From positions 18,498 to 82,497 of the forward strand of contig JAJZPQ010000008.1 in the NCBI GenBank assembly GCA_021811085.1: a DNA stretch of 64,000 nt. The letters run 5' to 3'. Below the pieces are notes generated by a model. It did not search any database and was not told the DNA's origin. It saw nothing but the letters and a program-made list of their open reading frames with translations. Position numbers and translations under genes: made by a program. Shown here one piece after another: positions 1 through 64,000 of the stretch. The DNA is from Pseudomonadota bacterium. Its GTDB lineage: Bacteria; Pseudomonadota; Gammaproteobacteria; Burkholderiales; SG8-39. The number at the start of each line of letters is the position of its first letter. Within the stretch, counting starts at the first letter, position 1.

Positions 1-284
1 ACCTCGCGCGTGATGGCCCAGGCGTCGTCCTCGGTCAGGGTCTGGGCGGAGCTGCCGCCCAGGCGCACTCCGCCCGAGGTGGTCGAACCGGGGATCACGA
101 TCATGAGATTGGAGCCCAGACTCTTGATCTGTTCCTCGACGCGCGCCTGCGCGCCGCCGCCGACCGCGATCATGGTGATCACCGCGCCGACGCCGATGAT
201 GATGCCGAGCATGGTGAGGATCGAGCGCAGCTTGTTTACTTTCAACGCGCGCAGGGCGATGCGCAGTGTGGCGAGCAGATCCAT
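1..284 (-). CDS. ABC transporter permease, MacB/FtsX type (N-terminal fragment; gene continues past window start)
   Basis: Not in the ORF track because it is open at the edge. Reverse translation from ATG 284-282 gives MDLLATLRIALRALKVNKLRSILTMLGIIIGVGAVITMIAVGGGAQARVEEQIKSLGSNLMIV..., the typical N-terminal TM helix and start of the periplasmic domain of MacB-type permeases. It begins 3 nt after the stop of the ATPase gene. Confidence 0.75.
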   Translation of the reverse strand, partial: MDLLATLRIALRALKVNKLRSILTMLGIIIGVGAVITMIAVGGGAQARVEEQIKSLGSNLMIVIPGSTTSGGVRLGGSSAQTLTEDDAWAITRE

Positions 285-287
285 GGT

Positions 288-1034
<747 letters not shown>

Positions 1035-1049
1035 GCTCGCCCTTTTCGT

Positions 1050-2609
1050 TCAGAACGGCAAACGCGGTCCGCTGGGCTGCGCGCCGCTGCCGGCCTGCGC
1101 CGCGCCTATGATGACCGGATCGCCTTCTTTGAGTTCGCCGCCCACCAGTTCGGTCATGCTGCCGTCGGAGAGCCCGGTGCGCACGCTGATGGCCTTGGCT
1201 TGGCCGCCGGCGTCGGGCACGAACACGCGTCCGCGTGCAGCGGTCGTGCCAGCGGGGCGGCTTGCGCCTTCGGCGACGATCTCCTCGTATTTCCGCTTCT
1301 GTTCCGGTTTGAGCATTTCGGTGATCCGGGCGCGCATTTCGCTGCGCGTGCGTTCGCCCGCTTTGGCGCGATCGGCTTCCGGCAGTTCGCGCAGCGCGGC
1401 CAGTTTCGGCAGCGACTCGGCGAGTATGGTATCGAGCTGCGCCTGCTGCTGCGCGTCCAGATTCAGCGCGCCGACCAGACGCGTGCGCAGCTGCTGTCCC
1501 GCCTCGGCGCCGGCCGCGGGGGGCGCGGCAGTTGCGCCGGCGGCGGCCGGCGTGCTGCTGTCGCTGAAACCGGCCGGGCGAAAACGCAGCGCCGCATTGG
1601 GCAGCTTGAGCACGCTGGCGCGCTGATCGGTGGTAATGCGCACGTTCGCCGTCATTCCCGGCAGCAGCTGCAGATCGGGGTTCGCCGCCGAGATCACCAC
1701 GGTATAGGTGACCACGTTCTGCACCACCAGGGCCGCCTTGCGCACCTGCATCACCTTGCCGCTGAACGTGCGCACGGGAAAGGAATCGACGGTGAACGTC
1801 GCGTCCTGGTCGACCTTGACGCGGCCCACGTCGGCCTCGTCGATCGAGGCCTCGACCTGCATCTCGCGCAGATTCTGCGCGATCTGGAACAGCTCGGGCG
1901 CCTGCAGACTTGCGGCCACGGTCTGGCCCGCATCCACGCTGCGCTTGATCACCACGCCGTCGACCGGCGCGCGGATGATGGTGCGGTCCAGATCGACCTT
2001 GGCTTGCGCGAGCTGCGATTCGCGCTGTTTGACCACCGCTTCGGCGTTCTTCGCCTGCGCTTCGGCTACGGCGAGTTGCGCGCGCGCGGTCTTGACCTGC
2101 TCCTGCGCGGCGTTGTACACGGCCTGCGTCTTGTCGCGGTCGGCCACGGCGATGAAACCCTTCTCGACCAGCATTTGCTTGCGCTCATAGTCGCGCTTGG
2201 CATCGGCGAGGTTGACTTCGTTGCGCGAGACCTCGGCGCGCTGCGCGCCTACGCCTGCCATCTGCGTGAGCACGGTCGCCTTGGTCGCTTCGAGGTCGGC
2301 CATCGCCTGTCGCACCCGGAGTTCGAACGACTCCGGGTCGATGCGCGCGATCACCTGATCTTTCTTCACCGGCGAGTTGAAGTCGACGTACAGTTCCTTG
2401 ATCTGCCCCGAAACCTGCGAGCCCACCAGCACCGACACCACCGGATTGAGGGTGCCCGTGGCGGACACCGCCGCCGCGATCGGGCCCCGCTCCACTTTGG
2501 CCAGACGGTATGCGGGCTGTTCGCCCTGGTCGGAGAGATATCGGTAGACGCCGAAAGCGGCGCTCGCCAGGATCGTGCCGGCGATGATCAGCAGCGGGGT
2601 TTTTTTCAT
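1050..2609 (-). CDS. HlyD/MacA-family periplasmic adaptor of the ABC efflux system
   Basis: ORF 1050-2804; the likely start is ATG 2609 (MKKTPLLIIAGTILASAAFGVY signal anchor). It has a lipoyl/barrel-sandwich segment (VGSQVSGQIKELYVDFNSPVKKDQVIARIDP) and a long coiled-coil. An Ala/Gln/charged insertion of about 115 aa precedes the C-terminal domain. Confidence 0.8.
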   Translation of the reverse strand: MKKTPLLIIAGTILASAAFGVYRYLSDQGEQPAYRLAKVERGPIAAAVSATGTLNPVVSVLVGSQVSGQIKELYVDFNSPVKKDQVIARIDPESFELRVRQAMADLEATKATVLTQMAGVGAQRAEVSRNEVNLADAKRDYERKQMLVEKGFIAVADRDKTQAVYNAAQEQVKTARAQLAVAEAQAKNAEAVVKQRESQLAQAKVDLDRTIIRAPVDGVVIKRSVDAGQTVAASLQAPELFQIAQNLREMQVEASIDEADVGRVKVDQDATFTVDSFPVRTFSGKVMQVRKAALVVQNVVTYTVVISAANPDLQLLPGMTANVRITTDQRASVLKLPNAALRFRPAGFSDSSTPAAAGATAAPPAAGAEAGQQLRTRLVGALNLDAQQQAQLDTILAESLPKLAALRELPEADRAKAGERTRSEMRARITEMLKPEQKRKYEEIVAEGASRPAGTTAARGRVFVPDAGGQAKAISVRTGLSDGSMTELVGGELKEGDPVIIGAAQAGSGAQPSGPRLPF

Positions 2610-2932
2610 CGCTTCAACCAAGACTGCTGCCGCAGGCGCCGGACACGCACGCCGGTCTGGCGACGGCGCGTTTGCGAGCCGCGCAGCCGCGCGCGCAGCG
2701 TTAAAATCAATGCGCCGAGTATAGCAGCGCGGTTCAGGGCGCATCTGACAATTGTCAAGGCGGCGCGCTGCTTGAGATTGTCGCGGCAGCCTCGGTTGCA
2801 ACAAATCGTAACAATTGATATTTGCCGTGCAAGCCGGCTGAAGTTATAAGACGGATTGAACACAGAACACGCATCTGTAGTGCCCAGGTTTCCTTCATAC
2901 TGAAGTGATCTCCCAGGATCGCACGCCCCACC

Positions 2933-4429
2933 ATGACGACACCAGCACAGGATTCAGCAGCCGGCGCTTCCCCAACCACAGCGCAATCCGCGCAGCGCGC
3001 ACCGCGCCGCAGCCGAATTTGGCTCGCCGTTGTGTGCGTGCTGCTCGCCGGCGCAGCGGGCTACTGGTACGGCTTCCTGCGGCCGGCGGCGACCGGTAAC
3101 GGCGCAACGCATCCTGGCCGCGGCGGCGGGCCCAACGCAGCCGGCCGCAGCACGCCGGTGGCGACCGCGTCGGCGCGCAAGGGCGACGTGGACGTATACG
3201 TCAGCGGCCTCGGTTCGGTGGTGCCGGTCGCCACGGTCACGGTCAGAAGCCGCATCGACGGTCAGCTGATGCAAGTGCTGTTCCGCGAAGGGCAGACGGT
3301 GCGCGCGGGCGACGTGCTCGCCGAAATCGACCCGCGCCCGTACCGGGTGCAGCTGGCGCAGGCCGAGGGCCAGATGGCCAAAGACCAGGCGTTGCTGCAG
3401 AACGCGCGCATGGATCTGGAGCGCTATCGCGTCCTGCTCGAGCAGGATTCCATCGCCAGACAGCTGCTGGACACGCAGCAATCCCTGGTGCGCCAGTATG
3501 AGGGCAGCGTCCGTGTGGACCAGGCGCAGATCGACAATGCCCGGCTGCAGTTGACCTATTGCCGCATTACCGCGCCGGTCGGCGGACGCCTGGGGCTGCG
3601 CCAGGTCGACACCGGCAACATGGTGCACGCGAGCGATGCGGCGGGTCTGGTCGTGATCACCCAGCTGCAGCCGATCACCGTGGTATTCACGATTCCCGAA
3701 GACAGCCTGCCGCCGGTGATGCAGAAACTGCGTGCCGCAGACCGGCTTGCGGTCGACGCCTACGATCGCGCGGACCAGCGCAAGCTTGCCAGCGGTACTT
3801 TGCTCACGGTGGACAATCAGATCGATCCGGCAACCGGCACGGTCAAGCTCAAGGCTCAGTTCGCCAACCGCGAACTGAGCCTGTTCCCGAATCAGTTCGC
3901 CAATGTGCGCATGCTGCTCGAGGTGAAGCGCGGCGCGACCCTGGTGCCGGGCGCCGCCGTCCAGCGCGGCACGCCGGGCACGTTCGTCTACCTGGTCAGG
4001 CCCGACAACACGGTCACGGTGCGCACAGTCAAGCTGGGACCGGCCCAGGGCGACGACGTCGCGATCGAAGCGGGTCTGGCGCCGGGCGAGCAGGTCGTGG
4101 TCGACGGCGCGGACAAGCTGCGCGAAGGTGCGAAGATCGAGCCGGTGGGCAAGGACACGGCGCCGGGCGCTGCCGGCGCGCGCAAAGGCGGCGCGAACGT
4201 GGAATACAAGGGCAGCCCCGCCAGCGCGAGTGCTGCTGCGCCCGCGGCGAAGGCGGCGCCTCCGGACGAAGAAAAGCGCAAGCGCTGGGCCGAGATCAAC
4301 GCGCGCATCGACCGCGGCGAGTTTGGCGAGGAAATGAAGAAGCTTCCACCGGAGGAGCGCATGCGGCGCATGGCCGAACTGCGCCGTCAGCGCGAAGCGG
4401 GCAACTCCGGCAGCCAGTCAGCGCGGTGA
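2933..4429 (+). CDS. mdtA: RND efflux membrane-fusion protein (MdtA-like)
   Basis: 498 aa with an adaptor core ([34 protein letters not shown]..., [20 protein letters not shown]). It directly precedes two tandem RND pumps, as in mdtABC. Its stop overlaps the next start (GTGA). It carries an unusual charged/low-complexity C-terminal tail of about 100 aa. Confidence 0.8.
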
Positions 4430-7400
4430 ACCCGTCGCGCATCTTCATCCTGCGCCCGGTGGCGACATCGCTGCTGATGCTCGCCATTCTGCTGGTGGGC
4501 ATCGTCGCCTACCGCCTGCTGCCGCTGTCGGCGCTGCCCGAGGTCGATTACCCGACGATCCAGGTGGTGACGCTGTATCCGGGGGCCAGCCCCGACGTGA
4601 TGACCTCGTCCGTCACCGCGCCGCTGGAGCGTCAGTTCGGCCAGATGCCGGGCCTGAACCAGATGTCCTCGACCAGTTCCGGCGGCGCGTCCGTGATCAC
4701 GCTGCAATTCAGCCTGGATCTGTCGCTGGACGTGGCCGAGCAGGAGGTGCAGGCGGCGATCAATGCGTCGGGCAATCTGCTGCCGACCGACCTGCCGGTG
4801 CCGCCGATATACAACAAGGTGAACCCGGCCGACACGCCGATCCTGACGCTGGCGGTGATGTCGAAGACGCTGCCGCTGCCGAGGGTGCAGAACCTGGTCG
4901 ACACGCGCATCGCGCAGAAAATCTCGCAGCTGCCGGGCGTGGGCCTGGTGAGCCTGTCGGGCGGCCAGCGGCCGGCGGTGCGCATCCAGGCAAATCCCCG
5001 GGCGCTCGCGGCCTATGGCCTCGGCCTGGACGACCTGCGCCTCGCGATCGCCAATGCCAACGTGAACCAGGCCAAGGGCAGCTTCGACGGCCCGGCGCGC
5101 GCTTCCACCATCGATGCCAACGACCAGCTCAAGACGGCCGACGAGTACCGCAATCTCATCATCAGCTACAAGAACGGCCGGCCGCTGCGGCTGTCCGATG
5201 TCGCCGCTACCACGGACGGCGCCGAGAACGTGCACCTGGGCGCCTGGGCCAACGAGACGGCGGCGGTGCTGGTCAACATCCAGCGCCAGCCCGGCGCGAA
5301 CGTGATCGAGGTAGTCGACCGGGTGAAGCAGTTGCTGCCGCAGTTGCAGGCGACGCTGCCGGGCTCAGTGGACGTGCACCTGCTCACCGACCGCACCACC
5401 ACTATCCGCGCCTCGGTCAGGGACGTGAAGTTCGAGCTGGTGCTGGCGGTGGTGCTGGTGGTGTTGGTGATTTTCCTGTTTCTGCGCAACCTGTCTGCGA
5501 CGATCATCCCGAGCGTTGCGGTGCCGCTGTCCCTGGTCGGCACGTTCGGCGTGATGTATCTCGCCGGATTCAGCATCAACAACCTGACGTTGATGGCGCT
5601 CACCATCGCCACCGGCTTCGTCGTCGACGACGCCATCGTCATGATCGAGAACGTCTCGCGCTATATCGAGGAGGGCGAGACACCACTGCAGGCGGCGCTC
5701 AAAGGCTCGGCGCAAATCGGCTTCACCATCATCTCGCTCACGTTTTCGCTGATCGCGGTGCTGATTCCGCTGCTGTTCATGGGCGATGTGGTGGGGCGGC
5801 TGTTCCGCGAATTCGCGATCACGCTCGCGGTGGCGATCCTGATCTCGGCGGTGGTCTCGCTCACGCTCACGCCGATGATGTGCGCGAAGTTGCTCAAGCA
5901 CACGCCCGAAGCGGAACAGGGCTGGTTCTACCGCGCGAGCGGGCGGCTGCTCGAGCGCGTGATCGCGCGCTACGCGCGCATGCTCGACTGGGTGCTGGAG
6001 CGCCAGCGCGCGACGCTCCTGGTCGCGCTGGGCACGCTCGCGCTCACCGTGCTGCTGTACGTGTTCGTGCCCAAGGGCTTTTTCCCGGTGCAGGACACCG
6101 GCGTGATCCAGGGCATATCCGAGGCGCCGCAATCGATCTCCTTTGCCGCCATGGCCGAGCGCCAGCAGGCCCTGGCGCGCGTGGTGCTGCAGGACCCGGC
6201 GGTGGAGAGCTTGTCCTCGTTCATCGGCGTCGACGGCGTCAATACCACGCTCAACAGCGGGCGCGTGCAGATCAACCTGAAACCGCTGGCACAGCGCGAT
6301 GCGAGCGCGCTGGAGGTGATCCGCCGGCTGCAGCCCCGGCTCGCGCGCGTCGAAGGCATATCGCTCTATATGCAGCCGGTGCAGGACCTGACCATCGAAG
6401 ACCGCGTCAGCCGCACGCAGTACCAGTTCAGCGTCGAGGACGCGGACCCGGAGGAACTCTCCGCCTGGGTGCCGCAGCTGGTCGAGCGCCTGCGCGCGCT
6501 GCCGCAGCTCGCGGACGTCGCCAGCGACCTGCAGGACCGCGGCCTGCAGGCTTATGTGGACATCGACCGCGCCACCGCCGGCCGGCTCGGAGTCACGCCC
6601 GGGGCGATCGACAATGCGCTCTACAACGCGTTCGGCCAGCGCCTGATCTCCACCATCTACACCCAGACCAGCCAGTGCCGCGTGGTGCTCGAGGTGAAGC
6701 CCGAGTTCAAGCTGGGCCCGGCCGCGCTGGAAAACATCTACGTCAGTTCGTCCGGCGGCGATCAGGTGCGCCTGTCGGCGATCGCGCAGGTGTCGGAGAA
6801 GACCGCGCCGCTCCTGGTCAACCATCTGGGCCAGTTCCCGGCCGCGACGGTGTCGTTCAACCTCGCCTCGGGCTATGCGCTCGGCGACGCGGTCGACGCG
6901 ATCCGCGCGACGCAGCGCGCGATCGGCCTGCCGGCGAGCATGCAGACGCGCTTCCAGGGCGCCGCGCTCGCGTTCCAGGCTTCGCTCGACAACACACTGC
7001 TCTTGATCCTCGCGGCGATCGTGACCATGTACATCGTGCTCGGCGTGCTCTACGAGAGCTACATCCACCCGGTGACGATATTGTCGACGCTGCCCTCGGC
7101 CGGGGTCGGCGCGCTGCTCGCGCTGCTGCTCGCGGGCAAGGATATCGACATCATCGCGATCATCGGCATCATCCTGCTGATCGGCATCGTCAAGAAGAAC
7201 GCGATCATGATGATCGACTTCGCGCTCGCGGCCGAACGCGACGAGGGCAAGAGCCCGCGCGAGGCGATCCGCCAGGCCTGCCTGCTGCGTTTCCGGCCCA
7301 TCTTGATGACCACCATGGCGGCGCTGCTTGCCGCGCTGCCGCTGATGCTCGGCAGCGGCGTCGGCTCCGAGCTGCGCCATCCGCTGGGCATCACCATGGT

Positions 7401-7524
7401 GGGCGGGCTGCTGGTGTCGCAGGTGCTGACGCTGTTCACCACGCCGGTGATCTACCTTGCGTTCGACCGCCTCGCGCGGCGCGTGCGCGGCAGCGGCGAC
7501 CCGCGTGCAGAGGCCGAGGCATGA
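4426..7524 (+). CDS. mdtB: RND multidrug efflux pump subunit (MdtB-like)
   Basis: In-frame GTG at 4426 within ORF 3559-7524 gives (M)[46 protein letters not shown], a canonical AcrB-family N-terminus. About 1032 aa with 12-TM architecture. Confidence 0.88.
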
Positions 7525-10500
7525 ACTTCAGCGCGCCCTTCATCCAACGGCCGGTGGCGACCACGCTGCTCACGCTGGGCATCGCGCTCGCCGGCGCGCT
7601 CGCGTTCCGCCTGCTGCCGGTATCGCCGCTGCCGCAGGTGGATTTCCCGACGATAGCGGTGCAGGCGGGCCTGCCCGGCGCGAGTCCGGAAACCATGGCG
7701 GCGACGGTGGCGACGCCGCTGGAGCGCGCGCTCGGGCGCATTGCCGGCATCACCGAGATTACGTCCTCGAGCGCGCTCGGCACCACGCGCATCATCCTGC
7801 AGTTCGACCTCAATCGCGACATCGACGGCGCGGCGCGCGACGTGCAGGCCGCGATCAACGCCGCGAGGAGCCTCCTGCCCACGGGCCTGCCGAGCAACCC
7901 GACCTACCGCAAGGTGAATCCAGCCGATGCGCCGGTGCTGATCCTCGCGCTCACCTCAAAGACCATGGACCGCGGCCAGATGTACGACGCGGCATCGACC
8001 ATACTCGCGCAGAAGCTGTCGCAGGTAAAAGGCGTGGGGCAGGTGAGCGTGGGCGGCAGCTCGCTGCCGGCGGTGCGCGTGGAGCTGAATCCGGCCGCGC
8101 TCAACAAGTACGGCATCGGCCTGGAGGAAGTGCGCGCCGCGATCGTTGCGACCAACGCGAACCGGCCCGAGGGCGCGGTGGAGGACGGCGCGCGCCACTG
8201 GCAGATCCTCGCCAACGACCAGGCGAAAAAGGCCGCGGACTACCTGCCGCTCGTCGTGTCGTACCGCAAGGGCGCGGCGGTGCGCCTGTCGGATCTGGGC
8301 GAGGTGGTCGACTCGGTGCAAGACTTGAGGAACGACGGCTCGTCCAACGGCAAACCCGCGGTCCTGCTGATCGTCAACCGCGCGCCCGGGGCGAACATCA
8401 TCGACACCGTCGACCGGGTAAAGGCGGAGCTGCCCGCGCTCGCCGCCTCGATTCCGAGCGCGATCGATCTCGCGGTGGTGCTGGACCGCACGCCTACGAT
8501 CCGCGCTTCGCTGCGGGACGCCGGTCGCTCGCTCATGGTCTCGATCGCGCTGGTGATCATGGTGGTATTCGCGTTCCTGCGCAACTGGCGCGCGACGCTG
8601 ATCCCGAGCGTGGCGGTGCCGGTGTCGCTGGTCGGCACGTTCGGCGTCATGTACCTCTTCGGCTACAGCCTGGACAACCTGTCGCTGATGGCGCTTACCA
8701 TCGCCACCGGCTTCGTCGTCGACGATGCCATCGTGGTGCTGGAGAACATTTCGCGCCGCATCGAGGAAGGCGTGGCGCCGATGCAAGCCGCGTTGCAGGG
8801 CAGCCGCGAAGTGGGTTTTACCGTGCTGTCGATGAGCCTGTCGCTGATTGCGGTGTTCATCCCGATCCTGCTCATGGGGGGCATCGTCGGGCGCCTGTTC
8901 CGCGAGTTCGCGGTGGTGCTGTCGGTGGCAATCCTGATTTCGCTCGTGGTTTCGCTCAGCGCGACGCCGATGATGTGCGCGCGGCTGCTGCGGCCAGAGG
9001 CCGCGCGCGCGCACGGACGCCTGTATCGCGCGAGCGAGCGCGCTTTTGACTCCTTGCTCGGCTGGTATGAAGCGTCGCTCGCCTGGGTGCTCAGGCACGG
9101 ACTGCTGACGCTGGCAGTGCTCGCCGCGACCATCTGCCTTAACGTTTACCTCTATATCGTCGTGCCCAAGGGCTTCTTTCCGCAGCAGGACACCGGCCGG
9201 CTGATCGGCATCATCCAGGCCGATCAGAGCATCTCGTTCCAGGCGATGCGGCGCAAGGTGGCCGATTTCGCCCAGATCGTGCGCCAGGACCCGGACGTGC
9301 AGAACGTGGTCGCATTTACCGGCGGCTCGCAGCGCAACCGGGGTTTCATGTTCGCGGTGTTGAAGCCGCTGGGTGAGCGCAAGCTCGCCGTCGACCAGGT
9401 GATCGCGCGCCTGCGCGTCAAGCTTGCGCGTGAACCCGGCGCGGCGCTGTTCCTGGTGCCGGTGCAGGACATCCGCGTCGGCGGGCGCCAGGCCAACGCG
9501 CAATACCAGTTCACGCTGCAGGCGGACGATCTGGAGGAACTGCGCACTTGGGAGCCGCGCGTGCGCCGCGCGCTCGCCGATCTGCCCCAGCTCGTCGACG
9601 TGAACACCGACCAGGAGGACAAGGGCCTGCAGACCTCGCTCGTGATCGACCGCGACACCGCGGCCAGGCTCGGCGTCACGCCGCGCGTGATCGACGCGAC
9701 CCTGAACGACGCCTTCGGCCAGCGCCAGGTGTCGACGATCTACAATCCGCTCAACCAATACCGGGTGGTGATGGAGGCGGCGCCGCGATTCTGGCAGAGC
9801 CCGGATACGCTGGACCAGGTATACGTGAGCGCGGCCGGCGGCGCGCAGGTGCCGCTGTCGGCGTTCAGCCGCTACAGCGCGACCAATACGCCGCTGGGCG
9901 TAAATCACCAGAGCCAGTTCGCCGCTTCGACCATCTCGTTCAATCTGCCGCCGGGCCTGTCGCTGTCGGACGCGACGCGCGCGGTCGCTGATGCGCTCGA
10001 CCGGATCGGCGTGCCGACCAGCGTGCACGGCAGCTTCCAGGGTACGGCGCGCGCGTTCCAGGCATCGCTCGACAGCCAGCCGCTGCTGATCCTCACCGCG
10101 CTGCTCGCGGTGTACATCGTGCTCGGCATGCTCTACGAGAGTTTCGTGCATCCGATCACCATCCTGTCGACGCTGCCTTCGGCCGGTGTCGGCGCGCTGC
10201 TGGCGCTGCTCGCGTTCCGCACCGAATTCAATATCATCGCGCTGATCGGCGTGATCCTGCTGATCGGCATCGTCAAGAAAAACGCGATCATGATGATCGA
10301 CTTCGCGCTCGAGGCCGAGCGCAGCCAGGGTCTGCCGCCGGAAAAAGCGATCTTCGCCGCCTGCCTGCTGCGCTTTCGCCCGATCATGATGACCACCATG
10401 GCGGCGCTGTTCGGCGCCATCCCGCTCGCGCTCGGATTGGGCGAGGGGGCGGAACTGCGCCGGCCGCTGGGCATCGCGATCGTCGGCGGCCTGGTGTTCA

Positions 10501-10634
10501 GCCAGTTGCTCACGCTGTATACGACGCCGGTGGTCTATCTCTACCTCGACCGCTTCCGGCTGTGGTGCCGGCGCGCCTGGGCGACGCGCGGCGGCCGGCC
10601 GATCGCGATCGCGCCGGCGCCGGCAGACCGATGA
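7521..10634 (+). CDS. mdtC: RND multidrug efflux pump subunit (MdtC-like)
   Basis: ATG 7521 overlaps the mdtB stop (ATGA). N-terminus [47 protein letters not shown]; about 1037 aa. It is the second tandem RND pump, typical of mdtABC. Confidence 0.88.
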
Positions 10635-10668
10635 AATCGCCATGCACAAGACAGCGCGCGGAGTGCTT

Positions 10669-12192
10669 ATGAAACCGAATGCCAAGATGCTCGTGCTGCA
10701 GCTCGCGGCCGTTGTGCTCGCCGGCTGCGCTGTCGGCCCGGATTACGTGCGGCCGACGGTGGAGATGCCCGCGGCGTACAAGGAGGAGGAAAAATGGAAA
10801 CCGGCCCAGCCCAGGGATGAACTCAGCCGCGGCAAATGGTGGGAGGTGTACCAGGACCCGCTGCTCGATCGCCTGCAGCAACAGGTCGACGTATCGAATC
10901 AGAACCTGGCGAAGGCCGAAGCCCAGTTCCGCCAGGCGCTGGCGCTGGTGCAGTCGGCGCGCGCCGGCTATTACCCCAACCTGAGCGGCGGCGCATCGAG
11001 CGCGCGCTCGCGCGCCTCGGCGACGACCATCGCGCAGCCGTCGGCGACGCCGGTGTCCAGGGGCGTGGTCACCAATCACAACATCCCGTTCCAGGCGAGC
11101 TGGGCGCCCGACGTGTGGGGCAACATCAGACGCGCGGTCGAGGCGAACGAGGCCGGCGCCCAGGCCAGCGCGGGCGATGTGCAAGCCGCGCGGCTGTCGG
11201 CGCAGGCGGCGCTGGCGCAAAGCTACTTCCAGCTGCGCGTGCTGGATGCGCAGCAGCTGTTGCTGGAGGACACGGTCGCTGCATACGCAAAATCGCTGCA
11301 GCTGGTGCAGAACCAGTACGCCGCCGGCATCGTGGCCAAGACCGATCTGGCGCAGGCGCAAACCCAGATCAAGACCGCGCAGGCGCAGGCCATCGACCTG
11401 GGCGCGCAGCGCTCGCAGCTAGAGCACGCGATCGCCGTGCTCGTGGGCAAGCCGCCGGCCGAGCTTACCATTCCGCGTGAGCCGCTCAAGGCGAGCGTGC
11501 CGGCGCTGCCGCTGCAACTGCCGTCGGAATTGCTCGAGCGCCGTCCCGACATCGCCGCCGCCGAGCGGCGCATGGCGCAGGCGAACGCGCAGATCGGCGT
11601 CGCCACAGCCGCTTATTTTCCCGCGCTGACGCTGTCGGCCGCGTCCGGATACCAGAGCGCGACCATGGCCGATTGGCTGACCGCGCCCAGCCGCTACTGG
11701 TCCTTCGGCCCCGCCATCGCGCAGAGCCTGTTCGACGGCGGCCTGCGCCGGGCGCAGACGGCACAGGCGAGGGCGGCCTATGATGCGAGCGTCGCCGCCT
11801 ACCGCCAGACCGTGCTCGCCGGATTCCAGCAGGTCGAGGATAGCCTCGCCACGCTGCGCATCCTCGAACAGGAGGCCGAAGTGCAGGGCGAGGCGGTGAA
11901 GTCGGCGCAGCAGACGCTGGCGCTGACGCTCAACCAGTACAAGGCCGGCACGGTGAGCTATCTCAACGTGGTCGTGGCGCAGGCGACCGCGTTGGCGAAT
12001 CAGAGGACCGCGGTAGACCTGCTCGGTCGGCGCATGAGCGCGAGCGTACAACTGGTTACGGCGCTGGGAGGCGGCTGGAGCGCAGGCACAGGCGCAGCCG
12101 AAACGCAGCGACGCGGCTGCCGGGCTGCCACGGGCCGATGCGGGAAAGTAGCGGTGCGGCCGGGAACGGCTCAGGCCTCGGGGTTGAGGTAG
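10669..12192 (+). CDS. Efflux outer-membrane lipoprotein, NodT/OprM family
   Basis: ORF 10642-12192; the likely start is [29 protein letters not shown] (lipobox LAGC). It has the two OEP repeats. The Arg/Gly-rich C-terminal tail overlaps the convergent moaC 3' end by 22 nt. Confidence 0.82.
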
Positions 12193-12677
12193 TGCCCCGA
12201 TTTGCCGCCTTGCTTCTCCAGCAGCCGCACGGCGTCGATGCGCATGCCGCGGTCCACGGCCTTGCACATGTCGTAGATCGTGAGCAGGCCGACTGCGACC
12301 GCCGTCAGGGCCTCCATCTCGACGCCGGTGCGGCCCAGCGTTTCCACGGTGACGCTCAGCCTGATGCTGCAGTCGGCCGCGTCGGGTTCGAATTCGGCAC
12401 CCACGCGGGTCAGTGCCAACGGGTGCGCCAGCGGAATCAGGTCCGCGGTGCGTTTTGCCGCCTGAATCGCGGCTACTCGGGCGACGCCCAGCACATCGCC
12501 TTTTTTTGCCGTTCCCTCCAAGATCAGGCGCAAGGTCGCCGGCTGCATGTGTATCGCGCCGCAGGCGCGTGCGATGCGCCGCGTCTCGGCTTTGGCGCCG
12601 ACATCGACCATATGCGCCTGGCCGCGCGTGTCGAAATGCGTCAGCTTATTCGTCTTCGCCGGGGAACTTCGTTTCAT
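12171..12677 (-). CDS. moaC: Cyclic pyranopterin monophosphate synthase MoaC
   Basis: 168 aa with [23 protein letters not shown]..., [11 protein letters not shown] and [25 protein letters not shown], which are the conserved MoaC blocks. Confidence 0.92.
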
Positions 12678-12696
12678 AGCGGAGTATCATATCATC

Positions 12697-14121
12697 ATGC
12701 GTATCAGTAGCTTGCTCGTGTTGATCTTGGCGTTCACGACGCGCGCCCTGGCCGATGGCCTGCCCGACCTGGGCGATACGGCGCAGCTCGCGCTGACGCC
12801 GCAGATGGAGCGCCGCGTGGGCGAATCGATCATGCGCGACATCCGCCTGCACGATGCGGACTACGACGACGATCCCGAGGCGAGCGCGTATCTGAACGTG
12901 CTCGGCAACCGCCTCGTGGCCAACAGCCAGGACGCGCGCCAGGACTTCGAATTCTTCCTGGAAAAAGATCCGACGATGAATGCGTTCGCGCTGCCCGGCG
13001 GCTATATCGGCGTGAACACCGGCACCATCGTCAACGCGCAGAGCGAATCGGAACTCGCCGCAGTGCTCGCGCACGAAATTGCCCACGTGACCCAGCACCA
13101 TATGGCGCGCATGGCGAGCAATCAAGGCAAGCTGTCGACCGCGGCGCTGGCGGCGATGGTGCTGGCGGTCCTTGCGCGCAACTCCCAGGCCGGATTGGCG
13201 GCCGCGTCCATCGGCCAGGCGGGCGCGATCACGGCGCAGATCGGTTTCACGCGCGAGTTCGAGCGCGAAGCCGACCGCATCGGATTCCAGACGCTGCAGA
13301 AATCCGGTTTCGACGTGCGCGCGATGCCCGCGTTTTTCGAGCGCATGCAAAAAGCGGGGCGTCTGTACGAAAACAATGCGCCGGCCTATCTGCGCACGCA
13401 CCCGATTACCAGCGAGCGCATCGCCGACGCCGAGAACCGGATCCAGGGGCTGCCCTACAAGCAGACGCCGGACAGCCTCGAATTCCAGCTGGTGCGCGCC
13501 AAGCTGCGCGCCGAACAGGGCACGCCGCACGATGCGCTGACGCGGCTCGAAGCCGATCTGCGCGACAAGAAATACAGCAACGAAACGGCGGCGCGCTACG
13601 GCGTTGCCGCGGCGATGTTGCGCGCGGCACAGCCCGCGCGCGCAGCGGCAACGCTCGCGCCGCTGCTGCGCACCACCGAGGATCCGATGCTGGTAGGACT
13701 GGATGCGCGCATCAAGCAGGCGAGCGGCGACGAAAGCGGCGCGCTCGCGGTGCTGCAGCAGGCGCTGGTGCGCTATCCGAACAATCGCGCGCTCACCTAC
13801 GCCTGCATCGAGTCGCTGCAGCGCCTGGGCCGCAATCCCGAAGCGGCCGCGATGGTGGACGAGCAGATCAAGAACTATCCGCACGATGCGCGCCTGTACG
13901 CGCTGCGCGCGCAGGGCTACGCCGCCCTGGGCAAACGCCTGCTGCAGCACCAGGCGCAGGCCGAAGTCTACGCGCTGCAGGGCAGCCTGCCTGCGGCGAT
14001 CGAACAGCTGCAGCTTGCGCAAAAAAGCGGCGATGGCGACTTCTACCAGCTCTCCAGCGTGGATGCGCGCCTGCGCGAACTGCGCGCGCAGCTGCTGCAG
14101 GAGAAGAAGGACAAGCAGTAA
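12697..14121 (+). CDS. bepA: M48-family metalloprotease with TPR domain (BepA/YfgC-like)
   Basis: ORF 12547-14121; the likely start is ATG 12697 (MRISSLLVLILAFTTRALA signal peptide). It has the HEIAHVTQHH zinc motif and a C-terminal TPR-like region. Confidence 0.8.
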   Translation: MRISSLLVLILAFTTRALADGLPDLGDTAQLALTPQMERRVGESIMRDIRLHDADYDDDPEASAYLNVLGNRLVANSQDARQDFEFFLEKDPTMNAFALPGGYIGVNTGTIVNAQSESELAAVLAHEIAHVTQHHMARMASNQGKLSTAALAAMVLAVLARNSQAGLAAASIGQAGAITAQIGFTREFEREADRIGFQTLQKSGFDVRAMPAFFERMQKAGRLYENNAPAYLRTHPITSERIADAENRIQGLPYKQTPDSLEFQLVRAKLRAEQGTPHDALTRLEADLRDKKYSNETAARYGVAAAMLRAAQPARAAATLAPLLRTTEDPMLVGLDARIKQASGDESGALAVLQQALVRYPNNRALTYACIESLQRLGRNPEAAAMVDEQIKNYPHDARLYALRAQGYAALGKRLLQHQAQAEVYALQGSLPAAIEQLQLAQKSGDGDFYQLSSVDARLRELRAQLLQEKKDKQ

Positions 14122-14145
14122 GCTGTGTAAACCCGCTGCGGCGTT

Positions 14146-15150
14146 CTAGCCGGCCTTGCCGGGCGCTTCGAAATAGGCCTCGTACAGCAGGTCGAAAGTC
14201 ATTTCGGTTTCGGCGAGCAGCTGGTCCTCGTTCTCGGTGCGGCGCGCGGCGCCCTGCAGCAGCGTCTGCACCCCGGCGGCTTCGGCCACTTTGGTCTCGC
14301 CTGCGTTGAGCGCATGAATGAGCGTGCCGATGCGCGCCAGAGCGCTGTTCTTTTCCAGCTTGAAGCCGGCGAGGATTTCCTCGAATGTGACTTTTTCCCT
14401 GCTGTTGCAGAACGTTGCGCCGTGGTAGCCGTAGCTGATCGCGGTGGCGGGGCATTCCTGGTTCTTGTCCAGCCACAGCAGCTTCGCCTCCGGGTCGATG
14501 AAGCGCCGGATCAGCCAGGCCGAAGCGAGCTTGTCCGCCCACAGCGGCTTGCGCGTCGCCCACACGCGCTGCAAATACAGCTTGCCGGTGGTATCGAGCG
14601 CGCTGGCTTTCTTCGGTGCTTCGGGGAACATCAGCGCGTGCACTGCCTGTTCGGCTTCCTCCAGCGCGCGCGCCGCACGCGCCTTCGTCTCCGACGGAAA
14701 AAAATCCAGCGTGCTGATGATCTTGAACTCGCGCTTCTGCTTGGCGAGCAGGCGCATGATCGACCCGGGATCGGAGACCCCGAAGCCGGAGCGCAGGCTG
14801 TCCACCGTCTTGATCAGTTCTTCGTATTTGTGCGTGCGGTCGAACAGGCCGAGGAACTGCTGCGTCTGTGCTTCGTCCAGGCTGTTGAGCGAGAGCAGGT
14901 GGGCCGAGCCGTTGATGCGCGCAATGTGCTCGGACAAGCTGGAGAGGCCCTGGCGCGCAGCTGGCGTGTCGGGCAGCAGGAACACGCCGTCGCGCAGCAC
15001 CGCGCAGCCGAGCGATTCGAGCGTGCGCAGCACGCTCATGCGCGCTGCCGGGTCGTCGGTGGGCAGCGTGGTGACATAGGCGAGCCAGCGCGTCGCTTCG
15101 GCTCTGGCGCCGTCAGCGGCCATGGCTACTGCCCCGGCCGGGCGCGCCAA
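14146..15150 (-). CDS. ChrB-domain (chromate-resistance regulator-like) protein
   Basis: 334 aa. The N-terminal LPTDDPAARMSVLRTLESLGCAVLRDGVFLLP resembles the ChrB N-domain, and a ChrB C-terminal-like region follows (FIDPEAKLLWLDK...). No chrA is nearby. The start is uncertain (15150 or 15123). Confidence 0.6.
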   Translation of the reverse strand: MARPAGAVAMAADGARAEATRWLAYVTTLPTDDPAARMSVLRTLESLGCAVLRDGVFLLPDTPAARQGLSSLSEHIARINGSAHLLSLNSLDEAQTQQFLGLFDRTHKYEELIKTVDSLRSGFGVSDPGSIMRLLAKQKREFKIISTLDFFPSETKARAARALEEAEQAVHALMFPEAPKKASALDTTGKLYLQRVWATRKPLWADKLASAWLIRRFIDPEAKLLWLDKNQECPATAISYGYHGATFCNSREKVTFEEILAGFKLEKNSALARIGTLIHALNAGETKVAEAAGVQTLLQGAARRTENEDQLLAETEMTFDLLYEAYFEAPGKAG

Positions 15151-15403
15151 GGCCGCGTTAATTGGACATTTTTTGCCGCGGCCGCATGGTCCATGCTTGC
15201 TCCCTTCGGATACCGGATTTTAGCAACTATGGCAAGCTGCTTCCAGCCAAGAGGCCCTAATCAGCCGGCCTTATCAGCAAATCAAAATCTCTGGCTTGTG
15301 AGTGCGCCCGTCACTGCGCACAATGATCGCAATTTGCTGCCGCATGCCTGCGCGTCTGGCCTGCGGCCGGGCCATCAATCCAGTTCGAAAAAGAGGCAAG
15401 CCC

Positions 15404-16621
15404 ATGTCCAAACTAGTCCATCCTCACGGAGGAGGTTCGCTCAAGCCTTTGCTGCTCACCGGGGCCGCGCTGAAAGCGGAGCTCGCGCGGGCGCAAAAGC
15501 TGCCGCGGCTGCGCGTATCCTCGCGCGAAAAAGGCGATCTCATCATGCTCGGCATCGGCGGCTTCACGCCGCTCGACGGCTTCATGACCCAGCTCGACTG
15601 GGAAGGCGTGTGCGACGGCTACCGCATGGCGAGCGGCCTGTTCTGGCCGATTCCGATCACGCTTTCCGCTTCCAAGGCGACTGCCGCGGGTATCCAGACC
15701 GGCAGCGAGCTCGCGCTCATCGACCCCGATTCGGACGAGATTCTCGCGACCATCAAGGTGACCGAGAAATACGCAATCGACAAAGCGCACGAATGCATGT
15801 CGGTGTTTCGTACCGCCGACGAGGCGCATCCGGGTGTGAAGATGGTCATGGCGCAGGGGGAAGTCAACCTCGCCGGCCCGGTCAAGGTGCTCTCCGACGG
15901 CGGTTTCAAGGCGAAGTACGGTGCGCTGTTCATGACCCCGGCCGAGACGCGCGCCGCGTTCGAGCGCCTGGGCTGGTCGAAGGTGGCCGCGTTCCAGACA
16001 CGCAATCCGATGCACCGCTCGCACGAGTACTTGGCCAAGGTCGCGATCGAAACCTGCGACGGCGTGCTGGTGCATTCGCTGCTGGGTGCGCTCAAGCCGG
16101 GCGACATCCCTGCCGAGGTGCGCACCGAGGCGATCGGGGTGCTGATGGACAAGTATTTCGTGAAGAACACTGTGGTGCAGGCGGGTTACCCGCTCGACAT
16201 GCGCTATGCCGGCCCGCGCGAAGCGCTGCTGCACGCCTTGTTCCGCCAGAACTATGGCTGCTCGCATCAGATCGTCGGCCGCGACCATGCCGGCGTGGGC
16301 AGCTATTACGGCCCGTTCGATGCGCATCATATTTTCGATCAGATTCCGCCGGGATCGCTGGAGACCGAGCCGCTCAAGATCGACTGGACTTTCTGGTGTT
16401 ACCAATGCGGCGGCATGGCGTCGGCGCGCACCTGCCCGCACGATGAGAAGGACCGCCTGAACGTTTCGGGCACCAAGCTGAGGAAGTGGCTGTCCGAAGG
16501 CAGCCCGGTGCCTGCCGAATTCAGCCGGCCGGAAGTGCTCGCGATTCTGCAGCAGTATTACGCCACGCTCGAAGCGCACGAAAAAGTCGAAGTGAAGCTC
16601 GCGGGCCATTCGGCGCGCTAG
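15404..16621 (+). CDS. sat: Sulfate adenylyltransferase (ATP sulfurylase, dissimilatory Sat)
   Basis: ORF 15302-16621; the start is ATG 15404 ([18 protein letters not shown]...). Conserved blocks are [13 protein letters not shown] and VGRDHAGVG. It lies directly upstream of aprBA. Confidence 0.92.
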
Positions 16622-16685
16622 TTGCAGGATTTGTTTGGTTTTAATTGTTGAACTTGATTTTGTTTCTTTCTAGGAGGTAGTAACG

Positions 16686-17150
16686 ATGCCGACATTCGTC
16701 CGTACCGAAAAATGCGACGGCTGCAAGGGGCAGGACAAGACCGCGTGCATGTACATTTGCCCGCACGATCTGATGCATCTGGACCGCGACGGTTCCGTGA
16801 CCGGCCATGCGATGAAGGCCTACAACGTGGAGCCGGAACAGTGCTGGGAGTGCTATTCCTGCGTCAAGATCTGTCCGCAGAACGCGATCGAGTGCCGCCA
16901 CTACGCCGACATCGTGCCGCTGGGCGCTTCGGTGCAGCCCTTGCGCGGAACCGATTCCATCATGTGGACCATCAAGTTCCGCAACGGCACCATGAAGCGC
17001 TTCAAGTTCCCGATCCGCACCACGCCCGAGGGCTCGGCTGATCCCTACGGCGGCAAGCCGAAGGCGAACATGGCCGACATCGCCAATGACCAGGTGCTGT
17101 TCACCAAGGCCGTGCATGGAGGCGATCGCAGCCAGTTCGTCAAGGGATAA
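16686..17150 (+). CDS. aprB: Adenylylsulfate (APS) reductase beta subunit
   Basis: 154 aa. MPTFVRTEKCDGCKG...CMYICPHDLM...CWECYSCVKICP gives two [4Fe-4S] motifs, followed by the typical AprB C-terminal tail. RBS AGGAGG lies upstream. Confidence 0.95.
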   Translation: MPTFVRTEKCDGCKGQDKTACMYICPHDLMHLDRDGSVTGHAMKAYNVEPEQCWECYSCVKICPQNAIECRHYADIVPLGASVQPLRGTDSIMWTIKFRNGTMKRFKFPIRTTPEGSADPYGGKPKANMADIANDQVLFTKAVHGGDRSQFVKG

Positions 17151-17272
17151 GGAACAGACCGTGGAGCGCCGGACGGGCTTTGCATCCGGCAGCCGCGCTT
17201 CGGGCCGAAATGTTTTTAACGGCAGAGGGCTACCGGGTTTAGCCCAAGCCGCATTGATAAAGGAAATCTGCA

Positions 17273-19183
17273 ATGGCTGAATATGTGTTTGGCAATCCTG
17301 AAATCGTCGAAGAAGAAGTCGACATGCTCATCATCGGCGGCGGCATGGCCGCCTGCGGCACCGCATTCGAGGTCCCGCGCTGGATCGAAGGCACCGGCCT
17401 CAAGGTGAAGCTGGTGGACAAGGCGGCGCTGTCGCGCTCGGGCGCGGTCGCGCAGGGCCTGTCGGCGATCAACACCTACCTCGGCGAAAACGATCCCGCC
17501 GACTACGTGCGCTACGTGCGCAACGACCTGATGGGCATCGTGCGCGAAGATCTGATCTACGACGTCGGCCGTCACGTCGACGATTCGGTGCACAATTTCG
17601 AGGACTGGGGCCTGCCGATCTGGAAGGCTCAGGGCGACGAGGAAAAATCGCTGCGCAATGGCGGCAAGCCGGTGCGTTCCGGCCGCTGGCAGATCATGAT
17701 CAACGGCGAATCCTACAAGTGGATCGTGGCCGAGGCGGCGAAGAAGGCGCTCGGCATGGATAACATCCAGGAGCGCGTGTTCATCGTGCGCCTGATCAAC
17801 GACAAGAACGACCCCACCCGCATCGCCGGCGCGGCGGGCTTTTCGGTGCGCGAGCACAAGCTCTACATCTACAAGTTCAAGGCCTGCATGCTCGCCGCCG
17901 GCGGTGCGGTGAACGTGTTCCGCCCGCGCTCGGTGGGCGAGGGCGGCGGGCGCGCCTGGTTCCCAGTGTGGAACGCCGGCTCGACCTATTCGATGGCGGC
18001 CGAAGCCGGCGCCGAAATGACCATGATGGAAAACCGCTTCGTCCCGGCGCGCTTCAAGGACGGCTACGGCCCGGTGGGCGCTTGGTTCCTGCTGTTCAAG
18101 GCTAAAGTCATGAACGGCATGGGCGAGGACTACAACGCGCTGCGCGGCGACAGCATCAAGGACGAGAAGCGCTTCGGCAAGTACGGCCAGGGCGTGCCGG
18201 GCACCTGCCTCCGGAACCACATCATGCTGGAGGAGATGATCAACGGCCGCGGCCCGATTTTCATGGACACCCCGGCGGCGTTGGCGAAGCTGGGCGAGAA
18301 AATGACGCCGAAGGAGTTGAAGCACCTCGAATCCGAGGCGTGGGAGGACTTCCTCGACATGACCATCAGCCAGTGCGGCATCTGGGCCGGTGAGAACGTC
18401 GAGCCGGAAAAAACCATGTCGGAGATCATGCCGACCGAGCCGTACCTGCTCGGTTCGCACTCGGGCTGCGCCGGCCTGTGGGTGTCGGGCCCGACCGACC
18501 TGCCCGGCGTGCCCAGGGAATGGTCCTGGGGCTACCGCAGCATGACCACGGTGAAAGGCCTGTTCTCGGCCGGCGACGGCGTCGGCGCCTCGGGCCACAA
18601 GTTCTCCTCGGGCTCTCACGCCGAAGGGCGCATCGCCGGCAAGGCGATGGTCAAGTACTGTCTCGACAACAAGGATTGGAAGCCCACGCTTGATCGCACG
18701 CCGCAGGAAATCGCGGACGAAATCTACAAGCCGGTGCGCACTTTCCTCGAGCACAAGGACTACACGACGGCGATCGACATCAATCCGAACTACATCACGC
18801 CCAAGATGCTGCAGTTCCGGCTGCAGAAAATCATGGACGAATACGTGGCCGGCGTGGGCACCTACTACCGCACCAACAAGAAGCTGCTCGAGATCGCGGA
18901 ATTCAAGCTCGAAATGCTGAAGGAAGACTCGCTCAAGATGCGCGCGAAGGACCTGCACGAACTGTTGCGTGCCTGGGAGAACTACCATCGCATCATGTCC
19001 GCCGAGGCGCACATGAAGCACATTCAGTTCCGCGAGGAAACCCGCTATCCGGGCTTCTACTACCGCATGGACCACAACTATATCGACGACGAAAACTGGA
19101 AATGCTTCAGCAACTCGCGCTACGACAAGGCGACGAAGAAATGGACGCTGAAGAAGGTCCCGTACGTGCAGGTCATCAAGTAG
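17273..19183 (+). CDS. aprA: Adenylylsulfate (APS) reductase alpha subunit
   Basis: 636 aa with FAD motif DMLIIGGGMAACG and conserved AprA blocks (SGAVAQGLSAINTY, WFPVWNAGSTYSM, YRMDHNY). It follows aprB after a 122-nt spacer. Confidence 0.95.
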   Translation: MAEYVFGNPEIVEEEVDMLIIGGGMAACGTAFEVPRWIEGTGLKVKLVDKAALSRSGAVAQGLSAINTYLGENDPADYVRYVRNDLMGIVREDLIYDVGRHVDDSVHNFEDWGLPIWKAQGDEEKSLRNGGKPVRSGRWQIMINGESYKWIVAEAAKKALGMDNIQERVFIVRLINDKNDPTRIAGAAGFSVREHKLYIYKFKACMLAAGGAVNVFRPRSVGEGGGRAWFPVWNAGSTYSMAAEAGAEMTMMENRFVPARFKDGYGPVGAWFLLFKAKVMNGMGEDYNALRGDSIKDEKRFGKYGQGVPGTCLRNHIMLEEMINGRGPIFMDTPAALAKLGEKMTPKELKHLESEAWEDFLDMTISQCGIWAGENVEPEKTMSEIMPTEPYLLGSHSGCAGLWVSGPTDLPGVPREWSWGYRSMTTVKGLFSAGDGVGASGHKFSSGSHAEGRIAGKAMVKYCLDNKDWKPTLDRTPQEIADEIYKPVRTFLEHKDYTTAIDINPNYITPKMLQFRLQKIMDEYVAGVGTYYRTNKKLLEIAEFKLEMLKEDSLKMRAKDLHELLRAWENYHRIMSAEAHMKHIQFREETRYPGFYYRMDHNYIDDENWKCFSNSRYDKATKKWTLKKVPYVQVIK

Positions 19184-19215
19184 CCTCTGCGCCGACCAGG
19201 CGCTAGTCCAGTCGG

Positions 19216-19252
19216 GGGTCTGGGTATAATCTACCCAGACCCTTTGTTTTTT
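19216..19252 (+). terminator. Rho-independent terminator after aprA
   Basis: An 11-bp perfect stem GGGTCTGGGTA / TACCCAGACCC with loop TAATC, followed by TTTGTTTTTT. It starts 33 nt after the aprA stop. Confidence 0.75.
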
Positions 19253-19275
19253 GGCCACACAACCGGACACCCCCA

Positions 19276-20241
19276 ATGAGTATCGACATACGCCTGCCAC
19301 CGCCCGAACCCGGACCGGACCGGCTCGTAAACGAGGAATACAGCGACCCCAGCCCGGTCACGCCGGTACAGCCGGTGCAGCTCACCCAGGACGACAGCTT
19401 TCAGTTCAGCTGCCACAAGGGCATCGCCTGTTTCAACAAATGCTGCCAGAACATCGACATCATGCTCGCGCCGTATGACCTGCTGCGCCTGAAAAAGCGC
19501 TTGGGCATAAGCTCGCGCGATTTCATCGACAACTTCACCCGCGATTTCGCGATGGACGGCCACGGCATGCCGGGGCTCAAGCTCGCGACCAAGGACGAAT
19601 CCCCTGCCTGCGTGTTCCTCACGCCCGAGGGCTGCGGCGTCTACGCCGACCGTCCCTCCGCCTGCCGCTATTACGCGCTCGGCCTCCTGTCCATGCGCAA
19701 GAAGGATTCGCCCACGGACGAGGATTCGTATTTCGTGGTGAAGGAAGACCATTGCCTCGGCCACCAGGAGCCGAAGACGCAGACGGTGCGCGACTATCGC
19801 CGCGAGCAGGGGCTGGAGGACTACGACGCGATCAACCGCGAGTGGCGCCAGATCGTGTTGAAGAAGCGCTCCAGCGGCCCGACCGTGGGCAAGCCCTCCG
19901 AGCGCAGCATGGAGCTGTTCTTCCTGGCGAGTTACAACCTGGACGGCTTTCGCGATTTCATCTCCACGCCCGGTTTCACCGAGCTGTTCGAACTCGACCC
20001 GGCGGAAAAAGAGCTGCTGCTCGCGAACGACGAAGCGCTGCTGCGCTTCGCGTTCCGTTTCCTCAAGCAGGCGCTGTTCGGGGAGATCACCATCCCGATA
20101 CGGGCGGACGCGGCGGACAAGCGGCGCGAGCGCTATCGGCAAAGGATGGAGCAGCTCGAGCGCGAAGCGGCAGAACGCAAGTCGATGGATCAGGACGCGC
20201 AGTACGAGAGCCTGAAGCACGAGAGCCAAGACGACGAATGA
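19276..20241 (+). CDS. YkgJ/UPF0153-family Cys-cluster (Zn/Fe-chelating) protein with charged C-terminal extension
   Basis: 321 aa. It has the Cys motifs [14 protein letters not shown] and [22 protein letters not shown] that are characteristic of the CxxCxxCC family. The tail is K/E/R-rich. Its stop overlaps the next start (ATGA). Confidence 0.7.
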
Positions 20242-21062
20242 GCGGTCCGCAGGCACTGCGGCGGCTGGACGCGGACCTGGACCGCATCGAAGCCGAACCC
20301 TATTACGAGCCGATCGGCAGCGAAGTGGCATTGTTCGAGGCCGCGTGGAAAAGCCGCGTGCCGGTGCTGCTCAAGGGGCCCACCGGCTGCGGCAAGACGC
20401 GCTTCGTCGAACACATGGCGTGGCGCCTGGCGCGGCCGCTGGTGACCGTGTCCTGCCACGACGACCTCACCGCTTCCGATCTGGTCGGGCGCTACCTGAT
20501 CGTCGACAACGAGACCGTGTGGATGGACGGGCCGCTCGCGCGCGCGGTGCGCTCGGGCAGCCTCTGTTATCTGGACGAGATCGTCGAAGCGCGCAAGGAC
20601 ACCACCGTGGTGATCCATCCGCTGGCCGACAGCCGCCGCATCCTGCCGATGGAAAAGCGCGGCGAACTGCTGCGCGCGCCCGACGAGTTCATGCTGATCC
20701 TGTCCTACAACCCGGGCTACCAGAGCGTGCTGAAGGAACTCAAGCATTCGACGCGCCAGCGCTTCGTCGCGATCGAATTCGACTATCCGCGCGCCGATCT
20801 CGAGGCGAAGATCGTGGTCAGCGAGAGCGGCATCAATCTGCACATCGCCGAGCGCCTGGTGAAATTCGCCGCGCTCACGCGCAACCTCAAGGGCGGCGGC
20901 CTGGACGAAGGCGCGAGCACGCGCCTGCTGGTGCATGCGGCGCAGCTGATGCAGCGCGGCGTCGCGGCGCACGCCGCCTGCACTGCCGCGATCTCGCTCG
21001 CGCTCTCCGACGATCCCGAAATGCTCGCCGCTATCGACGAGCTCGCGTCGGCGGTGTTCTAG
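20238..21062 (+). CDS. MoxR-class AAA+ ATPase, CbbQ/NirQ/NorQ family
   Basis: In-frame ATG 20238 within ORF 19752-21062. 274 aa with Walker [12 protein letters not shown], Walker [11 protein letters not shown] and a typical CbbQ/NorQ length. Confidence 0.85.
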
Positions 21063-21099
21063 CAGCGCGTCGCGACCGCAGCATGGCTAGGCGCTCACG

Positions 21100-23187
21100 T
21101 TGACCGAACTCAGATCGCTGTCGCAACAGGAACTCGAGGAAAAACTCGACGACATCCTCTGCGCCGCATTATCGTCGCGGCGCAGCGCGGCCGCGATCGC
21201 GGCGGGGATCGCGCCGCTTCCCCGCGCGCAGCAGGACTTCGTGCTCGCCTGGGCCGAAGTCGCGGCGCAGAACGTGGCCGAACTCGGCTATCAGTTCACG
21301 GCACAGGCGCCGCAGGCGCTCGCGCTGCTCGGCCGCGGCGGCACGGAGAAATGGCTGCTCGCCGCGCTCGACGCCTACGACAAGGAAGGGCTGTACCCGG
21401 CCTGCGCCGCGCTGAAAGACCTCGCCGGCTTCAAGCGCCGCGCCGATGCGGCGGGCGCGGGCGTGGCGCTCGCCGAGGTCGCGCGCGTGCTCGAACTGTT
21501 CCTGCGCGGGCTCGCCGGGCGCAGGCTGCAGCTCGAAGCCTCCGATGAGACCTGGACCGATACCGGGACCATTTTCCTGCCCGAGCGCATCGCGCGCCAC
21601 TCGGAGCGCGCGCAGAATTTCCGCCTGTACAAGGCGATCGCGGTGCACCACTGGGCCCAGGCGCGCTACGGCAGCTTCAATCTCGATCTCGCGCCGGTGC
21701 TCGCTGCCTATGCGGTGCCGGAGCGCGCGCTCGCCTGGTTCAATTTGCTCGAGGCGATCCGGCTGGAGAGCCAGGTAGGACGCGGGTTTCCGGGCCTTGC
21801 CGCGCTGCTCGCTGCGCTGCGCGGCGAGCTTGCGCCCGGGCTCGCCGCGGCGCAGGCGCGCCTGGCGCACGCGGAATCGTCGGTTGCGCACAGCGTGGCG
21901 CTGCTGCGCGAATTTCATGCGCTGCCGCTGCCCGAGCCCTTTCCCTACATGGGCAGCCTCTATCCGCAGCGCGCGGCCGAAGTGCGCGGCGAGCGCATCG
22001 CGAAAGAGCGGCGAGCGCTGTACACCGAGCTCGAGCAATTGCGGCTTGCACTGCAGGCGGAGCGGCCCGAACTGCAGGATGGCGAAGCCGCGCTGGAAGT
22101 GGAGAGTTCGTTCGAGACGCTGGAATTCGAATTGCAGATCGACGGCGAGGCGGTGGCGCCGCCCGAGGAAGTCGCCAGGCTCATGCGCTCGATCATCCAG
22201 GACTTCGGCGAAATTCCCGAGGAGTACCTGCTCGCCTCCGGCCCCGGCGCCTACGCGCCCGATGCGCTGGCGCAGGGCGAAGACGCGAGCGGACTCGCCG
22301 AATCCCGCGCCGAGGGCGGCCGGCTCTACGACGAATGGGATTTCCGCCGGCGCGATTACCGCAAGGACTGGTGCGTGCTGTTCGAGTCCGAGGTGCTGCC
22401 GGGCGATCCCGCCTATGTCGCGGGCGTGCGCGCGCGCTACGCCGGGCAGATCGCGCAGCTGCGCCGGCGCTTCGAGGCGCTGCGCGGCGAAGACCGGCTC
22501 GCGCGGCGCCAGCACGAGGGCGAGGACATAGACTTCGACGCGCTGGTCGAAGCCTACGCCGACCGCGCGAGCGGCATCGAAGCCTCCGAGCGCCTGTTCG
22601 TGCAGCGCCGGCGCATCGAGCGCAACATCGCGGCGATGTTCATGGTCGACATGAGCGGCTCGACCAAGGGCTGGATCAATGCCTGCGAGCGCGAGGCGCT
22701 GGTGCTGCTGTGCGAGGCGCTGGAAGCGCTGGGCGACCGCTACGCGATCTACGGTTTTTCCGGCTGGACGCGCAAGCGCTGCGACATCTATCGCATCAAG
22801 ACGTTCGGCGAGCACTATGGCGAGGCGGTGCGCGCGCGCATCGCCGGCGTCGAGCCGCGCGACTACACGCGCATGGGCGTCGCGATCCGCCATCTCAGCG
22901 GGATCCTCAACGAAGCCGAGGCGAAGACGCGCATCCTGTTCACGCTCTCGGACGGCAAGCCCGACGATTTTCATGACGGCTATCGCGGCGACTACGGCAT
23001 CGAGGACACGCGCCAGGCGCTGCTCGAAGCGCGCCAGTCCGGCATCCATCCGTTCTGCGTCACCATCGACGAAGAGGCGCGCGACTACCTGCCGCATATG
23101 TACGGTCCGGCAAGCTGGGTGCTGATCGACGATGCCGGCCAGCTGCCGCTCAAAACGGCAGAAGTGTACCGGCGCCTGACCAGCTGA
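21100..23187 (+). CDS. VWA-domain protein, CbbO/NorD family (partner of CbbQ/NorQ ATPase)
   Basis: 695 aa with a TTG start in the ORF track. The C-terminal von Willebrand A domain carries a MIDAS-like motif VDMSGST...LSDGKPDD. Confidence 0.8.
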   Translation: MTELRSLSQQELEEKLDDILCAALSSRRSAAAIAAGIAPLPRAQQDFVLAWAEVAAQNVAELGYQFTAQAPQALALLGRGGTEKWLLAALDAYDKEGLYPACAALKDLAGFKRRADAAGAGVALAEVARVLELFLRGLAGRRLQLEASDETWTDTGTIFLPERIARHSERAQNFRLYKAIAVHHWAQARYGSFNLDLAPVLAAYAVPERALAWFNLLEAIRLESQVGRGFPGLAALLAALRGELAPGLAAAQARLAHAESSVAHSVALLREFHALPLPEPFPYMGSLYPQRAAEVRGERIAKERRALYTELEQLRLALQAERPELQDGEAALEVESSFETLEFELQIDGEAVAPPEEVARLMRSIIQDFGEIPEEYLLASGPGAYAPDALAQGEDASGLAESRAEGGRLYDEWDFRRRDYRKDWCVLFESEVLPGDPAYVAGVRARYAGQIAQLRRRFEALRGEDRLARRQHEGEDIDFDALVEAYADRASGIEASERLFVQRRRIERNIAAMFMVDMSGSTKGWINACEREALVLLCEALEALGDRYAIYGFSGWTRKRCDIYRIKTFGEHYGEAVRARIAGVEPRDYTRMGVAIRHLSGILNEAEAKTRILFTLSDGKPDDFHDGYRGDYGIEDTRQALLEARQSGIHPFCVTIDEEARDYLPHMYGPASWVLIDDAGQLPLKTAEVYRRLTS

Positions 23188-23310
23188 AGCAGCCGTTGCG
23201 GCGGCAAGCTTGGGCGCAGGCCGCGCATGGATTACAATTCGGGCTGCGGGAGTATTCTCCCGGTCCACACGCCATCCCGCCTATCCTGATCATCCTACCT
23301 CCTGGAGCCT

Positions 23311-23919
23311 GTGTTGCAGATCGTCTGTCTTGATTTGGAAGGCGTGCTGATTCCAGAAATCTGGATCGAGTTTGCCGAGCGCAGCGGCATTCCGGAACTC
23401 GCGAAAACCACGCGCGACGAGCCCGATTACGACAAGCTCATGCGCGGGCGCATCGACATCCTCGCCGCGCGCGGGCTCGGCCTGCCGGATATCCAGGAGG
23501 TGATCGCGGGCATGCGCCCGCTCGCCGGCGCGCGCGAGTTCCTCGACTGGCTGCGCCGGGAATATCAGGTGGTGATCCTGTCGGATACCTATTACCAGTT
23601 CGCGGCGCCGCTGATGCGAGCGCTCGGTTATCCGACGCTGTTCTGCCACGAGCTGCTGGTCGAGCCGGGCGGCCGCGTGAGCGACTACCGCCTGCGCATG
23701 AAGGACCAGAAACGCGCATCGGTGCAGGCGTTCAAGCAGCTCAATTTCCGCACCATCGCCGCCGGCGATTCGTACAACGACACCAGCATGCTGGCCGAGG
23801 CCGATGCGGGCATTTTGTTCTGCCCGCCCGACAACGTGGCAGCGGAGTTTCCGCAGTTTCCGGTGACGCGCGACTACGGCGAGCTGCGCCGCGCGATCGA
23901 GGGCGCAAGCGCAGGCTGA
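23311..23919 (+). CDS. thrH: HAD-family phosphoserine phosphatase / homoserine phosphotransferase (ThrH-like)
   Basis: 202 aa with a GTG start. It has the HAD motif I CLDLEGVL, then VILSDT and GDSYNDTSML. The overall sequence is close to what I recall of Pseudomonas ThrH. Confidence 0.78.
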   Translation: MLQIVCLDLEGVLIPEIWIEFAERSGIPELAKTTRDEPDYDKLMRGRIDILAARGLGLPDIQEVIAGMRPLAGAREFLDWLRREYQVVILSDTYYQFAAPLMRALGYPTLFCHELLVEPGGRVSDYRLRMKDQKRASVQAFKQLNFRTIAAGDSYNDTSMLAEADAGILFCPPDNVAAEFPQFPVTRDYGELRRAIEGASAG

Positions 23920-23938
23920 AGCGCGTATTCTGTTGCTA

Positions 23939-24146
23939 GGGTCTGTTGACATTCACCGCAGGCGCCGCATTCGGAGGCAAGCCGAAGCGACAGGGGATAA
24001 TTTAGGCGCAGCGCGGCGTTGTTCGTCGCTTGTTTGGAATAACCAAACGGCGTGGGTTGGTGCCCCTCCGCCCCAACACTGGCGCGCCTTGCGCCGCAGG
24101 CAAAATTACTCCCGTCGCGTTCATGTGATGAATGTCAACAGACCCT
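23939..24146. repeat. 208-bp intergenic element bounded by perfect 18-bp inverted repeats
   Basis: AGGGTCTGTTGACATTCA at 23939-23956 is the exact reverse complement of 24129-24146. There is an internal hairpin around TTGTTTGG-AATAA-CCAAACGG. It lies between thrH and the Pat-like gene. Confidence 0.6.
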
Positions 24147-24176
24147 GGCGCGCGAGTGCAAGAATCAGGAGCGCAT

Positions 24177-26993
24177 ATGAGCGACTTGGATAAAAAGAGC
24201 AGCAAGAAATCCGCAACGGTCAAGCCGGCCGACATCGCCGACCGCGCGCTGGACGTGCTGCATTTCGAGCGCGACGCGCTGCGCGCGATATTTTCGCCGA
24301 AAAGCATCGCCGTGATCGGCGCGACCGAGCAGGAGGGCAGGGTCGGGCGCACCGTGCTGTGGAACCTGATCAGCAATCCGTTCGGCGGCACGGTCTATCC
24401 GATCAACAAGCGCCACCATCACGTGCTCGGCATCAAAGCCTACGCGAGCGTGGGCGAGGTGCCGGAGCAGGTCGACCTCGCGGTTATCGTCACGCCTGCG
24501 GCGACGGTGCCCGATATCGTCGCCGAGTGCGTCGCCGCCGGAGTGAAAGGCGCGATCATCATTTCCGCCGGCTTCAAGGAGGCGGGCGCGGCCGGCGTGG
24601 AACTCGAGCGCCGCATTACCGACCAGGCGCGCGGCAAGATGCGCCTGATCGGCCCGAACTGCCTCGGCGTGATGCGCCCGCGCACGCACCTCAACGCCAC
24701 GTTCGCCAGCGCGATGGCGCGCCCGGGCAGCGTCGGTTTCATCAGCCAGAGCGGCGCGCTGCTGACCGCGGTGCTCGACTGGAGTTTCCGCGAGAACGTC
24801 GGCTTTTCCGCCTGCGTCTCGGTCGGCTCCATGCTCGACGTCGACTGGGGCGACCTGATCAATTATCTCGGCGACGATCCGCACACGCACAGCATCATGA
24901 TTTACATGGAATCCATAGGCGATGCGCGCTCGTTCATCTCGGCCGCACGCGAAGTCGCGCTGACGAAACCGATCATCGTGATCAAGGCCGGGCGCACTGC
25001 GGCCGCGGCGAAGGCCGCGGCCTCGCATACCGGCGCGCTCGCCGGCAGCGACGACGTGCTCGACGCGGTGTTCCGCCGCTGCGGCGTGCTGCGCGTGAAT
25101 TCCATCGCCGATCTGTTCTACATGGCCGAAGTGCTGGCGAAGCAGCCGCGTCCGTCGGGCCCGCGCCTGACCATCGTCACCAATGCTGGCGGGCCGGGCG
25201 TGCTCGCGACCGACACGCTCATCGCCATGGGCGGAGAACTGGCGGAGCTGTCGGCGGAGTCGCTGGCGGCGCTGAACCAGGTGCTGCCGCCGCACTGGAG
25301 CCACGGCAACCCGATCGATATTCTCGGCGACGCCGATCCGGAGCGCTACGCGCAGGCGCTCGCGATCGCGGCCAAGGACCCGAACAGCGACGGCTTGCTG
25401 GTGGCGCTCACGCCGCAGGCGATGACCGATCCGACCGAGACCGCGCGCGGCATGATTCCGTTCGCGATGACGCGCGGCAAGCCCGTGCTCGCAAGCTGGA
25501 TGGGCGGCAAGGACGTGGTCGCGGGCGAGGCGATCCTGAACCAGGCGAACATACCGACGTTCGGCTATCCCGATACCGCGGCGCGCATTTTCACCCTGAT
25601 GTGGCGCTATGCCTACAATCTGCGCGGCCTGTACGAAACGCCGACGCTGGTCGCGCCCGCGGCGCAAGCCGCATCGGAGCGCGCGCGGGTGCCCGAGCTC
25701 ATCGCCGCCGCGCGCGCAAGCGGACGCACGCTGCTGTCGGAATTCGAGTCGAAGCAGGTGCTCGCGGCCTACGGCATCCCGACCGTGCCTACGCGCATTG
25801 CCGCGAGCGTAGACGAAGCGGTCAAGTGCGCCACCGCCATCGGCTATCCGGTGGTGCTGAAGCTGCATTCGCATACGATCACGCACAAGACCGACGTCGG
25901 CGGCGTGCAGCTCAATATTGCCGATGCCGAAGCGGTGCGGCGCGCTTATCGCACGATCGAGTCCGGCGCCATCGAAGCCGCGGCCAAGGCGGCTTCGCCG
26001 TCGTGGCCGCGCGGCGCCAAGCACTTCCTCGGCGTGGCGGTGCAGCCCATGGTCAAGCTCGAAGGCTACGAGCTGATCGTCGGCAGCAGCATCGATGCGC
26101 AGTTCGGCCCGGTGCTGCTGTTCGGCGCGGGCGGGCAGCTGGTGGAGGTGTTCCGCGACCGCGCCCTCGCGCTGCCGCCGCTCAATACCACGCTCGCGCG
26201 GCGCATGATGGAGCAAACGACGATTCACAAGGCGCTGCTCGGCGTGCGCGGGCGCGCGCCGGTCGACCTCGCCGCGCTCGCGGGATTGATGGTGCAGTTC
26301 AGCCAGCTGGTGGTGGAGCAGCGCTGGATCAAGGAAATCGACATCAATCCGCTGCTCGCCGGCCCCGGCGATGCGGGCATTATCGCGCTCGATGCGCGCG
26401 TGGTGCTGCACGGCGCCGAAGTCACCGAGGAGCAATTGCCGCGCCTCGCGATCCGACCCTACCCGGCGCGCTACGCTTCGGACTGGACCTCGAAGACGGG
26501 CATGGCGGTCTGCATCCGTCCGATCCGCCCGGAAGACGAGCCGCTGATGGTGCAGTTCCATGCGACGCTGTCGGAGGAAAGCGTGTACATGCGCTATTTC
26601 CACTACATCCAGTACAACCAGCGCGTCGCGCACGAACGGCTCACGCGCCTGTGCTTCATCGATTACGAGCGCGAGATGGCGCTGGTGGTCGAGCGCAAGG
26701 ACCCGAAGACCGGCGAGCGCGCGATACTCGCGATCGGGCGCCTGAGCAAACTGCACCAGTCCACGGAGGCCGAGTTCGCGATTCTGGTCAGCGACGCCTA
26801 TCATGGGCACGGTTTTGGCGGCGAGCTGCTGCGCCGGCTGGTGCAGATCGGGCGCGACGAGAAACTGCAGCGCATCGTCGCCTCCATCCTCGCCGACAAC
26901 GTCGCCATGCAGCGCGTCTCGCGCAAATGCGGCTTCAAGCTGAAGCGGGCCGATTCTGAATTCCGCGCCGAGCTGGATCTGACCAAGCCCTAG
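24177..26993 (+). CDS. Bifunctional ADP-forming acyl-CoA synthetase-like / GNAT acetyltransferase (Pat-type protein acetyltransferase)
   Basis: ORF 24132-26993; the probable start is ATG 24177 (MSDLDKKSS...). Domain order is CoA-binding and succinyl-CoA-synthetase-like, then ATP-grasp, then a C-terminal GNAT domain ([21 protein letters not shown]). Confidence 0.85.
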
Positions 26994-27010
26994 CCAACGC
27001 AAGTCGAATC

Positions 27011-27211
27011 ATGGAAGCCAGACTGAACGAGCTCGAGGCGAAACTGAGCCTTGCCGAAGACCTGCTCGACGCGCTCAACCGCACCGTGTACCGCCAGCAG
27101 CAGCAGATCGACCAGTTGCAGCAGGACATACGCGCGCTGCGCCAGCAGCTGCAGGAAGCCGCTCCGGCCGAGCCGGGTAGCCCCGGCAACGAGATCCCGC
27201 CGCACTACTGA
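27011..27211 (+). CDS. slyX: SlyX-family coiled-coil protein
   Basis: 66 aa: MEARLNELEAKLSLAEDLLDALNRTVYRQQQQIDQLQQDIRALRQQL, a typical SlyX pattern. Confidence 0.8.
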   Translation: MEARLNELEAKLSLAEDLLDALNRTVYRQQQQIDQLQQDIRALRQQLQEAAPAEPGSPGNEIPPHY

Positions 27212-27221
27212 ACGCGCTGCG

Positions 27222-27554
27222 TCAGCCGGTGCTCCAGACACGCGGCTTTATCATGCCCGCGATCTTGCAGGCCTGTTGCACATATCCGTATGGAAACAGC
27301 TGGAACAACTGTTCTTTGGCTACTTTCTTGTCCAGACCCTGATTGCTGCTGAGAAACCCGACCACGTGGCGGACATCCGGGGCCACCTGATGCTCGCGCC
27401 AATATTCGCGCATGAAGCGCAGGACCGTCCAATACGGGTCGGTGAGTTCCAGTTTTTCTTCTGCCGCCAGTTCGCGCGCTATCTCGTCGTCCCAGCTCTC
27501 GGGGTTGACCAGATAGCCCTCAAGATCCCGTTCTACCGATATTTCCGTACTCAT
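27222..27554 (-). CDS. DsrC/TusE-family protein, CysB-only paralog (lacks the C-terminal CysA)
   Basis: 110 aa with the DsrC fold signature (LTDPYWTVLRFMREYW..., LFPYGYVQQACKIAG). It ends ...MIKPRVWSTG instead of ...PTGC(V/I). Confidence 0.85.
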   Translation of the reverse strand: MSTEISVERDLEGYLVNPESWDDEIARELAAEEKLELTDPYWTVLRFMREYWREHQVAPDVRHVVGFLSSNQGLDKKVAKEQLFQLFPYGYVQQACKIAGMIKPRVWSTG

Positions 27555-27640
27555 GCTGACTCCCTAAGCATACTGGCTCGCCCGCGGCGCTGAAGAATTT
27601 TGGTCGCCAAGACTAGCTAGAAATATAAATAGCAGTCAAG

Positions 27641-27676
27641 CGATATTATTTTGTAGATAATATCGAATTATTCGAT
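27641..27676. promoter_or_regulatory. Two overlapping AT-rich dyads (candidate LysR-type operator) in a divergent promoter region
   Basis: CGATATTAT-TTTGTAG-ATAATATCG (27641-27665; 9-bp arms, contains a T-N11-A core) overlaps ATCGAAT-T-ATTCGAT (27662-27676). The site is 20 nt upstream of the lysR start and 87 nt from the DsrC-paralog start. Confidence 0.45.
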
Positions 27677-27695
27677 ACATCAGGGATGGTCAGGT

Positions 27696-28538
27696 ATGGA
27701 TGTCGACCAGGCGCGTACGTTCTTGGCCATCACCGCCTATGGCAGCTTTCTCGAAGCCGCGCGACATCTGCATCTGACGCAATCCACGGTGAGTGCGCGC
27801 ATCCAGCGCCTGGAGGAAGAGTTGGGGGTGCGCCTGTTTGTGCGCAATCGCGCCGGAGCCATTCTCACCATAGGCGGGCGACGCTACGCCGAGTACGCCA
27901 AACGCCTGGTCTTGACGGCCGAGCAGGCTCGCCACCATGTGGGCCTGCCCAGCCGCTATCGCGCGACGCTTGGGGTCGGCGGGCGCATTGCACTTTGGGA
28001 AGGCCTGCTGCCTTCCTGGGTGCGCTGGATGCGTCGGCAGGCAACCGACGTGGCCATTCGCGGCGAGATCGGTTTCGAGGAGGACCTGATGCATCGCCTG
28101 ATCGAGGGCACGCTGGATATCGGCCTGATGTACAGCCCCACTCACAGCCCGGGCCTAGTCGTCGAACATCTGTTCGACGAGACGCTGCTGCTGGTGAGCA
28201 GCCGCTCGGGCGATACCCATCCCGGTGACGATTACATTTATGTGGAATGGGGGCCGGCGTTCGACATCCAGCACACCCAAAGCTATCCCGATCTTGAGCC
28301 GCCGCCGCAGGTCGTCAGCGTCGGCTGGCTGGGCGTGCAGCTCATGCTGACCAACGGCGGCGCCTGTTATTTGCCTGCGCGCATGGCCGAGCCGCTGATC
28401 GCCGCCGGGCGCCTGTATGCGGTGGCGGACGCGCCCCGCTATCCGCACCCGACTTACATGGTCTACCCGAAGGATCTGGATAATCCGGTCATGCCACTGG
28501 CGCTGGAAGGGCTGCGGTCCCTGGCCCGTTCGACCTGA
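27696..28538 (+). CDS. LysR-family transcriptional regulator
   Basis: 280 aa with an N-terminal wHTH (MDVDQARTFLAITAYGSFLEAARHLHLTQSTVSARIQRLEEELGVRLFVR) and a substrate-binding domain. Confidence 0.9.
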   Translation: MDVDQARTFLAITAYGSFLEAARHLHLTQSTVSARIQRLEEELGVRLFVRNRAGAILTIGGRRYAEYAKRLVLTAEQARHHVGLPSRYRATLGVGGRIALWEGLLPSWVRWMRRQATDVAIRGEIGFEEDLMHRLIEGTLDIGLMYSPTHSPGLVVEHLFDETLLLVSSRSGDTHPGDDYIYVEWGPAFDIQHTQSYPDLEPPPQVVSVGWLGVQLMLTNGGACYLPARMAEPLIAAGRLYAVADAPRYPHPTYMVYPKDLDNPVMPLALEGLRSLARST

Positions 28539-28613
28539 TCCCGGTCAATCTGCAAACGGATCAGTCTCGACGGCAGCCGATGCATGGATGGCGAGCCGGC
28601 GCCTACGCCGATC

Positions 28614-29228
28614 TCATGCCCCGGCTGGCTCGTCGCCGCGCGCCAGTCGTGGATACTCGCCCGCCAATACCGGCCCGTCCTTGCGCCAGGCATGGCAGCC
28701 GTCAACGAACGCGAGCGTGCCCTGGTCGGGCCACCGGCGCGGGTCTGCGCCATGCAGCTTTTGCCGCGCGAGGCGGTCGGGATAGGAGGCCTGCATGTAG
28801 GTGTTGCCGACCTGGCCCAGCAGGTCGGTCAAGTGCGTGCAGCCCAGCCTGCCGCCGAGGATCTCCCTTACGGCGCGCGTGAAGCCGGGGCCGATGCGCA
28901 GCCCAATCAGCTTGCGATAATCGGCGGCGATATCGGTGCATACCGCCCACGGCGCCGCCAGCGTCTTCGCCGCCACGTCACGGATCTGATAGTCGTCGTC
29001 GATGAGGACGCAGAGCGAAAAATGATGGATCAGTTCGCCCGGCAACACCGCAGGCCGAGAACTGAACGGCACCGCCTGCCCCTTCTCGTCGGCGACGCTG
29101 GCCTCGATCTGCCACAACCCGTCCCGGCGCCGGTAGCCGCGGCAGGTGATCTGCCGCGTATGCACCAGTTCCTTGTCCACGTCCTGTTCGATCGACATCG
29201 ATTGGTCCTTGTCAGCCTCGCTATTCAT
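28614..29228 (-). CDS. Hypothetical protein, possibly DUF2889 family
   Basis: 204 aa with the motif GCTHLTDLLGQV. The family assignment is from memory only. Its start overlaps the upstream cupin gene stop (ATGA). Confidence 0.5.
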   Translation of the reverse strand: MNSEADKDQSMSIEQDVDKELVHTRQITCRGYRRRDGLWQIEASVADEKGQAVPFSSRPAVLPGELIHHFSLCVLIDDDYQIRDVAAKTLAAPWAVCTDIAADYRKLIGLRIGPGFTRAVREILGGRLGCTHLTDLLGQVGNTYMQASYPDRLARQKLHGADPRRWPDQGTLAFVDGCHAWRKDGPVLAGEYPRLARGDEPAGA

Positions 29229-29752
29229 TGCGCCTGCCGCCGCGCCGCACTCAGGGGCATAAAGTCTGCGCCGATCGCGCCGACCTTGACGTAGATGAGC
29301 GCGCCTTCCGCGCCGGTGTAGGGCGTGTGGCGGCTGCCGCGCGGACTGCGCAGCCAGGTACCAGCGGCATACTCGCCCAGTTCATCGCGGAACACGCCTT
29401 CGAGCACCAGAATTTCCTCACCGCCCGGATGCGTGTGCGTATTGAAGCGCGTTTGCGGCGCCCAGCGCACCAGCGCCGTGCTCACGCCCTCGTGCTCGTG
29501 CAGCGGCATCACCGATAGACCCGGGACCAGGCCCGGGTGCCAGGACGCTTTCGACGTATCGATGCGCACCGGCGCGAGATCGTCCGCTGCGAATTGCCAC
29601 AGTTTGACGAACAGGGTGCAGCCGCCGCGCGCGACCTCTATGCCGATGCGGTCGAGCATGCGCCGCTCCACGCCCGGCAACGGCGACGGCGTCCAGACCG
29701 CATCGCGCGCGCTTTGCACCACGCGCTGATCGAAATCGCTGTTCAAGTTCAT
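29225..29752 (-). CDS. Cupin-domain protein (ChrR-like cupin)
   Basis: Lower part of ORF 29225-30295; the start is ATG 29752 (MNLNSDFDQRVV...). It has the cupin motifs HTHPGGEEILVLEG and RHTPY. 175 aa. Confidence 0.65.
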   Translation of the reverse strand: MNLNSDFDQRVVQSARDAVWTPSPLPGVERRMLDRIGIEVARGGCTLFVKLWQFAADDLAPVRIDTSKASWHPGLVPGLSVMPLHEHEGVSTALVRWAPQTRFNTHTHPGGEEILVLEGVFRDELGEYAAGTWLRSPRGSRHTPYTGAEGALIYVKVGAIGADFMPLSAARRQAQ

Positions 29753-29814
29753 TGCGGGAATGGGTACAGCAAGATGGACTCCATCGCAGCAGCGGCCGGA
29801 AGGGGGCGCGCTTC

Positions 29815-30465
29815 CTAAACGGCGAGTTGCCGCCTGCGTTCGATCGCGGTTGCGGCGAACAGCGCCTGCGCGGCCCAGTAAGTCTGGATGATTGCAAACG
29901 CCGCTCCGGGCAGAGGCTGGGCGAAGCGGTGGATCCCGATCAGCGTGTCGGAAAAGCCGAACAGCAGCGCGCCCGCCAGCGGACCCCAGCGCAGCAACGG
30001 GCTTGCGCGCGATGCCAGCGCGCAGGCGGCCGCGCGCCAGATCATCGCGGCGATGACGAGCACGTATACGACCAAAGGCAGCGCGAGCGCGCCGGCGCCG
30101 GGCAGCATCAGCCACAGGCCGGCAGCGGCGTAAAGCAATACGGGCGCGAGCAGCATCGGCGCCGGCGTGCGGTTCCATTGCCAGAATGCGGCGACATAGA
30201 GGCCGTGGCCGATGGCGAATGCGATCATGCCGGGCAGGAAGGCATGGGGCAGCGCGAGGCACACATCGCCCACCGCGCCAGCGAGCAGGCCCCACGCGAT
30301 CTTGCGTCCGGCGCCGGGGCCGGCTCGGCTCCAGACCGCAGCGGCGAGCGCGAGCACGAGCCAGGGTTTGGCGAGCAGCTTGAGCCAGAACAGGTCGAGC
30401 GCGAGCCCGACCAGGTAAAGGCAGGCGGCGAGTGCGGCGCAGACGAGGAGCAGGACGGGCTTCAT
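29815..30465 (-). CDS. YhhN-family membrane protein (lysoplasmalogenase-like)
   Basis: Lower part of ORF 29815-30978; the start is ATG 30465 (MKPVLLLVCAALAACLYLV...). 216 aa, multi-TM, with YhhN-like GDxxL and FxxSD motifs (VGDVCLAL, FGFSDTLI). Confidence 0.7.
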   Translation of the reverse strand: MKPVLLLVCAALAACLYLVGLALDLFWLKLLAKPWLVLALAAAVWSRAGPGAGRKIAWGLLAGAVGDVCLALPHAFLPGMIAFAIGHGLYVAAFWQWNRTPAPMLLAPVLLYAAAGLWLMLPGAGALALPLVVYVLVIAAMIWRAAACALASRASPLLRWGPLAGALLFGFSDTLIGIHRFAQPLPGAAFAIIQTYWAAQALFAATAIERRRQLAV

Positions 30466-30545
30466 GTTTTGCCGAAGTGTACCTGCACCAGGCGCAGGCG
30501 GCTCAGCCCGGGTCGCGCGCGCACTCGCGTGACGCGCGATGCGGC

Positions 30546-31457
30546 TTATTTCTTGACGACCTTGACCGCGATGTCCTGCAGCTTCTTCGGCTGGATGATA
30601 TGGCCGTCGAGACCGGCTTCCTTGAGCGTGCCGCCGTAGGCGACCGAAAGGAGCTGGCTGTAATACACCACCGGCATGTTGAGCTTGGTGCCCTGCTTTC
30701 TGTTGATCTCGGACTGGTAGACCTCGACGTTGGCCTGGCACAGCGGGCAGGGGGTGCAGATCACGTCCGCGCCGTGATCGTAGGCCGACTCGACGATGTT
30801 CTTGATCTGCTTCTCCGCCTTTTCCGGCTCGCAGAACGCGAGCGAACCGCCGCAGCAGCTGACCTTTTCCTCGTACTTGGCGATGGATTCGCCACCCACG
30901 GTATCGATCAGCTTGTCGAGGTACATGGGATTTTCGAACGATTCGCCGGCGATCCCGAACGGGCGGTTGGTCTGGCAACCGACGTAACCCGCGACCTTGA
31001 CGCCGTCGAGCGGTTTCACCACCGGTTTGCCCAGTTCCTCGTAGCCGAGGTCTTCGACCAGCACCTCGACCATGTGGCGGATCTCGGTGCCGGGCTTGTA
31101 TTGCAGGCCCGCTTCCTTCAGCGCTTCGTTGGTGTCGGCCAGCAACTGGCTCGAGGCGTCGAGCTTCTCGATGGTTTCACGCCCACCCAGCCAGCAGGCC
31201 GCGCAGGTGGCGACGATGTCCTGGCCCGGCAGGTGCTTGTCCGACAGTGCGAAATTGCGCGCCGAGAGTACATGGCGCGCGAGTTCGCTCGAGCCGGCGT
31301 AGCTGATCGAAGCGCCGCAGCAGTTCCAGTCCGGGATCTGCGTCATCTTGACGTCGAGCTTCTCGCACATCGATTCGACCGACACCAGGTAATTGGCGGC
31401 CGAGCCGCGCAGTTGCGAGGAGCAGCCGGGGTAGAACGCGTATTCTCTTTTTGCCAT
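30546..31457 (-). CDS. hdrB: Heterodisulfide reductase subunit B-like protein (two CCG domains)
   Basis: 303 aa with CCG motifs DWNCCGAS and VSCCGGS. It is the last gene of the qmoA-qmoB-hdrC-hdrB string. Confidence 0.85.
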   Translation of the reverse strand: MAKREYAFYPGCSSQLRGSAANYLVSVESMCEKLDVKMTQIPDWNCCGASISYAGSSELARHVLSARNFALSDKHLPGQDIVATCAACWLGGRETIEKLDASSQLLADTNEALKEAGLQYKPGTEIRHMVEVLVEDLGYEELGKPVVKPLDGVKVAGYVGCQTNRPFGIAGESFENPMYLDKLIDTVGGESIAKYEEKVSCCGGSLAFCEPEKAEKQIKNIVESAYDHGADVICTPCPLCQANVEVYQSEINRKQGTKLNMPVVYYSQLLSVAYGGTLKEAGLDGHIIQPKKLQDIAVKVVKK

Positions 31458-31475
31458 CGTCTTCCAGTCCTTAAA

Positions 31476-32120
31476 TCAGCTGCTGTAACCGCGCGGCTGC
31501 ACTGCGTAGCCGCGCCGGCGGGCTTCGATCTCATCGGCCTTTTTCAGCGCGCGCCGCAGGCCGTCCTTGTCCTTGCAGCCATGGCTCACGAACAGCTCCA
31601 GCGGGTTCAGGCGCTTGGCAAAGAACAGCCCGCGCCCGATATTGCGCAGCGTCCACATTTTCTTGATGCCGGAAACGAAGCCTTCGCGGAAGTAGACACT
31701 GATCGTCATCTTGAGTTCGTTCACGCGTCCGGTCTTGGTGCAGTTCTCCCAGAAAATCATGGAGAAGTCGCGTGTCGGCTGGTTCTTCGGCGCCAGGCCC
31801 AGGCGGTGCGCGTAGCTCGCGAGGCCATGCATGATATGGGTGATCGGCAGCTTGCGCGGGCAGCGCACCATGCAGTTGTAGCACGACGTGCATAACCACA
31901 TCGAATGCGAAGTCAGGACTTCCTCGCGCTTGCCGGCGCGGATCATCATGAAGATCTTCTGCGGCGTGTGCTCCCAATCCGGGCCGAAGGTGCAGGAGCC
32001 GGCGCATACGCCGCACTGCATGCACATTTTCACCCAGTCGCCGTCGTCGACTTTTTCCTCGACTTCGCGCAGGAAATTGTTGCGGTACTTGTCCAGCATC
32101 TGCGTGTTCAGGTCGCCCAT
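31476..32120 (-). CDS. hdrC: Heterodisulfide reductase subunit C-like 2x[4Fe-4S] protein
   Basis: Lower part of ORF 31476-32741; the start is ATG 32120 (MGDLNTQMLDKYRNNFLREV...). Cluster motifs are CMQCGVCAGSC and CTSCYNCMVRCP. It starts 2 nt after the qmoB stop. Confidence 0.85.
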   Translation of the reverse strand: MGDLNTQMLDKYRNNFLREVEEKVDDGDWVKMCMQCGVCAGSCTFGPDWEHTPQKIFMMIRAGKREEVLTSHSMWLCTSCYNCMVRCPRKLPITHIMHGLASYAHRLGLAPKNQPTRDFSMIFWENCTKTGRVNELKMTISVYFREGFVSGIKKMWTLRNIGRGLFFAKRLNPLELFVSHGCKDKDGLRRALKKADEIEARRRGYAVQPRGYSS

Positions 32121-32122
32121 GG

Positions 32123-34348
32123 CTATGCGAATCCTTTCAGCGGGCTCATGCCGATCTCGTTGATTTTGGCGGCGTAGTCGTTGATCAGCTGCGGCACGCG
32201 CGCGATGTCGGTGATCGCAACCTCGTGGCTGATCACCCGCTCGGCTTCGAGCGAGAGCTGCTTCAGCGTGTCGTCGACCTTGCTCATGCGCACGCTGGCA
32301 AGTTCCGAGCCTTTGACGAAGTGGCACTGGTAGTCGTCGCCGTGCTTGCAGCCCAGCATCATGATGCCGTCGTAGCCCGCGTTGAGCGCGTCGGTGATCC
32401 AGATGGTGTTGACCGAACCGAGGCAGCGCACCGGGATCACGCGCACGAAGGCGCTGTAGCAGTTCTTCTGCATCCCCGCCATGTCGATCGCCGGATAGGC
32501 GTCGTTTTCGCAGGCGAGCACCAGGATGCGCGGCTTCTCGGAGAACTCGTCGGGTACGTCCACCGCCTTGATCTGCGCGCCGACGGTGTCGCAGGAATAA
32601 TTTTCGAACGAGATCACCCGCACCGGGCAGGCGCCCATGCAGGTACCGCAGCGCCGGCAGCGGCTTTCGTTGAACACCGGATAGCGCTTTTCGTCCTCGT
32701 CGATGGCGCCGAACGGGCATTCCACGGTGCAGCGCTTGCACTGGGTGCAGCCATCGAGTTGCACGATCGGGTAGGAAAGGTCGCCCGAGCGCGGATGCGC
32801 GGCGCGGCCGAGCCCGGCGTTTTCCATCGCCTGGATCGCTTTCAGCGTGGCGCCGGCTGCATCCTCGGTCGCCTGCGCCACGTCCATCGGGCGGCGCACC
32901 GGGCCGGCGGAGTAGATGCCGGTGCGGCGCGTTTCATAGGGAAAGCAGATGAAGTGCGAATCGGTGAAGCCCTGCGTAAGCTGCGGCAGATCCTTGCCCT
33001 GGCGGTAGGTCAGGTTGAGGATGGACACCGGCTTCACTTCCATTTTCGCCACTTCTTCCTCGGGGATGTCGATGTTCACCCCGGAATTCGGCACCTGCCC
33101 GGTGGCGAGTACCACCAGGTCGGCGCCGGCGATGGTGGCGTCCTCGTCCAGGATCAGGTCGCGGAACTTCACCTCGCAGCCTTGGCCTTGGGCTTCGACC
33201 GAGGTCACCTTGCCTTTGGTGAAGATGACGCCCTTTCTCTGCGCGCTGCGGTAAAAGTCCTCGCCGTTACCCGGCATGCGCAGGTCGTCGTAGATCACCA
33301 CCGTGTTGATCGCGGGGTTGGCGTCCTTGAAATACATCGCCTGCTTGACGCTCGCGCCGCAGCAAAAACCGGAGCAGTAGGCCAGGTGCTTGCCCGACTC
33401 GTCGCGCTGCCCGGCGCATTGCACGAACACCACGGTGTTCACTTCGCCGCCGTCGCCAGGCCGGCGGATCGGCTGCCCCTTGGCCGCGCCATCCGCGGCC
33501 AGGCGTTCGAGGGTCGCCTGGTCGATCACGTTCGCGCTCTTGCCGCCGCCGAGTTCGGGCAGCTTGGCGATGTCGTAGGTGGTGAAACCGGTCGCCTGGA
33601 CGATCGCGCCGACTTCCTCGGTCACGGACGAACCGCTCTCCACGCTGATGTCGACCTTGAACCGTCCCGGCGCGCCGTCGGTCTTGGCGATGACGGCGTT
33701 GGTGTGGACCTTGATGTTGCGGTCGCCCTTCACCGCCGCGATGAGTTCGTTCATGCCGCTGTCTTGCGGATCGGCATAGGGTTCGCGCACCGGCATGCGC
33801 TTATGCAGCGTCGCCGCCCAGCCGCCGAGGCTGCCGGATTTCTCCACCAGCACCACCTGGTAGCCGGTTTTGGAGGCTTCCAGCGCGGCAGTGAGGCCGG
33901 AGACGCCGCCGCCCACCACCAGCAGGCGCTTCGCGTGCCCGGTGTCCGGGTTGCCTCCGGGCAGCTTCATCTTCTTCAGTTCGCCGCAACCCATGCGCAG
34001 GTAGTCGTCGGCCATCTCCTGCGTGGTTTCGCGCGCTTCCGCGGTATCGGGCCGGGCCCAGATCACGCCTTCGCGGATATTGGCGCGCGCGACCGCCGCG
34101 CTCGGAAAATAAAACGCCTCGGTCTTGGCGCGGCGCGAACAAGCGGCGATCACCGCGTGCGTGACGCCTTCCTTGTCGATGTCGTCGCGGATCAATTGCA
34201 CGCCGGCGGCGCTGCACAGGAAGTCGTGCTCGCGCACGAGGTGCATCTTGCCTTCCTTGGTCGCGATCTTGGCCATTTGCGCGGTGTCGACGCGCTCGCC
34301 GATGCCGCAGCCCTTGCAGATGTAGGCGGCTGTTTTCATGTCGGCCAT
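32123..34348 (-). CDS. qmoB: Quinone-interacting membrane-bound oxidoreductase complex subunit B (HdrA-like flavoprotein with MvhD-like C-terminus)
   Basis: 741 aa with FAD motif LLVVGGGVSGLTAALEA, ferredoxin-type Cys clusters (CTQCKRCTVECP, CRRCGTCMGACP) and a C-terminal MvhD-like domain (ILVLACENDAYPAID...GCKHGDDYQCHF). Confidence 0.85.
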   Translation of the reverse strand: MADMKTAAYICKGCGIGERVDTAQMAKIATKEGKMHLVREHDFLCSAAGVQLIRDDIDKEGVTHAVIAACSRRAKTEAFYFPSAAVARANIREGVIWARPDTAEARETTQEMADDYLRMGCGELKKMKLPGGNPDTGHAKRLLVVGGGVSGLTAALEASKTGYQVVLVEKSGSLGGWAATLHKRMPVREPYADPQDSGMNELIAAVKGDRNIKVHTNAVIAKTDGAPGRFKVDISVESGSSVTEEVGAIVQATGFTTYDIAKLPELGGGKSANVIDQATLERLAADGAAKGQPIRRPGDGGEVNTVVFVQCAGQRDESGKHLAYCSGFCCGASVKQAMYFKDANPAINTVVIYDDLRMPGNGEDFYRSAQRKGVIFTKGKVTSVEAQGQGCEVKFRDLILDEDATIAGADLVVLATGQVPNSGVNIDIPEEEVAKMEVKPVSILNLTYRQGKDLPQLTQGFTDSHFICFPYETRRTGIYSAGPVRRPMDVAQATEDAAGATLKAIQAMENAGLGRAAHPRSGDLSYPIVQLDGCTQCKRCTVECPFGAIDEDEKRYPVFNESRCRRCGTCMGACPVRVISFENYSCDTVGAQIKAVDVPDEFSEKPRILVLACENDAYPAIDMAGMQKNCYSAFVRVIPVRCLGSVNTIWITDALNAGYDGIMMLGCKHGDDYQCHFVKGSELASVRMSKVDDTLKQLSLEAERVISHEVAITDIARVPQLINDYAAKINEIGMSPLKGFA

Positions 34349-34353
34349 TTGTG

Positions 34354-35637
34354 TTATGCCTCTGCTCTAGCTACTTTGTTGATGACTTGTATCGCGCGCA
34401 ACGCCGCCGCGGTGGAGCTTTGCACCGCGCGGTTCACGTCGAGCGCATTGGTGGCGCAGCCGGCGCCGAAGAATCCGGACTCCGCCGCCGAGGATTCGAT
34501 GAAGCCGCTCGAATCGGCGACGATCTCCGCCGGGATGTCCACGCCCGCCACGCTGGGCTGCATGCCGATCGCGAGCACCGCCATGTCGTGCGCATTGGCG
34601 TAGCGGTGGTAGCCTTCGGTGTCCACGCCGTGCAGGATCACGTCGCCCGATTTGTCCTGGGTGACTTTCGCCACCTTGGACTTGAGAAAGCTCACGCTCG
34701 GATCCCGCTGCACCTTCTGGTAGAAGTCCTCGAAGCGGTCGATGGCGCGGATGTCGATGTAATACACCGTGGATTTCGCCGCCTCGCCCCAGGCCTCTTT
34801 CACATACTGGGTCTGCTTGAGCGAAGCCATGCAGCAGATGCGCGAGCAATGGCGCAGATGGTTCTCGTCGCGCGAGCCGGCGCACTGGATGAAGGCGATG
34901 TTCTTCGCTTCCTTGCCGTCCGAGGGGCGCAGGATCTTGCCGCCGGTCGGTCCGTGGGGATCGGCGAGGCGCTCGAACTCGAGCGAGGTGATCACGTTGG
35001 CGAAACGGTCGTAGCCGTAGGGCTGGATTTTCGCCGCGTCGTAGGGCTGCCAGCCGGTGGCCCAGATCACCGCACCGGCCTTGATGGTGATCGTCTCCTC
35101 GCGCATCTCCAGATCGATCGCGCCGTATTTGCACGCGGCCTTGGCTTTATCGGCGTCGGCGGTGCCGATGACCGAGGCGTCGAGCACATAGCGCTGCGGA
35201 TAGGCCATCGCGTGCGGCAGGTAGGCGGCCTTCATTTTGTCCAGGCCGTAGTTGTATGGGTTGGGCACTTCGGCCGCTACCGCGCCGGCGCAGTCGCCGC
35301 AGGCGGTGCAATTCTCGTTGACGTAGCGCGGCGCGATTTTCACGGTCGCGCTGTAGTCGCCGCGTTTGCCCGAAATCGCGCTGACCTCGGCCAGCGTGAG
35401 CACGCGGATGTTGCGGTTGGCCTTGATCCGGCGCAGGTTGATTTCCAGGCCGCAAATCGGATGGCACAGCTTGGGGAAATAGCGGTACAAGAGCGCGGTG
35501 CGCCCGCCCAGCGTGGGGGATTTTTCCACCAGCACCACTTGTTTCCCGCATTCGGCGGCTTCGAGCGCGGCGGTCATGCCGCTGATGCCGCCGCCGACCA
35601 CGAGGATGGTCTGATTGGTTGCTACGACTTCAGTCAT
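34354..35637 (-). CDS. qmoA: Quinone-interacting membrane-bound oxidoreductase complex subunit A (HdrA-like flavoprotein)
   Basis: ORF 34354-35673; the likely start is ATG 35637 (MTEVVATNQTILVVGGGISGMTAALEAAECGK), preceded by GGAGGT. About 427 aa. Confidence 0.85.
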   Translation of the reverse strand: MTEVVATNQTILVVGGGISGMTAALEAAECGKQVVLVEKSPTLGGRTALLYRYFPKLCHPICGLEINLRRIKANRNIRVLTLAEVSAISGKRGDYSATVKIAPRYVNENCTACGDCAGAVAAEVPNPYNYGLDKMKAAYLPHAMAYPQRYVLDASVIGTADADKAKAACKYGAIDLEMREETITIKAGAVIWATGWQPYDAAKIQPYGYDRFANVITSLEFERLADPHGPTGGKILRPSDGKEAKNIAFIQCAGSRDENHLRHCSRICCMASLKQTQYVKEAWGEAAKSTVYYIDIRAIDRFEDFYQKVQRDPSVSFLKSKVAKVTQDKSGDVILHGVDTEGYHRYANAHDMAVLAIGMQPSVAGVDIPAEIVADSSGFIESSAAESGFFGAGCATNALDVNRAVQSSTAAALRAIQVINKVARAEA

Positions 35638-35816
35638 GCGTTTACCTCCGGCTCTGCTTTCTTTTATTCGCACGCGAATTTTAGCCGAGGCGTGCGCGAC
35701 TATCTACACGGCATGCAGTGCTTGCCCCCTGAATGTACTGATAGGCGGATAGACCATGTAAATCCGCTCTCGACCCGCGCTGATCCGGCTTGCGCGGCCG
35801 GCGTCCCGTCCGCGCG

Positions 35817-35867
35817 GATCGTCGATTGCGCAGGGATGAAAAGCGTATCCCTGCGCAATCGACGATC
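35817..35867. repeat. REP/BIME-like hairpin 1 (21-bp perfect stem, 9-nt loop)
   Basis: GATCGTCGATTGCGCAGGGAT-GAAAAGCGT-ATCCCTGCGCAATCGACGATC, in the spacer upstream of qmoA. Confidence 0.7.
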
Positions 35868-35906
35868 TTGGGTGGAAGCCCGACGCCATGACTGGTGTTT
35901 ACAAGT

Positions 35907-35957
35907 AACCGTGTTTTCCGTACGGATGCGCTTTTCATCCGTACGCAAAACACGGTT
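35907..35957. repeat. REP/BIME-like hairpin 2 (22-bp stem with one mismatch, 7-nt loop)
   Basis: AACCGTGTTTTCCGTACGGATG-CGCTTTT-CATCCGTACGCAAAACACGGTT. Its apex GGATGCGCTTTTCATCC is the inverted counterpart of the hairpin-1 apex GGATGAAAAGCGTATCC. Confidence 0.7.
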
Positions 35958-36013
35958 GGCGCGCGTAGCGCGCAGGTTTTGACGACCTCCGCACCCTTCG
36001 CGGTGCAACCTTG

Positions 36014-36235
36014 TCAGCCGAACTTGCTTTTCACCAGCAGCGAGCCGTCGAACGTCGTTCCGGGCGCAAAGCCGAATATGCGCTCGAGCTCGAGTTCGCG
36101 GATCAGCGCGTTCACTGCGTCCTGTCCGTGCTCGCGCTGCACTTCGGCCAGGATCAGTTTCGCGCCGTTGGCGTTATAGAAGCCGCCGAAGTCGGCTTGC
36201 ACGGCGAGCAGCTTCTTTGCTTTCTCCAGAGTCAT
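36014..36235 (-). CDS. Small hypothetical protein (73 aa)
   Basis: ORF MTLEKAKKLLAVQADFGGFYNANGAKLILAEVQREHGQDAVNALIRELELERIFGF... I recognised no family. The composition looks coding, and it is co-oriented with the upstream ORF at a 10-nt gap. Confidence 0.5.
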   Translation of the reverse strand: MTLEKAKKLLAVQADFGGFYNANGAKLILAEVQREHGQDAVNALIRELELERIFGFAPGTTFDGSLLVKSKFG

Positions 36236-36245
36236 CGGATTTGCG

Positions 36246-36638
36246 CTAACTGATCTGGCTGCCGGTCATTCCGCTGTGGATGCCCTGGCGCTGCTTTTCA
36301 TGATCGGCCTGCAATTGGAGCAGCAGGCCGACGCACTCGGCGAGTTCGTCGTATTCGTCGCGCCCGGTGCCGTAGTGCTCCTCGTCGGAGTAGAAGAACT
36401 GGCAGCGATAGCGATCTTCCGCAGTCTTGAAGACGAGGAAATTGCAGCCGCGCTCGCTCCAGAAAACGGTCGGACAGGTGGTGAGCACCGGTGCCCCCGG
36501 ATCGAGTTTCAGATCGCTGTCGGCCAACTCGATGGGCACGAAATGGCCATAGCGCTCCTTTAGCGCCGATTCGATCACCCAGCGTTCCGCGGAGTTGAAA
36601 TCGGGTATCGGCTTGACTGGGTCTTTCATGGTGTCCAT
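36246..36638 (-). CDS. Hypothetical protein (about 130 aa)
   Basis: ORF 36246-36680; the start is uncertain (36680, 36638 or 36629; no clear RBS). Sequence ...MKDPVKPIPDFNSAERWVIESALKERYGHFVPIELADSDLKLDPGAPVLTTCPTVFWSERGCNF... I recognised no family. Confidence 0.5.
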   Translation of the reverse strand: MDTMKDPVKPIPDFNSAERWVIESALKERYGHFVPIELADSDLKLDPGAPVLTTCPTVFWSERGCNFLVFKTAEDRYRCQFFYSDEEHYGTGRDEYDELAECVGLLLQLQADHEKQRQGIHSGMTGSQIS

Positions 36639-36780
36639 CGTTAAAAGATTGCCAATAAACACAACGTTACCACTATGCATAAGTAGGAAACATTACCCTT
36701 GCTTATGGAGAAATCAGATTTCTCAGCTTGTGCCGCAAAAACGTTGATATAGAGTAGCCCCCTTTCTGCAAAAGGGCGCA

Positions 36781-39720
36781 TTGCCGAACCCAACCGTGAC
36801 ACAAACAGCAGCAGCCGACTCCTCCGTCCGCAGCGAAGTCAAGCATACCACTTGCTACATGTGCGCATGCCGCTGCGGCATACGCGTGCACTTGCGCGAG
36901 GGCGAAGTGCGCTACATCGACGGCAATCCGGAACACCCGCTCAACCGCGGCGTGATCTGCGCCAAAGGTGCGTCGGGCATCATGAAGCAGTATTCGCCGG
37001 CCCGCCTGACCAGGCCCTTGATGCGCAAGCCCGGCTCGGCGCGCGGCGACAACCAGTTCGAAGAAGTCAGCTGGGACGAGGCGTTCAATCTGCTGCAGGA
37101 ACGCCTCGCGCGCATCCGCGCGACCGACCCGAAGAAATTTGCGCTGTTTACCGGCCGCGATCAAATGCAGGCGTTGACCGGCTTGTTCGCGCGCCAGTTC
37201 GGCACGCCCAATTACGCCGCGCATGGCGGTTTCTGCTCGGTCAACATGGCGGCGGGCATGATTTACACCATCGGCGGCTCGTTCTGGGAGTTCGGCGGCC
37301 CGGACTTGGAGCGCGCCAAGCTGTTCGTGATGATAGGCACGGCGGAGGACCATCATTCGAATCCGCTCAAGATCGCGATCTCCAAATTCAAGCGATCCGG
37401 CGGGCGCTTCATTTCGATCAACCCGGTGCGCACCGGCTATTCGGCCATCGCCGACGAGTGGGTGCCGATCAAGCCCGGCACCGACGGCGCGCTGCTGCTC
37501 GCGCTGACCCACGAAATCATCCACACCGGCCTCTACGACCGGGAATTCCTCGCGCGCTATACCAATGCGGGGTACTTGATCGACACCGATCCGACGTCGG
37601 AATCGCGCGGCATGCCGGTGCGCGATGCGAGCCGCCACGAAGAGATACCCGAATACCCGCGCAACATGCTTTGGTGGAACCGCCTGAGCGAACAGCCCGC
37701 ACCCTGCCACCAACCCGAGGCGGATCCCTATCTGCTCGGACAATTCACGCTCGCCGACGGCACGCCGGTCAAGCCGGCGTTCCAGTTGCTGCTCGAGCGG
37801 GTAAAGGATTACACGCCGGAATGGGCCGAGGGCATCACCGGCATACCCGCGGCGACCATACGCCGCCTCGCGCACGAAATGGGCGTGACCGCGCGCGACC
37901 AGAAGATCGAATTGCCGATCGCCTGGACCGACAGCTGGGGCACCGAGCACGAAAAGATCACCGGAAATCCGGTCGCGTTCCACGCGATGCGCGGTCTGGC
38001 GGCGCACTCCAACGGCTTTCAGACCATACGCGCGCTCGCGATCCTGATGAGCCTGCTCGGCACCATCGACCGGCCGGGCGGCTTTCGCCACAAGGCGCCA
38101 TTTCCGCGCGGCATCCCGCCGCTGGCGAAGACGCCCAAGGGCCCCGAGGGCGTACGGCCCGATACGCCGCTTGCCGGACTCGCGCTCGGCTGGCCGGGCA
38201 ATCCCGACGACCTATTCGTGGACGCCGACAACAAACCGGTGCGCATCGACAAGGCGTTTTCCTGGGAATACCCGCTGTCGGTGCATGGCCTGATGCACAA
38301 CGTAATCACGAATGCCTGGCGCGGCGATCCCTATCGCATCGACACGCTGATGATTTTCATGGCCAACATGGCGTGGAACTCGAGCATGAACACGATGGAA
38401 GTACGGCGCATGCTCAACGACCGGGACAAGAACGGCGACGGCGCCGGCGAATACAAGATTCCGTTCATCGTGGTGTGCGATGCGTTCCAGTCGGAAATGA
38501 CGGCGTTTGCCGACCTGATCCTTCCCGACACCACCTATCTCGAGCGCCACGACGTGATGTCCATGCTCGACCGGCCGATTTCGGAATTCGAAGGCCCGGT
38601 GGACTCGGTGCGCGTGCCGGTGCTGCCGCCTACGGGTGCGTGCAAGCCGTTTCAGGAAGTGCTGATCGAACTCGCCGGCAGATTGAAGCTGCCCGCGTTC
38701 GTCAACGCCGACGGCAGCCGCAAGTACCGCGACTACCCCGATTTCATCGTCAACTATGAAACCGAGCCCGGTTCCGGCATAGGCTTTCTCGCCGGCTGGC
38801 GCGGCAAGGGCGGGGAAAAGTTCATGCAGGGCGAGCCCAATCCGCGCCAATGGGAGATGTACGCCAAGAACAACTGCGTGTTCCAGCTCAAGCTGCCGCC
38901 TTCCTACCAGTACATGCGCAACTGGAACAAGGGCTATCACGAGTGGGCGCAGAGGACGCGTCTGCGCCGCCACGCCGATCCGATCGTGATCCAAATCTAT
39001 TCCGAGGTGCTGCAGAAATTCCGCATGGCGGCGCAGGGCAGGGGAACGTCGAAGCGGCGCCCGCCGGCGCATCTGGCAAAGCGCGTCGAAACCTATTTCG
39101 ATCCGCTGCCGTTCTATTACGAGCCGCTCGAAGCGCAGGCGACCGACACGCACAGGTACCCGCTGAACGCGATTACGCAGCGCCCGATGGCCATGTACCA
39201 CTCCTGGGACTCGCAGAACGCCTGGCTGCGCCAGATTCACGCGCACAACTATCTGTTCGTCAATCCGGCCGCGGCGCGCGCGCAGGGCATTGCCGACGAC
39301 GACTGGATCTGGGTCGAGTCGATGTGGGGCAAGGTGCGCTGCATGGCGCGCTACTCGGAGGCGGTGGAGCCGGGCACGGTGTGGACCTGGAATGCGATCG
39401 GCAAGGCGCCCGGCGCCTGGAACCTCGCGCCCGGCGCCAACGAAGCCGGGCTCGGCTTCCTGCTGAATCATCTGATCAGCGACGAACTGCCCCGCCCGGC
39501 GCAGGCGCGGGCGCAAGGCGCCGTTCCGGGAAGACCGCTGTCCAACTCCGACCCGGTAACCGGCCAGGCCGGCTGGTACGACGTGCGCGTGCGCATCTGC
39601 AAGGCAGGCGCAGACGAGGCCGAGCAGTCCTGGCCGCAGGTCGCCGCGGTTGGCGCCCTGCCGGGCATGGACCGGGTGCGCAACACCTGGCTCGCCTTCG
39701 TCGCCGGGAAGAAGAAATGA
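36781..39720 (+). CDS. soeA: Molybdopterin (bis-MGD) oxidoreductase catalytic subunit, SoeA-like cytoplasmic sulfite dehydrogenase
   Basis: 979 aa with the N-terminal FeS motif CYMCACRCG...VICAKG and no twin-arginine signal peptide. It is followed by a 4-cluster ferredoxin and an NrfD/DmsC-like membrane subunit. The start codon is uncertain (TTG 36781 or GTG 36796). Confidence 0.8.
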   Translation: MPNPTVTQTAAADSSVRSEVKHTTCYMCACRCGIRVHLREGEVRYIDGNPEHPLNRGVICAKGASGIMKQYSPARLTRPLMRKPGSARGDNQFEEVSWDEAFNLLQERLARIRATDPKKFALFTGRDQMQALTGLFARQFGTPNYAAHGGFCSVNMAAGMIYTIGGSFWEFGGPDLERAKLFVMIGTAEDHHSNPLKIAISKFKRSGGRFISINPVRTGYSAIADEWVPIKPGTDGALLLALTHEIIHTGLYDREFLARYTNAGYLIDTDPTSESRGMPVRDASRHEEIPEYPRNMLWWNRLSEQPAPCHQPEADPYLLGQFTLADGTPVKPAFQLLLERVKDYTPEWAEGITGIPAATIRRLAHEMGVTARDQKIELPIAWTDSWGTEHEKITGNPVAFHAMRGLAAHSNGFQTIRALAILMSLLGTIDRPGGFRHKAPFPRGIPPLAKTPKGPEGVRPDTPLAGLALGWPGNPDDLFVDADNKPVRIDKAFSWEYPLSVHGLMHNVITNAWRGDPYRIDTLMIFMANMAWNSSMNTMEVRRMLNDRDKNGDGAGEYKIPFIVVCDAFQSEMTAFADLILPDTTYLERHDVMSMLDRPISEFEGPVDSVRVPVLPPTGACKPFQEVLIELAGRLKLPAFVNADGSRKYRDYPDFIVNYETEPGSGIGFLAGWRGKGGEKFMQGEPNPRQWEMYAKNNCVFQLKLPPSYQYMRNWNKGYHEWAQRTRLRRHADPIVIQIYSEVLQKFRMAAQGRGTSKRRPPAHLAKRVETYFDPLPFYYEPLEAQATDTHRYPLNAITQRPMAMYHSWDSQNAWLRQIHAHNYLFVNPAAARAQGIADDDWIWVESMWGKVRCMARYSEAVEPGTVWTWNAIGKAPGAWNLAPGANEAGLGFLLNHLISDELPRPAQARAQGAVPGRPLSNSDPVTGQAGWYDVRVRICKAGADEAEQSWPQVAAVGALPGMDRVRNTWLAFVAGKKK

Positions 39721-40451
39721 GCAAGCAGCTCGCACTGGTGATCGACCTCAATGTCTGCGTCGGCTGCCATGCCTGCGTCACCAGCTGCAAGGAATGGAAC
39801 ACCTCGGGCGCGGCCGGTTTTCTTTCGGATGACCGTCCGTACGGCCGCGATCCGACCGGCACTTTTTTCAACCGCGTGCAGACATTCGAAGTGGGCGAGT
39901 TTCCCCATACGCAGACAGTGCATTTCCCCAAGTCCTGCCTGCACTGCGAGGACCCGCCCTGCGTGCCGGTGTGTCCCACGGGCGCGAGCTACAAGCGCGC
40001 CGAGGACGGCATCGTGCTGGTCGACTACGACAAGTGCATAGGCTGCAAGTACTGCAGCTGGGCCTGTCCCTACGGCGCGCGCGAGCTCGACGAGCACCAG
40101 AAGGTGATGAAGAAATGCACTCTGTGCGTGGACCGCATTTATGATGAGCACCTGCCTGCGGCGGAGCGCAAGCCCGCCTGCGTCATGGCCTGTCCCACCA
40201 GCGCGCGCCTGTTCGGCGACGTACACGACGCGGAGTCGGCGGTGTCGCGGGCGATACGCGACGCGGGCGGCTATGCGCTGATGCCCGAGTGGGGCACGCA
40301 CCCGGCCAACCACTACTTGCCGCGGCGCAAGACCGAGATCACGCTGCATCGCGACGAGCTCGAGCGCGTGGACAATCCGCTCAAGATCGACGGCAAGCTG
40401 CCCAAGCCCGACGTCAAAGCGCCGTCGCTCGACGACAGCACTACCTGGTAA
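39717..40451 (+). CDS. soeB: 4x[4Fe-4S] ferredoxin subunit, SoeB-like
   Basis: ATG 39717 overlaps the soeA stop (ATGA). MSKQLALVIDLNVCVGCHACVTSCKEWN..., CLHCEDPPCVPVCP, CIGCKYCSWACP, CTLCVDR...CVMACP. 244 aa. Confidence 0.87.
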   Translation: MSKQLALVIDLNVCVGCHACVTSCKEWNTSGAAGFLSDDRPYGRDPTGTFFNRVQTFEVGEFPHTQTVHFPKSCLHCEDPPCVPVCPTGASYKRAEDGIVLVDYDKCIGCKYCSWACPYGARELDEHQKVMKKCTLCVDRIYDEHLPAAERKPACVMACPTSARLFGDVHDAESAVSRAIRDAGGYALMPEWGTHPANHYLPRRKTEITLHRDELERVDNPLKIDGKLPKPDVKAPSLDDSTTW

Positions 40452-40456
40452 GCGCG

Positions 40457-41401
40457 ATGCGTCCTGCCTTCTCCGTTATTTTTCTCACCACGCTCATCGG
40501 CGCAGGGCAGGGCTTGTTCGTCGCGCTCTATTCGGCCGAGTTCGGTGCCTGGCTGAGTTTCTGGGCCATGCCCTCGGCGCAATACTTTTCGCTGGGCTGC
40601 GTGCTTGTCCTCGCGCTGCTTGGCGCAGGACTGTTCGCCTCGTTCTTCCATTTGGGCCGCCCCGAGCGCGCCTGGCGTTCGGCCGCGATGTGGCGCAACT
40701 CGTGGCTGTCGCGCGAGGTGATCGTGCTCCCTCTCTTCATGGCCGCGGTGGCGGCCTACGGCCTGGCGCATCATCTGCGCGGCGCGGGAGACTTGACCCT
40801 GACGCTCGGCGGCGCGGGCGTGGCGCTGGCGCTGCTGTTGTTCGTGTGCACCGGCATGATTTACGCCTGCCTGCCGTTTCTGCAGGAATGGCATACGCCG
40901 CTCACGGTGATCAACTACCTGCTGCTCGGCTGTGCCTCCGGTTTTCTGCTGAGCACGGCCTGGGCGGCGGTGCAGGCGCCCGCGCTGTTGGTGACTGCGG
41001 CCGCATGGACCGCCGGAGTCACGCTGGTTGCCCTGGTAATGCGCGGCGCCGCGCTCGTGCGCGATGCAAGCCTGCGGCCGAAGTCGACACTGCAAACGGC
41101 CATCGGCGTGAAGCACCCGCGCATCGCGCAGAAGGCGCAGGGTTTCATGGGCGGATCGTTCAATACGCGCGACTTCTTTCATGGGAAGTCGTTTGCCTGG
41201 CTGCGCCTGGTGAAATGGGGATTCCTGCTGCTGGTGTTCCCGCTGCCGCTGGCGCTGCTCGCGGGGGGGGCGGCCTTGGCATCCTGGCCGGTATTGGCGG
41301 CGGCTTTCCTGCTGCAGTACCTGGGCCTGCTGATCGAGCGCTGGTTCTTTTTCGCGCAAGCGCGGCACCCGCAGAACCTTTACTATCAGGCCATATCCTG
41401 A
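40457..41401 (+). CDS. soeC: NrfD/DmsC-type integral membrane anchor, SoeC-like
   Basis: In-frame ATG 40457 within ORF 40289-41401 (MRPAFSVIFLTTLIGAGQGLFVALY...). About 314 aa, multi-TM, 5 nt after the soeB stop. Confidence 0.8.
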   Translation: MRPAFSVIFLTTLIGAGQGLFVALYSAEFGAWLSFWAMPSAQYFSLGCVLVLALLGAGLFASFFHLGRPERAWRSAAMWRNSWLSREVIVLPLFMAAVAAYGLAHHLRGAGDLTLTLGGAGVALALLLFVCTGMIYACLPFLQEWHTPLTVINYLLLGCASGFLLSTAWAAVQAPALLVTAAAWTAGVTLVALVMRGAALVRDASLRPKSTLQTAIGVKHPRIAQKAQGFMGGSFNTRDFFHGKSFAWLRLVKWGFLLLVFPLPLALLAGGAALASWPVLAAAFLLQYLGLLIERWFFFAQARHPQNLYYQAIS

Positions 41402-41469
41402 CGAAATAAGCGCTAAGCATAGGCCAGCATCACCCACCCACGAACCATCCACCGAGAGAGGTAGCGATC

Positions 41470-41697
41470 ATGAATTTCGATAAAGACCTGGACGCACGCG
41501 GCTTGAACTGCCCGCTGCCGATATTGCGCGCGAAAAAGGCGCTGACCGAGATGCAAAGCGGCCAGGTGCTGCGCATTGTTTCGACCGACGTCGGATCGGT
41601 CAAGGATTTCCAGGCTTTCTGCAAGCAGACCGGCAACGAACTGCTGTCGCAAGCCGAGGCGAGCAACGAGTACACCTTCTTTCTCAAGCGTAAGTGA
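41470..41697 (+). CDS. tusA: Sulfur carrier protein TusA
   Basis: 75 aa: LDARGLNCPLPILRAKKAL (CPxP active-site Cys) ...VLRIVSTDVGSVKDFQAFCKQTGNELL. It starts 68 nt after soeC. Confidence 0.87.
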   Translation: MNFDKDLDARGLNCPLPILRAKKALTEMQSGQVLRIVSTDVGSVKDFQAFCKQTGNELLSQAEASNEYTFFLKRK

Positions 41698-41966
41698 CCG
41701 GCGCAGCTGCTGCGGCCGCGCGGGACGCGGTCGCCAGGTGAGAATTGGTATTACTGCTGGTTCGAACAGTCCTTATTATGGATTGCTAAATCCCTAGCCC
41801 CGGCGTAGTCTTTTTCGATGAATTCGCAGCGCGCCGCCACAGCCGATCCAGGGCTGCGGCAGCGGGCGAAACTGCAGCCTGCGGTGGATAGAAGGGCGAC
41901 TTAGCCCCGCCACCGCTGTCATCGCTGGTGTCGAAACCTCGTTCGACTTCGTCTGGAGGAGTGGCC

Positions 41967-42359
41967 GTGGCAGCACGAAAGATCTGCGTGGTAGTGGTTT
42001 CCGGAACCCGCGAGCGCCTGCAAATGGCGGCCATGGCGGCCTCAGTGGCCGCCGTGAGCGGCATCGAAGTCACCATATTTCTATCCATGAACGCGGTGCC
42101 GCATTTCGTCAAAGGCGCCACGGCCGATGCGCCCAGCGAGGGCGCTTTCGGCGACCTTCTGGTAAAAAAGAAGGCGCCGGATTTCAAGACGCTGTTCCGG
42201 CAAGCGGTCGAACTGGGCGGCGCGAAGATCCTGCCCTGCTCCATGGCGCTGGACATCGCCGGCATCGAGACCGACACGCTGGAGCCGTTCGTGGGCGAGC
42301 CGACCGGGCTAACTGCGTTCCTGAACGCGGCCGCAGATGCCCAGGTCTGGACTTTCTGA
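41967..42359 (+). CDS. DsrE/DsrF-fold sulfurtransferase, DsrE3-like (soluble)
   Basis: ORF 41928-42359; the likely start is GTG 41967, 6 nt after GGAGGA ((M)AARKICVVVVSGTRERLQMA...). The conserved active-site Cys lies in AKILPCSMALD. Confidence 0.7.
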   Translation: MAARKICVVVVSGTRERLQMAAMAASVAAVSGIEVTIFLSMNAVPHFVKGATADAPSEGAFGDLLVKKKAPDFKTLFRQAVELGGAKILPCSMALDIAGIETDTLEPFVGEPTGLTAFLNAAADAQVWTF

Positions 42360-42370
42360 GAGTTTGTTTG

Positions 42371-42394
42371 AGCATGAGGGGATACGCCCCTTCA
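42371..42394 (+). repeat. Copy C of the AGCATGAGGGG hairpin element
   Basis: AGCATGAGGGG-ATACG-CCCCTTCA between the dsrE3-like and second tusA-like genes. It shares an identical 11-mer with copies at 55733 (+) and 50446 (-). Confidence 0.5.
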
Positions 42395-42464
42395 CGCTCG
42401 TCTAAACCAGGGCCATTTCGGTCAAGCCGAGATGGCCTGCAAATCGAACCGAGGAGATGCAACC

Positions 42465-42695
42465 ATGGCGGAAAAGAAAATCATCGATGGCCGGGGCAGC
42501 TTCTGCCCGGGCCCGCTGATGGAATTGATCGGCGTGCTGAAAATGTCGCAGATCGGCGACGAGCTCGAGGTCTTGTCCAACGACAAGGGCTCGGCCAAAG
42601 ACATTCCGGAGTGGGTGCGCAAAGTGGGCCACGAGCACGTGTCGACGACCGAAGAGGCGGGCGTCTGGCATATAACGGTGAGGAAAACCAAGTAG
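42465..42695 (+). CDS. TusA-family sulfurtransferase (second copy)
   Basis: ORF 42432-42695; the likely start is ATG 42465 after GAGGAG (MAEKKIIDGRGSFCPGPLMELIGVLK...). It has a CPxP-type Cys (CPGP). Confidence 0.8.
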   Translation: MAEKKIIDGRGSFCPGPLMELIGVLKMSQIGDELEVLSNDKGSAKDIPEWVRKVGHEHVSTTEEAGVWHITVRKTK

Positions 42696-42752
42696 CGCGA
42701 AGCAAAGCCACATGGGAGTTGTAGTGTTCGATGTCAACCTGAGGAGACATAA

Positions 42753-43892
42753 ATGAAAATACTCATCATCGGCGGCGGCATGGGCGGCACCATCCTGGCA
42801 AACAATCTCGCGCGGCGGCTAAGCACCGAATTGCGCTCGGGCAAAGCCCGTATCACCATGCTGTCCGCTTCGGACCGGCATCTGTATCAACCCGGCCTGC
42901 TCTATCTTGCGATCGGCCGAAGCACGCCCGATGCGCTGTATCGCGACCAGGCCAGCCTGCTTGAGCAGGGTATCGAGTTCCATGTGGACCCGGTGGAAAC
43001 GTTCCAGCTCGACGACAACAAGGTTGTGACCAAGGGCGGCAAGACCTACGGCTACGACGTGCTCGTGATCGCCACCGGCTCGCGCATGGTGCCCGAGGAA
43101 GTCAAAGGCCTGGCGGAAAACGCCGAGTTCTTCTATACCGAGGAAACGGCGCTGAAAATGATGCGCCGGCTGCAGGAATTCCAGGGCGGAAACGTGGTGA
43201 TCACCGTCGGCGTGCCGCACAAATGTCCGATGGCGCCGCTGGAAATCACGTTCATGCTGCACGATTACTTCAAGGAGCGCGGCATTGCCGACAAGGTGAA
43301 AATGCATTACACCTATCCGATCGGCCGCGTGCACAGCCTGGAGAACGTCGCCAAGTGGGCCGCGCCCGAATTCGACCGCCTGGGCATCAAGTACGAAACC
43401 TTTTTCAACATCAAGGAAGTCGACGGTGCGAAGAAAGTCCTGCGCAGCGAAGAGGGCTCCGAAGTGCCCTTCGATCTGCTGGTCGCGATCCCCGCGCACC
43501 GCGGCATGGACGTGATCGAGAAGAACAAGCTCGGGCAGAATGGCTGGATTCCGACCAACAAGACCAAGCTCAACATGGAGGGGCGCACCAACGTCTATGT
43601 CATCGGCGACACGACCAACATCCCGATCAGCAAAGCCGGCTCCACCGCGCACTTCGAAGCCGAGACGCTGGGCGAGAATATCGCCGCCATGGTGAAAATG
43701 GGCATCACCAGTCCGATGCGCGATTACGACGGCAAGGTGTTCTGCTTCATCGAGGCGGGCCTGGACCGTGCGACCTACGCCATGTTCAACTACCAGAATC
43801 CGCCTGACCCGAAGGCGCCGACGCGCGCCATGCACTGGTTCAAGGCGGCCTACAACAAACTGTACTGGGCCTCCGCACGTGGACTGCTGTAG
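42753..43892 (+). CDS. FAD-dependent pyridine nucleotide-disulfide oxidoreductase, sulfide:quinone oxidoreductase-like
   Basis: 379 aa with FAD motif MKILIIGGGMGGT, a second Rossmann (VVITVGVPHKCPMAPLE) and GDTTNIP. Candidate redox cysteines lie in HKCPMAP and KVFCFIE. I cannot assign the SQR subtype by eye. Confidence 0.72.
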   Translation: MKILIIGGGMGGTILANNLARRLSTELRSGKARITMLSASDRHLYQPGLLYLAIGRSTPDALYRDQASLLEQGIEFHVDPVETFQLDDNKVVTKGGKTYGYDVLVIATGSRMVPEEVKGLAENAEFFYTEETALKMMRRLQEFQGGNVVITVGVPHKCPMAPLEITFMLHDYFKERGIADKVKMHYTYPIGRVHSLENVAKWAAPEFDRLGIKYETFFNIKEVDGAKKVLRSEEGSEVPFDLLVAIPAHRGMDVIEKNKLGQNGWIPTNKTKLNMEGRTNVYVIGDTTNIPISKAGSTAHFEAETLGENIAAMVKMGITSPMRDYDGKVFCFIEAGLDRATYAMFNYQNPPDPKAPTRAMHWFKAAYNKLYWASARGLL

Positions 43893-43904
43893 CCGGGAGG
43901 GAAC

Positions 43905-44696
43905 ATGAACACAGAAAACAAGGACCTCACCGGTACGCTGGAGGAACTCACCGGCGTCGCCACCGCCGCGCGTGACGCGATGACCGAGGACATCATCGGC
44001 CGCGTTGCCGACAGCGCCGCCGGCGCGATGGATCTGATCGACAAGGTGAACCGCAGCGGGCTGGGCAAGGCGATACCGCAGCTGGCGCAGATGGTCGAAA
44101 ACGGCGACCTGCAGCGTCTGGTCGACCTCGCGCGCGTCTACGGCTCCGCCGAGGACGCGCTGACCGAGGAAATGGTCGGCCGCATCGCTGCGGCGGCGAG
44201 CGACGGCCTGAGCCTGATGGACCAGGTCAACCGCTCCGGACTGGAAAAGGCGCTGCCGACGCTGACGCGGCTGGTCGCAGACGGCGATATGGAGCGCCTG
44301 GCGCAGCTTGCGCGCGTCTACGGCGCGGCGCAGGACGCGCTGTCCGAGGAAATCGTCGGCCGCCTGGCCGAGGCGATGAGCGAAGGCCTGTCGCTGCTGG
44401 ACCGGCTCAACCGCGGCGGCGCCGGCCGGCTGGTCGAGATGCTGGCGAAGCTGGAGGCGAGCGGGTCGCTGGAGCGCGTCGCCGCGCTGCTGCCCACGTT
44501 TGTCGACCGGCTCGACATGGTCGGCGGGCTCCTCGAGGCCATGGAATCGGCCGCGAAGCAGGCCGAGGCCGAGCGCACTCAGGGCGGTATCGTTGCCATG
44601 TACAAGATGATGACCGATCCGCGCACGCAGGAAACGCTGCGTTTCATGCTCGCGCTCGGACAGCACATGCACGAGAGCTACGCGCGCAGGACCTGA
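43905..44696 (+). CDS. DUF1641-like protein with three internal ~60-aa repeats
   Basis: 263 aa. The repeats are TEDIIGRVADSAAGAMDLIDKVNRSGLGKAIPQLAQMVENGDLQRLVDLARVYGSAEDAL / TEEMVGRIAAAASDGLSLMDQVNRSGLEKALPTLTRLVADGDMERLAQLARVYGAAQDAL / SEEIVGRLAEAMSEGLSLLDRLNRGGAGRLVEMLAKLEASGSLERVAALL. The DUF1641 assignment is from memory of its frequent pairing with SQR-like flavoproteins. Confidence 0.6.
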   Translation: MNTENKDLTGTLEELTGVATAARDAMTEDIIGRVADSAAGAMDLIDKVNRSGLGKAIPQLAQMVENGDLQRLVDLARVYGSAEDALTEEMVGRIAAAASDGLSLMDQVNRSGLEKALPTLTRLVADGDMERLAQLARVYGAAQDALSEEIVGRLAEAMSEGLSLLDRLNRGGAGRLVEMLAKLEASGSLERVAALLPTFVDRLDMVGGLLEAMESAAKQAEAERTQGGIVAMYKMMTDPRTQETLRFMLALGQHMHESYARRT

Positions 44697-44720
44697 GTCA
44701 AGATCGCCTGTCCGGTCCGG

Positions 44721-44742
44721 CCCGGCCGCCGCGGCGGCCGGG
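44721..44742 (+). terminator. GC hairpin after the DUF1641 gene (possible terminator, no U-tract)
   Basis: CCCGGCCGC-CGCG-GCGGCCGGG, a 9-bp perfect stem 25 nt after the stop. No T-run follows. Confidence 0.3.
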
Positions 44743-44872
44743 TCGCACGCTCCAGCCCGCGGCGCACCGCGCCGACGGCGCGCGCGCGGCTGCGACTGTA
44801 CAATGCCTCCGCCCGGGTTTGGCCTCGATAGCGGCAGTCCTTCCTGTCACGTCACCGATTCCGGAGCGCGGT

Positions 44873-46012
44873 ATGCGGCAACGGCTTAGCTTGTCGCGGG
44901 CGGCGCGGCTGGTCGGTGTGGCGCGCTCCGCTGCGGCGCAGGAACTCGGCGCATTCCTCGCCCGGGCGCTGCAGTCCGTGCTCGGTGAAACAGCGGCGCC
45001 AACCGCGCTTGCCGTAATGGATGATATGCTGCGCGTGATGTCTGCCCATGTCGTCGTCCATCCGAGCCGCCACGAGTTTTTCGTCGACGGCGCCGATACC
45101 ATTCTCGATGCCGCGCTGCGCTCCGGCCTCGCCCTGAACTACGGCTGCAGCAACGGCAATTGCGGCCTGTGCAAGGTGCGCGTGGTCTCCGGCCAAGTGC
45201 AGAAGGTCCGCCACCACGATTACGTGCTGAGCGAGGCGGAGCGGCAGCAGGGCTATACGCTGATGTGCTCGCATACGGCCGTTGGCGATCTGGTGATCGA
45301 AGCGCTCGAGTCCGCCGAGCCGGGGGATATTCCGGCGCAGCAGATCCCGGCGCGGGTGAAGGCGGTGCAGCCGCTCGGCGACGAGCTCATGCTGCTGCAA
45401 CTGCAGACCCCGCGCGCCAATCGCCTGCGCTTTCTGGCAGGACAGAATTTGACCCTGACCGCGGGCGAGGCCTCGGCGCAGCTGCCGATCGCGAGTTGCC
45501 CCTGCGACGACCGCAATCTGCAATTCCATGTTGCACGCAATGCGCAGGACGGTTTCGCGCAGCAAGTATTCGGATCGCTTAAGGCCGGGGACAGCGTCGC
45601 GCTGTTCGGCCCGTGGGGAGACTTCGTGCTGCGCGCGGACTCGCCGCGCCCGATTGTGTTCATCGCCTGCGACACCGGTTTTGCGCCGATCAAGAGCCTG
45701 CTCGAGCACGCGATGGCGCTGGAATCGGCCGAGCGCCTGCATCTGTACTGGCTCGCGGCGCAATCGACCGGCCATTATCTTGCCAACCTCTGCCGCTCCT
45801 GGGCCGAAGCATTGGATAATTTCACCTATGTTCCGGTCGCCGCCGAGCAATGCGACGCGCTCGAACTGGTGCGCCGCATCGGCGCCGACCACGCCGATCT
45901 GAACAGGTTCGACATCTATCTGGCAGGACCCGAGGCTTTCATCCACGCCGCCACAACGGCCCTGCGCGAGCAGGGATTTCCCGAAACGCAATTGAGCGCC
46001 GCGATCTTCTGA
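44873..46012 (+). CDS. Plant-type [2Fe-2S] ferredoxin fused to an FNR-like FAD/NAD(P)-binding reductase (AscD/Fre-like)
   Basis: ORF 44819-46012. ATG 44873 has GGAG 6 nt upstream; the alternative start ATG 45038 would remove a 55-aa N-terminal extension. 2Fe-2S motif CSNGNCGLCKVRV...LMC; FNR-like blocks RFLAGQNLTL and IVFIACDTGFAPIKSLL. Confidence 0.75.
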   Translation: MRQRLSLSRAARLVGVARSAAAQELGAFLARALQSVLGETAAPTALAVMDDMLRVMSAHVVVHPSRHEFFVDGADTILDAALRSGLALNYGCSNGNCGLCKVRVVSGQVQKVRHHDYVLSEAERQQGYTLMCSHTAVGDLVIEALESAEPGDIPAQQIPARVKAVQPLGDELMLLQLQTPRANRLRFLAGQNLTLTAGEASAQLPIASCPCDDRNLQFHVARNAQDGFAQQVFGSLKAGDSVALFGPWGDFVLRADSPRPIVFIACDTGFAPIKSLLEHAMALESAERLHLYWLAAQSTGHYLANLCRSWAEALDNFTYVPVAAEQCDALELVRRIGADHADLNRFDIYLAGPEAFIHAATTALREQGFPETQLSAAIF

Positions 46013-46014
46013 CC

Positions 46015-46242
46015 ATGCCCTATTACCTCTACAAAGTCTCCAGCTTTCCCATCCGCAGGCTGGAGAAACTCGAACAGCATGACGCTTTCCGTGACGCCTC
46101 CGCCCGGGCCAAGACTTTGCGCGCCGCGCTAAGCTCGGCCGAGCAGGGCTCGATCAAGGTGATACTCGCCGACAATGAACTGCATGCCGAAGATCTCCTT
46201 TCGCAGCAGCGCGCGCCGCAGCCCAACCCGGACGACGACTGA
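46015..46242 (+). CDS. Small hypothetical protein (75 aa)
   Basis: In-frame ATG 46015, 2 nt after the reductase stop: MPYYLYKVSSFPIRRLEKLEQHDAFRDASARAKTLRAALSSAEQGSIKVILADNELHAEDLL... I recognised no family. Confidence 0.5.
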   Translation: MPYYLYKVSSFPIRRLEKLEQHDAFRDASARAKTLRAALSSAEQGSIKVILADNELHAEDLLSQQRAPQPNPDDD

Positions 46243-46284
46243 GCGCCTGTCTACGCGCGATGCTTGCAAGCGCTAGTCCCCGGC

Positions 46285-46761
46285 ATGGATGAAGCCGCTT
46301 TCCGGCAGGCGCGGGATATGATGTCTCCGCGCCCCTGCGCGTTCGAGAAGGCGATGCTCGCCGGCGCCTGTTCCTGTGCGCTGGCCGCGCGGCGCAACAT
46401 CGCCGAGCGCGAGGCAGTGACCTGCACTTCGCCTCCGGCGCACGGGCAATGCGCGCTGTTGTGCGCCCTGTTGCGGCAGAAGTCCGCATTCGCGCTGAAA
46501 CTGGTGCGGATCGACGCGCCGCTGCCCCATGCCAAGGAGATGAAGCTGCAATGTGGGGGGCTGCGCGGCGTGCAGCAGGCGCTCGGCGCCGCGGAACTTG
46601 CATCCGCGGACGAGCTGGCGCCGGAGGGGCGAGGGCTCGATGTGCACGAGCTGGTGCTGGCGGCGCAGGAGAAATTCGGGGGCCTGCACCATCTGCCCTT
46701 CGCGCGCATAATTCAATCGGTCGTCGCCTATGAAATCCGGCGACGCCGCGCGGAGCGATGA
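46285..46761 (+). CDS. Cys-rich hypothetical protein
   Basis: ORF 46264-46761 (TTG in the track); the first ATG is 46285 (MDEAAFRQARDMMSPRPCAFEKAMLAGACSCALAARRNIAEREAVTCTSPPAHGQCALLCALL...). Seven Cys. Its stop overlaps the next start (ATGA). Confidence 0.45.
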   Translation: MDEAAFRQARDMMSPRPCAFEKAMLAGACSCALAARRNIAEREAVTCTSPPAHGQCALLCALLRQKSAFALKLVRIDAPLPHAKEMKLQCGGLRGVQQALGAAELASADELAPEGRGLDVHELVLAAQEKFGGLHHLPFARIIQSVVAYEIRRRRAER

Positions 46762-47816
46762 TGCCTTTGCCCGATTTCCCGCAACTGGTACAGAGCGTGC
46801 AGCGCAACTGCAATATTGCCGATGCGCGTCACGCGCGCGAGACGACGCTGTGCAACTACCTGTTGGAGATGCGCGAGTTCTACCGCTGGGAGCACGAAGT
46901 CCCGCTTGCGCGGCCATTGCCGCGGCAGGAACTGGGAACCTGGATTTCGGAACGCGAGGCACTGTGGGACGGGCTGCAGGCCGATGACCTGGAGCCGCTG
47001 TGCGTGGGCGAGCGCAGCTACGGCACGTTCGACGTGGCGGCCATCAACGCTGCGCTGGTACCGCAGGGCCTGGTTTACGGCGCCGGCTACGGCCGCTTCG
47101 GCAAACCGCATTTTTTTCTGGCGCAGCTGGAGCGTTGCGAGCAGCGCCAGGGGCTCACCTTGTTCGTGTCGGGCTGCGAGTATGCGCGCGATCTCACCGC
47201 TCCGCCGGCTACGCTGCTGGACAGTGCGGTGTACCTGCGCCGCGACGCGCTGCGGCGCTGGTTGTGGGACAAGATCGAAATCTGGGGTGTGCGCAAAGCT
47301 GATGGCGCGCTGAAGTCGGCGCTGGATAGCTACGGCTTTGCAGCCGATGCCGAGCATGCGGTCGAGCGCATGTCCGAACACGAGGCGGAAACGCTGATCC
47401 TGCACGAACTCGGCGAAGCCATGGCCGAGCCGCTGCTCGGGTCTGCCTGGCGGGAACTCGTCGCTTCGTTCACCGGCCGGCGCGCGGAGATCGTCGCGCG
47501 CGCCGTGCGCGACAACCTGGCCGACTGCCTCTCGACGCTGCCGCGGCTGATCGAGCGCGGCGCAGCCGGCTCGATCCACTTTTACTTCGCCAACTTCGAG
47601 GGCGTGCGCAGCAAATTGTTTCCGCTGCTGGCGCAGGCATACCGCGTCTGGCGCGATTCGGAAAATCCGGCTCCCTTGCGCGACGCGGCGCAGGCGGGCG
47701 GCACGCACTGGCATGAGGCCGCGTTGCGCCTGCTGCGCGTACGCGAAAGCGATCCAGCCGCAGCCGAGGAGACCATCGCGGCCTGGAGCGAGGATCCCGG
47801 CGGGCTCTCGCTCTGA
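46758..47816 (+). CDS. Conserved-looking hypothetical protein (352 aa)
   Basis: MMPLPDFPQLVQSVQRNCNIADARHARETTLCNYLLEMREFYRWEHEV... It is translationally coupled to the Cys-rich ORF. I could not assign a family with confidence. Confidence 0.55.
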   Translation: MMPLPDFPQLVQSVQRNCNIADARHARETTLCNYLLEMREFYRWEHEVPLARPLPRQELGTWISEREALWDGLQADDLEPLCVGERSYGTFDVAAINAALVPQGLVYGAGYGRFGKPHFFLAQLERCEQRQGLTLFVSGCEYARDLTAPPATLLDSAVYLRRDALRRWLWDKIEIWGVRKADGALKSALDSYGFAADAEHAVERMSEHEAETLILHELGEAMAEPLLGSAWRELVASFTGRRAEIVARAVRDNLADCLSTLPRLIERGAAGSIHFYFANFEGVRSKLFPLLAQAYRVWRDSENPAPLRDAAQAGGTHWHEAALRLLRVRESDPAAAEETIAAWSEDPGGLSL

Positions 47817-47840
47817 TCGCGCTCCACCTCCAGCGAGGGG

Positions 47841-48467
47841 CTACCAGTAGGCGAGCAGGCGGCCTTTGTCCACTTTCGCTTCGAAGCGCTTCAGCGGCTG
47901 GGTTCCCTTCTTCACGCAGGCGCCGCTAGTCAGATCGAACGCCCACTTGTGCTTAGGGCAGGTCAGCTCCAGCCCCTCGAGCGCGAGGTGCGGGATGTTC
48001 GTGACCTGATGCGGGCAGCGGCTGTCGTAGACGCGATAGGTCTTGCCCTTGCGGTAGACGAACAGGCTGCGCCCGTCGCAGTCGAGCCGCGTGGCCTCAC
48101 CGTCCGTGATCTGCGCGGCCGGCGCTACGTCGTGCCAGCGCGCAGCGCTGCCGATGTTCTCGGGACGGAACTCGGGCAGGTCGAGCGCGAGAATGACGTC
48201 CACCGCCCACACGATCTTGGCCAGCCCCAGCGCCGGGAATGCCATCATCAGCGCATCGAGCACCTCCATCGGGCTCGCCCCGTCGCGCAGCGCGCGCAGC
48301 AGGTACTGGCGCAGGCCGTTTTCGGTCTGGGAGTGGACTTTGGTAATGACCGAGATCAGCGCCCGCGTCTTGGGGTCGAGATGTTTACCGGCCTCCTTGA
48401 GGAACTTGAAGTAGTGGGAGATCGCATCCGGCCGCACCTTGACCAGATAATTCAGAGCGTCGCTCAT
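47841..48467 (-). CDS. Fusion protein: carboxymuconolactone decarboxylase/AhpD-like domain + Rieske [2Fe-2S] domain
   Basis: 208 aa. The N-terminal half resembles the CMD family (DPKTRALISVITKVHSQTENGLRQYLLRAL...). The C-terminal half has the Rieske motifs CPHQ...CPKHKW. Confidence 0.72.
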   Translation of the reverse strand: MSDALNYLVKVRPDAISHYFKFLKEAGKHLDPKTRALISVITKVHSQTENGLRQYLLRALRDGASPMEVLDALMMAFPALGLAKIVWAVDVILALDLPEFRPENIGSAARWHDVAPAAQITDGEATRLDCDGRSLFVYRKGKTYRVYDSRCPHQVTNIPHLALEGLELTCPKHKWAFDLTSGACVKKGTQPLKRFEAKVDKGRLLAYW

Positions 48468-48500
48468 TGCCAGCCGCCTATATCGAGGATGTCGAGAATC

Positions 48501-49394
48501 TCATTTTACGCGCTGGTAGTAGCGCGCGCGGTAGATCAGGCGACGATGCTGCGCCGAGTCGGTGAACGGCATGCGCGTGTGCAGTACGTTGTTGCTGATG
48601 AGGCCCATGCCCGGCTCCAGCCGACCGCGCAATACCCAGGGCGAAGCGCCGCCGAGGATGTCTTCGAGTGCGGCCAGCGCCGCCTGCGTGGCCGCGTCCT
48701 GCTTCCACTCGATGCTGACTGCGCGCGCGGTGTAGCGCATGTGCAAATAGCCGCCGGCATCGATCGAAAACACGGGACCGGATTGTGCCGCCCGCTCCAC
48801 GCGGCCTTGCTCGATGCGCGCCGGAACGGTCATGGCATCGGGCGCCATCAGCGCGCGCAGGTGCTGCGGATCGCGGTCGCGCAACTGGATGTAGGCGATT
48901 TCGTGATCGAGCAGCTCGTTCTCGCCGCCGGTCTCGGCGCGCTCGACGCAGTGCAGCAGCACCGCGCGCACGGTGCGCTCGCGGGGGTTGTAGTAGCCGT
49001 CGGTATGCCACTTGATGCCGCGATTGGTATAAGGGATGAATTCGCCGCGCGTGCCGTGTTGCGCGACCGCCAGCGGCGAAATGCCGTCGTCGTCGGCCAG
49101 CAAGTTCGGATCGAGGTCGCGCAATCCGAACTGCAGGCCCAGTTGCCGCGGAATGTCCTTGTCCGGCCTGCCCCCGGTCGGACTTGCGTAGACCGCCATG
49201 TTGGCGCGCCGGCAGCGTTCGAGCAGTGCCTGCCGCTCACCCTTGCTGAGCGAGCGCGGGTCGCGCACTTCAACCACGAGCTCGGCCAGCGTTGCCGGAA
49301 AATGGGCGAGCTTTTCGGCGCGCCAGGCCAGATACGCGGCTTCGTCGGCGAGATCGAACGCCGCGCCCGCCGGCACATTCATGCGCGCGTTCAT
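48501..49394 (-). CDS. TauD/TfdA-family Fe(II)/2-oxoglutarate-dependent dioxygenase-like protein
   Basis: 297 aa with the HxD metal motif in WHTDGYY and a distal His in NNVLHTR. Its start overlaps the stop of the upstream ORF (ATGA). Confidence 0.72.
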   Translation of the reverse strand: MNARMNVPAGAAFDLADEAAYLAWRAEKLAHFPATLAELVVEVRDPRSLSKGERQALLERCRRANMAVYASPTGGRPDKDIPRQLGLQFGLRDLDPNLLADDDGISPLAVAQHGTRGEFIPYTNRGIKWHTDGYYNPRERTVRAVLLHCVERAETGGENELLDHEIAYIQLRDRDPQHLRALMAPDAMTVPARIEQGRVERAAQSGPVFSIDAGGYLHMRYTARAVSIEWKQDAATQAALAALEDILGGASPWVLRGRLEPGMGLISNNVLHTRMPFTDSAQHRRLIYRARYYQRVK

Positions 49395-49951
49395 TCGCCG
49401 ATGTGGCTCTCGCGCCGCGGCCGGTGCTCTTCGTCGGCGGGCGCGAACAGACCTTCGAGCGTGCGCTCCAGCGCCTTCACCGCTTCAGGGGCTTCGATCT
49501 CCATGATCTGATCGATCACCCAGGCATGATCCTTCTCCGGGACGATTTCCAGCAGCCGGCTGCCGAAATAGCGGCGAAAGCCGAAATCGGGGCCCTCTTT
49601 TTCGTCGTAGGCGAAATCGGCGTATTCGCCGCCGCGCTGGTTGGCGAGGTCTATGAAATGGCGGCGGCAGCGGTCGGGCTCGGGTTCGACCGGCAGCATG
49701 TCGCGGTTGTCCTCTACCACCTCCGCCAGCTTCAGTGCGAGCGCGGTGGTGAACGCGATGCGCTGGTCGGCGGCGAGTGCCCGATAGGCGATGCGGTCGG
49801 CCGCGTGCAGCATGAACGCGAGGTACTCGCACACGAAATCGAAGTACTGCGTGCCGACGTCGATGTCGAATTGCGCCGCGCGCATGCGCCGGATCGCATC
49901 CTGCGACAGCTTCCAGCCGAGCATGGCGATGACGCTGGCCAGCTCGGGCAT
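49391..49951 (-). CDS. Hypothetical protein (186 aa; up to 203 aa if the start is 50002)
   Basis: ORF 49391-50002; the candidate start is ATG 49951 (MPELASVIAMLGWKLSQDAIRRMRAAQFDIDVGTQYFDFVCEYLAF...). I recognised no family. Confidence 0.5.
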   Translation of the reverse strand: MPELASVIAMLGWKLSQDAIRRMRAAQFDIDVGTQYFDFVCEYLAFMLHAADRIAYRALAADQRIAFTTALALKLAEVVEDNRDMLPVEPEPDRCRRHFIDLANQRGGEYADFAYDEKEGPDFGFRRYFGSRLLEIVPEKDHAWVIDQIMEIEAPEAVKALERTLEGLFAPADEEHRPRRESHIGE

Positions 49952-50028
49952 GGTGCGTTCGCCTGCTCCCCGGTGGAAGCGGCTGCGGATGCGGATGGCC
50001 AAGGTGCCCTGCTAGCGGGTGCGGCGCA

Positions 50029-50358
50029 CTAATATCCGCCCTTGCCGAACGGTTTGGGCAGGCCTGCGACGCGCGCGCCCTGTTTGGCCGGTCCGAGCGG
50101 GAACAGATCATATAGCGCCTTGCTGTCGCAGCCCGGCATCAGGTCGGCGATATCTTTGAGCATGTTGCGGAAATTCGGCGTCTGGCCGTGCTCTTTATAC
50201 TGGTCGCGCAGGTATTGCACGACTTTCCAGTGATCGTCGTTCAGCGTGATGCCTTCGGCCTGCGCGATAACGCGCACGGTCTCTTCGCTGTATTCGGGCG
50301 CGAGCAGATAGCCTTCCGCATCGGTTTCCAGTTCCGCGCCGTTCACCACATAAGCCAT
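50029..50358 (-). CDS. DsrC/TusE-fold protein lacking both conserved C-terminal cysteines
   Basis: 109 aa with DsrC-family blocks (LNDDHWKVVQYLRDQYKEHGQTPNFRNMLK, LFPLGPAKQGARVAGLPKP). It ends ...FGKGGY, so both CysA and CysB are absent. Confidence 0.8.
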   Translation of the reverse strand: MAYVVNGAELETDAEGYLLAPEYSEETVRVIAQAEGITLNDDHWKVVQYLRDQYKEHGQTPNFRNMLKDIADLMPGCDSKALYDLFPLGPAKQGARVAGLPKPFGKGGY

Positions 50359-50413
50359 GTTGCGATCCTCCGTTGCTGGTCAGTCGGCCGGTTCCCCCGA
50401 CCTCCAGGAGCTT

Positions 50414-50446
50414 ATTTCGAAACGAGGGGATCTATCCCCTCATGCT
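50414..50446 (-). repeat. Copy B of the AGCATGAGGGG hairpin element
   Basis: The minus-strand reading is AGCATGAGGGGATAGATCCCCTCGTTTCGAAAT, with stem GAGGGGAT/ATCCCCTC. It begins 4 nt after the tandem-TusA stop. Confidence 0.5.
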
Positions 50447-50450
50447 CCCG

Positions 50451-50945
50451 CTAAGTCTTGCGAATGAAGAACTCGTAGGTCCCCGGTGCCACTTCCTGCT
50501 TGGCGAGCAACTGGAGACCGGTCGATTTCACCCATGAATTGACGTCGTCGGGCGAGCCGGGGCAGTTGCTCATCAGGAGCAGGATTTCCCCCGCTTTCAT
50601 TCCGTCGAGCAACTTTTTGGCCTCGATGATCGGCCCGGGACAGCTGACACCGCGTATGTCCAGCCTCACATTGGCCACCGGACGTTTCGCGCCGCTGCCG
50701 CGTTTGATCGTGTATGCCACCCTGCGTCCGCCCAGCCGGTCGGTGCCGATCACCTCGTTGCCGGTGTGGCGGCTCCACGCGAACAGGTCGTCGGGCGTAC
50801 CCGGACAGTCCGATATCAGCTGCATCACCTGCCCCGGCTGCAGATCGTCGATCACATGCTTCGCGCCGAGCAGCGGCGCCGGGCAATTCAGCCCGCACAA
50901 ATCCAGCGTGACCAGGGGTTTGTCTGAATTCCTTTCCGCGCTCAT
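50451..50945 (-). CDS. Protein with two tandem TusA-like domains
   Basis: ORF 50451-50996; the likely start is ATG 50945 (MSAERNSDKPLVTLDLCGLNCPAPLLGAKHVI...). The second domain is VRLDIRGVSCPGPIIEAKKLL. Both domains keep the CPxP cysteine. Confidence 0.8.
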   Translation of the reverse strand: MSAERNSDKPLVTLDLCGLNCPAPLLGAKHVIDDLQPGQVMQLISDCPGTPDDLFAWSRHTGNEVIGTDRLGGRRVAYTIKRGSGAKRPVANVRLDIRGVSCPGPIIEAKKLLDGMKAGEILLLMSNCPGSPDDVNSWVKSTGLQLLAKQEVAPGTYEFFIRKT

Positions 50946-50995
50946 GGCAATTCCTCTCGCTTGTGCGAACGTTCCCGCGTTGAACCGCGCGCCCA

Positions 50996-51589
50996 TCAGG
51001 AGCCTACTGCTGCGGCCGATTTGTGCGGAACGAAAATTCCGCAGCCGTACTTGCGTCCGTTGCCCAGTCCCGACGCCTGCATCCTGAGCGAATCCTCGGG
51101 CGAGAGCTCATGCAGCATCAGGCTGAAACCGACGATCTCCGCTCCTTGTGTCTGCGCGCGGCGCATGTTGCCGCAAACCACCTTGCATCCTACGCTGGCG
51201 CTTTGCAGCTCTGCGCTGACGTCGCGCTGGAACCGAGCCTCATCCGGCGTCGCCGTCGTGACGAACTGCGAATACAGGGTGCCGTGGGCAAACAACGGCC
51301 GCACCTGCGCACTGCCTACCTCGACGCTGTCGCCCAGATCGAGGCGCGCGCCCGAGAGCGCAAACGACTGTTCCACCCGCTTGCGCGGCAAGCGCAGCAT
51401 GAGCCGCGCGCGGGTGCCGAGGTGGACCTCGCCTGCGACCGCGCGCGCGCCGCGGATCGGGTGTACGCCGGCGTCGGGCTCAGCCGCGAGCCAGTCGAGC
51501 CGTTCGCTCAGAAGCCGGAACAGATTCCAGCCGTGATCCGCGGGTATGCTACCACCGCGCAGCGCAAACGCCACATCGACCATGTCCAT
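50996..51589 (-). CDS. Cas6/Cmx6-like RAMP-fold protein (orphan; no CRISPR context)
   Basis: 197 aa. The C-terminal glycine-rich loop GLGNGRKYGCG fits G-h-G-x5-G-h-G of Cas6-type RAMPs. The N-terminus MDMVDVAFALRGGSIPADHGWNLF resembles my memory of the type I-MYXAN Cas6/Cmx6 family. This needs HMM or structural confirmation. Confidence 0.55.
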   Translation of the reverse strand: MDMVDVAFALRGGSIPADHGWNLFRLLSERLDWLAAEPDAGVHPIRGARAVAGEVHLGTRARLMLRLPRKRVEQSFALSGARLDLGDSVEVGSAQVRPLFAHGTLYSQFVTTATPDEARFQRDVSAELQSASVGCKVVCGNMRRAQTQGAEIVGFSLMLHELSPEDSLRMQASGLGNGRKYGCGIFVPHKSAAAVGS

Positions 51590-51592
51590 CTG

Positions 51593-51811
51593 TCAGCTGT
51601 TCTCCTGCGTCTGGGACCAGGCGAGCATCGCCTGCCCCCAGCGCGCAGCGGTATCCGGATCGATCTCGAAAATGGTAAAACGGGCGCCGCGCTCGCGGAT
51701 CCGCAGGCGCAACAGCGGCATGCCCCCGGACTCGTATTCGACCTGCACCAATTCCACCTGCTGGCCTCCGAACGGGCAGGTGAACTTGTCCAGACTCCGG
51801 GTCGTGTCCAT
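51593..51811 (-). CDS. Small hypothetical protein (72 aa), translationally coupled to the Cas6-like gene
   Basis: MDTTRSLDKFTCPFGGQQVELVQVEYESGGMPLLRLRIRERGARFTIFEIDPDTAARWGQAMLAWSQTQENS. GGAG lies 8 nt upstream of the ATG. Its stop is 3 nt before the next start. Confidence 0.5.
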   Translation of the reverse strand: MDTTRSLDKFTCPFGGQQVELVQVEYESGGMPLLRLRIRERGARFTIFEIDPDTAARWGQAMLAWSQTQENS

Positions 51812-52046
51812 GCCATGCGCTCCGCTCGATGCTGGCAGGCACTATCGCACCCGGCGCATGCCATGCAAATCACCGACTTGGATAAGGTGCGGATACTCCC
51901 TTCGGGTAGGTGCAGCATTACCCGTGAGAGTGTGCACGCCCCCCTGCACGAGTAATGGTTGAGCAGGGCGGCGCCATTTAGTATCGTCAAAAAAAAGGCG
52001 CTCCTAAGCCGAGCAAATTGCTTTTTTCCTGAATGGAGGAACACAG

Positions 52047-53342
52047 ATGGCGAAAAAACCGCATGACACGCCCAACCTGGACGCGCTCGAATCAGGCCCG
52101 TGGCCGAGTTTCGTTACCGGTCTCAAGCGTCTGGCCAAGGACAAAGACTCCGTAGTCGACCTCCTCGGTCATCTGGAACATTCGTATGCGACGAGAAAGG
52201 GTTATTGGAAAGGCGGAACGCTAGGCGTCTACGGCTATGGCGGCGGCGTCATCCCGCGCTTTACCGAGATCAAGGACGAGAACGGCAAGCCGGTGTTCCC
52301 GGACGCGGCGGAATTCCATACTCTGCGCGTCATGCCGCCCGCAGGCATGCATTACAGCACCGACATCCTGCGCAAGCTCGCAGACATCTGGGAACGGCAC
52401 GGTTCCGGGCTGATCGCCTTCCATGGCCAGTCGGGCGACATCATGTTCCAGGGCGCGACCAGCGAGAACGTACAGAAGGCCTTCGACGAGATCAACGAAG
52501 CCGGCTTCGACCTCGGCGGAGCGGGCCCCGCGCTGCGCACCTCCATGTCCTGCGTCGGCGCGGCGCGCTGCGAGCAGTCCTGCTACGACGAGGGCAAGGC
52601 GCATCGCATGGTGATCAACAGCTTCCTCGACGACATCCACCGTCCGGCGCTGCCGTACAAGTTCAAGTTCAAGTTCTCGGGCTGCCCCAACGACTGCATG
52701 AACTCGATCCAGCGCTCCGATCTGGCAGTCATCGGCACCTGGCGCGACAACATACGCACCGACGAGGCGCTGGCGAAGAAGTGGTTTGCCAAGCACGGCA
52801 TGAACGAGCTCGTGAACGACGTGGTCGCGCACTGCCCGACCAGGGCAATCCAGCTGAAAGAAATCAAGGAAGTGCGCAAGGACGCCGCCGTGTCTGCGGT
52901 CGCGGTGAACGACACGCACGCCCTGGAGATCGACAACCGCGACTGCGTGCGCTGCATGCACTGCATCAACGTGATGACCGGTGCGCTGGCGCCGGGCAAG
53001 GACAAGGGCGCGACGATCCTCTGCGGCGGCAAGCGCACGCTGAAGATCGGCGACCAGATGGGCACCGTGGTGGTGCCGTTCCAGCCGCTGCAGAACGAAG
53101 AAGATTACGAGCAGATCGTCGAACTGGGGCAGAAGATCATCGACTTCTTCGCCGAGAACGCGCTCGAACACGAGCGCACCGGCGAGATGATCGAACGTAT
53201 CGGTCTGGCCAACTTCCTCGAGGGGATCGGCCTCGACGTGGACGCCAACATGGTGAAAGCGCCGCGCTCCAACCCGTACGTCCGCACCGATGGCTGGGAC
53301 GAGGAAGTGGCCAAGATCAAGGCCAAGAAGGCAGCCGCCTAG
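52047..53342 (+). CDS. dsrA: Dissimilatory sulfite reductase alpha subunit (oxidative/reverse type context)
   Basis: 431 aa: GPWPSFVTGLKRLA..., the siroheme/FeS motif region SMSCVGAARCEQSC, CPNDC, and a ferredoxin insert CVRCMHC. RBS GGAGG. It is followed by dsrB and dsrEFH. Confidence 0.95.
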   Translation: MAKKPHDTPNLDALESGPWPSFVTGLKRLAKDKDSVVDLLGHLEHSYATRKGYWKGGTLGVYGYGGGVIPRFTEIKDENGKPVFPDAAEFHTLRVMPPAGMHYSTDILRKLADIWERHGSGLIAFHGQSGDIMFQGATSENVQKAFDEINEAGFDLGGAGPALRTSMSCVGAARCEQSCYDEGKAHRMVINSFLDDIHRPALPYKFKFKFSGCPNDCMNSIQRSDLAVIGTWRDNIRTDEALAKKWFAKHGMNELVNDVVAHCPTRAIQLKEIKEVRKDAAVSAVAVNDTHALEIDNRDCVRCMHCINVMTGALAPGKDKGATILCGGKRTLKIGDQMGTVVVPFQPLQNEEDYEQIVELGQKIIDFFAENALEHERTGEMIERIGLANFLEGIGLDVDANMVKAPRSNPYVRTDGWDEEVAKIKAKKAAA

Positions 53343-53377
53343 AGTCGGCCCACCTACAGCATGCCTGGAGATAAATA

Positions 53378-54460
53378 ATGGCTGAACCACAAAAGCAGAT
53401 GCGCAAGCCCAAGGAAACCGGGGTTCCGGACAACAAGCAATACATGCATCCGACCCTGGTGAAGAATCACGGCAACTGGAAATACCACGACCGGCCGCGC
53501 CCCGGCGTGCTGCACCACGTGTCGCACTCGGGGGACCAGGTGTGGACGGTGCGCGCAGGCACGCAGCGCCAGATGGATGTGCACACCATCAGGAAGCTGT
53601 GCGACATCGGCGATCAATACGCCGAGGGTCACGTGCGCTTTACCATCCGCTCCAACATCGAGTTCATGGTCGCCGACGAGAAAAAAGTTGCGCCCCTGAT
53701 CGAGACGCTGGAGAAAAACGGCTTTCCGGTGGGCGGCACCGGCAACTCGGTGTCGATGATGGCGCACACGCAGGGCTGGCTGCACTGCGACATCCCCGGC
53801 ACCGACGCCTCGGGCGTGGTGAAGGCGCTGATGGACGAACTGTACGACGAGTTCAGGCGCGAGGAAATGCCCAACCGCGTGCACATGTCGACCTCCTGCT
53901 GCGAGATCAACTGCGGCGGCCAGGCGGACATCGCCATTATCGTGCAGTACACCAAGCCGCCCAAGATCAACCACGATCTGGTCGCGAACGTGTGCGAGCG
54001 GCCGTCGGTCGTGGCGCGCTGCCCGGTGGCGGCGATCCGGCCGGCGCTGGTGAACGGCAAGCCTTCGCTCGAGATCGACGAGAAGAAATGCATGTGCTGC
54101 GGCGCCTGTTATCCGCCGTGCCCGCCGATGCAGATCAACGATCCCGAGCACACCAAGCTCGCGATCTGGGTGGGCGGCAAGAACTCCAACGCCCGCGGCA
54201 GGCCGACGTTCATGAAAATGGTCGCTTCCGGACTGCCGAACAACCCGCCGCGCTGGCCCGAAGTGGCCGCCGTGGTGAAGAAGATTCTGCACGTCTACAA
54301 GGAGGACGCGCGCTCGTGGGAACGCCTGTCCGACTGGGTCGAGCGCATCGGCTGGCCGCGCTTTTTCGAGAAGACCGGGCTGACGTTCACCAAGTATCTG
54401 ATTGACGACTGGCGCGGCAGCCGCGCCAATCTGAACGCGTCGACGCATATCAGGTTCTAG
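53378..54460 (+). CDS. dsrB: Dissimilatory sulfite reductase beta subunit
   Basis: 360 aa: HGNWKYHDRPRPGVLHHVS..., CCEINCGGQ, and a ferredoxin domain CMCCGACYPPCP. Confidence 0.95.
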   Translation: MAEPQKQMRKPKETGVPDNKQYMHPTLVKNHGNWKYHDRPRPGVLHHVSHSGDQVWTVRAGTQRQMDVHTIRKLCDIGDQYAEGHVRFTIRSNIEFMVADEKKVAPLIETLEKNGFPVGGTGNSVSMMAHTQGWLHCDIPGTDASGVVKALMDELYDEFRREEMPNRVHMSTSCCEINCGGQADIAIIVQYTKPPKINHDLVANVCERPSVVARCPVAAIRPALVNGKPSLEIDEKKCMCCGACYPPCPPMQINDPEHTKLAIWVGGKNSNARGRPTFMKMVASGLPNNPPRWPEVAAVVKKILHVYKEDARSWERLSDWVERIGWPRFFEKTGLTFTKYLIDDWRGSRANLNASTHIRF

Positions 54461-54484
54461 GAGAAAAGTGAACAAGGGGACCTG

Positions 54485-54549
54485 GGGAAGGGGTGGGACC
54501 CTTCCCTTCCCACCCGGGGCCACTTGTCCCGCGAGGGGACTTCCCCGCG
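54485..54549 (+). promoter_or_regulatory. Two GC-rich hairpins in the 147-nt dsrB-dsrE spacer
   Basis: GGGAAGGG-GTGGGA-CCCTTCCC (54485-54506) and CGCGAGGGGA-CT-TCCCCGCG with one bulge (54530-54549). Confidence 0.4.
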
Positions 54550-54607
54550 ACGGTGATCGAGACCTGCAAGGTCGAGATCCCACAAATCGGAGTTGCAGAA
54601 AGAAACT

Positions 54608-54967
54608 ATGAATATCGGCATCCTGGTGAACGAAGGTCCGTACACGCATGAGGCTTCGGACAGCGCCTACCAGTTCTGCAAGGCGGCGCTGGCGGCGGGG
54701 CACCAGATTCAGCGTGTGTTCTTCTATCACGACGGTGTTAACAACGCGAGCCGGCTGACCGAGCCGCCGCAGGACGACCGTAACATCGTCAACCGCTGGT
54801 CCAAGCTTGCTACCGATCACAAGGTCGATCTGGTGGTGTGCGTGGCAGCGGCGTTGCGGCGCGGCATCAAGGACGAGAATCTGGCGCCGGGCTTCCGCAT
54901 TTCGGGCCTGGGCCAGCTGATCGAGTCGAGTATCCAGGCCGACCGACTGGTTACCTTCGGCGACTGA
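54608..54967 (+). CDS. dsrE: Sulfurtransferase DsrE
   Basis: ATG 54608 within ORF 54593-54967. MNIGILVNEGPYTHEASDSAYQFCKAALAAGHQIQRVFFYHDGVNN...VVCVAAALRRG... closely parallels Allochromatium DsrE, including the active-site Cys. Confidence 0.92.
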   Translation: MNIGILVNEGPYTHEASDSAYQFCKAALAAGHQIQRVFFYHDGVNNASRLTEPPQDDRNIVNRWSKLATDHKVDLVVCVAAALRRGIKDENLAPGFRISGLGQLIESSIQADRLVTFGD

Positions 54968-54990
54968 CATACCTGGGGAGGCAAAGCGCA

Positions 54991-55362
54991 GTGGGAGAGG
55001 GTACCGTAAAGAAGATCATGTACGTGAACCGCAAGGCTCCGTACGGAACGATCTACGCGCTGGAATCGCTGGAGGTGGTGTTGATTGCCGCCGCGTTCGA
55101 CCAGGACGTAAGCCTGGTGTTCATGGACGACGGTGTGTACCAGCTGAAGAAGGGTCACCAGACCAAGGGCATCGAGGTGAAGAACTTCCAGCCCACCTAC
55201 CGCGCGCTCGACGACTACGACGTCAACAAGCTGTACGTGGAAAAGGAGGCGCTGGAAGCGCGCGGCCTGTCGGAAGCGGACATGTGCGTGCCGGTGGAAG
55301 TGAAGAGCGCGGCCGAGATCGGCAAGCTCATGGAAGAGCAGGATGTGCTGCTGAGCTTTTAA
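54991..55362 (+). CDS. dsrF: Sulfurtransferase complex subunit DsrF
   Basis: In-frame GTG 54991 after GGGGAGG (the alternative is ATG 55018). ...VKKIMYVNRKAPYGTIYALESLEVVLIAAAFDQDVSLVFMDDGVYQL. Confidence 0.85.
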   Translation: MGEGTVKKIMYVNRKAPYGTIYALESLEVVLIAAAFDQDVSLVFMDDGVYQLKKGHQTKGIEVKNFQPTYRALDDYDVNKLYVEKEALEARGLSEADMCVPVEVKSAAEIGKLMEEQDVLLSF

Positions 55363-55376
55363 GGAATAGGAGACCT

Positions 55377-55676
55377 ATGCTGCATATCGTCAACAAGTCG
55401 CCGCTGGAGCGCAACACCCTGGATAGCTGTCTCGCGGCGGCGCAGTCCGGCGCGGCGGTACTGCTGATCGAGGACGGGGTGTATGCCGCGACGCGCGGCA
55501 ACGCGGCCGAGAGCAAGCTGCGCTCGGCCTCCGAGCGGCTGGAAATTTATGTGCTTGCGCCGGATCTGGAGGCGCGCGGCATGGGGGCATCGCTGACCGA
55601 GGGTGTGAAGCCGGTCGATTACGCCGGGTTTGTCGATTTGGTGGTGAAGCACAAGAATTGCCAGTCTTGGCTGTAA
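55377..55676 (+). CDS. dsrH: Sulfurtransferase complex subunit DsrH
   Basis: ATG 55377 within ORF 55284-55676. MLHIVNKSPLERNTLDSCLAAAQSGAAVLLIEDGVYAA...VDYAGFVDLVVKHKNCQSWL. Confidence 0.88.
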   Translation: MLHIVNKSPLERNTLDSCLAAAQSGAAVLLIEDGVYAATRGNAAESKLRSASERLEIYVLAPDLEARGMGASLTEGVKPVDYAGFVDLVVKHKNCQSWL

Positions 55677-55732
55677 TCGGAGCCAATCTGGACCGCGATA
55701 GCGCAGTTGACGCGAGCGGGTGGGGTTGGGGA

Positions 55733-55765
55733 AGCATGAGGGGCACCATCCCCTCATTTTGAAAC
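55733..55765 (+). repeat. Copy A of the AGCATGAGGGG hairpin element (dsrH-dsrC spacer)
   Basis: AGCATGAGGGGCACCATCCCCTCATTTTGAAAC, with stem ATGAGGGG/CCCCTCAT (55736-55757) followed by TTTT. It ends 18 nt before the dsrC ATG. A TTGACG hexamer lies at 55707-55712. Confidence 0.5.
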
Positions 55766-55783
55766 GAGTTCAAAGGAGCGCAT

Positions 55784-56119
55784 ATGGCTGCTATCGACGT
55801 AAACGGCAAGAGCTACGAGGTCGACGAAGAGGGGTATCTGGTCAACCTGGCCGAATGGGACGAGGACGTGGGCAAGGTCCTCGCCGAAGGCGAGAAAATC
55901 GAAATGACACCGAACCACTGGGAAGTCGTCAACTTTCTGCGCGATTATTACAACGAGTTCCAGATCGCTCCGGCGGTGCGCGTGCTCACCAAGGCAATCG
56001 GCAAGAAGCTTGGACCGGAAAAAGGAAACAGCCAGTACCTGTACGAATTGTTTCCCTATGGCCCGGCAAAGCAGGCGTGCAAGATCGCCGGCTTGCCCAA
56101 GCCGACCGGCTGCATTTAG
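55784..56119 (+). CDS. dsrC: DsrC, bona fide (both C-terminal cysteines present)
   Basis: 111 aa: ...LFPYGPAKQACKIAGLPKPTGCI, with CysB at residue 99 and CysA at residue 110 (C-x10-C). Confidence 0.95.
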   Translation: MAAIDVNGKSYEVDEEGYLVNLAEWDEDVGKVLAEGEKIEMTPNHWEVVNFLRDYYNEFQIAPAVRVLTKAIGKKLGPEKGNSQYLYELFPYGPAKQACKIAGLPKPTGCI

Positions 56120-56131
56120 CCCGCTTCCGCA

Positions 56132-56170
56132 GAAAACGCAAAGGTTTTCGCAATGAAGACCTTGGTTTTC
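56132..56170 (+). promoter_or_regulatory. Tandem short hairpins in the dsrC-dsrM spacer (possible attenuator)
   Basis: GAAAAC-GCAAAG-GTTTTC (56132-56149) and GAAGAC-CTTG-GTTTTC (56155-56170). The middle GTTTTC could alternatively pair with GAAGAC. Confidence 0.3.
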
Positions 56171-56212
56171 TCCCTCGAGCCCGTGGGCAGGCTGCGCTGA
56201 AATGAGCGCGCG

Positions 56213-56950
56213 ATGACGCCGGCGACCGTCTTCTTCGCGTTGCTGCTCTATGCTGCTGCGCTGCTGGGCGCGGCCGGGCTTGTATGGCGCATCCGGGACT
56301 ATGCCCGGACGCCGGCGCCGCTCAAGATCCCGACCACGCCGGCGCCGACGACTACCGGCGGCGTGGTGCTGCGCATGCTGCGCGAGGTCACGCTGTTCGA
56401 GAGCCTGTTCAGGGCCAATCTTTGGATCTGGCTGTTCGGCTGGATGTTTCATGTGGCGCTTGCGCTGGTGCTGGCGCGCCATCTGCGCTATTTCACCCAG
56501 CCGGTGTGGTTCTGGGTGGAGTGGATCCAGCCCTTCGGAATGTACGGCGGCCTGGCTATGGTGGCCGGGCTCGCCGCGCTGTGGGCGCGCCGCTTTCTGG
56601 TCGAGCGCATCCGTTACATCTCCACCCCCTCGGATCACCTGATGCTGGCGCTGCTCCTGGGCATAGGCATCTCGGGCCTGTCGATGAAATTCCTTGCCCA
56701 CACGGACATCATCGCAGTCAAGGAATTCGCGCTCGGCCTGATTCTGTTCGACTGGCAGCCGCTGCCCGTGCATCCCGGCCTGTTCGTGCACCTGTTCCTG
56801 GTTGCCGTATTGATCGCGATCTTTCCGTATTCGAAGTTGCTGCACGCGCCGGGCGTGTTTTTCAGCCCCGGACGCAACCAGTCCGATAACCCGCGCGAGC
56901 AGCGCCATCTCGCTCCTTGGGCGGCTGCGCTGGATAAGGCAAAGGTCTGA
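56213..56950 (+). CDS. dsrM: DsrM, NarI-like dihaem b membrane subunit
   Basis: 245 aa, multi-TM, with conserved His in TM helices (WMFHVALALVLARHLRYF, HLFLVAVLIAIFPYSKLLH). Confidence 0.9.
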   Translation: MTPATVFFALLLYAAALLGAAGLVWRIRDYARTPAPLKIPTTPAPTTTGGVVLRMLREVTLFESLFRANLWIWLFGWMFHVALALVLARHLRYFTQPVWFWVEWIQPFGMYGGLAMVAGLAALWARRFLVERIRYISTPSDHLMLALLLGIGISGLSMKFLAHTDIIAVKEFALGLILFDWQPLPVHPGLFVHLFLVAVLIAIFPYSKLLHAPGVFFSPGRNQSDNPREQRHLAPWAAALDKAKV

Positions 56951-56951
56951 C

Positions 56952-58442
56952 ATGGCCGCCACCGTTACTGCGCCGCCGCTGAAACCCTATCCCGTCATCC
57001 CTATCCTCGAAGTCGGGGCGATGGGGAAGACCAAGACGTTTCCGGCGAACGCGCCGATGCAGCAGGCGCTCGGCTTTCCCGGTGAGCTGGTCGAAGACTG
57101 GCATGACAAGGCGATCTTCAAGCTGGGTGAGCTGCTGGGAAAATACCGCTCGCTCAAAGTCTATCTGGACGCGTGCGTGCACTGCGGCGCCTGCACCGAC
57201 AAATGCCATTATTTCCTCGGCACGGGCGATCCGAAGAACATGCCGGTGGCGCGCCAGGATCTGCTGCGCAAGGTTTATCGCCGCCATTTCACCTGGTCGG
57301 GGAAATGGTTTCCGAAGCTGGTCGGCGCAGAGGACCTCACCAAGGAGGTGCTCGACGACTGGTATTCCTATTTCAACCAGTGCTCGGAATGCCGTCGTTG
57401 CTCGGTGTTTTGCCCCTACGGCATCGACACGGCCGAAATCACCATGGCGGCGAGAGAGATCATGGACTCGATCGGCCTGGGGGCGAAATATACCAACGAG
57501 ATCATCGGCAAGGTGCACAAGGTCGGCAACAATCTCGGGCTTCCCGGCCCGGCGCTCGCCGACACGCTGTCCAGCATCGAGGAAGATCTCAAGGAAGAAA
57601 CGGGGCTGGACATACGCCTTCCGGTCGACGAGAAAGGCGCCGAGGTGCTGCTGGTGACGCCGTCGGCCGATTTTTTCGCCGAGCCGCACGTCTACAGCCT
57701 CATGGGCTACGCCAAGGTGTTCCACGCGGCCGGCATTTCCTGGACGCTCTCAACCCATGCCTCGGAGGCGGGCAACTTCGGCCTGTTCATCGGAAATTAC
57801 GGCCAGATGCAGAAGATCGCGACGCGCGTGCGCGAAGGCATCCTGGATCTGGGCGCAAAACGGCTGGTGGTGGGCGAGTGCGGCCACGCTTGGCGCGTAG
57901 CCTACAACTTCTGGAACACGCTGATCGGCCCGTTCGATTTTCTCGACCCGAATTATCCGGTGCCGCAGCACATCTGCGAGCTGACCTACGACCTGATCCA
58001 GCGCGGCGCGATCAGCTTCGACAAGAGCGCGAACGACCGCTACGTGGTCACGTTCCACGATTCCTGCAACGTCGCGCGCGCCTCGCGCATGGGCGGCATG
58101 CCGGGCGGCCAGTTCGAAATCCCGCGCGCCATCGTGCGCGCCGTCGCCAACAAGTTCGTCGAGATGAACCCGGAGACCATACGCGAAAAGACGTTCTGCT
58201 GCGGCGGCGGCGGCGGCCTGCTCACCGACGACCTGCTCGACCTGCGCGTGAAGGGAGCACTGCCGCGCATGGAGGCGTTGCAGGCAGTGGTCGAGTCCGA
58301 CGGCGTGAACTTCATGGCGACCATCTGCGCCATCTGCAAGGCGCAGTTCAGCAAGGTGTTGCCGTACTACAAATTCAATATGAGCATGGTGGGCGGTGTG
58401 CACCAGCTGGTGGGCAACGCGATCCGGCTCGGGCCCAAGTAA
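56952..58442 (+). CDS. dsrK: DsrK, HdrD-like CCG-domain iron-sulfur protein
   Basis: 496 aa with FeS motifs CVHCGACTDKC and CSECRRCSVFCP, and CCG motifs (TFCCGGGGG). It starts 1 nt after the dsrM stop. Confidence 0.9.
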   Translation: MAATVTAPPLKPYPVIPILEVGAMGKTKTFPANAPMQQALGFPGELVEDWHDKAIFKLGELLGKYRSLKVYLDACVHCGACTDKCHYFLGTGDPKNMPVARQDLLRKVYRRHFTWSGKWFPKLVGAEDLTKEVLDDWYSYFNQCSECRRCSVFCPYGIDTAEITMAAREIMDSIGLGAKYTNEIIGKVHKVGNNLGLPGPALADTLSSIEEDLKEETGLDIRLPVDEKGAEVLLVTPSADFFAEPHVYSLMGYAKVFHAAGISWTLSTHASEAGNFGLFIGNYGQMQKIATRVREGILDLGAKRLVVGECGHAWRVAYNFWNTLIGPFDFLDPNYPVPQHICELTYDLIQRGAISFDKSANDRYVVTFHDSCNVARASRMGGMPGGQFEIPRAIVRAVANKFVEMNPETIREKTFCCGGGGGLLTDDLLDLRVKGALPRMEALQAVVESDGVNFMATICAICKAQFSKVLPYYKFNMSMVGGVHQLVGNAIRLGPK

Positions 58443-58467
58443 TAAAGCACTTTTGAGGAGACCAAAC

Positions 58468-60411
58468 GTGTCGACCGCAACTGAGCAGTCCAGCAGCAAA
58501 CAGACCTTCCGCCGCTATCTCGAAGGCAATGAAACGTGGAAGCGCTGGCAGGACAAGATCTTCGAGGGCGACCATTCCTACAAATGCCCGACCTACATTC
58601 AGGCGGTGCCGCCCTGCCAGGGCAGCTGCCCCTCGGGCGAGGACATCCGCAGCTGGCTCAACATCGTGCGCGGCATCGAGAAGCCGCCTGCGGGCGTCCC
58701 GTGGCAGGAATACGCGTTCCGCCGGCTCACCGAGGCGAACCCGTTTCCGGCGGTAATGGGCCGGGTGTGCCCGGCGCCGTGCCAGTCCGGATGCAACCGC
58801 AACCAGGTCGAGGATTTCGTCGGCATCAACTCGGTCGAGCACTTCATCGGCGACTGGGCGCTTGCGCAAGGCCTGAAGTTCCCCCGGCCGGAGCACGAGA
58901 CGGGCAAGAAGGTGGCGATCATCGGCGGCGGCCCGGCTGGACTGGCCTGCGCCTACCAGCTGCGGCGCAAGGGCCACGCTTGCACCATCTTCGACTCGAA
59001 CAAGCACCTTGGCGGCATGATGCGCTACGGCATTCCCGGTTATCGCACGCCGCGCGACGTGCTCGACGGCGAGATCAAGCGCATCGTCGACATGGGCGTG
59101 GAAGTGCGCCTCAACACCCAGGTCGGCAAGGATGTGAGCCTGGATGAGCTGCGGCGCGACTTCGACGCCGTTTTCGTCGGCCTCGGCGCACAGTCGGGCA
59201 GCCCGCTGCCCATACCCGGCGGCGAGGCGCCGAACTGCATCGACGGCATCACGTTCCTGCGCGCCTTCAATGACGGCCGGCTCAAGCATGTAGGCCGGAG
59301 GGTCGTGGTGGTGGGCGGGGGCGACACCGCCATGGACGTCGCCGCGGTGGCGCGCCGGCTCGGCCATATCACACGCGGTCGCGAGGAGTCGGCGCCGAAG
59401 GACCCTGTCCTCGGCCAGATGGAACAGGATGTGGCCACTGCCGCGCAGCAGGAAGGTGCCGACGTACTCATCGCCTACCGCAGGACCGTCGCGGAAATGC
59501 CGGCGACCAAACACGAAGTCGAAGCCGTCACGCGTGAAGGCGTGCGCATCATGACCTGCGTCGCCCCGGTCGCGGCGGTGCTCGGCGCGGACGGACGCGC
59601 GGTCGCGCTGCGGGTGATCAAGGTCGACTGGGTGAACAAGAAAATGGTGCCGCAAGCCGGCTCCGAATTCGACATCCCCTGCGACGTGATCGTCTCCGCC
59701 CTCGGCCAGACGGTGGACTTCACCGGCCTGGAGGAATTCAAGAACGAGCGCGGGCTGGTCAGCGCGGACAAGAACTACCAGGTTGCGGCTAAGCCCGGCG
59801 TGTTCACCGGCGGCGACATCGTGCGCCCGCATCTGTTGACCACTGCGATCGGCCACGCCTGGATCGCCGCGGAAGGCATCGACCGCCATCTCATGGGCGA
59901 GCCGCTGGAAAAGCGGCCGAAGATCGATGTGCACTACTTCGACCTCGAGCGCAAGATGATTGAAAAAGGCCTCAAGATCGAGGAGGCACATGAACCGCTG
60001 CGGGGCACCTATGCTTCGGACGTCGCGGTGCACAACTACGACAACCGTTCCGACAGGTACGTGATTACGCACGAGGAGCTGTTCCTCGGCCACTTTCCGC
60101 ACACGCCGCGCAACGAGCGCCAAATCGTCCATCTGGACGCAGAGAGCGCGGTAGGCAACTTCGAGGAGCGCATCGTGGCGCTGACCGAGGCGCAGGCGCA
60201 GGCAGAGGCTGCGCGCTGCATGAGCTGCGGCCAGTGCTTCGAGTGCGACAACTGCATCGTCTATTGCCCGCAGGTGGCGGTGAAGAAGGTGCCCAAGGCG
60301 CAGGCAACCATGGGGCGCTACGTCTACACCGACTACGATCGCTGCATCGGTTGCCATATATGCATGGATGTTTGCCCGACCGGGTACATCAAGATGGGGC
60401 TGGAGATGTAG
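58468..60411 (+). CDS. dsrL: DsrL copy 1 (GltD-like NAD(P)H:acceptor oxidoreductase with C-terminal ferredoxin domain)
   Basis: In-frame GTG 58468 after GAGGAG within ORF 58396-60411; 647 aa. N-terminal Cys clusters (CQGSCPSGEDIR, VCPAPCQSGCN), FAD motif IIGGGPAGLACAYQL, a second Rossmann VVVGGGDTAMDVA followed by IAYRRT, and a C-terminal CMSCGQCFECDNCIVYCP...CIGCHICMDVCP. Confidence 0.9.
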   Translation: MSTATEQSSSKQTFRRYLEGNETWKRWQDKIFEGDHSYKCPTYIQAVPPCQGSCPSGEDIRSWLNIVRGIEKPPAGVPWQEYAFRRLTEANPFPAVMGRVCPAPCQSGCNRNQVEDFVGINSVEHFIGDWALAQGLKFPRPEHETGKKVAIIGGGPAGLACAYQLRRKGHACTIFDSNKHLGGMMRYGIPGYRTPRDVLDGEIKRIVDMGVEVRLNTQVGKDVSLDELRRDFDAVFVGLGAQSGSPLPIPGGEAPNCIDGITFLRAFNDGRLKHVGRRVVVVGGGDTAMDVAAVARRLGHITRGREESAPKDPVLGQMEQDVATAAQQEGADVLIAYRRTVAEMPATKHEVEAVTREGVRIMTCVAPVAAVLGADGRAVALRVIKVDWVNKKMVPQAGSEFDIPCDVIVSALGQTVDFTGLEEFKNERGLVSADKNYQVAAKPGVFTGGDIVRPHLLTTAIGHAWIAAEGIDRHLMGEPLEKRPKIDVHYFDLERKMIEKGLKIEEAHEPLRGTYASDVAVHNYDNRSDRYVITHEELFLGHFPHTPRNERQIVHLDAESAVGNFEERIVALTEAQAQAEAARCMSCGQCFECDNCIVYCPQVAVKKVPKAQATMGRYVYTDYDRCIGCHICMDVCPTGYIKMGLEM

Positions 60412-60486
60412 ATGTCGCAGCGCACGCATCAGCCGGCAAACGAACCGGCGTAATTCCAAATAACACAACACAGAGGAGCAGCAACA

Positions 60487-62445
60487 GTGCCGAGCACCAC
60501 CGAACAAGGCAGCGCCAAAATCACTTTTCGCCGTTTCAAGGACGGCGACGGGAAATGGAAGCGCTGGCAGGAGCAGATTTTCGATGCGGACCATTCGCAC
60601 AAGTGCCCGACCTATATACAAGCCACGCCCCCCTGCCAGGGCAGTTGCCCTTCGGGCGAGGACATCCGCGGCTATCTGAACATCGTACGCGGCGTGGAAA
60701 AGCCCCCCGCGGGTCAAACGTGGCAGGAGTATGCGTTTCACCGCCTCGCCGGCGCGAATCCGTTCCCGTCGGTGATGGGGCGCGTGTGCCCGGCTCCGTG
60801 CGAATCCGGATGCAACCGCAACGAGGTCGAGGATTTCGTCGGTATCAACTCGGTGGAGCACTTCCTCGGCGACAATGCGATCGCCAAGAATTTCAGCTAC
60901 GAGAAACCGACGCGGACTACCGGCAAGACCGTGGCAGTGATTGGCGGCGGACCAGCAGGCCTGTCTTGCGCCTACCAGCTCGCGCGCAAAGGCCACGAGG
61001 TCACCGTTTTTGATGAACATCCGGAGCTCGGCGGGATGATGCGCTACGGCATTCCGGGTTTCCGCACGCCGCGCAAGATCCTCGACGCCGAAATCCAGCG
61101 CATTCTCGACCTCGGCGTGCAGACGCGCCTGAAATGCCGCGTCGGCGTCGATATCACGATGGAGCAGATTCGCGCCGAGTACGACGCGGTGTTCCTCGGC
61201 TTGGGTGCGCAGTCGGGGCGGCCGCTTCCCTGCCCGGGCAACGAGGCACCGAACATCGTGACCGCCACCGCGTTTCTGCAGGCGTTCAACGACGGCCGCA
61301 TGCGTCACGTAGGCAAGCGCGTCGTCGTGGTCGGCGGCGGCGACACCTCGATTGACGTCGTCACGGTCGCACGGCGCCTGGGTCACATTGTGCATGCCCA
61401 CGATGCGGACCAGCCCGAGCGCGCGATCGCCAGCTATAGCGCACACGATGTCGCCGAAGTCTCTGCCAGGCAGGGCGCGGAGGTGGTGCTCACCTCGGTG
61501 TTTGCGGTCGACGGGATGCAGGCGAACAAGCACGAGGTCGAGCAGGCCACTGCCGAAGGCATCACCATCCGCGGCAGTCTGGTCCCGGTCGCGGTGGTGT
61601 GCGGCGCCGACGGCCGTGCCACCGCGCTGCGCGTGGCTAAGTGCGAAGCGAAATTTGTCGGCGGCAGGCTCGAAGTCAAGCCCATTGCCGGCACCGAAGA
61701 AGAGATACCGGGCGACCTGTTCGTCTCCGCCATCGGCCAGGCGGTGGATTTCACCGGCCTGGAAGAGTTTAACAACGGCAAGGGCGCAGTCACCGCGGAC
61801 AAGAACTACCAGGTGGCGGGCATGCCCGGCATCTTCGTCGGCGGCGATATCGTGCGGCCGAATCTGTTGACCACCGCGATCGGCCACGGCTCGATTGCGG
61901 CAGACGGCATAGACCGGTTCCTGCGCAACGAGGCGATGGAAAAGCGCCCCAGGATCGACGTGCATCATTTCGACCTGGTGCGCAAGATGGTCGAGAAGGG
62001 GCTGAAGGCGGTCGAGCAGAAACTGGAACCGCTGCGCGGCACCTGCAACTCCGACGCCGCCGTGCACAACTACGACAACCGTTCCGACCGGCATGTGATT
62101 CCGCACGAGGAGCTGTTCCTCGGCCACTTTCCCAGCGTGGAGCGCAATAAACGCAACACGATCACGCTGACCAAGGAGACCGCTCTAGGGAATTTCGACG
62201 AGCGCATCGTCGCACTCGCCGAAGCAAAGGCGCAGGCCGAGGCCAAGCGCTGCATGAGCTGCGGGCAGTGCTTCGAGTGCGACAACTGCGTGGTGTATTG
62301 CCCGCAGATTGCGGTGAAGAAGGTGCCCAAAGCACAGGCGACCATGGGGCGCTACGTGTATACCGACTACGACCGCTGTGTCGGCTGCCATATATGCGCC
62401 GACGTGTGTCCGACCGGTTACATCAAGATGGGGCTGGGTGAGTAG
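60487..62445 (+). CDS. dsrL: DsrL copy 2 (diverged tandem paralog)
   Basis: 652 aa with a GTG start after GAGGAG. It has the same domain order as copy 1. The position equivalent to YRR reads SVF (LTSVFAV). The last ~190 nt are highly similar to copy 1 at the DNA level. Confidence 0.9.
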   Translation: MPSTTEQGSAKITFRRFKDGDGKWKRWQEQIFDADHSHKCPTYIQATPPCQGSCPSGEDIRGYLNIVRGVEKPPAGQTWQEYAFHRLAGANPFPSVMGRVCPAPCESGCNRNEVEDFVGINSVEHFLGDNAIAKNFSYEKPTRTTGKTVAVIGGGPAGLSCAYQLARKGHEVTVFDEHPELGGMMRYGIPGFRTPRKILDAEIQRILDLGVQTRLKCRVGVDITMEQIRAEYDAVFLGLGAQSGRPLPCPGNEAPNIVTATAFLQAFNDGRMRHVGKRVVVVGGGDTSIDVVTVARRLGHIVHAHDADQPERAIASYSAHDVAEVSARQGAEVVLTSVFAVDGMQANKHEVEQATAEGITIRGSLVPVAVVCGADGRATALRVAKCEAKFVGGRLEVKPIAGTEEEIPGDLFVSAIGQAVDFTGLEEFNNGKGAVTADKNYQVAGMPGIFVGGDIVRPNLLTTAIGHGSIAADGIDRFLRNEAMEKRPRIDVHHFDLVRKMVEKGLKAVEQKLEPLRGTCNSDAAVHNYDNRSDRHVIPHEELFLGHFPSVERNKRNTITLTKETALGNFDERIVALAEAKAQAEAKRCMSCGQCFECDNCVVYCPQIAVKKVPKAQATMGRYVYTDYDRCVGCHICADVCPTGYIKMGLGE

Positions 62446-62461
62446 AAACTGGGAGTGACAA

Positions 62462-62860
62462 GTGAAGCATAACGGGATTGGAGCATCGGCCGGCCGTATC
62501 GCGCGCGCGATCTGTCTGCTCGCGCTGCTGCTGCCCGTTCTCGCGTTCGCCTCCGACCGCGTGCCCAAGCCGGTCATCGACATTGCCAGGCCGGGCAAGT
62601 GCGTGGAGGACACGGCGACCATGCGGCGGGAGCACCCGGACATGCTCAAGCATCAGCGCGATCTGACGATGCACGAAGGCATACGCACGCAGAAGCATAG
62701 CCTGAAAGAGTGCATTAGCTGCCACGCGAGTACGAAGACCGGCAGCGTGCTCGGCAACAACGGCTTCTGCCAGAGCTGCCATGAGTACGCGAGCGTCAAG
62801 ATCGACTGCTTCAACTGCCATGCCTCCAAACCGAAGCGCATCGCGGGAGCAACGCCATGA
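62462..62860 (+). CDS. dsrJ: DsrJ, periplasmic trihaem cytochrome c
   Basis: 132 aa with a GTG start after GGGAG, a signal anchor, and three CxxCH motifs (CISCH, CQSCH, CFNCH). Confidence 0.9.
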   Translation: MKHNGIGASAGRIARAICLLALLLPVLAFASDRVPKPVIDIARPGKCVEDTATMRREHPDMLKHQRDLTMHEGIRTQKHSLKECISCHASTKTGSVLGNNGFCQSCHEYASVKIDCFNCHASKPKRIAGATP

Positions 62861-63603
62861 GCGCAGACACGAACGAGGTCCTGAGCCGGCGCGGATTTCT
62901 CGCCATTTCCGCAGCCACCCTGGGCGGAGTAATGCTTGCGCCCGGGGTCCGGCTGATCGAAATCGCCGCTGCGCGCGCGCCCGAGCAGCCGGTGTCCAGG
63001 AAAGTTCGCTGGGGCCTGTTGATCGACACCAACAAATGCGCGCCGGGCTGCGACGACTGCGTCAAAGCCTGCGCCACCGAGAACGGACTCAAGAATACCG
63101 GGCATCCGCGCACCGACGCGCAGTGGATACGCAAAGTCGAACTGAAGGATATGCGCACCGGCCGCACCAATTCGGTGCCGGTGATGTGCCAGCATTGCGA
63201 AGAGCCGCCCTGCGTCGACGTCTGCCCCACCGGCGCTTCGTTCAAGCGCGCCGACGGCATCGTGCTGGTCGACCGGCATATCTGCATCGGCTGCCGCTAT
63301 TGCATGATGGCCTGCCCCTACAAGGCGCGTTCGATCGTGTTTCAGAGCATTAGCGACCAGAATCCCGACGTGCCCCGCGGCAACGGCTGCGCCGAGGGCT
63401 GCACGCTGTGCGTGCACCGCGTAGATCGCGACCAGCAGCCAGCCTGCGTCGAGGCCTGCACCAAGGCCGGACACAATGCGATGATCTTCGGCGATCTGAA
63501 CGATCCGCATAGCGAGATCGCGCAGCGCGTCGCCAAATACGCCAGCACGCAGATCCGGGCCGATCTCCAGCTCAATCCCGGCGTGCGCTATCAGGGACTG
63601 TGA
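62857..63603 (+). CDS. dsrO: DsrO, periplasmic Tat-exported 4-cluster ferredoxin
   Basis: 248 aa. ATG overlaps the dsrJ stop (ATGA). Twin-arginine motif SRRGFLAISAA; FeS motifs CQHCEEPPCVDVCP, CIGCRYCMMACP and CTLCVHR...CVEAC. Confidence 0.9.
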   Translation: MSADTNEVLSRRGFLAISAATLGGVMLAPGVRLIEIAAARAPEQPVSRKVRWGLLIDTNKCAPGCDDCVKACATENGLKNTGHPRTDAQWIRKVELKDMRTGRTNSVPVMCQHCEEPPCVDVCPTGASFKRADGIVLVDRHICIGCRYCMMACPYKARSIVFQSISDQNPDVPRGNGCAEGCTLCVHRVDRDQQPACVEACTKAGHNAMIFGDLNDPHSEIAQRVAKYASTQIRADLQLNPGVRYQGL

Positions 63604-63604
63604 C

Positions 63605-64000
63605 ATGGCCGATTCCTTAATCTATCGCGAATTGGGCGGGCCCAGCCGCCGCTTCTGGAGCCTGCTCGCGCTGCTCGCCGTTCCGCTCGCGCTGGGTGCG
63701 GTGGCCTACTTCTACATGGAGCACTACGGCCATATCGTGACCGGCATGGACAACCAGATCGTCTGGGGCATGCCGCATGTGTTCGCAGTCTTTCTCGTCG
63801 TCGCCGCCACCGGCGCGCTCAATATCGCCATGGCGGCTTCGGTGTTCGGCAAGCCGGTATATAGGCCGGTGGCGCCGCTCTCGGCGCTGGTCTCGCTGGC
63901 GCTGCTGGTCGGCGGCCTCGCGCTGCTGATGCTCGATCTGGGCCGTTCCGACCGCATGATCGTGGCGATAACGCAATTGAATCCAGCGTCGCTGTTCGCC
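63605..64000 (+). CDS. dsrP: DsrP, NrfD-type integral membrane subunit (5' part; truncated by window end)
   Basis: ATG 63605, 1 nt after the dsrO stop. MADSLIYRELGGPSRRFWSLLALLAVPLALGAVAYFYMEHYGHIVTGMDNQIVWGMPHVFAVFLVV... is hydrophobic and NrfD-like. The reading frame is open to the edge of the window. Confidence 0.85.
   Translation, partial: MADSLIYRELGGPSRRFWSLLALLAVPLALGAVAYFYMEHYGHIVTGMDNQIVWGMPHVFAVFLVVAATGALNIAMAASVFGKPVYRPVAPLSALVSLALLVGGLALLMLDLGRSDRMIVAITQLNPASLFA

Follow-up and report, generated by a model that had tools for sequence, protein, structure and literature searches.

A conserved gene module divergent from dsrA encodes a Cas6 homologue and a DsrC paralogue without redox cysteines

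Gene content of the locus

The window, a 64-kb stretch of DNA from an uncultured betaproteobacterium, carries a cluster of minus-strand genes beside the key sulfur-oxidation genes dsrAB. A previous sequence-only reading of this DNA had described seven genes starting 235 bp from dsrA in divergent orientation. All seven open reading frames (g1 to g7) were found as described in the ORF list of the window, and the ATG codons of dsrA (52047) and g1 (51811) leave a divergent spacer of that length. The module lies between soeABC-tusA-dsrE2 and dsr, within the core cytoplasmic sulfur-oxidation island. The features are listed below.

52047-56119, plus strand: dsrABEFHC, start of the oxidative-type dsr operon (ORF calls), the context anchor
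51812-52046, unstranded: divergent dsrA/g1 control region with conserved blocks, a palindrome and a putative promoter
51593-51811, minus strand: g1, DUF6967 protein of 72 aa (PF22295, 95 bits), first gene of the presumed operon
50996-51589, minus strand: g2, Cas6/Cmx6 homologue (Cas6 PF09559, 181 bits; TIGR02807 cas6_cmx6, 153 bits)
50451-50996, minus strand: g3, tandem TusA protein (two PF01206 domains, CPAP and CPGP)
50408-50454, minus strand: REP-like hairpin (GAGCATGAGGGGA-TAGA-TCCCCTC...) in the 92-nt g3-g4 spacer
50029-50358, minus strand: g4, DsrC/TusE-fold paralogue without CysA and CysB, RspA-type (PF04358, 112 bits; TIGR03342)
49391-50002, minus strand: g5, 203 aa, predicted six-helix bundle (AF2 model)
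48501-49394, minus strand: g6, TauD/TfdA-superfamily Fe(II)/2OG dioxygenase (PF02668, 69 bits; WHTDGYY)
47841-48467, minus strand: g7, fusion of a Cys-free CMD/AhpD-like domain (28 bits, cut-off 23 bits) and a Rieske [2Fe-2S] ferredoxin (53 bits, CPH...CPKH)
44873-47816, plus strand: convergent gene set (domain calls), linked to the module in some lineages and made up of the next four genes
44873-46012, plus strand: FNR-like reductase
46015-46242, plus strand: 75-aa protein
46318-46761, plus strand: Cys-rich 147-aa protein
46758-47816, plus strand: DUF6866/Sfum_1244-family protein

The domain calls made previously (TusA, DsrC fold, TauD, Rieske, Cas6 and CMD) all scored above curated HMM cut-offs. 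The tight packing reported for the genes also stood, but one of the gap values did not and a second probably does not. The start of g5 is almost certainly TTG 50002, judging from the 17 added residues (MAIRIRS...), which are conserved and begin with ATG in other species; the g4-g5 gap is therefore 26 nt and not 77. The 50 nt between g2 and g3 are probably coding, since ATG 50996, which overlaps the stop of the Cas6 gene, is the probable start of g3 (181 aa, against 164 aa from ATG 50945). Across 16 species, variation in this upstream extension is distributed 14/24/51 over codon positions 1/2/3; the exceptions are an in-frame stop in one species and the lack of an ATG in another. The spacers in the module are short or overlapping, and the genes probably form an operon.

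Conservation of the module beside dsrA

Comparison of gene neighborhoods, proposed in the earlier reading, showed that the cluster and dsrAB are conserved together. Their arrangement recurs in 16 species-level Burkholderiales MAGs and in all seven more distant betaproteobacterial lineages examined, which were found through g5; MAGs of Polaromonas and Gallionella are among them. The module is an immediate, divergent neighbor of dsrA in 15 of the 16 species-level genomes, the sixteenth (L016) being without the upstream flank in which adjacency would be visible, and in 7/7 distant lineages; dsr orthologues adjoin it in every locus with enough flank. The arrangement is not due to chance: all related loci of sufficient length have the same gene order beside dsrA. 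The genes on the far side of the module differ between loci, and the linkage is therefore to dsr itself. An accessory role in the Dsr system is very likely for the cluster.

The recurrent core consists of DUF6967, the Cas6-fold protein, the Cys-less DsrC paralogue and the six-helix protein g5, with the TauD-like Fe/2OG dioxygenase as its usual companion. The tandem TusA, CMD-Rieske, DUF6866 and FNR-like genes vary between lineages, which argues against an organosulfonate pathway. The seven genes are not one fixed pathway; the comparative data show a core accompanied by variable genes instead. The statement that no described pathway combines these parts agrees with our literature searches, which gave no relevant description of this gene combination in the searchable literature.

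The dsrA-g1 control region

An alignment of 14 species revealed strongly conserved blocks in the control region, which in the window contains an imperfect palindrome, TACCCGAAGGGAGTA, at 51894-51908. In each of the 11 lineages checked, from several families, the corresponding position has a palindrome of the type TA(A)CCC-N3-4-GGG..TA. This constant presence between dsrA and the operon, in the form TACCC-N3-4-GGGTA, suggests that both may be jointly controlled. The palindrome is the sole such site in the window; no obvious DNA-binding factor that could recognize it was seen among the module proteins. A putative g1 promoter (TTGCAT at 51868-51863, a 16-nt spacer and GATAGT at 51846-51841) was assigned by conservation alone, and a consensus scan found no promoter. 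The one relevant transcriptome paper that we found reports the dsr genes and not their neighbors.

Proteins of the module

Among the core proteins, g4 is 44% identical to the DsrC of the window and shares the PF04358 fold and the conserved ...AGLPxPxG arm with the DsrC/TusE/RspA family (for naming see PMC8477390). Unlike DsrC, it has neither CysA nor CysB, and its tail reads ...LPKPFGKGGY, confirming the loss of both C-terminal cysteines noted before. Every orthologue in the alignment ends in ...LPxPxGKGGY, two residues longer than the DsrC tail, with neither cysteine anywhere; identity between families is 64-71% and the pI is 4.5-4.9. With CysA and CysB lost and the GKGGY tail in place, g4 therefore fits the cysteine-free RspA class. 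It cannot pass persulfide in the manner of DsrC/TusE, because the C-terminal cysteine is absent. The gene is missing in L009 and L020 and thus cannot be an indispensable hub everywhere.

Three lines of evidence (HMM, PDB sequence match and predicted fold) establish g2 as a genuine Cas6 homologue. Its score exceeds the NCBIfam cut-off for TIGR02807 (98.85 bits), phmmer against the PDB returned the type I-B Cas6 8fcj_B (E 1e-17), and the top Foldseek matches of its AF2 model (pLDDT 77) are all Cas6 proteins (8fcu_B, E 2e-15, TMq 0.65). PADLOC reported Cas6 as the sole match. Like the type I-MYXAN (I-B-like) Cas6/Cmx6 proteins (for example that of Synechocystis PCC 6714 pSYLB and the type I-B CAST Cas6 8fcj/8fcu), g2 has a Cas6 fold of two RRMs and a G-rich loop, GxGxxRxxGCGxFxP, which is invariant among its orthologues, but identity is only 23-32%. 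Unlike them, it occurs without a CRISPR array, cas3, cmx8, cas7, cas5, cas1 or cas2, and neither an array nor any other cas gene was present within 387 kb of compared sequence; instead, DUF6967 and dsrA are its constant companions. Conservation among orthologues does not extend to the candidate catalytic histidines His19 and His43, and the basic charge has been lost (pI 5.3-8.6 against 9.3-9.4 in true Cmx6), which fits a changed function. We infer from these comparisons that g2 is probably an exapted orphan Cas6, no longer part of a CRISPR system. Its partner g1 carries the conserved motif GGMxLLRxRIRE..RFTxFxID, and the g1 profile had no match in the PDB. In the window, 3 nt separate the end of g1 from g2; the two genes overlap in six of the seven distant lineages, by 4-8 nt or, in L152, by 14 nt.

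All lineages examined have g5, which falls into 311 clusters at 50% identity. It gave no match to Pfam, NCBIfam or PADLOC, and its model (pLDDT 79) had no PDB fold match better than E 0.08. Its stop codon overlaps the start of g6 (ATGA). The g6 protein has the HxD...H facial triad and distal Arg of the TauD/TfdA Fe(II)/2-oxoglutarate dioxygenases (invariant residues H130-x-D132, H272 and R285/R289 in the alignment), passes the Pfam cut-off and matches 6npb in the PDB (E 6e-7). It is closest to the TmpA/BBOX/TMLH branch, that is, TmpA and the gamma-butyrobetaine and trimethyllysine hydroxylases, with scores of 32-37 bits against the TmpA, TMLD and BBOX equivalogs that lie far under the cut-offs, as for every equivalog. 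Also unlike these enzymes, g6 has a unique N-terminal region of about 95 residues and is translationally coupled to a helical protein.

The Rieske part of g7 is closest to the ferredoxins of the naphthalene and carbazole dioxygenase systems. The CMD-Rieske gene was found only in group-A loci, the window's own clade, and is absent from L020 and the distant lineages; it is a clade-specific accessory gene. The convergent set is syntenic across group-A loci. In L143 and L149, the FNR-like and 75-aa genes come immediately after the TauD-like gene and in its orientation, followed in L143 also by the 147-aa gene, and L151 has a Fer2/FAD gene call at the place of the FNR-like gene. The Rieske CxH...CxxH domain and a nearby Fer2-FAD-NAD reductase recall the electron carriers of three-component Rieske oxygenases (NDO ferredoxin, CarAc, BenC), but the module encodes no Rieske oxygenase alpha subunit, its Rieske domain is fused to a Cys-free CMD domain, and the genes occur in some lineages only.

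Possible functions of the module

We tentatively favor a co-regulated accessory or modulator operon of the Dsr system in betaproteobacterial sulfur oxidizers, centered on the DsrC paralogue; in this proposal the operon itself, its joint regulation with dsrA, any docking or modulation and every relationship between partners are what we infer. The operon and dsrA would share a bidirectional control region and are probably co-expressed. DUF6967 and the Cas6-fold protein probably form a complex, since their genes are translationally coupled, and the latter might serve as an RNA-binding factor or scaffold. The hub would be the non-redox DsrC paralogue, which keeps the DsrC fold and flexible C-terminal arm and, with GKGGY in place of the two redox cysteines, is unable to carry sulfur. 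It could dock where the DsrC arm normally enters DsrAB, DsrEFH or DsrK and thereby modulate or gate a Dsr reaction. The tandem TusA would tie the module to the persulfide pool, and the TauD-like enzyme, which depends on O2 and 2OG, may couple it to the oxygen or redox state, together with the Rieske and FNR-like carriers in loci that have them. A precedent for a small non-catalytic Dsr modulator is DsrD, through which sulfate reducers activate DsrAB allosterically (PMC8794893). The proposed modulator would likewise be small, non-catalytic and encoded beside dsrAB, an analogy of function only, as DsrD is a non-homologous winged-helix protein of reductive systems. As a counterpoint, the presence of real enzymes (TauD-like, Rieske and FNR-like) could equally mean small-molecule chemistry.

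A less probable function is an extra sulfur relay in which the tandem TusA takes up persulfide and hands it through module proteins to DsrEFH, DsrC or DsrAB. Each TusA domain of g3 has the CPxP cysteine and an additional conserved (D/N)CPG cysteine, and tusA, dsrE2 and rhodanese genes abound in the neighborhood. The active cysteine and genomic context are those of the rhd-tusA-dsrE2 and TusA-DsrEFH-DsrC relays; the two-domain architecture and the extra cysteines are not. Moreover, g3 is dispensable in several module-bearing lineages: it is absent from L143, L145 and L149, and no gene was called as tandem TusA in L151. In L147, L150 and L152 it is placed after the DsrC-like gene. The DsrC paralogue has no C-terminal cysteine, and no invariant cysteine suggesting sulfur transfer is found in the Cas6-like protein, DUF6967 or g5.

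It is rather unlikely that the module acts post-transcriptionally, with the Cas6-derived protein and DUF6967 binding or cleaving a hairpin in dsr or module transcripts, for instance upstream of dsrC; the domesticated Cas6 would then be an operon-processing factor that sets the stoichiometry or stability of dsr mRNA. The Cas6 fold and RNA-binding G-rich loop are kept, even in comparison with true Cmx6, and post-transcriptional control of the A. vinosum dsr operon, which involves DsrR and DsrS, supports such a role. Similar hairpins (GGGGAGCAYGAGGGGA-N4-TCCCCTC-RTATTGAAAY) stand in sense orientation just 5' of the dsrC, dsrH, Cas6-like and DsrC-like genes, as seen in many group-A species. However, the hairpin is a dispersed REP-like repeat and not operon-specific, occurring in at least 120 metagenome stretches with cluster genes at one of the 80 loci listed, and it is also found in antisense orientation (window 42359-42438; L005). 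In the distant lineages the spacers span only 1-37 nt and share no hairpin, and a genuine I-MYXAN repeat bears no likeness to the hairpin of group A. The lack of conservation of the histidines also argues against this function, as does the near-neutral or acidic character of the Cas6-like proteins, in contrast to true Cmx6.

Still less probable is protein modification, in which the TauD-like hydroxylase would act on the GKGGY tail of the DsrC paralogue, at its conserved Lys or Tyr, or else on g5, yielding an O2-dependent switch or a matured carrier. The motif is invariant, the coupled g5 and TauD-like genes adjoin g4, the dioxygenase has the full Fe/2OG ligand set, and its nearest characterized relatives use trimethyl-lysine-type substrates. 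Against this, the likeness to TMLD and BBOX is weak, and GKGGY is also invariant in L147, where the TauD-like gene is absent, and in L151, where it is fragmented. We know of no precedent.

An organosulfur branch was suggested previously. An O2-dependent form of it, in which Rieske and FNR-like carriers would help the TauD-like enzyme to free sulfite from a sulfonated small molecule for SoeABC, is improbable. Membership of g6 in the TauD superfamily, the Rieske ferredoxin and BenC-like reductase nearby, and soeABC 6 kb from the module speak for it. Yet g6 scores under all sulfonate-specific families, CMD-Rieske is confined to one clade, TusA and TauD are not constant, no transporter or sulfonate-specific gene is present, and the recurrent core is non-enzymatic.

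The idea that the Cas6 gene is a decaying CRISPR-Cas remnant, with neighbors assembled by chance, draws on its annotation as type I-MYXAN Cas6/Cmx6 by public pipelines; it is highly implausible and contradicted by synteny, as more than 23 lineages carry an undamaged, full-length gene with conserved motifs, always at the same place by DUF6967 and dsrA. We regard a conserved Cas6 homologue outside any CRISPR system as the most unusual point of the module.

The gene cluster divergent from dsrA

All seven minus-strand ORFs described in the sequence-only reading were present at the positions given there: a DUF6967 protein (g1), a Cas6-like protein (g2), a tandem TusA protein (g3), a DsrC-like protein (g4), a protein of no known family (g5), a TauD-like protein (g6) and a CMD-Rieske fusion (g7). 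The domain calls made for them all scored above the curated Pfam or NCBIfam thresholds, and the divergent start was also borne out, as dsrABEFHC begins at 52047 (+), 235 bp from the ATG of g1. The gene starts held with two exceptions. Cross-species comparison placed the start of g5 at TTG 50002, giving a protein of 203 aa with a conserved N-terminus (MAIRIRS...) and an ATG start in two related loci (L016 and L017). Between g2 and the start first read for g3, variation in the intervening 53 nt was distributed as 14/24/51 over codon positions 1/2/3; since this variation falls mostly on the third position, g3 probably begins at ATG 50996 and overlaps the stop codon of the Cas6-like gene. A single operon is predicted from the short or overlapping spacers and the lack of terminator-like sites, the prediction being drawn from these two features. 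No CRISPR array, tRNA or Rfam match was found in the 64-kb window.

The left flank carries the following genes.

36781-41401 (+): soeABC, left of the cluster and converging on g7
After soeABC (+): tusA, dsrE2, a second tusA, a Pyr_redox_2 flavoprotein and a 263-aa protein, converging on g7
Left of g7 (+): a BenC-like Fer2-FAD-NAD reductase, the 75-aa and 147-aa proteins and a DUF6866/Sfum_1244-family protein
46015-46242 (+): 75-aa protein, no family match
46318-46761 (+): 147-aa protein, Cys-rich (7 Cys, pI 9.2), no family match

With soeABC, tusA, dsrE2 and the other genes on this side, the cluster lies amid a cytoplasmic sulfur-oxidation island of an uncultured betaproteobacterium (GC about 65%). 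The 263-aa ORF (43905-44696, +), situated between the Pyr_redox_2 flavoprotein and FNR-like reductase genes, has no family match and contains a 180-bp tandem repeat (44034-44414; 2.1 copies, 78% identical) that shows up in the protein as an internal repeat of 60 residues. On the dsr side, two successive ORFs follow dsrK where a single dsrL would be expected (58396-60411, +, 671 aa, and 60487-62445, +, 652 aa); judged by position, they may be a duplicated dsrL.

Conservation and variable content of the module

Co-conservation with dsr, on which the sequence-only reading depended, was upheld by tblastn comparison: wherever a locus extended far enough, g1 to g7 lay in this order divergent from dsrA, with two exceptions. 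A species-level scan using one genome per species yielded 16 loci. At E <= 1e-5 the Cas6-like protein had over 1000 relatives. Identity was 74-100% for the best 120, and those among them that carry an organism name came from MAGs of uncultured Betaproteobacteria, Burkholderiales or Pseudomonadota. One locus (L009, Hainich H52 bin064, 1363-2838) is without the DUF6967 and DsrC-like genes and has kept the Cas6-like, TusA-TusA, g5 and TauD genes. In another (L020), the Cas6 protein is 43% identical and g4 (site 11113-11213) and g7 are missing. These losses indicate that the composition of the module, as we call the cluster with its variable content, is not rigid.

The g5 family comprises 311 clusters at 50% identity, and seven more lineages were reached with a profile of distant family members; MAGs of Polaromonas sp., Gallionella sp. 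and Betaproteobacteria RBG_16_56_24 are among them. Each of the seven has dsrBA followed divergently by DUF6967, Cas6-like, DsrC-like, (TusA-TusA), g5 and (TauD-like) genes, with the parentheses marking genes that are not always present, and with intergenic spacers that are 1-37 nt or overlapping. CMD-Rieske and DUF6866 genes were absent from these seven lineages. After TauD and on the same strand, two of the distant loci (L143 and L149) have genes for an FNR-like reductase and a 75-aa protein, to which L143 adds a gene for a 147-aa protein; a third (L151) has a Fer2/FAD gene call at the equivalent place. Because homologues of the 75-aa and 147-aa proteins thus trail the TauD-like and FNR-like genes, both proteins may belong to the module. 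Gene content on the side of the module away from dsrA varies between lineages, so that the module's constant partner is dsrA.

The case for the module as a conserved, dsr-dedicated accessory unit, predicted to be an operon, is solid. Equally solid is its division into a recurrent, non-catalytic core, consisting of DUF6967, the Cas6-fold protein, a Cys-less DsrC paralogue and g5, and the variable additions, which are the TauD-like, TusA-TusA, Rieske and FNR-like proteins. A dsr locus variant with an exapted Cas6 is real and conserved.

A Cas6 homologue outside any CRISPR system

The homology of g2 to Cas6 is well established. The protein matched PF09559 with 181 bits (cut-off 26.7), TIGR02807 (cas6_cmx6) with 153 bits (cut-off 98.85) and the PADLOC Cas6 models with an E value of 1e-53. 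The single sequence match in the PDB was 8fcj_B, the Cas6 of a type I-B CAST (E 1e-17). An AF2 model (pLDDT 77) had 8fcu_B as its top Foldseek match (E 2e-15, TMq 0.65), followed by 5yi6, 3pkm, 4c9d, 2y9h and 3qjj, with TtCas6, PfCas6 and Cse3 among the Cas6 structures. The two ferredoxin-like/RRM domains and C-terminal glycine-rich loop of Cas6 are predicted in this model, and the loop, GLGxxRxxGCGxFxP, is invariant, genuine Cmx6 included.

Neither the window nor any of 20 related loci contained a CRISPR array. In the genuine type I-MYXAN locus of Synechocystis pSYLB (L021), which served as positive control, a complete cas operon was found along with an array of 12 repeats. When the Synechocystis I-MYXAN cas set was used in tblastn searches over 387 kb, Cas6 alone was found, with no cas3, cmx8, cas7, cas5, cas4/1 or cas2, and PADLOC gave no match for the module neighbours of the Cas6-like gene. 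The g2 gene is therefore outside any CRISPR system, and the dsr-linked family shows cleanly that a Cas6 homologue can stay under selection without one, which bears on Cas exaptation. It also raises an annotation issue, as public pipelines call these genes type I-MYXAN Cas6/Cmx6 and CRISPR-associated.

The catalytic residue of Cas6 is usually a His in the N-terminal domain. The candidates for it in the window protein, His19 and His43, have given way to Tyr, Leu or Val in other dsr-linked orthologues, and true Cmx6 is without His43. The dsr-linked orthologues have a pI of 5.3-8.6, compared with 9.3-9.4 in true Cmx6. Given the unconserved histidines and the lowered pI, we read g2 as an exapted Cas6 with uncertain nuclease activity and possibly uncertain RNA binding as well. 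In most lineages the Cas6-like gene is translationally coupled to DUF6967, which suggests that the two proteins form a complex.

A Cas6/Cmx6 homologue without nearby cas genes was also observed on Gloeobacter morelensis plasmid pGMOR1 (L022, 11974-15237), where it adjoins genes for two PAPS-reductase-family proteins, a cupin and DNA methyltransferases. At this locus Cmx6 may have been put to a non-CRISPR use a second time, independently.

Proteins encoded by the other module genes

The DsrC-like g4 matched PF04358 with 112 bits and TIGR03342 with 96 bits (cut-off 53.5). Its tail reads KQGARVAGLPKPFGKGGY, compared with KQACKIAGLPKPTGCI in the window's own DsrC. Functional DsrC carries two cysteines in its C-terminal arm, the penultimate one being CysA, whereas g4 has neither; all g4 orthologues lack both CysA and CysB and end in an invariant GKGGY, their tail exceeding that of DsrC by two residues. 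TusE differs from g4 in having a single C-terminal cysteine, and g4 reached 88 bits with the TusE model NF008562, whose cut-off is 191. With a DsrC fold and no redox cysteines, g4 fits the RspA-type DsrC homologues, a class for which a regulatory role is a proposal.

In g3, the CPxP motifs of the two TusA domains (CPAP and CPGP) are both kept among orthologues. Each domain (50451-50996; orthologues in L020, L147 and L150) also has a second conserved Cys within S(D/N)CPG, a cysteine missing from both TusA proteins in the window that consist of one domain. The TauD-like g6 contains WHTDGYY, and its HxD...H iron triad (H130, D132 and H272) and R285/R289 are invariant in five lineages; from its position, the Arg (R285/R289) probably binds 2OG. 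Scores of 32-37 bits against TauD proper, TmpA, BBOX and TMLH, with equivalog cut-offs of 268-415, make the likeness to these enzymes a remote one. The Rieske domain of g7 (CPH...CPKH ligands, PF00355 53 bits) is like the ferredoxin components of Rieske oxygenases. Its CMD domain (residues 19-91) belongs to the fold family alone (28 bits, cut-off 23) and has no cysteine, in contrast to AhpD/CMD peroxidases with their catalytic CxxC. The g5 protein matched no Pfam or NCBIfam family and is confidently predicted by AF2 to be a six-helix bundle; a structure search with g5 and PDB profile searches with g5 and DUF6967 returned nothing credible. Two DsrC-g5 fusions (P0362 and P0331) were rejected as Rosetta-stone evidence because the sequences are frameshift artefacts.

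A conserved palindrome in the shared spacer

The spacer between dsrA and g1 is unusually well conserved (alignment A2). In 11 of 11 lineages from several families, the stretch separating dsrA from the module has a palindrome, TA(A)CCC-N3-4-GGG..TA, in the same relative place.

51894-51908 (window): palindrome, with equivalents in L013, L019, L020, L143, L145, L147, L149, L150, L151 and L152

It occurs once in the 64-kb window, and in L147 both arms are changed (ACTC/GAGT). Downstream, a conserved (C/G)ATAG(T/A) box fits a -10 element for the module. Together, the palindrome and the -10-like box in the shared spacer suggest that dsr and the module are controlled jointly. The palindrome resembles operators of the CsoR/CstR type; no obvious DNA-binding protein is found among the module proteins. 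A CsoR/RcnR-family gene (PF02583, two cysteines) was observed in L151 (14669-14959, -), adjoining genes for tusA, dsrE2 and rhodanese at a distance of 8 kb from dsrA, and its product is a candidate for a persulfide-sensing repressor that acts at the palindrome. No such gene was detectable in the window or in the compared loci other than L151.

Possible functions of the module

The oxidative Dsr pathway is a major sulfur-oxidation route in groundwater, soils and sediments. Dsr accessory proteins are still being discovered, and DsrD and DsrL have been understood only recently. The claim that no described pathway combines these parts agrees with the searchable literature: searches on Cmx6, DUF6967, DUF6866, Cas6 with dsr and orphan Cas6 found nothing relevant, a locus-tag search for the genes next to dsrA in Thiobacillus and Sideroxydans gave no result, and the dsrA-neighbour genes do not appear in the supplement to the ES-1 transcriptome paper. 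In Sideroxydans lithotrophicus ES-1, dsrA is Slit_1686 (PMC8788666). The module proteins form hundreds of clusters in environmental metagenomes, and the module appears unstudied. It is invariably attached to dsrA across a wide range of Betaproteobacteria, and its proteins are new candidates for the control or support of DsrAB.

We tentatively favour, with the balance somewhat against it, a model in which the module modulates Dsr. The GKGGY arm of the DsrC paralogue would act on Dsr by analogy with DsrD (PMC8794893), TusA would feed in persulfide, and an O2 or redox input would come from the TauD-like, Rieske and FNR-like proteins. Among the rival explanations, the Cas6-like protein could exert control at the RNA level. 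In an elaborated form that we consider unlikely, a Cas6 domesticated outside CRISPR immunity, as a dedicated part of an energy-metabolism system, would form with DUF6967 either a factor that binds or processes RNA or an RNP, controlling the reverse-Dsr operon, and the Cys-free DsrC would be a decoy, through GKGGY, gating DsrAB on persulfide and O2; if true, it would be the first case in nature of dissimilatory metabolism regulated by a recruited Cas protein. Alternatively, the module might be an extra sulfur relay, or the hydroxylase might modify the tail. The variable gene content tells most heavily against the remaining rival, an organosulfonate branch.

REP-like hairpins at the locus

Hairpins of the form GGGGAGCAYGAGGGGA-N4-TCCCCTC-RTATTGAAAY were found 5' of dsrC (window 55726-55771) and in the g3-g4 spacer. 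The same type occurs between g1 and g2 in nine species and 5' of dsrH in others. They are part of a composite element with two hairpins, GGCCATTTCGG..CCGAAATGGCC and then GAGGGGA-N4-TCCCCTC plus ATTGAAAY.

42359-42438 (-), 50408-50454 (-) and 55726-55771 (+): composite REP-like element, ~80 nt
L005-L015: REP-like element between g1 and g2; also 5' of dsrC and dsrH

The element occupies varied intergenic spacers in both orientations. An exact-pattern scan of metagenome contigs returned at least 120 stretches, widespread on contigs of GC ~0.64, and among the matches listed cluster genes were present at one of 80 hairpin loci. The distant lineages, with spacers of 1-37 nt or overlapping genes, have no room for the hairpins. 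From the dispersal of these stretches, their two orientations and the lack of room in the distant lineages, we conclude that the hairpins are REP-like dispersed repeats. The hairpins were rejected as Cas6 sites specific to dsr or module transcripts, being dispersed, in both orientations and, among the matches listed, seldom near the cluster, and as CRISPR-repeat-like sequences, given that Rfam showed no CRISPR-DR similarity and the genuine I-MYXAN repeat is unrelated. The copy upstream of dsrC, which is kept in position in many species, might affect dsrC mRNA stability.

Follow-up and report, generated by a model that had tools for sequence, protein, structure and literature searches.

In the 64 kb stretch of DNA analyzed here (the window), dsrA and dsrB, followed by dsrEFHCMKL, lie head to head with an operon that opens with a 72-aa and a 197-aa ORF, the start of dsrA being 235 bp away from the 72-aa ORF (Table 1). 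The coordinates of the ORF pair, as well as its head-to-head arrangement with dsrA, stand as they had been given in a first-pass annotation of the window. Downstream of the 197-aa ORF, the operon codes for a tandem TusA-domain sulfur carrier (164 aa according to the gene call in identical contigs), a DsrC/TusE-family paralogue, a conserved protein for which no match was found in Pfam, NCBIfam, PADLOC or PHROGs, a TauD/TfdA-family dioxygenase homologue and a CMD-Rieske fusion protein. Synteny in close relatives indicates that only in the clade of the window does the latter gene end the operon. The rest of the window, whose gene list was compiled from Pfam results and partly from translations judged by eye, contains efflux genes, sat-aprBA, qmo/hdr-like genes, soeA/soeC and tusA-dsrE2-tusA in addition to dsrABEFHCMKL. 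In syntenic contigs, DsrE, DsrH and DsrC genes are located downstream of dsrAB.

Table 1. Genes and noncoding features of the dsr-linked locus (positions in the window).
Feature	Position	Strand	Evidence and remarks
Third, more divergent hairpin copy, between dsrE2 and tusA	42366..42406	+	Covariance model R1, 33.7 bits
CMD (AhpD-like) + Rieske fusion protein	47841..48467	-	PF00355, PF02627; last gene of the operon
TauD/TfdA-family Fe(II)/2-oxoglutarate dioxygenase homologue	48501..49394	-	PF02668, E 6e-19
Conserved ~190-200-aa protein	49391..50002	-	Homologues in 87/100 loci
DsrC/TusE-family paralogue without both C-terminal cysteines	50029..50358	-	PF04358, E 3.3e-32; C-terminus GKGGY
Second hairpin copy, between tusA and DsrC-like gene	50411..50451	-	R1, 48.7 bits; tail UUCGAAAU
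Tandem TusA-domain sulfur carrier	50451..50945	-	PF01206, E 2.7e-37, two stretches; CPxP cysteine kept in both domains
Cas6/Cmx6-family protein, dsr-linked subfamily, 197 aa	50996..51589	-	PF09559, TIGR02807, PDB 8fcj_B match, AF2/Foldseek, dN/dS
DUF6967 protein, 72 aa, conserved upstream partner	51593..51811	-	PF22295, AF2, Foldseek, dN/dS
Divergent control region DUF6967/dsrA, conserved blocks	51812..52046	.	Palindrome and related loci
Palindrome CTACCC-GAAG-GGAGTA (minus-strand spelling)	51894-51909		~98 nt upstream of DUF6967 start
dsrA	52047-53342	+	ORF; NIR_SIR, NIR_SIR_ferr domains in syntenic contigs
dsrB	53378-54460	+	ORF; NIR_SIR, NIR_SIR_ferr in syntenic contigs; dsrEFHCMKL next
Hairpin AGCAUGAGGGG-loop-CCCCUCAU followed by UUUGAAAC, between dsrH and dsrC	55728..55768	+	R1, 51.6 bits

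The 197-aa ORF is a full-length member of the Cas6/Cmx6 family and a true homologue of the crRNA endoribonuclease (Cas6 is the enzyme that cuts CRISPR RNA), as the first-pass annotation had proposed. The PF09559 profile matched it over positions 1-191 of 191 (E 3.1e-53, 181 bits with a cutoff of 26.7), TIGR02807 scored 153.1 bits (curated cutoff 98.85), the PADLOC Cas6 models matched with E 1e-53 and a sequence match to PDB chain 8fcj_B was obtained with E 1.3e-17. When an AF2 model of the protein (pLDDT 84.2, pTM 0.78) was compared with PDB structures by Foldseek, the best matches were Cas6 chains, with 8fcu_B, Cas6 of a type I-B CRISPR-transposon Cascade, at the top (E 2.6e-16, TM 0.70) and 5yi6, 3i4h, 3pkm and Cse3 among further matches; 8fcj and 8fcu both represent Cas6 of type I-B CRISPR-associated transposons. 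The model predicts two tandem ferredoxin-like (RRM/RAMP) domains. The dN/dS of the gene (0.12-0.27) indicates purifying selection.

The C-terminal sequence of the protein is ...SGLGNGRKYGCGIFVPHKSAAAVGS. The glycine-rich loop that had been noticed there is intact (GLGNGRKYGCG, residues 174-184): dsr-linked and CRISPR-linked members alike have G176 and G184 without exception, and conservation of G174 and C183 is 90% or higher. Homology to Cas6/Cmx6 of type I-MYXAN/type I-B (8fcj, 8fcu) extends over the full length, with 25-29% identity to cyanobacterial members, and includes a (V/L)D(V/L)xFxLxG N-terminal motif, GxHPI, the GxGxxRKxxCGxFVP C-terminal loop and the RAMP fold. Residues D5, F8, G12, H43-P44, R66, F120, Q171 and the G174-x-G176...C183-G184 loop are common to dsr-linked Cas6 and Cas6 of real cas operons. 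His43, part of GVHPI, is the only candidate catalytic histidine in common with CRISPR-transposon Cas6, and another residue takes its place in about half of 150 family representatives, among them the dsr-linked P0230 subclade. The dsr-linked subfamily differs from its CRISPR-linked relatives by a specific C-terminal tail, PHKSxxAVG (PHKSAAAVG in the 197-aa protein), and by missing an insertion of ~11 aa that the CRISPR-linked proteins carry before the GF(S/G) strand.

The 72-aa ORF, which the first-pass annotation had left without a family, belongs to DUF6967 (PF22295, E 2.2e-27, 95.1 bits with a cutoff of 27) and is under purifying selection (dN/dS 0.04-0.17). Between its TGA stop codon and the ATG of the 197-aa ORF lie 3 nt (CAG). 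The translational coupling suggested from this spacing is not a conserved property, the 3-nt gap being specific to the window's genome; in relatives, the pair is always adjacent, with a gap that ranges from overlap to ~175 nt, and some apparent spacers probably code for N-terminal extensions. An AF2 model of DUF6967 (pLDDT 92) predicts four β strands followed by a C-terminal helix, which is also the topology of PUR-α repeats, PC4-like proteins (e.g., BPSL1147) and Whirly proteins, all of similar size and all binders of single-stranded DNA or RNA; PC4, PUR and Whirly proteins bind single-stranded DNA and are associated with promoters. PUR-α and PC4-like structures were also the best Foldseek matches (TMq 0.54-0.64, probability 0.9-1.0), but since identity was 9-18% and E-values were a weak 0.3-0.9, we treat the likeness as a resemblance in predicted fold and not as demonstrated homology.

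Analysis of 100 related loci revealed dsrA no more than 3 kb upstream of the Cas6 homologue in 94; five contigs are of insufficient length for a decision and one locus is an exception. Linkage to sulfur genes is a near-universal property of the homologues. It persists down to ~33% Cas6 identity, across several orders and through gene-order shuffles, and the Cas6-like gene is conserved across hundreds of species. Complete genomes with the dsr-linked gene include AP021857.1 (Ca. Desulfobacillus denitrificans) and CP070661.1. The Cas6 homologue is preceded by DUF6967 in 93 of the 100 loci and followed by a cysteine-less DsrC-like gene in 91 and by a TusA gene in 68. The ~200-aa protein has homologues in 87 loci, that of L102 included (27% identity, E 7e-19), and a TauD-like gene is present in 73, being located upstream of Cas6 in L105. 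These genes (DUF6967, Cas6-like, cysteine-less DsrC-like, often TusA, ~200-aa protein and TauD-like) constitute a shared module that is divergent from dsrAB and is carried by sulfur-oxidizing Betaproteobacteria and some Gammaproteobacteria. Loci L102 and L105 have the same gene set in shuffled order, and the KGGY tail of the DsrC-like protein recurs in the distant L105.

A repeat search and a k-mer scan found no interspaced direct repeats in the 64 kb of the window, and Pfam, PADLOC and inspection of translations found no other cas gene there, in agreement with the first-pass annotation. The 197-aa ORF alone among the window proteins scanned matched a PADLOC defence model, and no Rfam family was found in the window at gathering threshold. 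In each relative, up to 10 kb of flanking sequence was examined, the window's own genome being represented by 64 kb. No CRISPR arrays were found in the 85 loci L001-L085; the one interspaced repeat that was inspected, that of L056, is an 82-nt tandem repeat, and L047 contains a further repeat in 3 copies. Likewise, tblastn detected no neighbours of the cas8(devT)/cas7/cas5 type in 1.49 Mb from 105 dsr-type sources, window included. In the positive-control loci L086, L087 and L104 cas operon genes were detected, and arrays were detected in control loci. Close Cas6 relatives in cyanobacteria and in one metagenome reside in ordinary cas6-cas8(devT)-cas7-cas5 operons with arrays. Unlike these CRISPR-linked proteins, dsr-linked Cas6 has no array and no cas8/devT, cas7, cas5 or cas3 neighbours and is fixed beside dsrAB; its DUF6967 partner, in turn, is missing in the three CRISPR-linked loci examined. 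We conclude that Cas6 and its small partner are a fixed, CRISPR-independent part of the dsr cluster in about a hundred loci. Since they are fixed there, a piece of an immune system has seemingly been recruited into an energy-metabolism locus, and CRISPR-independent exaptation is very likely.

Three copies of a hairpin were found in the window (Table 1). The pattern GAGGGG-N3-8-CCCCTC occurs twice, with 0.01 occurrences expected, and alignment of copies reveals compensatory changes in the stem. Occurrences of the hairpin family are confined to the intergenic spacers of sulfur genes and are in sense orientation, and in all six close relatives (6/6) a copy is located directly 5′ of cas6. The family is restricted to the window's own clade and matches neither CRISPR-DR nor any other family of Rfam. 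The hairpin upstream of dsrC was considered as a universal Cas6 site and rejected, since other loci have a short, unstructured dsrH-dsrC spacer; a family-wide hairpin between DUF6967 and cas6 was rejected as well, none being found outside the window's clade. Nor do the window hairpins resemble real repeats of the Cas6 family, the repeats of cyanobacterial type I-B transposons (GTGATTCATGGCTTCATGCCGTTAGGCGTTGCTCAA) being different. No RNA element conserved across the whole dsr-linked subfamily was found.

The one family-wide noncoding element that we found is the CTACCC palindrome of the control region between DUF6967 and dsrA. The exact pattern is present in ~62 related loci, always in DUF6967 sense and ~90-110 nt from the DUF6967 start; a distant subclade has the variant TAACCC-N4-GGGTAA, and L036 and L054 have extra copies upstream of tusA-type operons. 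A structured RNA in the control region was considered and rejected: the RNAalifold consensus structure was essentially nil, with no covariation, and there was no difference in folding energy between the sense and antisense strands (Wilcoxon p 0.35). In the palindrome, pair counting yields no covariation because the 5′ arm is invariant. A σ70 promoter scan of the region gave zero matches. By our own reading of the conserved blocks, a conserved -10-like TGnGATAGT lies ~50 nt downstream of the palindrome, which would place the latter near -67; the palindrome is probably located upstream of the promoter.

Our best reading of these data is that a domesticated Cas6 binds nucleic acid as part of a dsr-linked accessory or regulatory module. 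Since no RNA target conserved throughout the family was found, the mechanism is one that we infer. We tentatively favour, at somewhat less than even likelihood, an RNA-level mechanism in which the Cas6-like protein and DUF6967 act on sulfur-oxidation mRNAs. The Cas6-like protein would keep binding structured RNA, as Cas6 does with the repeat hairpin, and DUF6967, with its predicted fold like that of single-strand-binding PUR/PC4 repeats, would help to hold the flanking strand. Acting post-transcriptionally, the pair would process, stabilize or occlude its targets, and the amounts of DsrC and the TusA-type carrier would be tuned relative to DsrAB. Candidate sites in the window's lineage are the hairpins with a NUUGAAAY tail located 5′ of dsrC, the DsrC-like gene, tusA and, in relatives, cas6. 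It is rather unlikely that the two proteins form an array-less RNP that cleaves or clamps dedicated hairpins of sulfur transcripts and so sets the stoichiometry of Dsr and the sulfur relay; its targets would be the NUUGAAAY-tailed, solo-repeat-like hairpins (dsrC, tusA, cas6) and possibly the CUACCC-N4-GGGUAG element. Several observations speak against an RNA-level role: the other module genes are of sulfur-carrier and oxygenase types and do not code for RNA enzymes, His43 is frequently replaced and the 11-aa insertion is missing, the hairpins are clade-restricted, the palindrome shows no covariation and the structural matches of DUF6967 are weak.

Some of the same observations would suit a protein-level accessory factor that has kept the double ferredoxin-like fold and lost nucleic-acid binding, and that would scaffold or chaperone the DsrC-like, TusA, ~200-aa and TauD-like proteins during a step of sulfur transfer or modification by which DsrAB is fed or protected. 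These proteins are its constant neighbours even where gene order is shuffled, His43 is dispensable in many members, the PHKSxxAVG tail is conserved in the subfamily while the insertion is lost, and a conserved RNA partner was not found. However, hardly any variation is seen in the glycine-rich loop and in several arginines that typify RNA-binding Cas6, the DUF6967 partner resembles nucleic-acid-binding folds and no Cas6 fold is known to us to serve purely as a protein scaffold. We consider this explanation unlikely. Binding at the DNA level, where the Cas6-like protein and/or DUF6967 would recognize the GGAGTAG...CCTACCC-N4-GGAGTA element and control both divergent operons, possibly via melted or hairpin DNA, is also unlikely. 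The element does accompany the gene pair at a fixed distance, with a variant in the most distant subclade and extra copies 5′ of tusA-type operons; its putative position upstream of the -10-like sequence, its folding without strand bias, as expected for DNA, and the promoter association of PC4, PUR and Whirly proteins also agree with such a role. Yet, to our knowledge, Cas6 proteins are RNA-specific, and the element would be no less expected if its binder were the DsrC-like paralogue or any unrelated transcription factor of the sulfur regulon.

That the protein is an ordinary Cas6 that processes crRNA in trans for a cas6-less CRISPR-Cas system elsewhere in the genome, for example of type III, is very improbable. 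It is common for type III systems to rely on a borrowed Cas6, and the sequence covered is limited to 64 kb of the window's genome and at most 10 kb of flank per relative. But the gene keeps its place beside dsrA in 94 of 100 loci over several orders, whereas CRISPR-Cas loci are patchy and mobile, and real family members are located within cas operons. The fixed dsr synteny, the lack of arrays (L001-L085) and cas genes (1.49 Mb) in the flanks and the subfamily-specific indel and tail make such service unlikely. Decay after loss of a CRISPR-Cas locus, or erroneous annotation, would account for the orphan status of the gene and nothing beyond, and the probability of this is negligible given a full-length ORF that covers all 191 profile positions, is under purifying selection and recurs in hundreds of species.

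Literature searches retrieved no published description of Cas6/Cmx6 or DUF6967 linked to dsrAB or DsrC. Cas proteins have been recruited by transposons and plasmids, and in CRISPR-associated transposons, type IV systems and Cas6-RT-Cas1 fusions, as here, a Cas protein is kept under selection outside adaptive immunity. In those cases, however, guide RNA and array are retained and serve mobile elements or plasmid competition, whereas the dsr-linked protein is a single, array-less Cas6 in a chromosomal energy-metabolism locus. Fixation of a Cas6 in a central energy-metabolism operon of hundreds of environmentally abundant sulfur oxidizers would be a different kind of recruitment. The hairpin-targeting reading, if true, would make the protein the first Cas6 endoribonuclease to have been domesticated for housekeeping, as a regulator that controls a core energy pathway post-transcriptionally. 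Accessory dsr-encoded proteins with a proposed influence on dsr expression, in part post-transcriptional, are represented by DsrR, DsrS and DsrC of Allochromatium vinosum, which reportedly act as regulators of dsr expression (Dahl laboratory); DsrC-type proteins contain a helix-turn-helix-like motif. Their folds are unrelated to those of the Cas6-like/DUF6967 pair, which is seen, divergent from dsrA, in betaproteobacterial and some gammaproteobacterial metagenome lineages. The dsr-linked Cas6 would also point to an unrecognized layer of control or assembly of the reverse-Dsr pathway, and the module is a defined, testable gene set in cultivable, putative carrier genera such as Thiobacillus, Sulfuritalea, Sulfurisoma and Sulfuricella. 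Since dsr-linked genes are automatically annotated as 'type I-MYXAN CRISPR-associated protein Cas6/Cmx6', counts of CRISPR-Cas systems are inflated in metagenome surveys of such bacteria.

The first-pass annotation had tentatively placed the 197-aa protein in the Cas6/Cmx6 family, and profile searches together with a predicted structure bear this out: the protein is a full-length family member. It matched Pfam PF09559 over profile positions 1-191 of 191 (E 3.1e-53, 181 bits), NCBIfam TIGR02807 with 153 bits (trusted cutoff 98.85) and the PADLOC Cas6 models with E 1e-53; among the unassigned window proteins scanned, it alone matched a PADLOC defence model. The sole solved structure matched by sequence was 8fcj_B (E 1.3e-17), the Cas6 chain in the Cascade of a type I-B CRISPR-associated transposon. 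This transposon Cas6 was also the top structural match (E 2.6e-16, TM 0.70) of the AlphaFold2 model (pLDDT 84, pTM 0.78), followed by archaeal Cas6 and Cse3/Cas6e structures. More than 1000 close relatives and 1285 clusters at 50% identity were found, and the gene evolves under purifying selection (dN/dS 0.12-0.27). We conclude that the ORF encodes a true Cas6 homologue that is under selection.

Both ORFs of the pair were found at the positions, with the 3-nt gap and in the divergent arrangement with dsrA that had been described earlier (see table). The window had also been described as free of CRISPR arrays, and neither a repeat search nor a separate k-mer scan detected interspaced repeats in its 64 kb; no Rfam family reached the gathering score there. 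Otherwise, the window consists of a sulfur-oxidation island (sat-aprBA, qmo/hdr-like, soeA, soeC, tusA-dsrE2-tusA and dsrABEFHCMKL) with efflux genes at one end, as assigned from Pfam results and, for the remainder, by visual reading of translations. The dense sulfur-oxidation genes from sat-aprBA to tusA-dsrE2-tusA all lie within 40 kb of dsr.

Features in and around the Cas6-like locus of the window
Feature	Position	Strand	Remarks
sat-aprBA	15302-19183		assigned partly from translations
qmo/hdr-like genes	30546-35673		assigned partly from translations
soeA/soeC-type molybdoenzyme genes	36781-41401		assigned partly from translations
tusA-dsrE2-tusA	41470-42695		assigned partly from translations
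Hairpin copy	42366-42406	plus	dsrE2-tusA spacer
Uncharacterised protein, ~190-200 aa	49391-50002	minus	no match in Pfam, NCBIfam, PADLOC or PHROGs
DsrC/TusE paralogue of the module	50029-50358	minus	lacks both conserved C-terminal cysteines; ends GKGGY
Hairpin copy	50411-50451	minus	tusA-DsrC-like spacer
Cas6-like ORF, 197 aa	50996-51589	minus	C-terminus SGLGNGRKYGCGIFVPHKSAAAVGS
DUF6967 ORF, 72 aa	51593-51811	minus	TGA stop, 3 nt, then ATG of the 197-aa ORF
Palindrome CTACCC-GAAG-GGAGTA	51894-51909	minus	in dsrA/DUF6967 spacer 51812-52046
dsrA	start 52047	plus	235 bp from the 72-aa ORF, head to head
13-bp inverted repeat GGGAAGGGGTGGG/CCCTTCCCTTCCC	54485-54511	plus	dsrB-dsrE spacer, directly after dsrB stop
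Hairpin copy	55728-55768	plus	dsrH-dsrC spacer

When one genome was scanned for each GTDB species, 365 species proved to encode a relative bearing the motif GCG[ILM]FVPHK, and the loci of the best 80 of these 365 species hits were fetched. Their hosts are Burkholderiales broadly (Rhodocyclaceae, Sulfuritalea, Sulfurisoma, Thiobacillus, Sulfuricella, Gallionellaceae and Hydrogenophilaceae) and include Rubrivivax-, Ideonella- and Hydrogenophaga-type metagenome bins. As judged by tblastn with the window proteins, essentially all of these 80 loci carry dsrB-dsrA on one strand and, on the other, a module in the order DUF6967, Cas6-like, (TusA), DsrC-like, the uncharacterised ~200-aa protein and TauD-like. 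A distant subclade of 14 metagenome loci (32-39% identity) has the same arrangement. Three more divergent representatives also adjoin dsrA, with the order shuffled or the set reduced: in L102, dsrBA precedes cas6, after which come genes for a 64-aa protein and for a relative of the uncharacterised protein; in L105, dsrA precedes TauD-like, then a 61-aa DUF6967-like protein whose gene overlaps cas6, and finally DsrC-like; and in L107, dsrA precedes DUF6967 and cas6.

Co-occurrence with dsr, which the first-pass annotation had proposed as a check, was borne out: dsrA lies no more than 3 kb upstream of the Cas6 homologue in 94 of 100 loci, a count that leaves out the window and its identical copies and includes several metagenome loci that nearly duplicate one another. 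Of the remaining six, five are on contigs too short for a decision and one, L078, is an exception. DUF6967 is found upstream of the homologue in 93 loci, and downstream of it are DsrC-like (91), the uncharacterised protein (87, including L102 at 27% identity), TauD-like (73) and TusA (68). The Cas6-like gene is locked to dsrAB with a defined gene set. In L078, a Gemmatimonadales-labelled bin, the homologue (8748-9272) is matched only from residue 23 and is followed by tusA, DsrC-like, the uncharacterised protein and TauD-like, with no dsrA or DUF6967 in the 8.7 kb upstream; the locus may have arisen by rearrangement or reflect mis-binning of the contig.

Of the hallmarks of a CRISPR-Cas locus, cas neighbours and an array, neither was found. 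A tblastn search of 1.49 Mb of the compared loci gave no homologue of Cas1, Cas2, Cas3, Cas4, Cas5, Cas7, Cas8/DevT, Cas10 or Cmr3, and an array scan whose scope was loci L001-L085 flagged L056 and L047, the latter for a candidate 3-copy repeat. The L056 candidate was rejected as an array: an 82-nt GC-rich unit is repeated there six times in tandem, with no spacers. This tandem repeat (4225-4700) sits within the dsr operon of a metagenome genome from a betaproteobacterium. The Cas6-like protein belongs to the Cas6/Cmx6 protein family but, judged from flanks that extend to at most 10 kb, is independent of CRISPR and not part of a CRISPR-Cas system.

CRISPR-linked relatives provide a comparison and occupy the genomic positions usual for a Cas6. 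Those of cyanobacteria lie in tniQ / cas6-devT(cas8)-cas7-cas5 loci with short arrays, and the family representative P0257 lies in a cas2-cas4/cas1 / cas6-cas3-devT-cas7-cas5 context. Two of the cyanobacterial loci, L086 (8456-14335) and L087 (8435-14400), are type I-B CRISPR-associated transposon loci with arrays of 3-5 repeats; the transposon-type cas locus of L087 is directly followed by a type III-B (cmr) cassette. In the alignment, the dsr-linked and CRISPR-linked proteins have in common N-terminal D5, F8 and G12, the motif G-x-H43-P44-I, R66, F120 and Q171, and the loop G174-x-G176...R179...C183-G184-x-F186-x-P188. Unlike the CRISPR-linked proteins, the dsr-linked group has no ~11-residue insertion before the GF(S/G) strand, and it possesses its own conserved C-terminal tail, PHKSxxAVG. 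The window protein keeps His43; in about half of 150 family representatives, the dsr-linked P0230 subclade among them, hydrophobic residues take its place. This would mean either that catalysis depends on a residue other than His43 or that many lineages can do without cleavage.

The 72-aa partner is DUF6967 (PF22295, E 2e-27), whose homologues are all small, single-domain and annotated as hypothetical. Like its partner, it is under purifying selection (dN/dS 0.04-0.17). In its predicted structure (pLDDT 92) a helix comes after four strands, and the closest folds, all weak matches (E 0.3-0.9, TM 0.54-0.64), are those of PUR-alpha repeats, of a PC4-like protein from Burkholderia and of Whirly proteins, which are single-stranded nucleic acid binders. 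Since the DsrC-like protein lacks its cysteines and the KGGY ending recurs in the distant gammaproteobacterial locus L105 (3241-3579), it is predicted to represent a separate subfamily of DsrC, one unable to carry sulfur. The ~190-200-aa protein is an uncharacterised family tied to dsr.

A GC-rich hairpin family of the form AGCAUGAGGGG-loop-CCCCUCAU, followed by an NUUGAAAY tail, has three copies in the window, all of them in sense orientation and within sulfur-gene intergenic spacers. Ten copies, with compensatory changes in their stems, were used to build a covariance model, and its matches are confined to the window's own clade. In six of six related species of this clade, the hairpin lies directly upstream of cas6, between DUF6967 and cas6, and in clade relatives it is preceded by a terminator-like hairpin, GAGGCCATTTC...GAAATGGCCTC; both elements have been lost from the window genome, where the genes are fused to the 3-nt gap. 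Cas6 cleavage leaves an 8-nt AUUGAAAC/G tag on many crRNAs, and the tail is similar to it; no resemblance was seen to the repeats of the cyanobacterial relatives, and no Rfam family was matched. Since the hairpin is absent from more distant dsr-Cas6 loci, it was rejected as a general partner of the Cas6-like protein.

The palindrome in the dsrA/DUF6967 spacer has the general form CTACCC-N4-GG(N)GTA and lies ~90-110 nt upstream of the DUF6967 start, in constant orientation, in at least 62 loci; the distant subclade carries the variant TAACCC-N4-GGGTAA. It is preceded by a second GGGTAAT/GGAGTAG copy and has conserved blocks on either side, CCATTACTCG upstream and both CGGTGAT and TGCGATAGT downstream. 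RNAalifold returned no consensus fold for the region, sense and antisense strands folded equally, and no covariation was seen. A conserved -10-like TGnGATAGT ~50 nt downstream suggests that the palindrome lies upstream of the module's promoter; a sigma-70 promoter scan of the control region gave no matches. In the simplest reading, the palindrome is probably an operator of the sulfur regulon.

We propose that the Cas6-like protein would still bind structured nucleic acid, helped by DUF6967, and that the two would act on the expression of sulfur-oxidation genes. An RNA-level version of this mechanism is the most likely, and we favor it tentatively, because Cas6 proteins bind RNA hairpins and the loop and basic residues are retained, and because the repeated hairpins of this lineage sit where differential processing of polycistronic mRNA would matter. 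A protein-only scaffold for the DsrC-like, TusA and TauD-like proteins is possible if doubtful; a DNA-level regulator binding the conserved palindrome comes next and is likewise unlikely. That a trans-acting Cas6 serves a distant CRISPR locus is highly improbable, and a decaying remnant is barely conceivable.

Cas components are known to have been recruited by transposons and plasmids. A literature search, with most subscription journals outside its reach, found no work linking Cas6 to dsr or sulfur oxidation or naming DUF6967. The inverted repeat directly after dsrB may form a stabilising or attenuating hairpin; its weak, sub-threshold Rfam match to RAGATH-31 (E 0.04) is probably due to chance.

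Follow-up and report, generated by a model that had tools for sequence, protein, structure and literature searches.

Hairpins beside the sulfur-carrier genes of a dsr locus are very probably copies of a dispersed miniature transposable element

Recurrent hairpins in the dsr locus

The 64,000-nt stretch of DNA analysed here (the window) carries sulfur-oxidation genes of the dsr and tusA type together with an orphan Cas6-like gene. A hairpin that begins with the 11-mer AGCATGAGGGG recurs in three of its spacers, between dsrH and dsrC (copy A), between a tandem-tusA gene and a dsrC-like gene (copy B) and between a dsrE3-like gene and tusA (copy C). The sequence-only reading that drew attention to the motif counted three copies, all of them intercistronic, and this holds: exact matches lie at 42371 (plus strand), 50446-50436 (minus strand) and 55733 (plus strand), with no further site at one mismatch. 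The triplicate was rightly judged to be more than chance, as dinucleotide shuffles yield a mean of 0.03 exact matches and none of 100 shuffles reaches three. The conserved pairing of GAGGGG with CCCCT(C/T) is equally real, GAGGGG-N4-8-CCCCT occurring at these three sites alone (0.12 expected), and copies A and B are indeed identical at 26 of 33 positions, with four of the seven differences in the loop. Within the window a covariance model of the family, run with filters off, matches copies A, B and C only. The features are listed under the interpretation developed below, namely that the element is a miniature inverted-repeat transposable element (MITE):

42357-42359, plus strand: stop codon TGA of the dsrE3-like gene; read on the minus strand it is TCA, the triplet that flanks copy C on the right
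42360-42439, minus strand: copy C, a complete MITE antisense to the dsrE3-like gene and tusA (covariance model)
42372-42360, minus strand: right terminal inverted repeat of copy C
42395-42373, minus strand: hairpin 2 of copy C
42410-42396, minus strand: linker of copy C, CTGGTTTAGACGAGC
42437-42411, minus strand: hairpin 1 of copy C, GGCCATCTCGG..CCGAAATGGCC
50408-50450, minus strand: copy B, a 5'-truncated MITE copy in sense orientation (covariance model, 57 bits)
50423-50442, minus strand: hairpin 2 of copy B, TGAGGGGAT-AG-ATCCCCTCG (fold)
50996-51589, minus strand: orphan Cas6/Cmx6-like gene (Pfam PF09559, E 3e-53; TIGR02807)
54461-54604, minus strand: tentative antisense relative, decayed, of the right half of the element in the dsrB-dsrE spacer; contains a nested palindrome
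55677-55771, plus strand: copy A, an old, decayed MITE copy in sense orientation that fills the dsrH-dsrC spacer (covariance model)
55718-55782, plus strand: covariance model match of copy A (62.7 bits)
55736-55757, plus strand: hairpin 2 of copy A, ATGAGGGG / loop CACCAT / CCCCTCAT, 8 bp (fold)
55758-55771, plus strand: remnant of the right terminal inverted repeat of copy A, TTTGAAACGAGTTC, earlier read as a T run and GAAAC

Copy A reaches from just after the dsrH stop codon TAA (55674-55676) to just before the dsrC Shine-Dalgarno sequence AAAGGAG (55772-55778). An orthologous copy is present in 10 of 10 clade genomes, and copy A is an ancient insertion common to the whole clade. Its hairpin 2 folds at -12.8 kcal/mol, compared with -4.3 kcal/mol for shuffles (z -4.1), while the reverse complement of its right-hand remnant, GAACTCGTTTCAAA, is similar to the family's left ends, GAACCCGTTGCAAA.

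Copy B follows directly on the stop codon TAG of the tandem-tusA gene (50453-50451) and is made up of a linker remnant, hairpin 2 and the right terminal inverted repeat TTTCGAAATAAGCTC; folding of its 65-nt context gives -30.2 kcal/mol (z -4.3). In the nearest relatives (L141 and L142) this site is occupied by a full copy with both hairpins, whereas the window copy is without hairpin 1; in more distant relatives the site is empty. Copy B inserted later than copy A, is common to the closest relatives and has lost hairpin 1.

The assertion that the hairpin is always sense-oriented fails with copy C, which is complete on the minus strand, where the covariance model scores 44 bits versus 38 on the plus strand, and which aligns over its full length with 58 other copies. 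Hairpin 1 and the linker CTGGTTTAG stand 5' of the core on the minus-strand reading only, in the order of a full copy; the 11-mer also appears on the plus strand because the core is nearly palindromic. Copy C is inserted at the stop codon of the dsrE3-like gene.

The related hairpin that had been pointed out in the dsrB-dsrE spacer (54530-54549) does exist, but it gives no match to the family model R1 with filters off at E<=10. It lies inside the tentative decayed relative at 54461-54604. Read on the minus strand, the orthologous dsrB-dsrE spacers comprise CTCTGATTTAGGGGA, then CAAGGGGG..CCCCCTTG and then ..CTCCTAG, ending on the dsrB stop codon. Because model R1 is silent here, membership of this sequence in the element family rests on such a reading of the letters and is proposed tentatively.

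Anatomy of the full copies and their target sites

The 59 full copies that were aligned are ~80-100 nt long, have no open reading frame and share one order of parts: a left terminal repeat, hairpin 1, the linker CTGAtTTAGGGG, hairpin 2 and a right terminal repeat. The terminal inverted repeats are imperfect and ~16 nt long. The left one, GAGGCCATTTCAGAAT or a subfamily variant, doubles as the 5' arm of hairpin 1, and the right one reads wTTGAAAy..GCTC or, in variants, another sequence complementary to the left end. Left ends are identical to the reverse complement of right ends at 8.9 of 16 positions on average, compared with 4.0 for shuffled sequence and 12-14 in the best copies. The two ends of a given copy match each other better than ends taken from different copies (permutation p < 0.0002), and where the left end differs the GAAAY tail changes with it to GTTAC or GTTAG, according to the subfamily. 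Hairpin 2 is highly conserved (AGCAYGAGGGGA-nnnn-TCCCCTCRT). The sequence of hairpin 1 differs between subfamilies, with at least six different stem sequences among the copies, and in 57 of the 59 copies the hairpin forms at least 7 bp (-15.3 versus -5.7 kcal/mol); it was assessed by folding each copy rather than by column counts of covariation, because MAFFT sets the subfamilies in different registers.

The copies are flanked by a 3-bp target duplication, TAA or TTA and more broadly TNA. Flanking triplets combine as TAA/TAA in nine cases, TTA/TTA in five and discordantly in one (Fisher estimate ~0.002). The triplets at both ends are identical in 14 of 59 copies, with 7.6 expected (permutation p 0.007), the duplications having decayed in many of the others. 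Since these variable triplets agree at both ends, a target duplication is indicated. An open frame of at least 80 codons ends on the flanking triplet, as its stop codon, in 24 of the 59 full copies; stop codons thus often serve as the insertion target. It is the preference for TNA that would bring the element into intercistronic gaps: in a genome of 64% G+C the TNA triplets outside genes would largely be stop codons, and the element would therefore land right after genes. Frequent insertion at stop codons is what makes it look 'intercistronic by design'.

Dispersal and insertion polymorphism

A strict 25-nt core pattern, AGCAYGAGGGGANNNNTCCCCTCRT, was searched in metagenomes and matches at least 120 stretches, a figure that counts stretches across metagenomes and not copies per single genome. 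Among the matches listed, 119 of 120 do not lie beside dsr, tusA or cas6 genes, L075 alone carrying cas6, tusA and dsrC-like genes. A 65-nt covariance model scores up to 72 bits in the core-matching stretches. The neighbours of the dispersed copies include genes for acyl-CoA dehydrogenase, an ABC ATPase, TrpRS, ScpA, GcvT and PhaC, and on other contigs of the source metagenome the core has different surroundings, including different hairpin-1 sequences. In orientation relative to the flanking genes, 43 copies are sense, 30 antisense, 12 convergent and 10 divergent. A restriction of the motif to sulfur loci, as envisaged by the sequence-only reading, is not supported by this picture; scatter through unrelated intergenic regions, which that reading itself had named as counting against it, is what was observed.

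Comparison of close relatives reveals the same mobility at the level of single spacers. Those between dsrF and dsrH, between DUF6967 and cas6, between TauD and CMD/Rieske and between tusA and the dsrC-like gene are filled with the element in some close relatives and empty in others, and the dsrF-dsrH spacer is occupied by two different subfamilies. The element is ~6x denser around the dsr/cas6 locus (~1 per 10 kb, 14 loci) than around randomly found copies, for which the comparison set has ~11 extra copies in 645 kb. Random insertion alone does not account for this local enrichment.

Identity of the element and its mobilisation

With terminal inverted repeats, target duplication and filled versus empty sites in hand, we consider it very probable that the three window hairpins are copies of one lineage-specific MITE. 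The family is an ordinary dispersed repeat rather than a sulfur-gene-specific control element, because its copies are scattered through unrelated genes of an uncultured lineage; the 11-mer is identical in copies A, B and C owing to common descent of repeat copies, not to a sulfur-specific function. It belongs to uncultured sulfur-oxidising Burkholderiales-type MAGs and is without a match in Rfam, PLSDB or IMG/VR: the window has no Rfam match at gathering score, seven loci with full copies have none over the element at E<=1, an 81-nt full copy finds nothing among PLSDB plasmids by blastn, and the 25-base core pattern is absent from IMG/VR viral contigs. No name for the repeat turned up in the papers searched. 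At E<=1, Rfam also returned an unrelated weak Bp2_287 match beside one element.

The closest likeness is to MITEs derived from IS5-type insertion sequences (IS), which are likewise small (80-100 nt) and non-coding, occur in many dispersed copies with filled and empty sites, and have imperfect terminal inverted repeats starting with GAG and a 3-bp flanking TWA duplication. We take GAG termini and a 3-bp TNA/TWA duplication to be characteristic of the IS1031/IS427-like groups of IS5-type IS in ISfinder. Unlike such MITEs, the window element has an unusually conserved internal hairpin 2 and is frequently inserted at stop codons, and its parent IS was not found. A search of the ~1.1 Mb of fetched loci (1.08 Mb) for paired ends 0.5-2.5 kb apart that enclose a gene recovered only neighbouring MITE copies and no autonomous parent. 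Since no parent with these terminal repeats turned up there, we infer the mobilising enzyme, which would be a DDE transposase encoded by an IS5-type IS at another place in the genome.

The main value of identifying the element lies in correction, as a hairpin repeated beside sulfur-carrier genes invites regulatory and Cas6 stories, yet it is a mobile repeat. Annotators of dsr loci are advised to mask this MITE repeat ahead of searches for regulatory motifs.

Possible co-option of copy A

Descent from a MITE does not preclude a later function, and an added claim rather than an alternative is that the hairpin of copy A, and perhaps that of copy B, is now under selection as an intercistronic mRNA hairpin: a 3'-5' exonuclease barrier, a processing site or a weak attenuator that would uncouple dsrC levels from those of dsrEFH. 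This is possible, if on balance rather unlikely. Hairpins transcribed inside operons may in principle act in any of these ways, and REP/BIME and Correia elements do affect mRNA as exonuclease barriers, processing sites or weak attenuators. The classic example of a hairpin that governs how much upstream relative to downstream gene product is made is the REP in malE-malF. Correia elements of Neisseria (CREE/NEMIS) are co-transcribed with adjoining genes, and their folded RNA is processed, with altered mRNA stability. As MITEs beside genes they resemble the window element, and copy A may have a comparable effect on mRNA; they differ in length (~100-155 bp), in their 26-bp terminal repeats and TA duplication, and in their unrelated sequence.

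Among the window copies it is copy A alone that shows signs of being kept for an RNA role. Compensatory changes in orthologous spacers had been proposed as a diagnostic, and they are found: hairpin 2 folds in 10 of 10 orthologous dsrH-dsrC spacers (-11 to -18 kcal/mol, z -1.5 to -4.9), its stem having changed on both sides to ACGGGGGG/CCCCCCGT in L010, GCGAGGGA/TCCCTCGC in L140 and CGCGGGGGA/TCCCCTGCG in L006, while the rest of the element decays. Hairpin 1 has decayed at this site in ~7 of the 10 genomes (z -0.6 or weaker), and pairwise identity is 0.63 in hairpin 2 versus 0.46-0.48 in the rest of the spacer. It is this retention of hairpin 2, with compensatory changes and beside a decayed hairpin 1, that makes co-option of copy A conceivable, and at least one copy may therefore not be merely neutral. 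On the other hand, stems built of a G-run and a C-run are easily kept and easily aligned, and the sister loci L013, L015 and L016 have dsrH-dsrC spacers of 27-55 nt without the hairpin, so that dsrC expression needs no hairpin in general.

A role as terminator or attenuator finds little encouragement in the sequence itself. The T runs behind copies A and B had been taken as the sign of a leaky attenuator; they are instead part of the right terminal inverted repeat, and no copy passes a terminator scan set to detect G+C-rich stems with a U tract behind them (at least 5 T in 8); the scan yields 13 terminator-like sites in 41000-57000, all of them at other places than the copies. Copies A and B resemble intrinsic (Rho-independent) terminators in having some U residues behind a G+C-rich hairpin, but these are 3-4 U only, and the family consensus after the stem is RTwTTG, with no U tract. 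No RNA run contains the locus. The metatranscriptome contigs that match, from the same study and from a soil run, extend over parts of dsrAB, dsrE and dsrC (92-99% identity), span neither the dsrH-dsrC nor the tusA-dsrC-like spacer and carry no end information. The dsrC-proximal copy, kept in every relative examined while the rest decayed, is a testable candidate for a co-opted mRNA hairpin.

Comparison with REP-type repeats

The element could conceivably be a REP/BIME-type repeat moved on single-stranded hairpins by a RAYT (a Y1, IS200/IS605-like enzyme), instead of a MITE with terminal inverted repeats and a DDE transposase, a reading that we regard as improbable. Its attraction is that the element is a two-palindrome mosaic in intergenic DNA, which we take to be the build of BIMEs and RIMEs, that what is conserved in hairpin 1 is its structure rather than its sequence, as expected if an enzyme recognises the hairpin, and that the ~1.1 Mb of fetched loci yielded no DDE parent. 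E. coli REP/BIME and Rhizobium RIME sequences are indeed two-palindrome mosaics in operon spacers. They are, however, tied to RAYT and have neither terminal inverted repeats nor target duplication, whereas the window element has both: its ends are inverted repeats of each other and its TAA and TTA flanking triplets agree at both ends in all cases but one. Y1 elements are not known to make a target duplication. A genome-wide REP family had been considered as one possible role, and the dispersal that it implies is what the data show.

Cas6 and the sulfur genes

The orphan Cas6-like protein belongs to the Cas6/Cmx6 family over its full length (TIGR02807, 153 bits versus a cut-off of 98.85). Its closest solved structure is a type I-B Cas6 (8fcj_B, E 2e-22), with which it shares the GxHPI motif and the glycine-rich loop GxGxxRKxxCGIFVP. 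This lends some colour to the suggestion that it binds and cuts hairpin 2 of sense-oriented copies at the stem base, as Cas6 cuts a CRISPR repeat, and so processes dsr and neighbouring transcripts, as do the position of the element directly 5' of cas6 in 9 of 16 genome loci and the local density of copies. The hairpin also shares features with CRISPR repeats cut by Cas6 (type I-B / I-MYXAN), namely a short G+C-rich stem, a 4-6 nt loop and then xUUGAAAy, and the locus includes a Cas6-family gene; hairpin 2 with wTTGAAAy presumably resembles the 3' part of many Cas6-type repeats, which we treat as a lead only.

The partnership nevertheless appears very unlikely and is unsupported, because the Cas6-like gene keeps identical synteny in loci without the element: in L002 (DUF6967-cas6 junction), L005 and L012-L016, either the junction or the whole locus lacks it. 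Unlike CRISPR repeats, the element is not arrayed, has no spacers and lies mostly far from cas6, nearly all of the strict-core stretches among the matches listed being elsewhere and in both orientations. As the right terminal repeat, the GAAAY tail changes together with the left end between subfamilies, and the tail TTTTGAAAC/TTTCGAAAT is ruled out on this ground both as a CRISPR handle and as a terminator U-run. The window contains no CRISPR array, and the loci hold at most 2-5 irregularly placed copies. Among the papers searched, none connects Cas6 with DsrC or TusA. Both cas6 and the element occur in the same uncultured lineage and may co-occur at genome level; the evidence argues against an obligate partnership. 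Just as hard to credit is the combined scenario in which the Cas6-like protein, conserved beside the dsr genes, would cleave or bind hairpin 2 of sense copies and the mobile repeat would seed 'Cas6 sites' into operons, its dense and mostly sense copies around dsr and cas6 setting the carrier-to-enzyme ratio.

Least credible of all is an operator or RNA motif specific to sulfur-carrier genes, as once proposed: the three window copies do lie within 14 kb of sulfur-oxidation genes, each beside tusA, dsrC or the dsrC-like gene, but the element is dispersed through unrelated loci, its positions in these very spacers are insertion polymorphisms between close relatives, copy C is antisense, and L012-L016 are without it in the same spacers. 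As a separate observation, a small hairpin of the GCCGG/CCGGC type, considered as another potential target of Cas6, lies ~40 nt upstream of the dsrC-like start codon in 13 of 18 loci and is thus not universal.

A hairpin repeated in the sulfur gene region

The window (G+C 61-69%), whose source organism occurs in mine-drainage metagenomes, carries dsrABEFHCMK and two dsrL-like genes on the plus strand and, on the minus strand, an operon divergent from dsrA. The 11-mer AGCATGAGGGG occurs there exactly three times, at 42371 (+), 50446-50436 (-) and 55733 (+), with no additional site when one mismatch is allowed; exact matches average 0.03 per dinucleotide-preserving shuffle, and not one shuffle in 100 reaches three. 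The pattern GAGGGG-N4-8-CCCCT is confined to the same sites (0.12 expected), which lie in the dsrH-dsrC, tandem-tusA-dsrC-like and dsrE3-like-tusA spacers (gene calls by G+C per codon position and Pfam). Copies A and B are identical at 26/33 positions, and the loop holds four of the seven differences. The three hairpins described by the sequence-only reading are therefore real, correctly placed and not due to chance. A covariance model seeded with 16 copies and run with filters off over the whole 64 kb recovers only these three.

42439-42360, minus strand: copy C, a complete element in the dsrE3-like-tusA spacer
50450-50408, minus strand: copy B, lacking hairpin 1 and starting directly 3' of the tusA stop TAG
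55677-55771, plus strand: copy A, an old insertion in the dsrH-dsrC spacer
47841-51811, minus strand: operon of DUF6967, Cas6/Cmx6-like, tandem TusA, DsrC-like, 203-aa protein, TauD-like and CMD/Rieske genes

The hairpin as part of a probable MITE

In the related cas6-dsr loci the 11-mer is part of a longer conserved unit, and inspection of the 60 nt upstream shows that in most copies the conserved hairpin is preceded by another, which is more variable. The consensus of 59 full copies reads cTAA|GAGGCCrTTTCAGAATTAcCGAAAyGGCC-cCTGAtTTAGGGG-AGCAYGAGGGGAnnnnTCCCCTCRT-wTTGwAAyaaaCTC|TAAg. Hairpin 1 has at least 7 bp in 57/59 copies (-15.3 kcal/mol vs -5.7 for shuffles) and at least six distinct stem sequences; in hairpin 2, 91% of the stem cells of the seed alignment are paired, and one pair alternates between U-A and C-G (six copies each). 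The first 16 nt match the reverse complement of the last 16 at a mean of 8.9 positions (shuffled 4.0; best copies 12-14). These terminal inverted repeats match better within a copy than across copies (permutation p < 0.0002), so that the right end varies from one subfamily to another: GAAAT or GAAAC accompanies the left end GGCCATTTC or CCGTTGCAAA, GTTAC accompanies CCGTAACAA, and GTTAG GCCTAACGG.

Identical triplets flank 14/59 copies (7.6 expected, p 0.007), and where both triplets are TAA or TTA, 14 of 15 copies are concordant (nine TAA/TAA, five TTA/TTA, one discordant). In 24/59 copies an open frame of 80 codons or more stops on the flanking triplet itself, and in 40/59 the end of a frame this long lies no more than 9 nt away; it is because the element lands on stop codons that copies appear intercistronic. 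The anatomy is that of a MITE, a small mobile repeat, with a TNA/TWA target.

The model finds 26 distinct sites: besides the three in the window there are 23 across related loci L001-L011, with none in L005 or L012-L016. Positions vary between genomes: nine loci carry the element at the DUF6967-cas6 junction, at times in two copies, and others carry it between dsrH and dsrC, dsrF and dsrH, tusA and dsrC-like, or TauD and CMD/Rieske genes, or 3' of CMD/Rieske. When orthologous spacers are aligned, close relatives differ in which sites are filled and which are empty, and in L004 the DUF6967 stop TAA itself forms the left flank.

Filled and empty sites in orthologous spacers (L numbers, related loci)
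dsrF-dsrH: empty in the window, L007, L009, L010 and L013; filled in L002 and L006 (one subfamily) and L011 (another)
DUF6967-cas6: empty in the window, L002 and L013; filled in L004, L007, L009 and L010
TauD-CMD/Rieske: filled in L009 only
tusA-dsrC-like: filled sense in the window, filled antisense in L001 and L003, empty elsewhere

The five MITE features examined (small size, scattered copies, inverted repeats at the ends, a duplicated target and polymorphic insertion) are all present, and the element is probably a further MITE family, with no Rfam family and no match in the plasmid and viral-contig searches run. No autonomous parent IS with its ends (paired 0.5-2.5 kb apart) was found in the ~1.1 Mb of fetched loci; its GAG ends and 3-bp TNA/TWA duplication look like those of IS5-type elements, for example the IS1031 and IS427 groups. 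For a transcribed copy, the nearest functional analogues are Correia elements and REP/BIME.

A second small palindrome (e.g. GGGGAAGGGGTGGGACCCTTCCCTTCCCAC) recurs within the loop of hairpin 2 or of its relative (L001 2697-2793; L003 1640-1738; L006 3207-3298 and 7032-7144; window ~54490-54525), and this loop may be a favoured landing site for another tiny repeat.

Dispersal beyond sulfur loci

The strict 25-nt core AGCAYGAGGGGANNNNTCCCCTCRT occurs in at least 120 stretches of JGI metagenome contigs (chance estimate about one), and among those listed only L075 encodes cas6, tusA and dsrC-like (tblastn with all sulfur-region proteins of the window). Stretches other than L075 score up to 72 bits with the full 65-nt model including flanks. 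Ten copies adjoin genes for acyl-CoA dehydrogenase, phosphotransferase, ABC ATPase, AMP-binding enzyme, ScpA, TrpRS, amidohydrolase, GcvT, hydrolase and PhaC, and the listed copies are oriented 43 sense, 30 antisense, 12 convergent and 10 divergent relative to flanking genes. Other contigs of the source metagenome itself also carry the core, in flanks that differ and that include typical hairpin-1 sequences. The TrpRS has its nearest matches in 'Betaproteobacteria bacterium RBG_16_64_18 / RIFCSPLOWO2' MAGs, the uncultured lineage of the cas6-dsr loci, so the repeat is lineage-specific, not locus-specific. Near dsr/cas6 (14 loci) there is ~1 copy per 10 kb, against ~11 further ones in the 645 kb surrounding copies found at random, a local excess that random insertion alone does not account for; 24/26 copies near dsr/cas6 are sense, but independent insertion sites number only ~7 sense and 2 antisense. 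Of the earlier interpretation, the sequences stand; a sulfur-specific role is not supported, scatter outside sulfur loci being the very outcome that had been named as contrary to it.

Copies B and C and a possible relative in the dsrB-dsrE spacer

Copy C consists of hairpin 1 GGCCATCTCGG..CCGAAATGGCC, linker CTGGTTTAGACGAGC, hairpin 2 GTGAAGGGG..CCCCTCATG and right end CTCAAACAAACTC, all on the minus strand, and is flanked on the right by TCA, the reverse complement of the dsrE3-like stop codon TGA. It is therefore antisense to its neighbour genes, contrary to the claim that the hairpins are always sense-oriented; even so, the palindromes remain foldable in the mRNA (-45.8 kcal/mol over 106 nt, z -4.4). 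In L141 and L142, the nearest relatives (Cas6 92% identical), a full two-hairpin copy occupies the copy B site, where ACTTAG is followed directly by AAACCGCTGCAAAATGAATTTTGCAGCGACTGATTAGG; copy B is thus that insertion minus hairpin 1, apparently through a deletion whose endpoints we infer to be the stop-codon TTAG and the linker TTAG.

The dsrB-dsrE spacer (54461-54604) appears to contain an antisense relative of the right half of the MITE, with the same linker CTCTGATTTAGGGGA and a variant hairpin CAAGGGGG/CCCCCTTG, terminating on the dsrB stop TAG. It is present in the orthologous spacers of L002, L004, L006, L007, L009, L010, L011 and even the distant L013; the version in the window has decayed. 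The related hairpin reported at 54530-54549 does lie inside it, but the unfiltered covariance model gives no match there.

Possible co-option of copy A

Copy A is common to all ten clade genomes examined (window, L002, L004, L006, L007, L009, L010, L011, L137, L140) and also occurs in L141; sister loci L013, L015 and L016 lack it, with dsrH-dsrC spacers of 27-55 nt. Hairpin 2 can fold in every orthologue (-11 to -18 kcal/mol, z -1.5 to -4.9), with compensatory changes in its stem, while in ~7/10 genomes hairpin 1 folds no more stably than shuffled sequence does. Pairwise identity is 0.63 in hairpin 2, 0.46-0.48 in the remaining spacer and 0.77 at dsrC four-fold sites. By this differential retention, the check for compensatory changes proposed earlier is mildly positive at copy A, and the pattern fits, but does not prove, a co-opted mRNA hairpin ~15-35 nt upstream of the dsrC ribosome-binding site. 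Against this, stems made of G/C runs are easily maintained, the sister clade does without the hairpin, and none of the window copies is a canonical terminator. The dsrC-proximal copy may be a passenger or may have been co-opted. The element is neither a CRISPR repeat, nor an intrinsic terminator, nor a member of an Rfam family.

The Cas6-like gene

The Cas6/Cmx6-family gene at 50996-51589 (-) (Pfam E 3e-53; TIGR02807 153 bits) is an orphan, with no CRISPR array within the 64-kb window. Its product has more than 1000 homologues, has type I-B Cas6 8fcj_B (E 2e-22) as its closest solved structure, conserves the GxHPI motif and glycine-rich loop and, on these sequence grounds, is a genuine family member. 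A Cas6-alignment scan of GTDB representative genomes yielded 16 loci, all from uncultured Burkholderiales/Betaproteobacteria MAGs, with the same synteny on both sides of cas6 down to 43% Cas6 identity, and cas6 stands beside dsr in every locus fetched (L001-L016, L137, L140, L141, L144). The speculation that this protein is the partner of the hairpin is highly improbable: cas6 keeps its position in the element-free loci L005 and L012-L016, the element lies overwhelmingly elsewhere and in both orientations, and its CRISPR-handle-like tail is the terminal repeat, so that the tests run came out against it. A literature search returned no reported link between Cas6 and DsrC or TusA; an orphan Cas6 kept beside dsr is of interest in its own right.

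Other features of the region

The DsrC-like protein (50029-50358, minus) ends in ARVAGLPKPFGKGGY (window DsrC: CKIAGLPKPTGCI); it lacks both C-terminal cysteines of DsrC and therefore cannot serve as a classical DsrC trisulfide carrier. A second DsrC-like gene follows the first in L014 and L015. A small G+C hairpin separate from the MITE lies at ~50378-50400 (-), ~40 nt upstream of the dsrC-like start codon; this GCCGG-5 nt-CCGGC hairpin (CGCCG..CGGCG in distant loci) precedes the gene in 13/18 related loci and is not universal.

The tandem dsrL-like genes (58396-60411 and 60487-62445, plus), ~2.0 kb apart, are 71-84% identical in DNA over long stretches, and both are kept in related loci. The 263-aa gene at 43905-44696, whose product has no Pfam or NCBIfam match, contains a 180-nt tandem unit (x2.1, 78% matches) at 44034-44414 (+), so that a 60-residue module is duplicated within the protein. 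Long direct repeats at ~5200-10600 (+), spaced 3083-3095 nt apart and 71-79% identical, probably indicate two tandem paralogous large genes.
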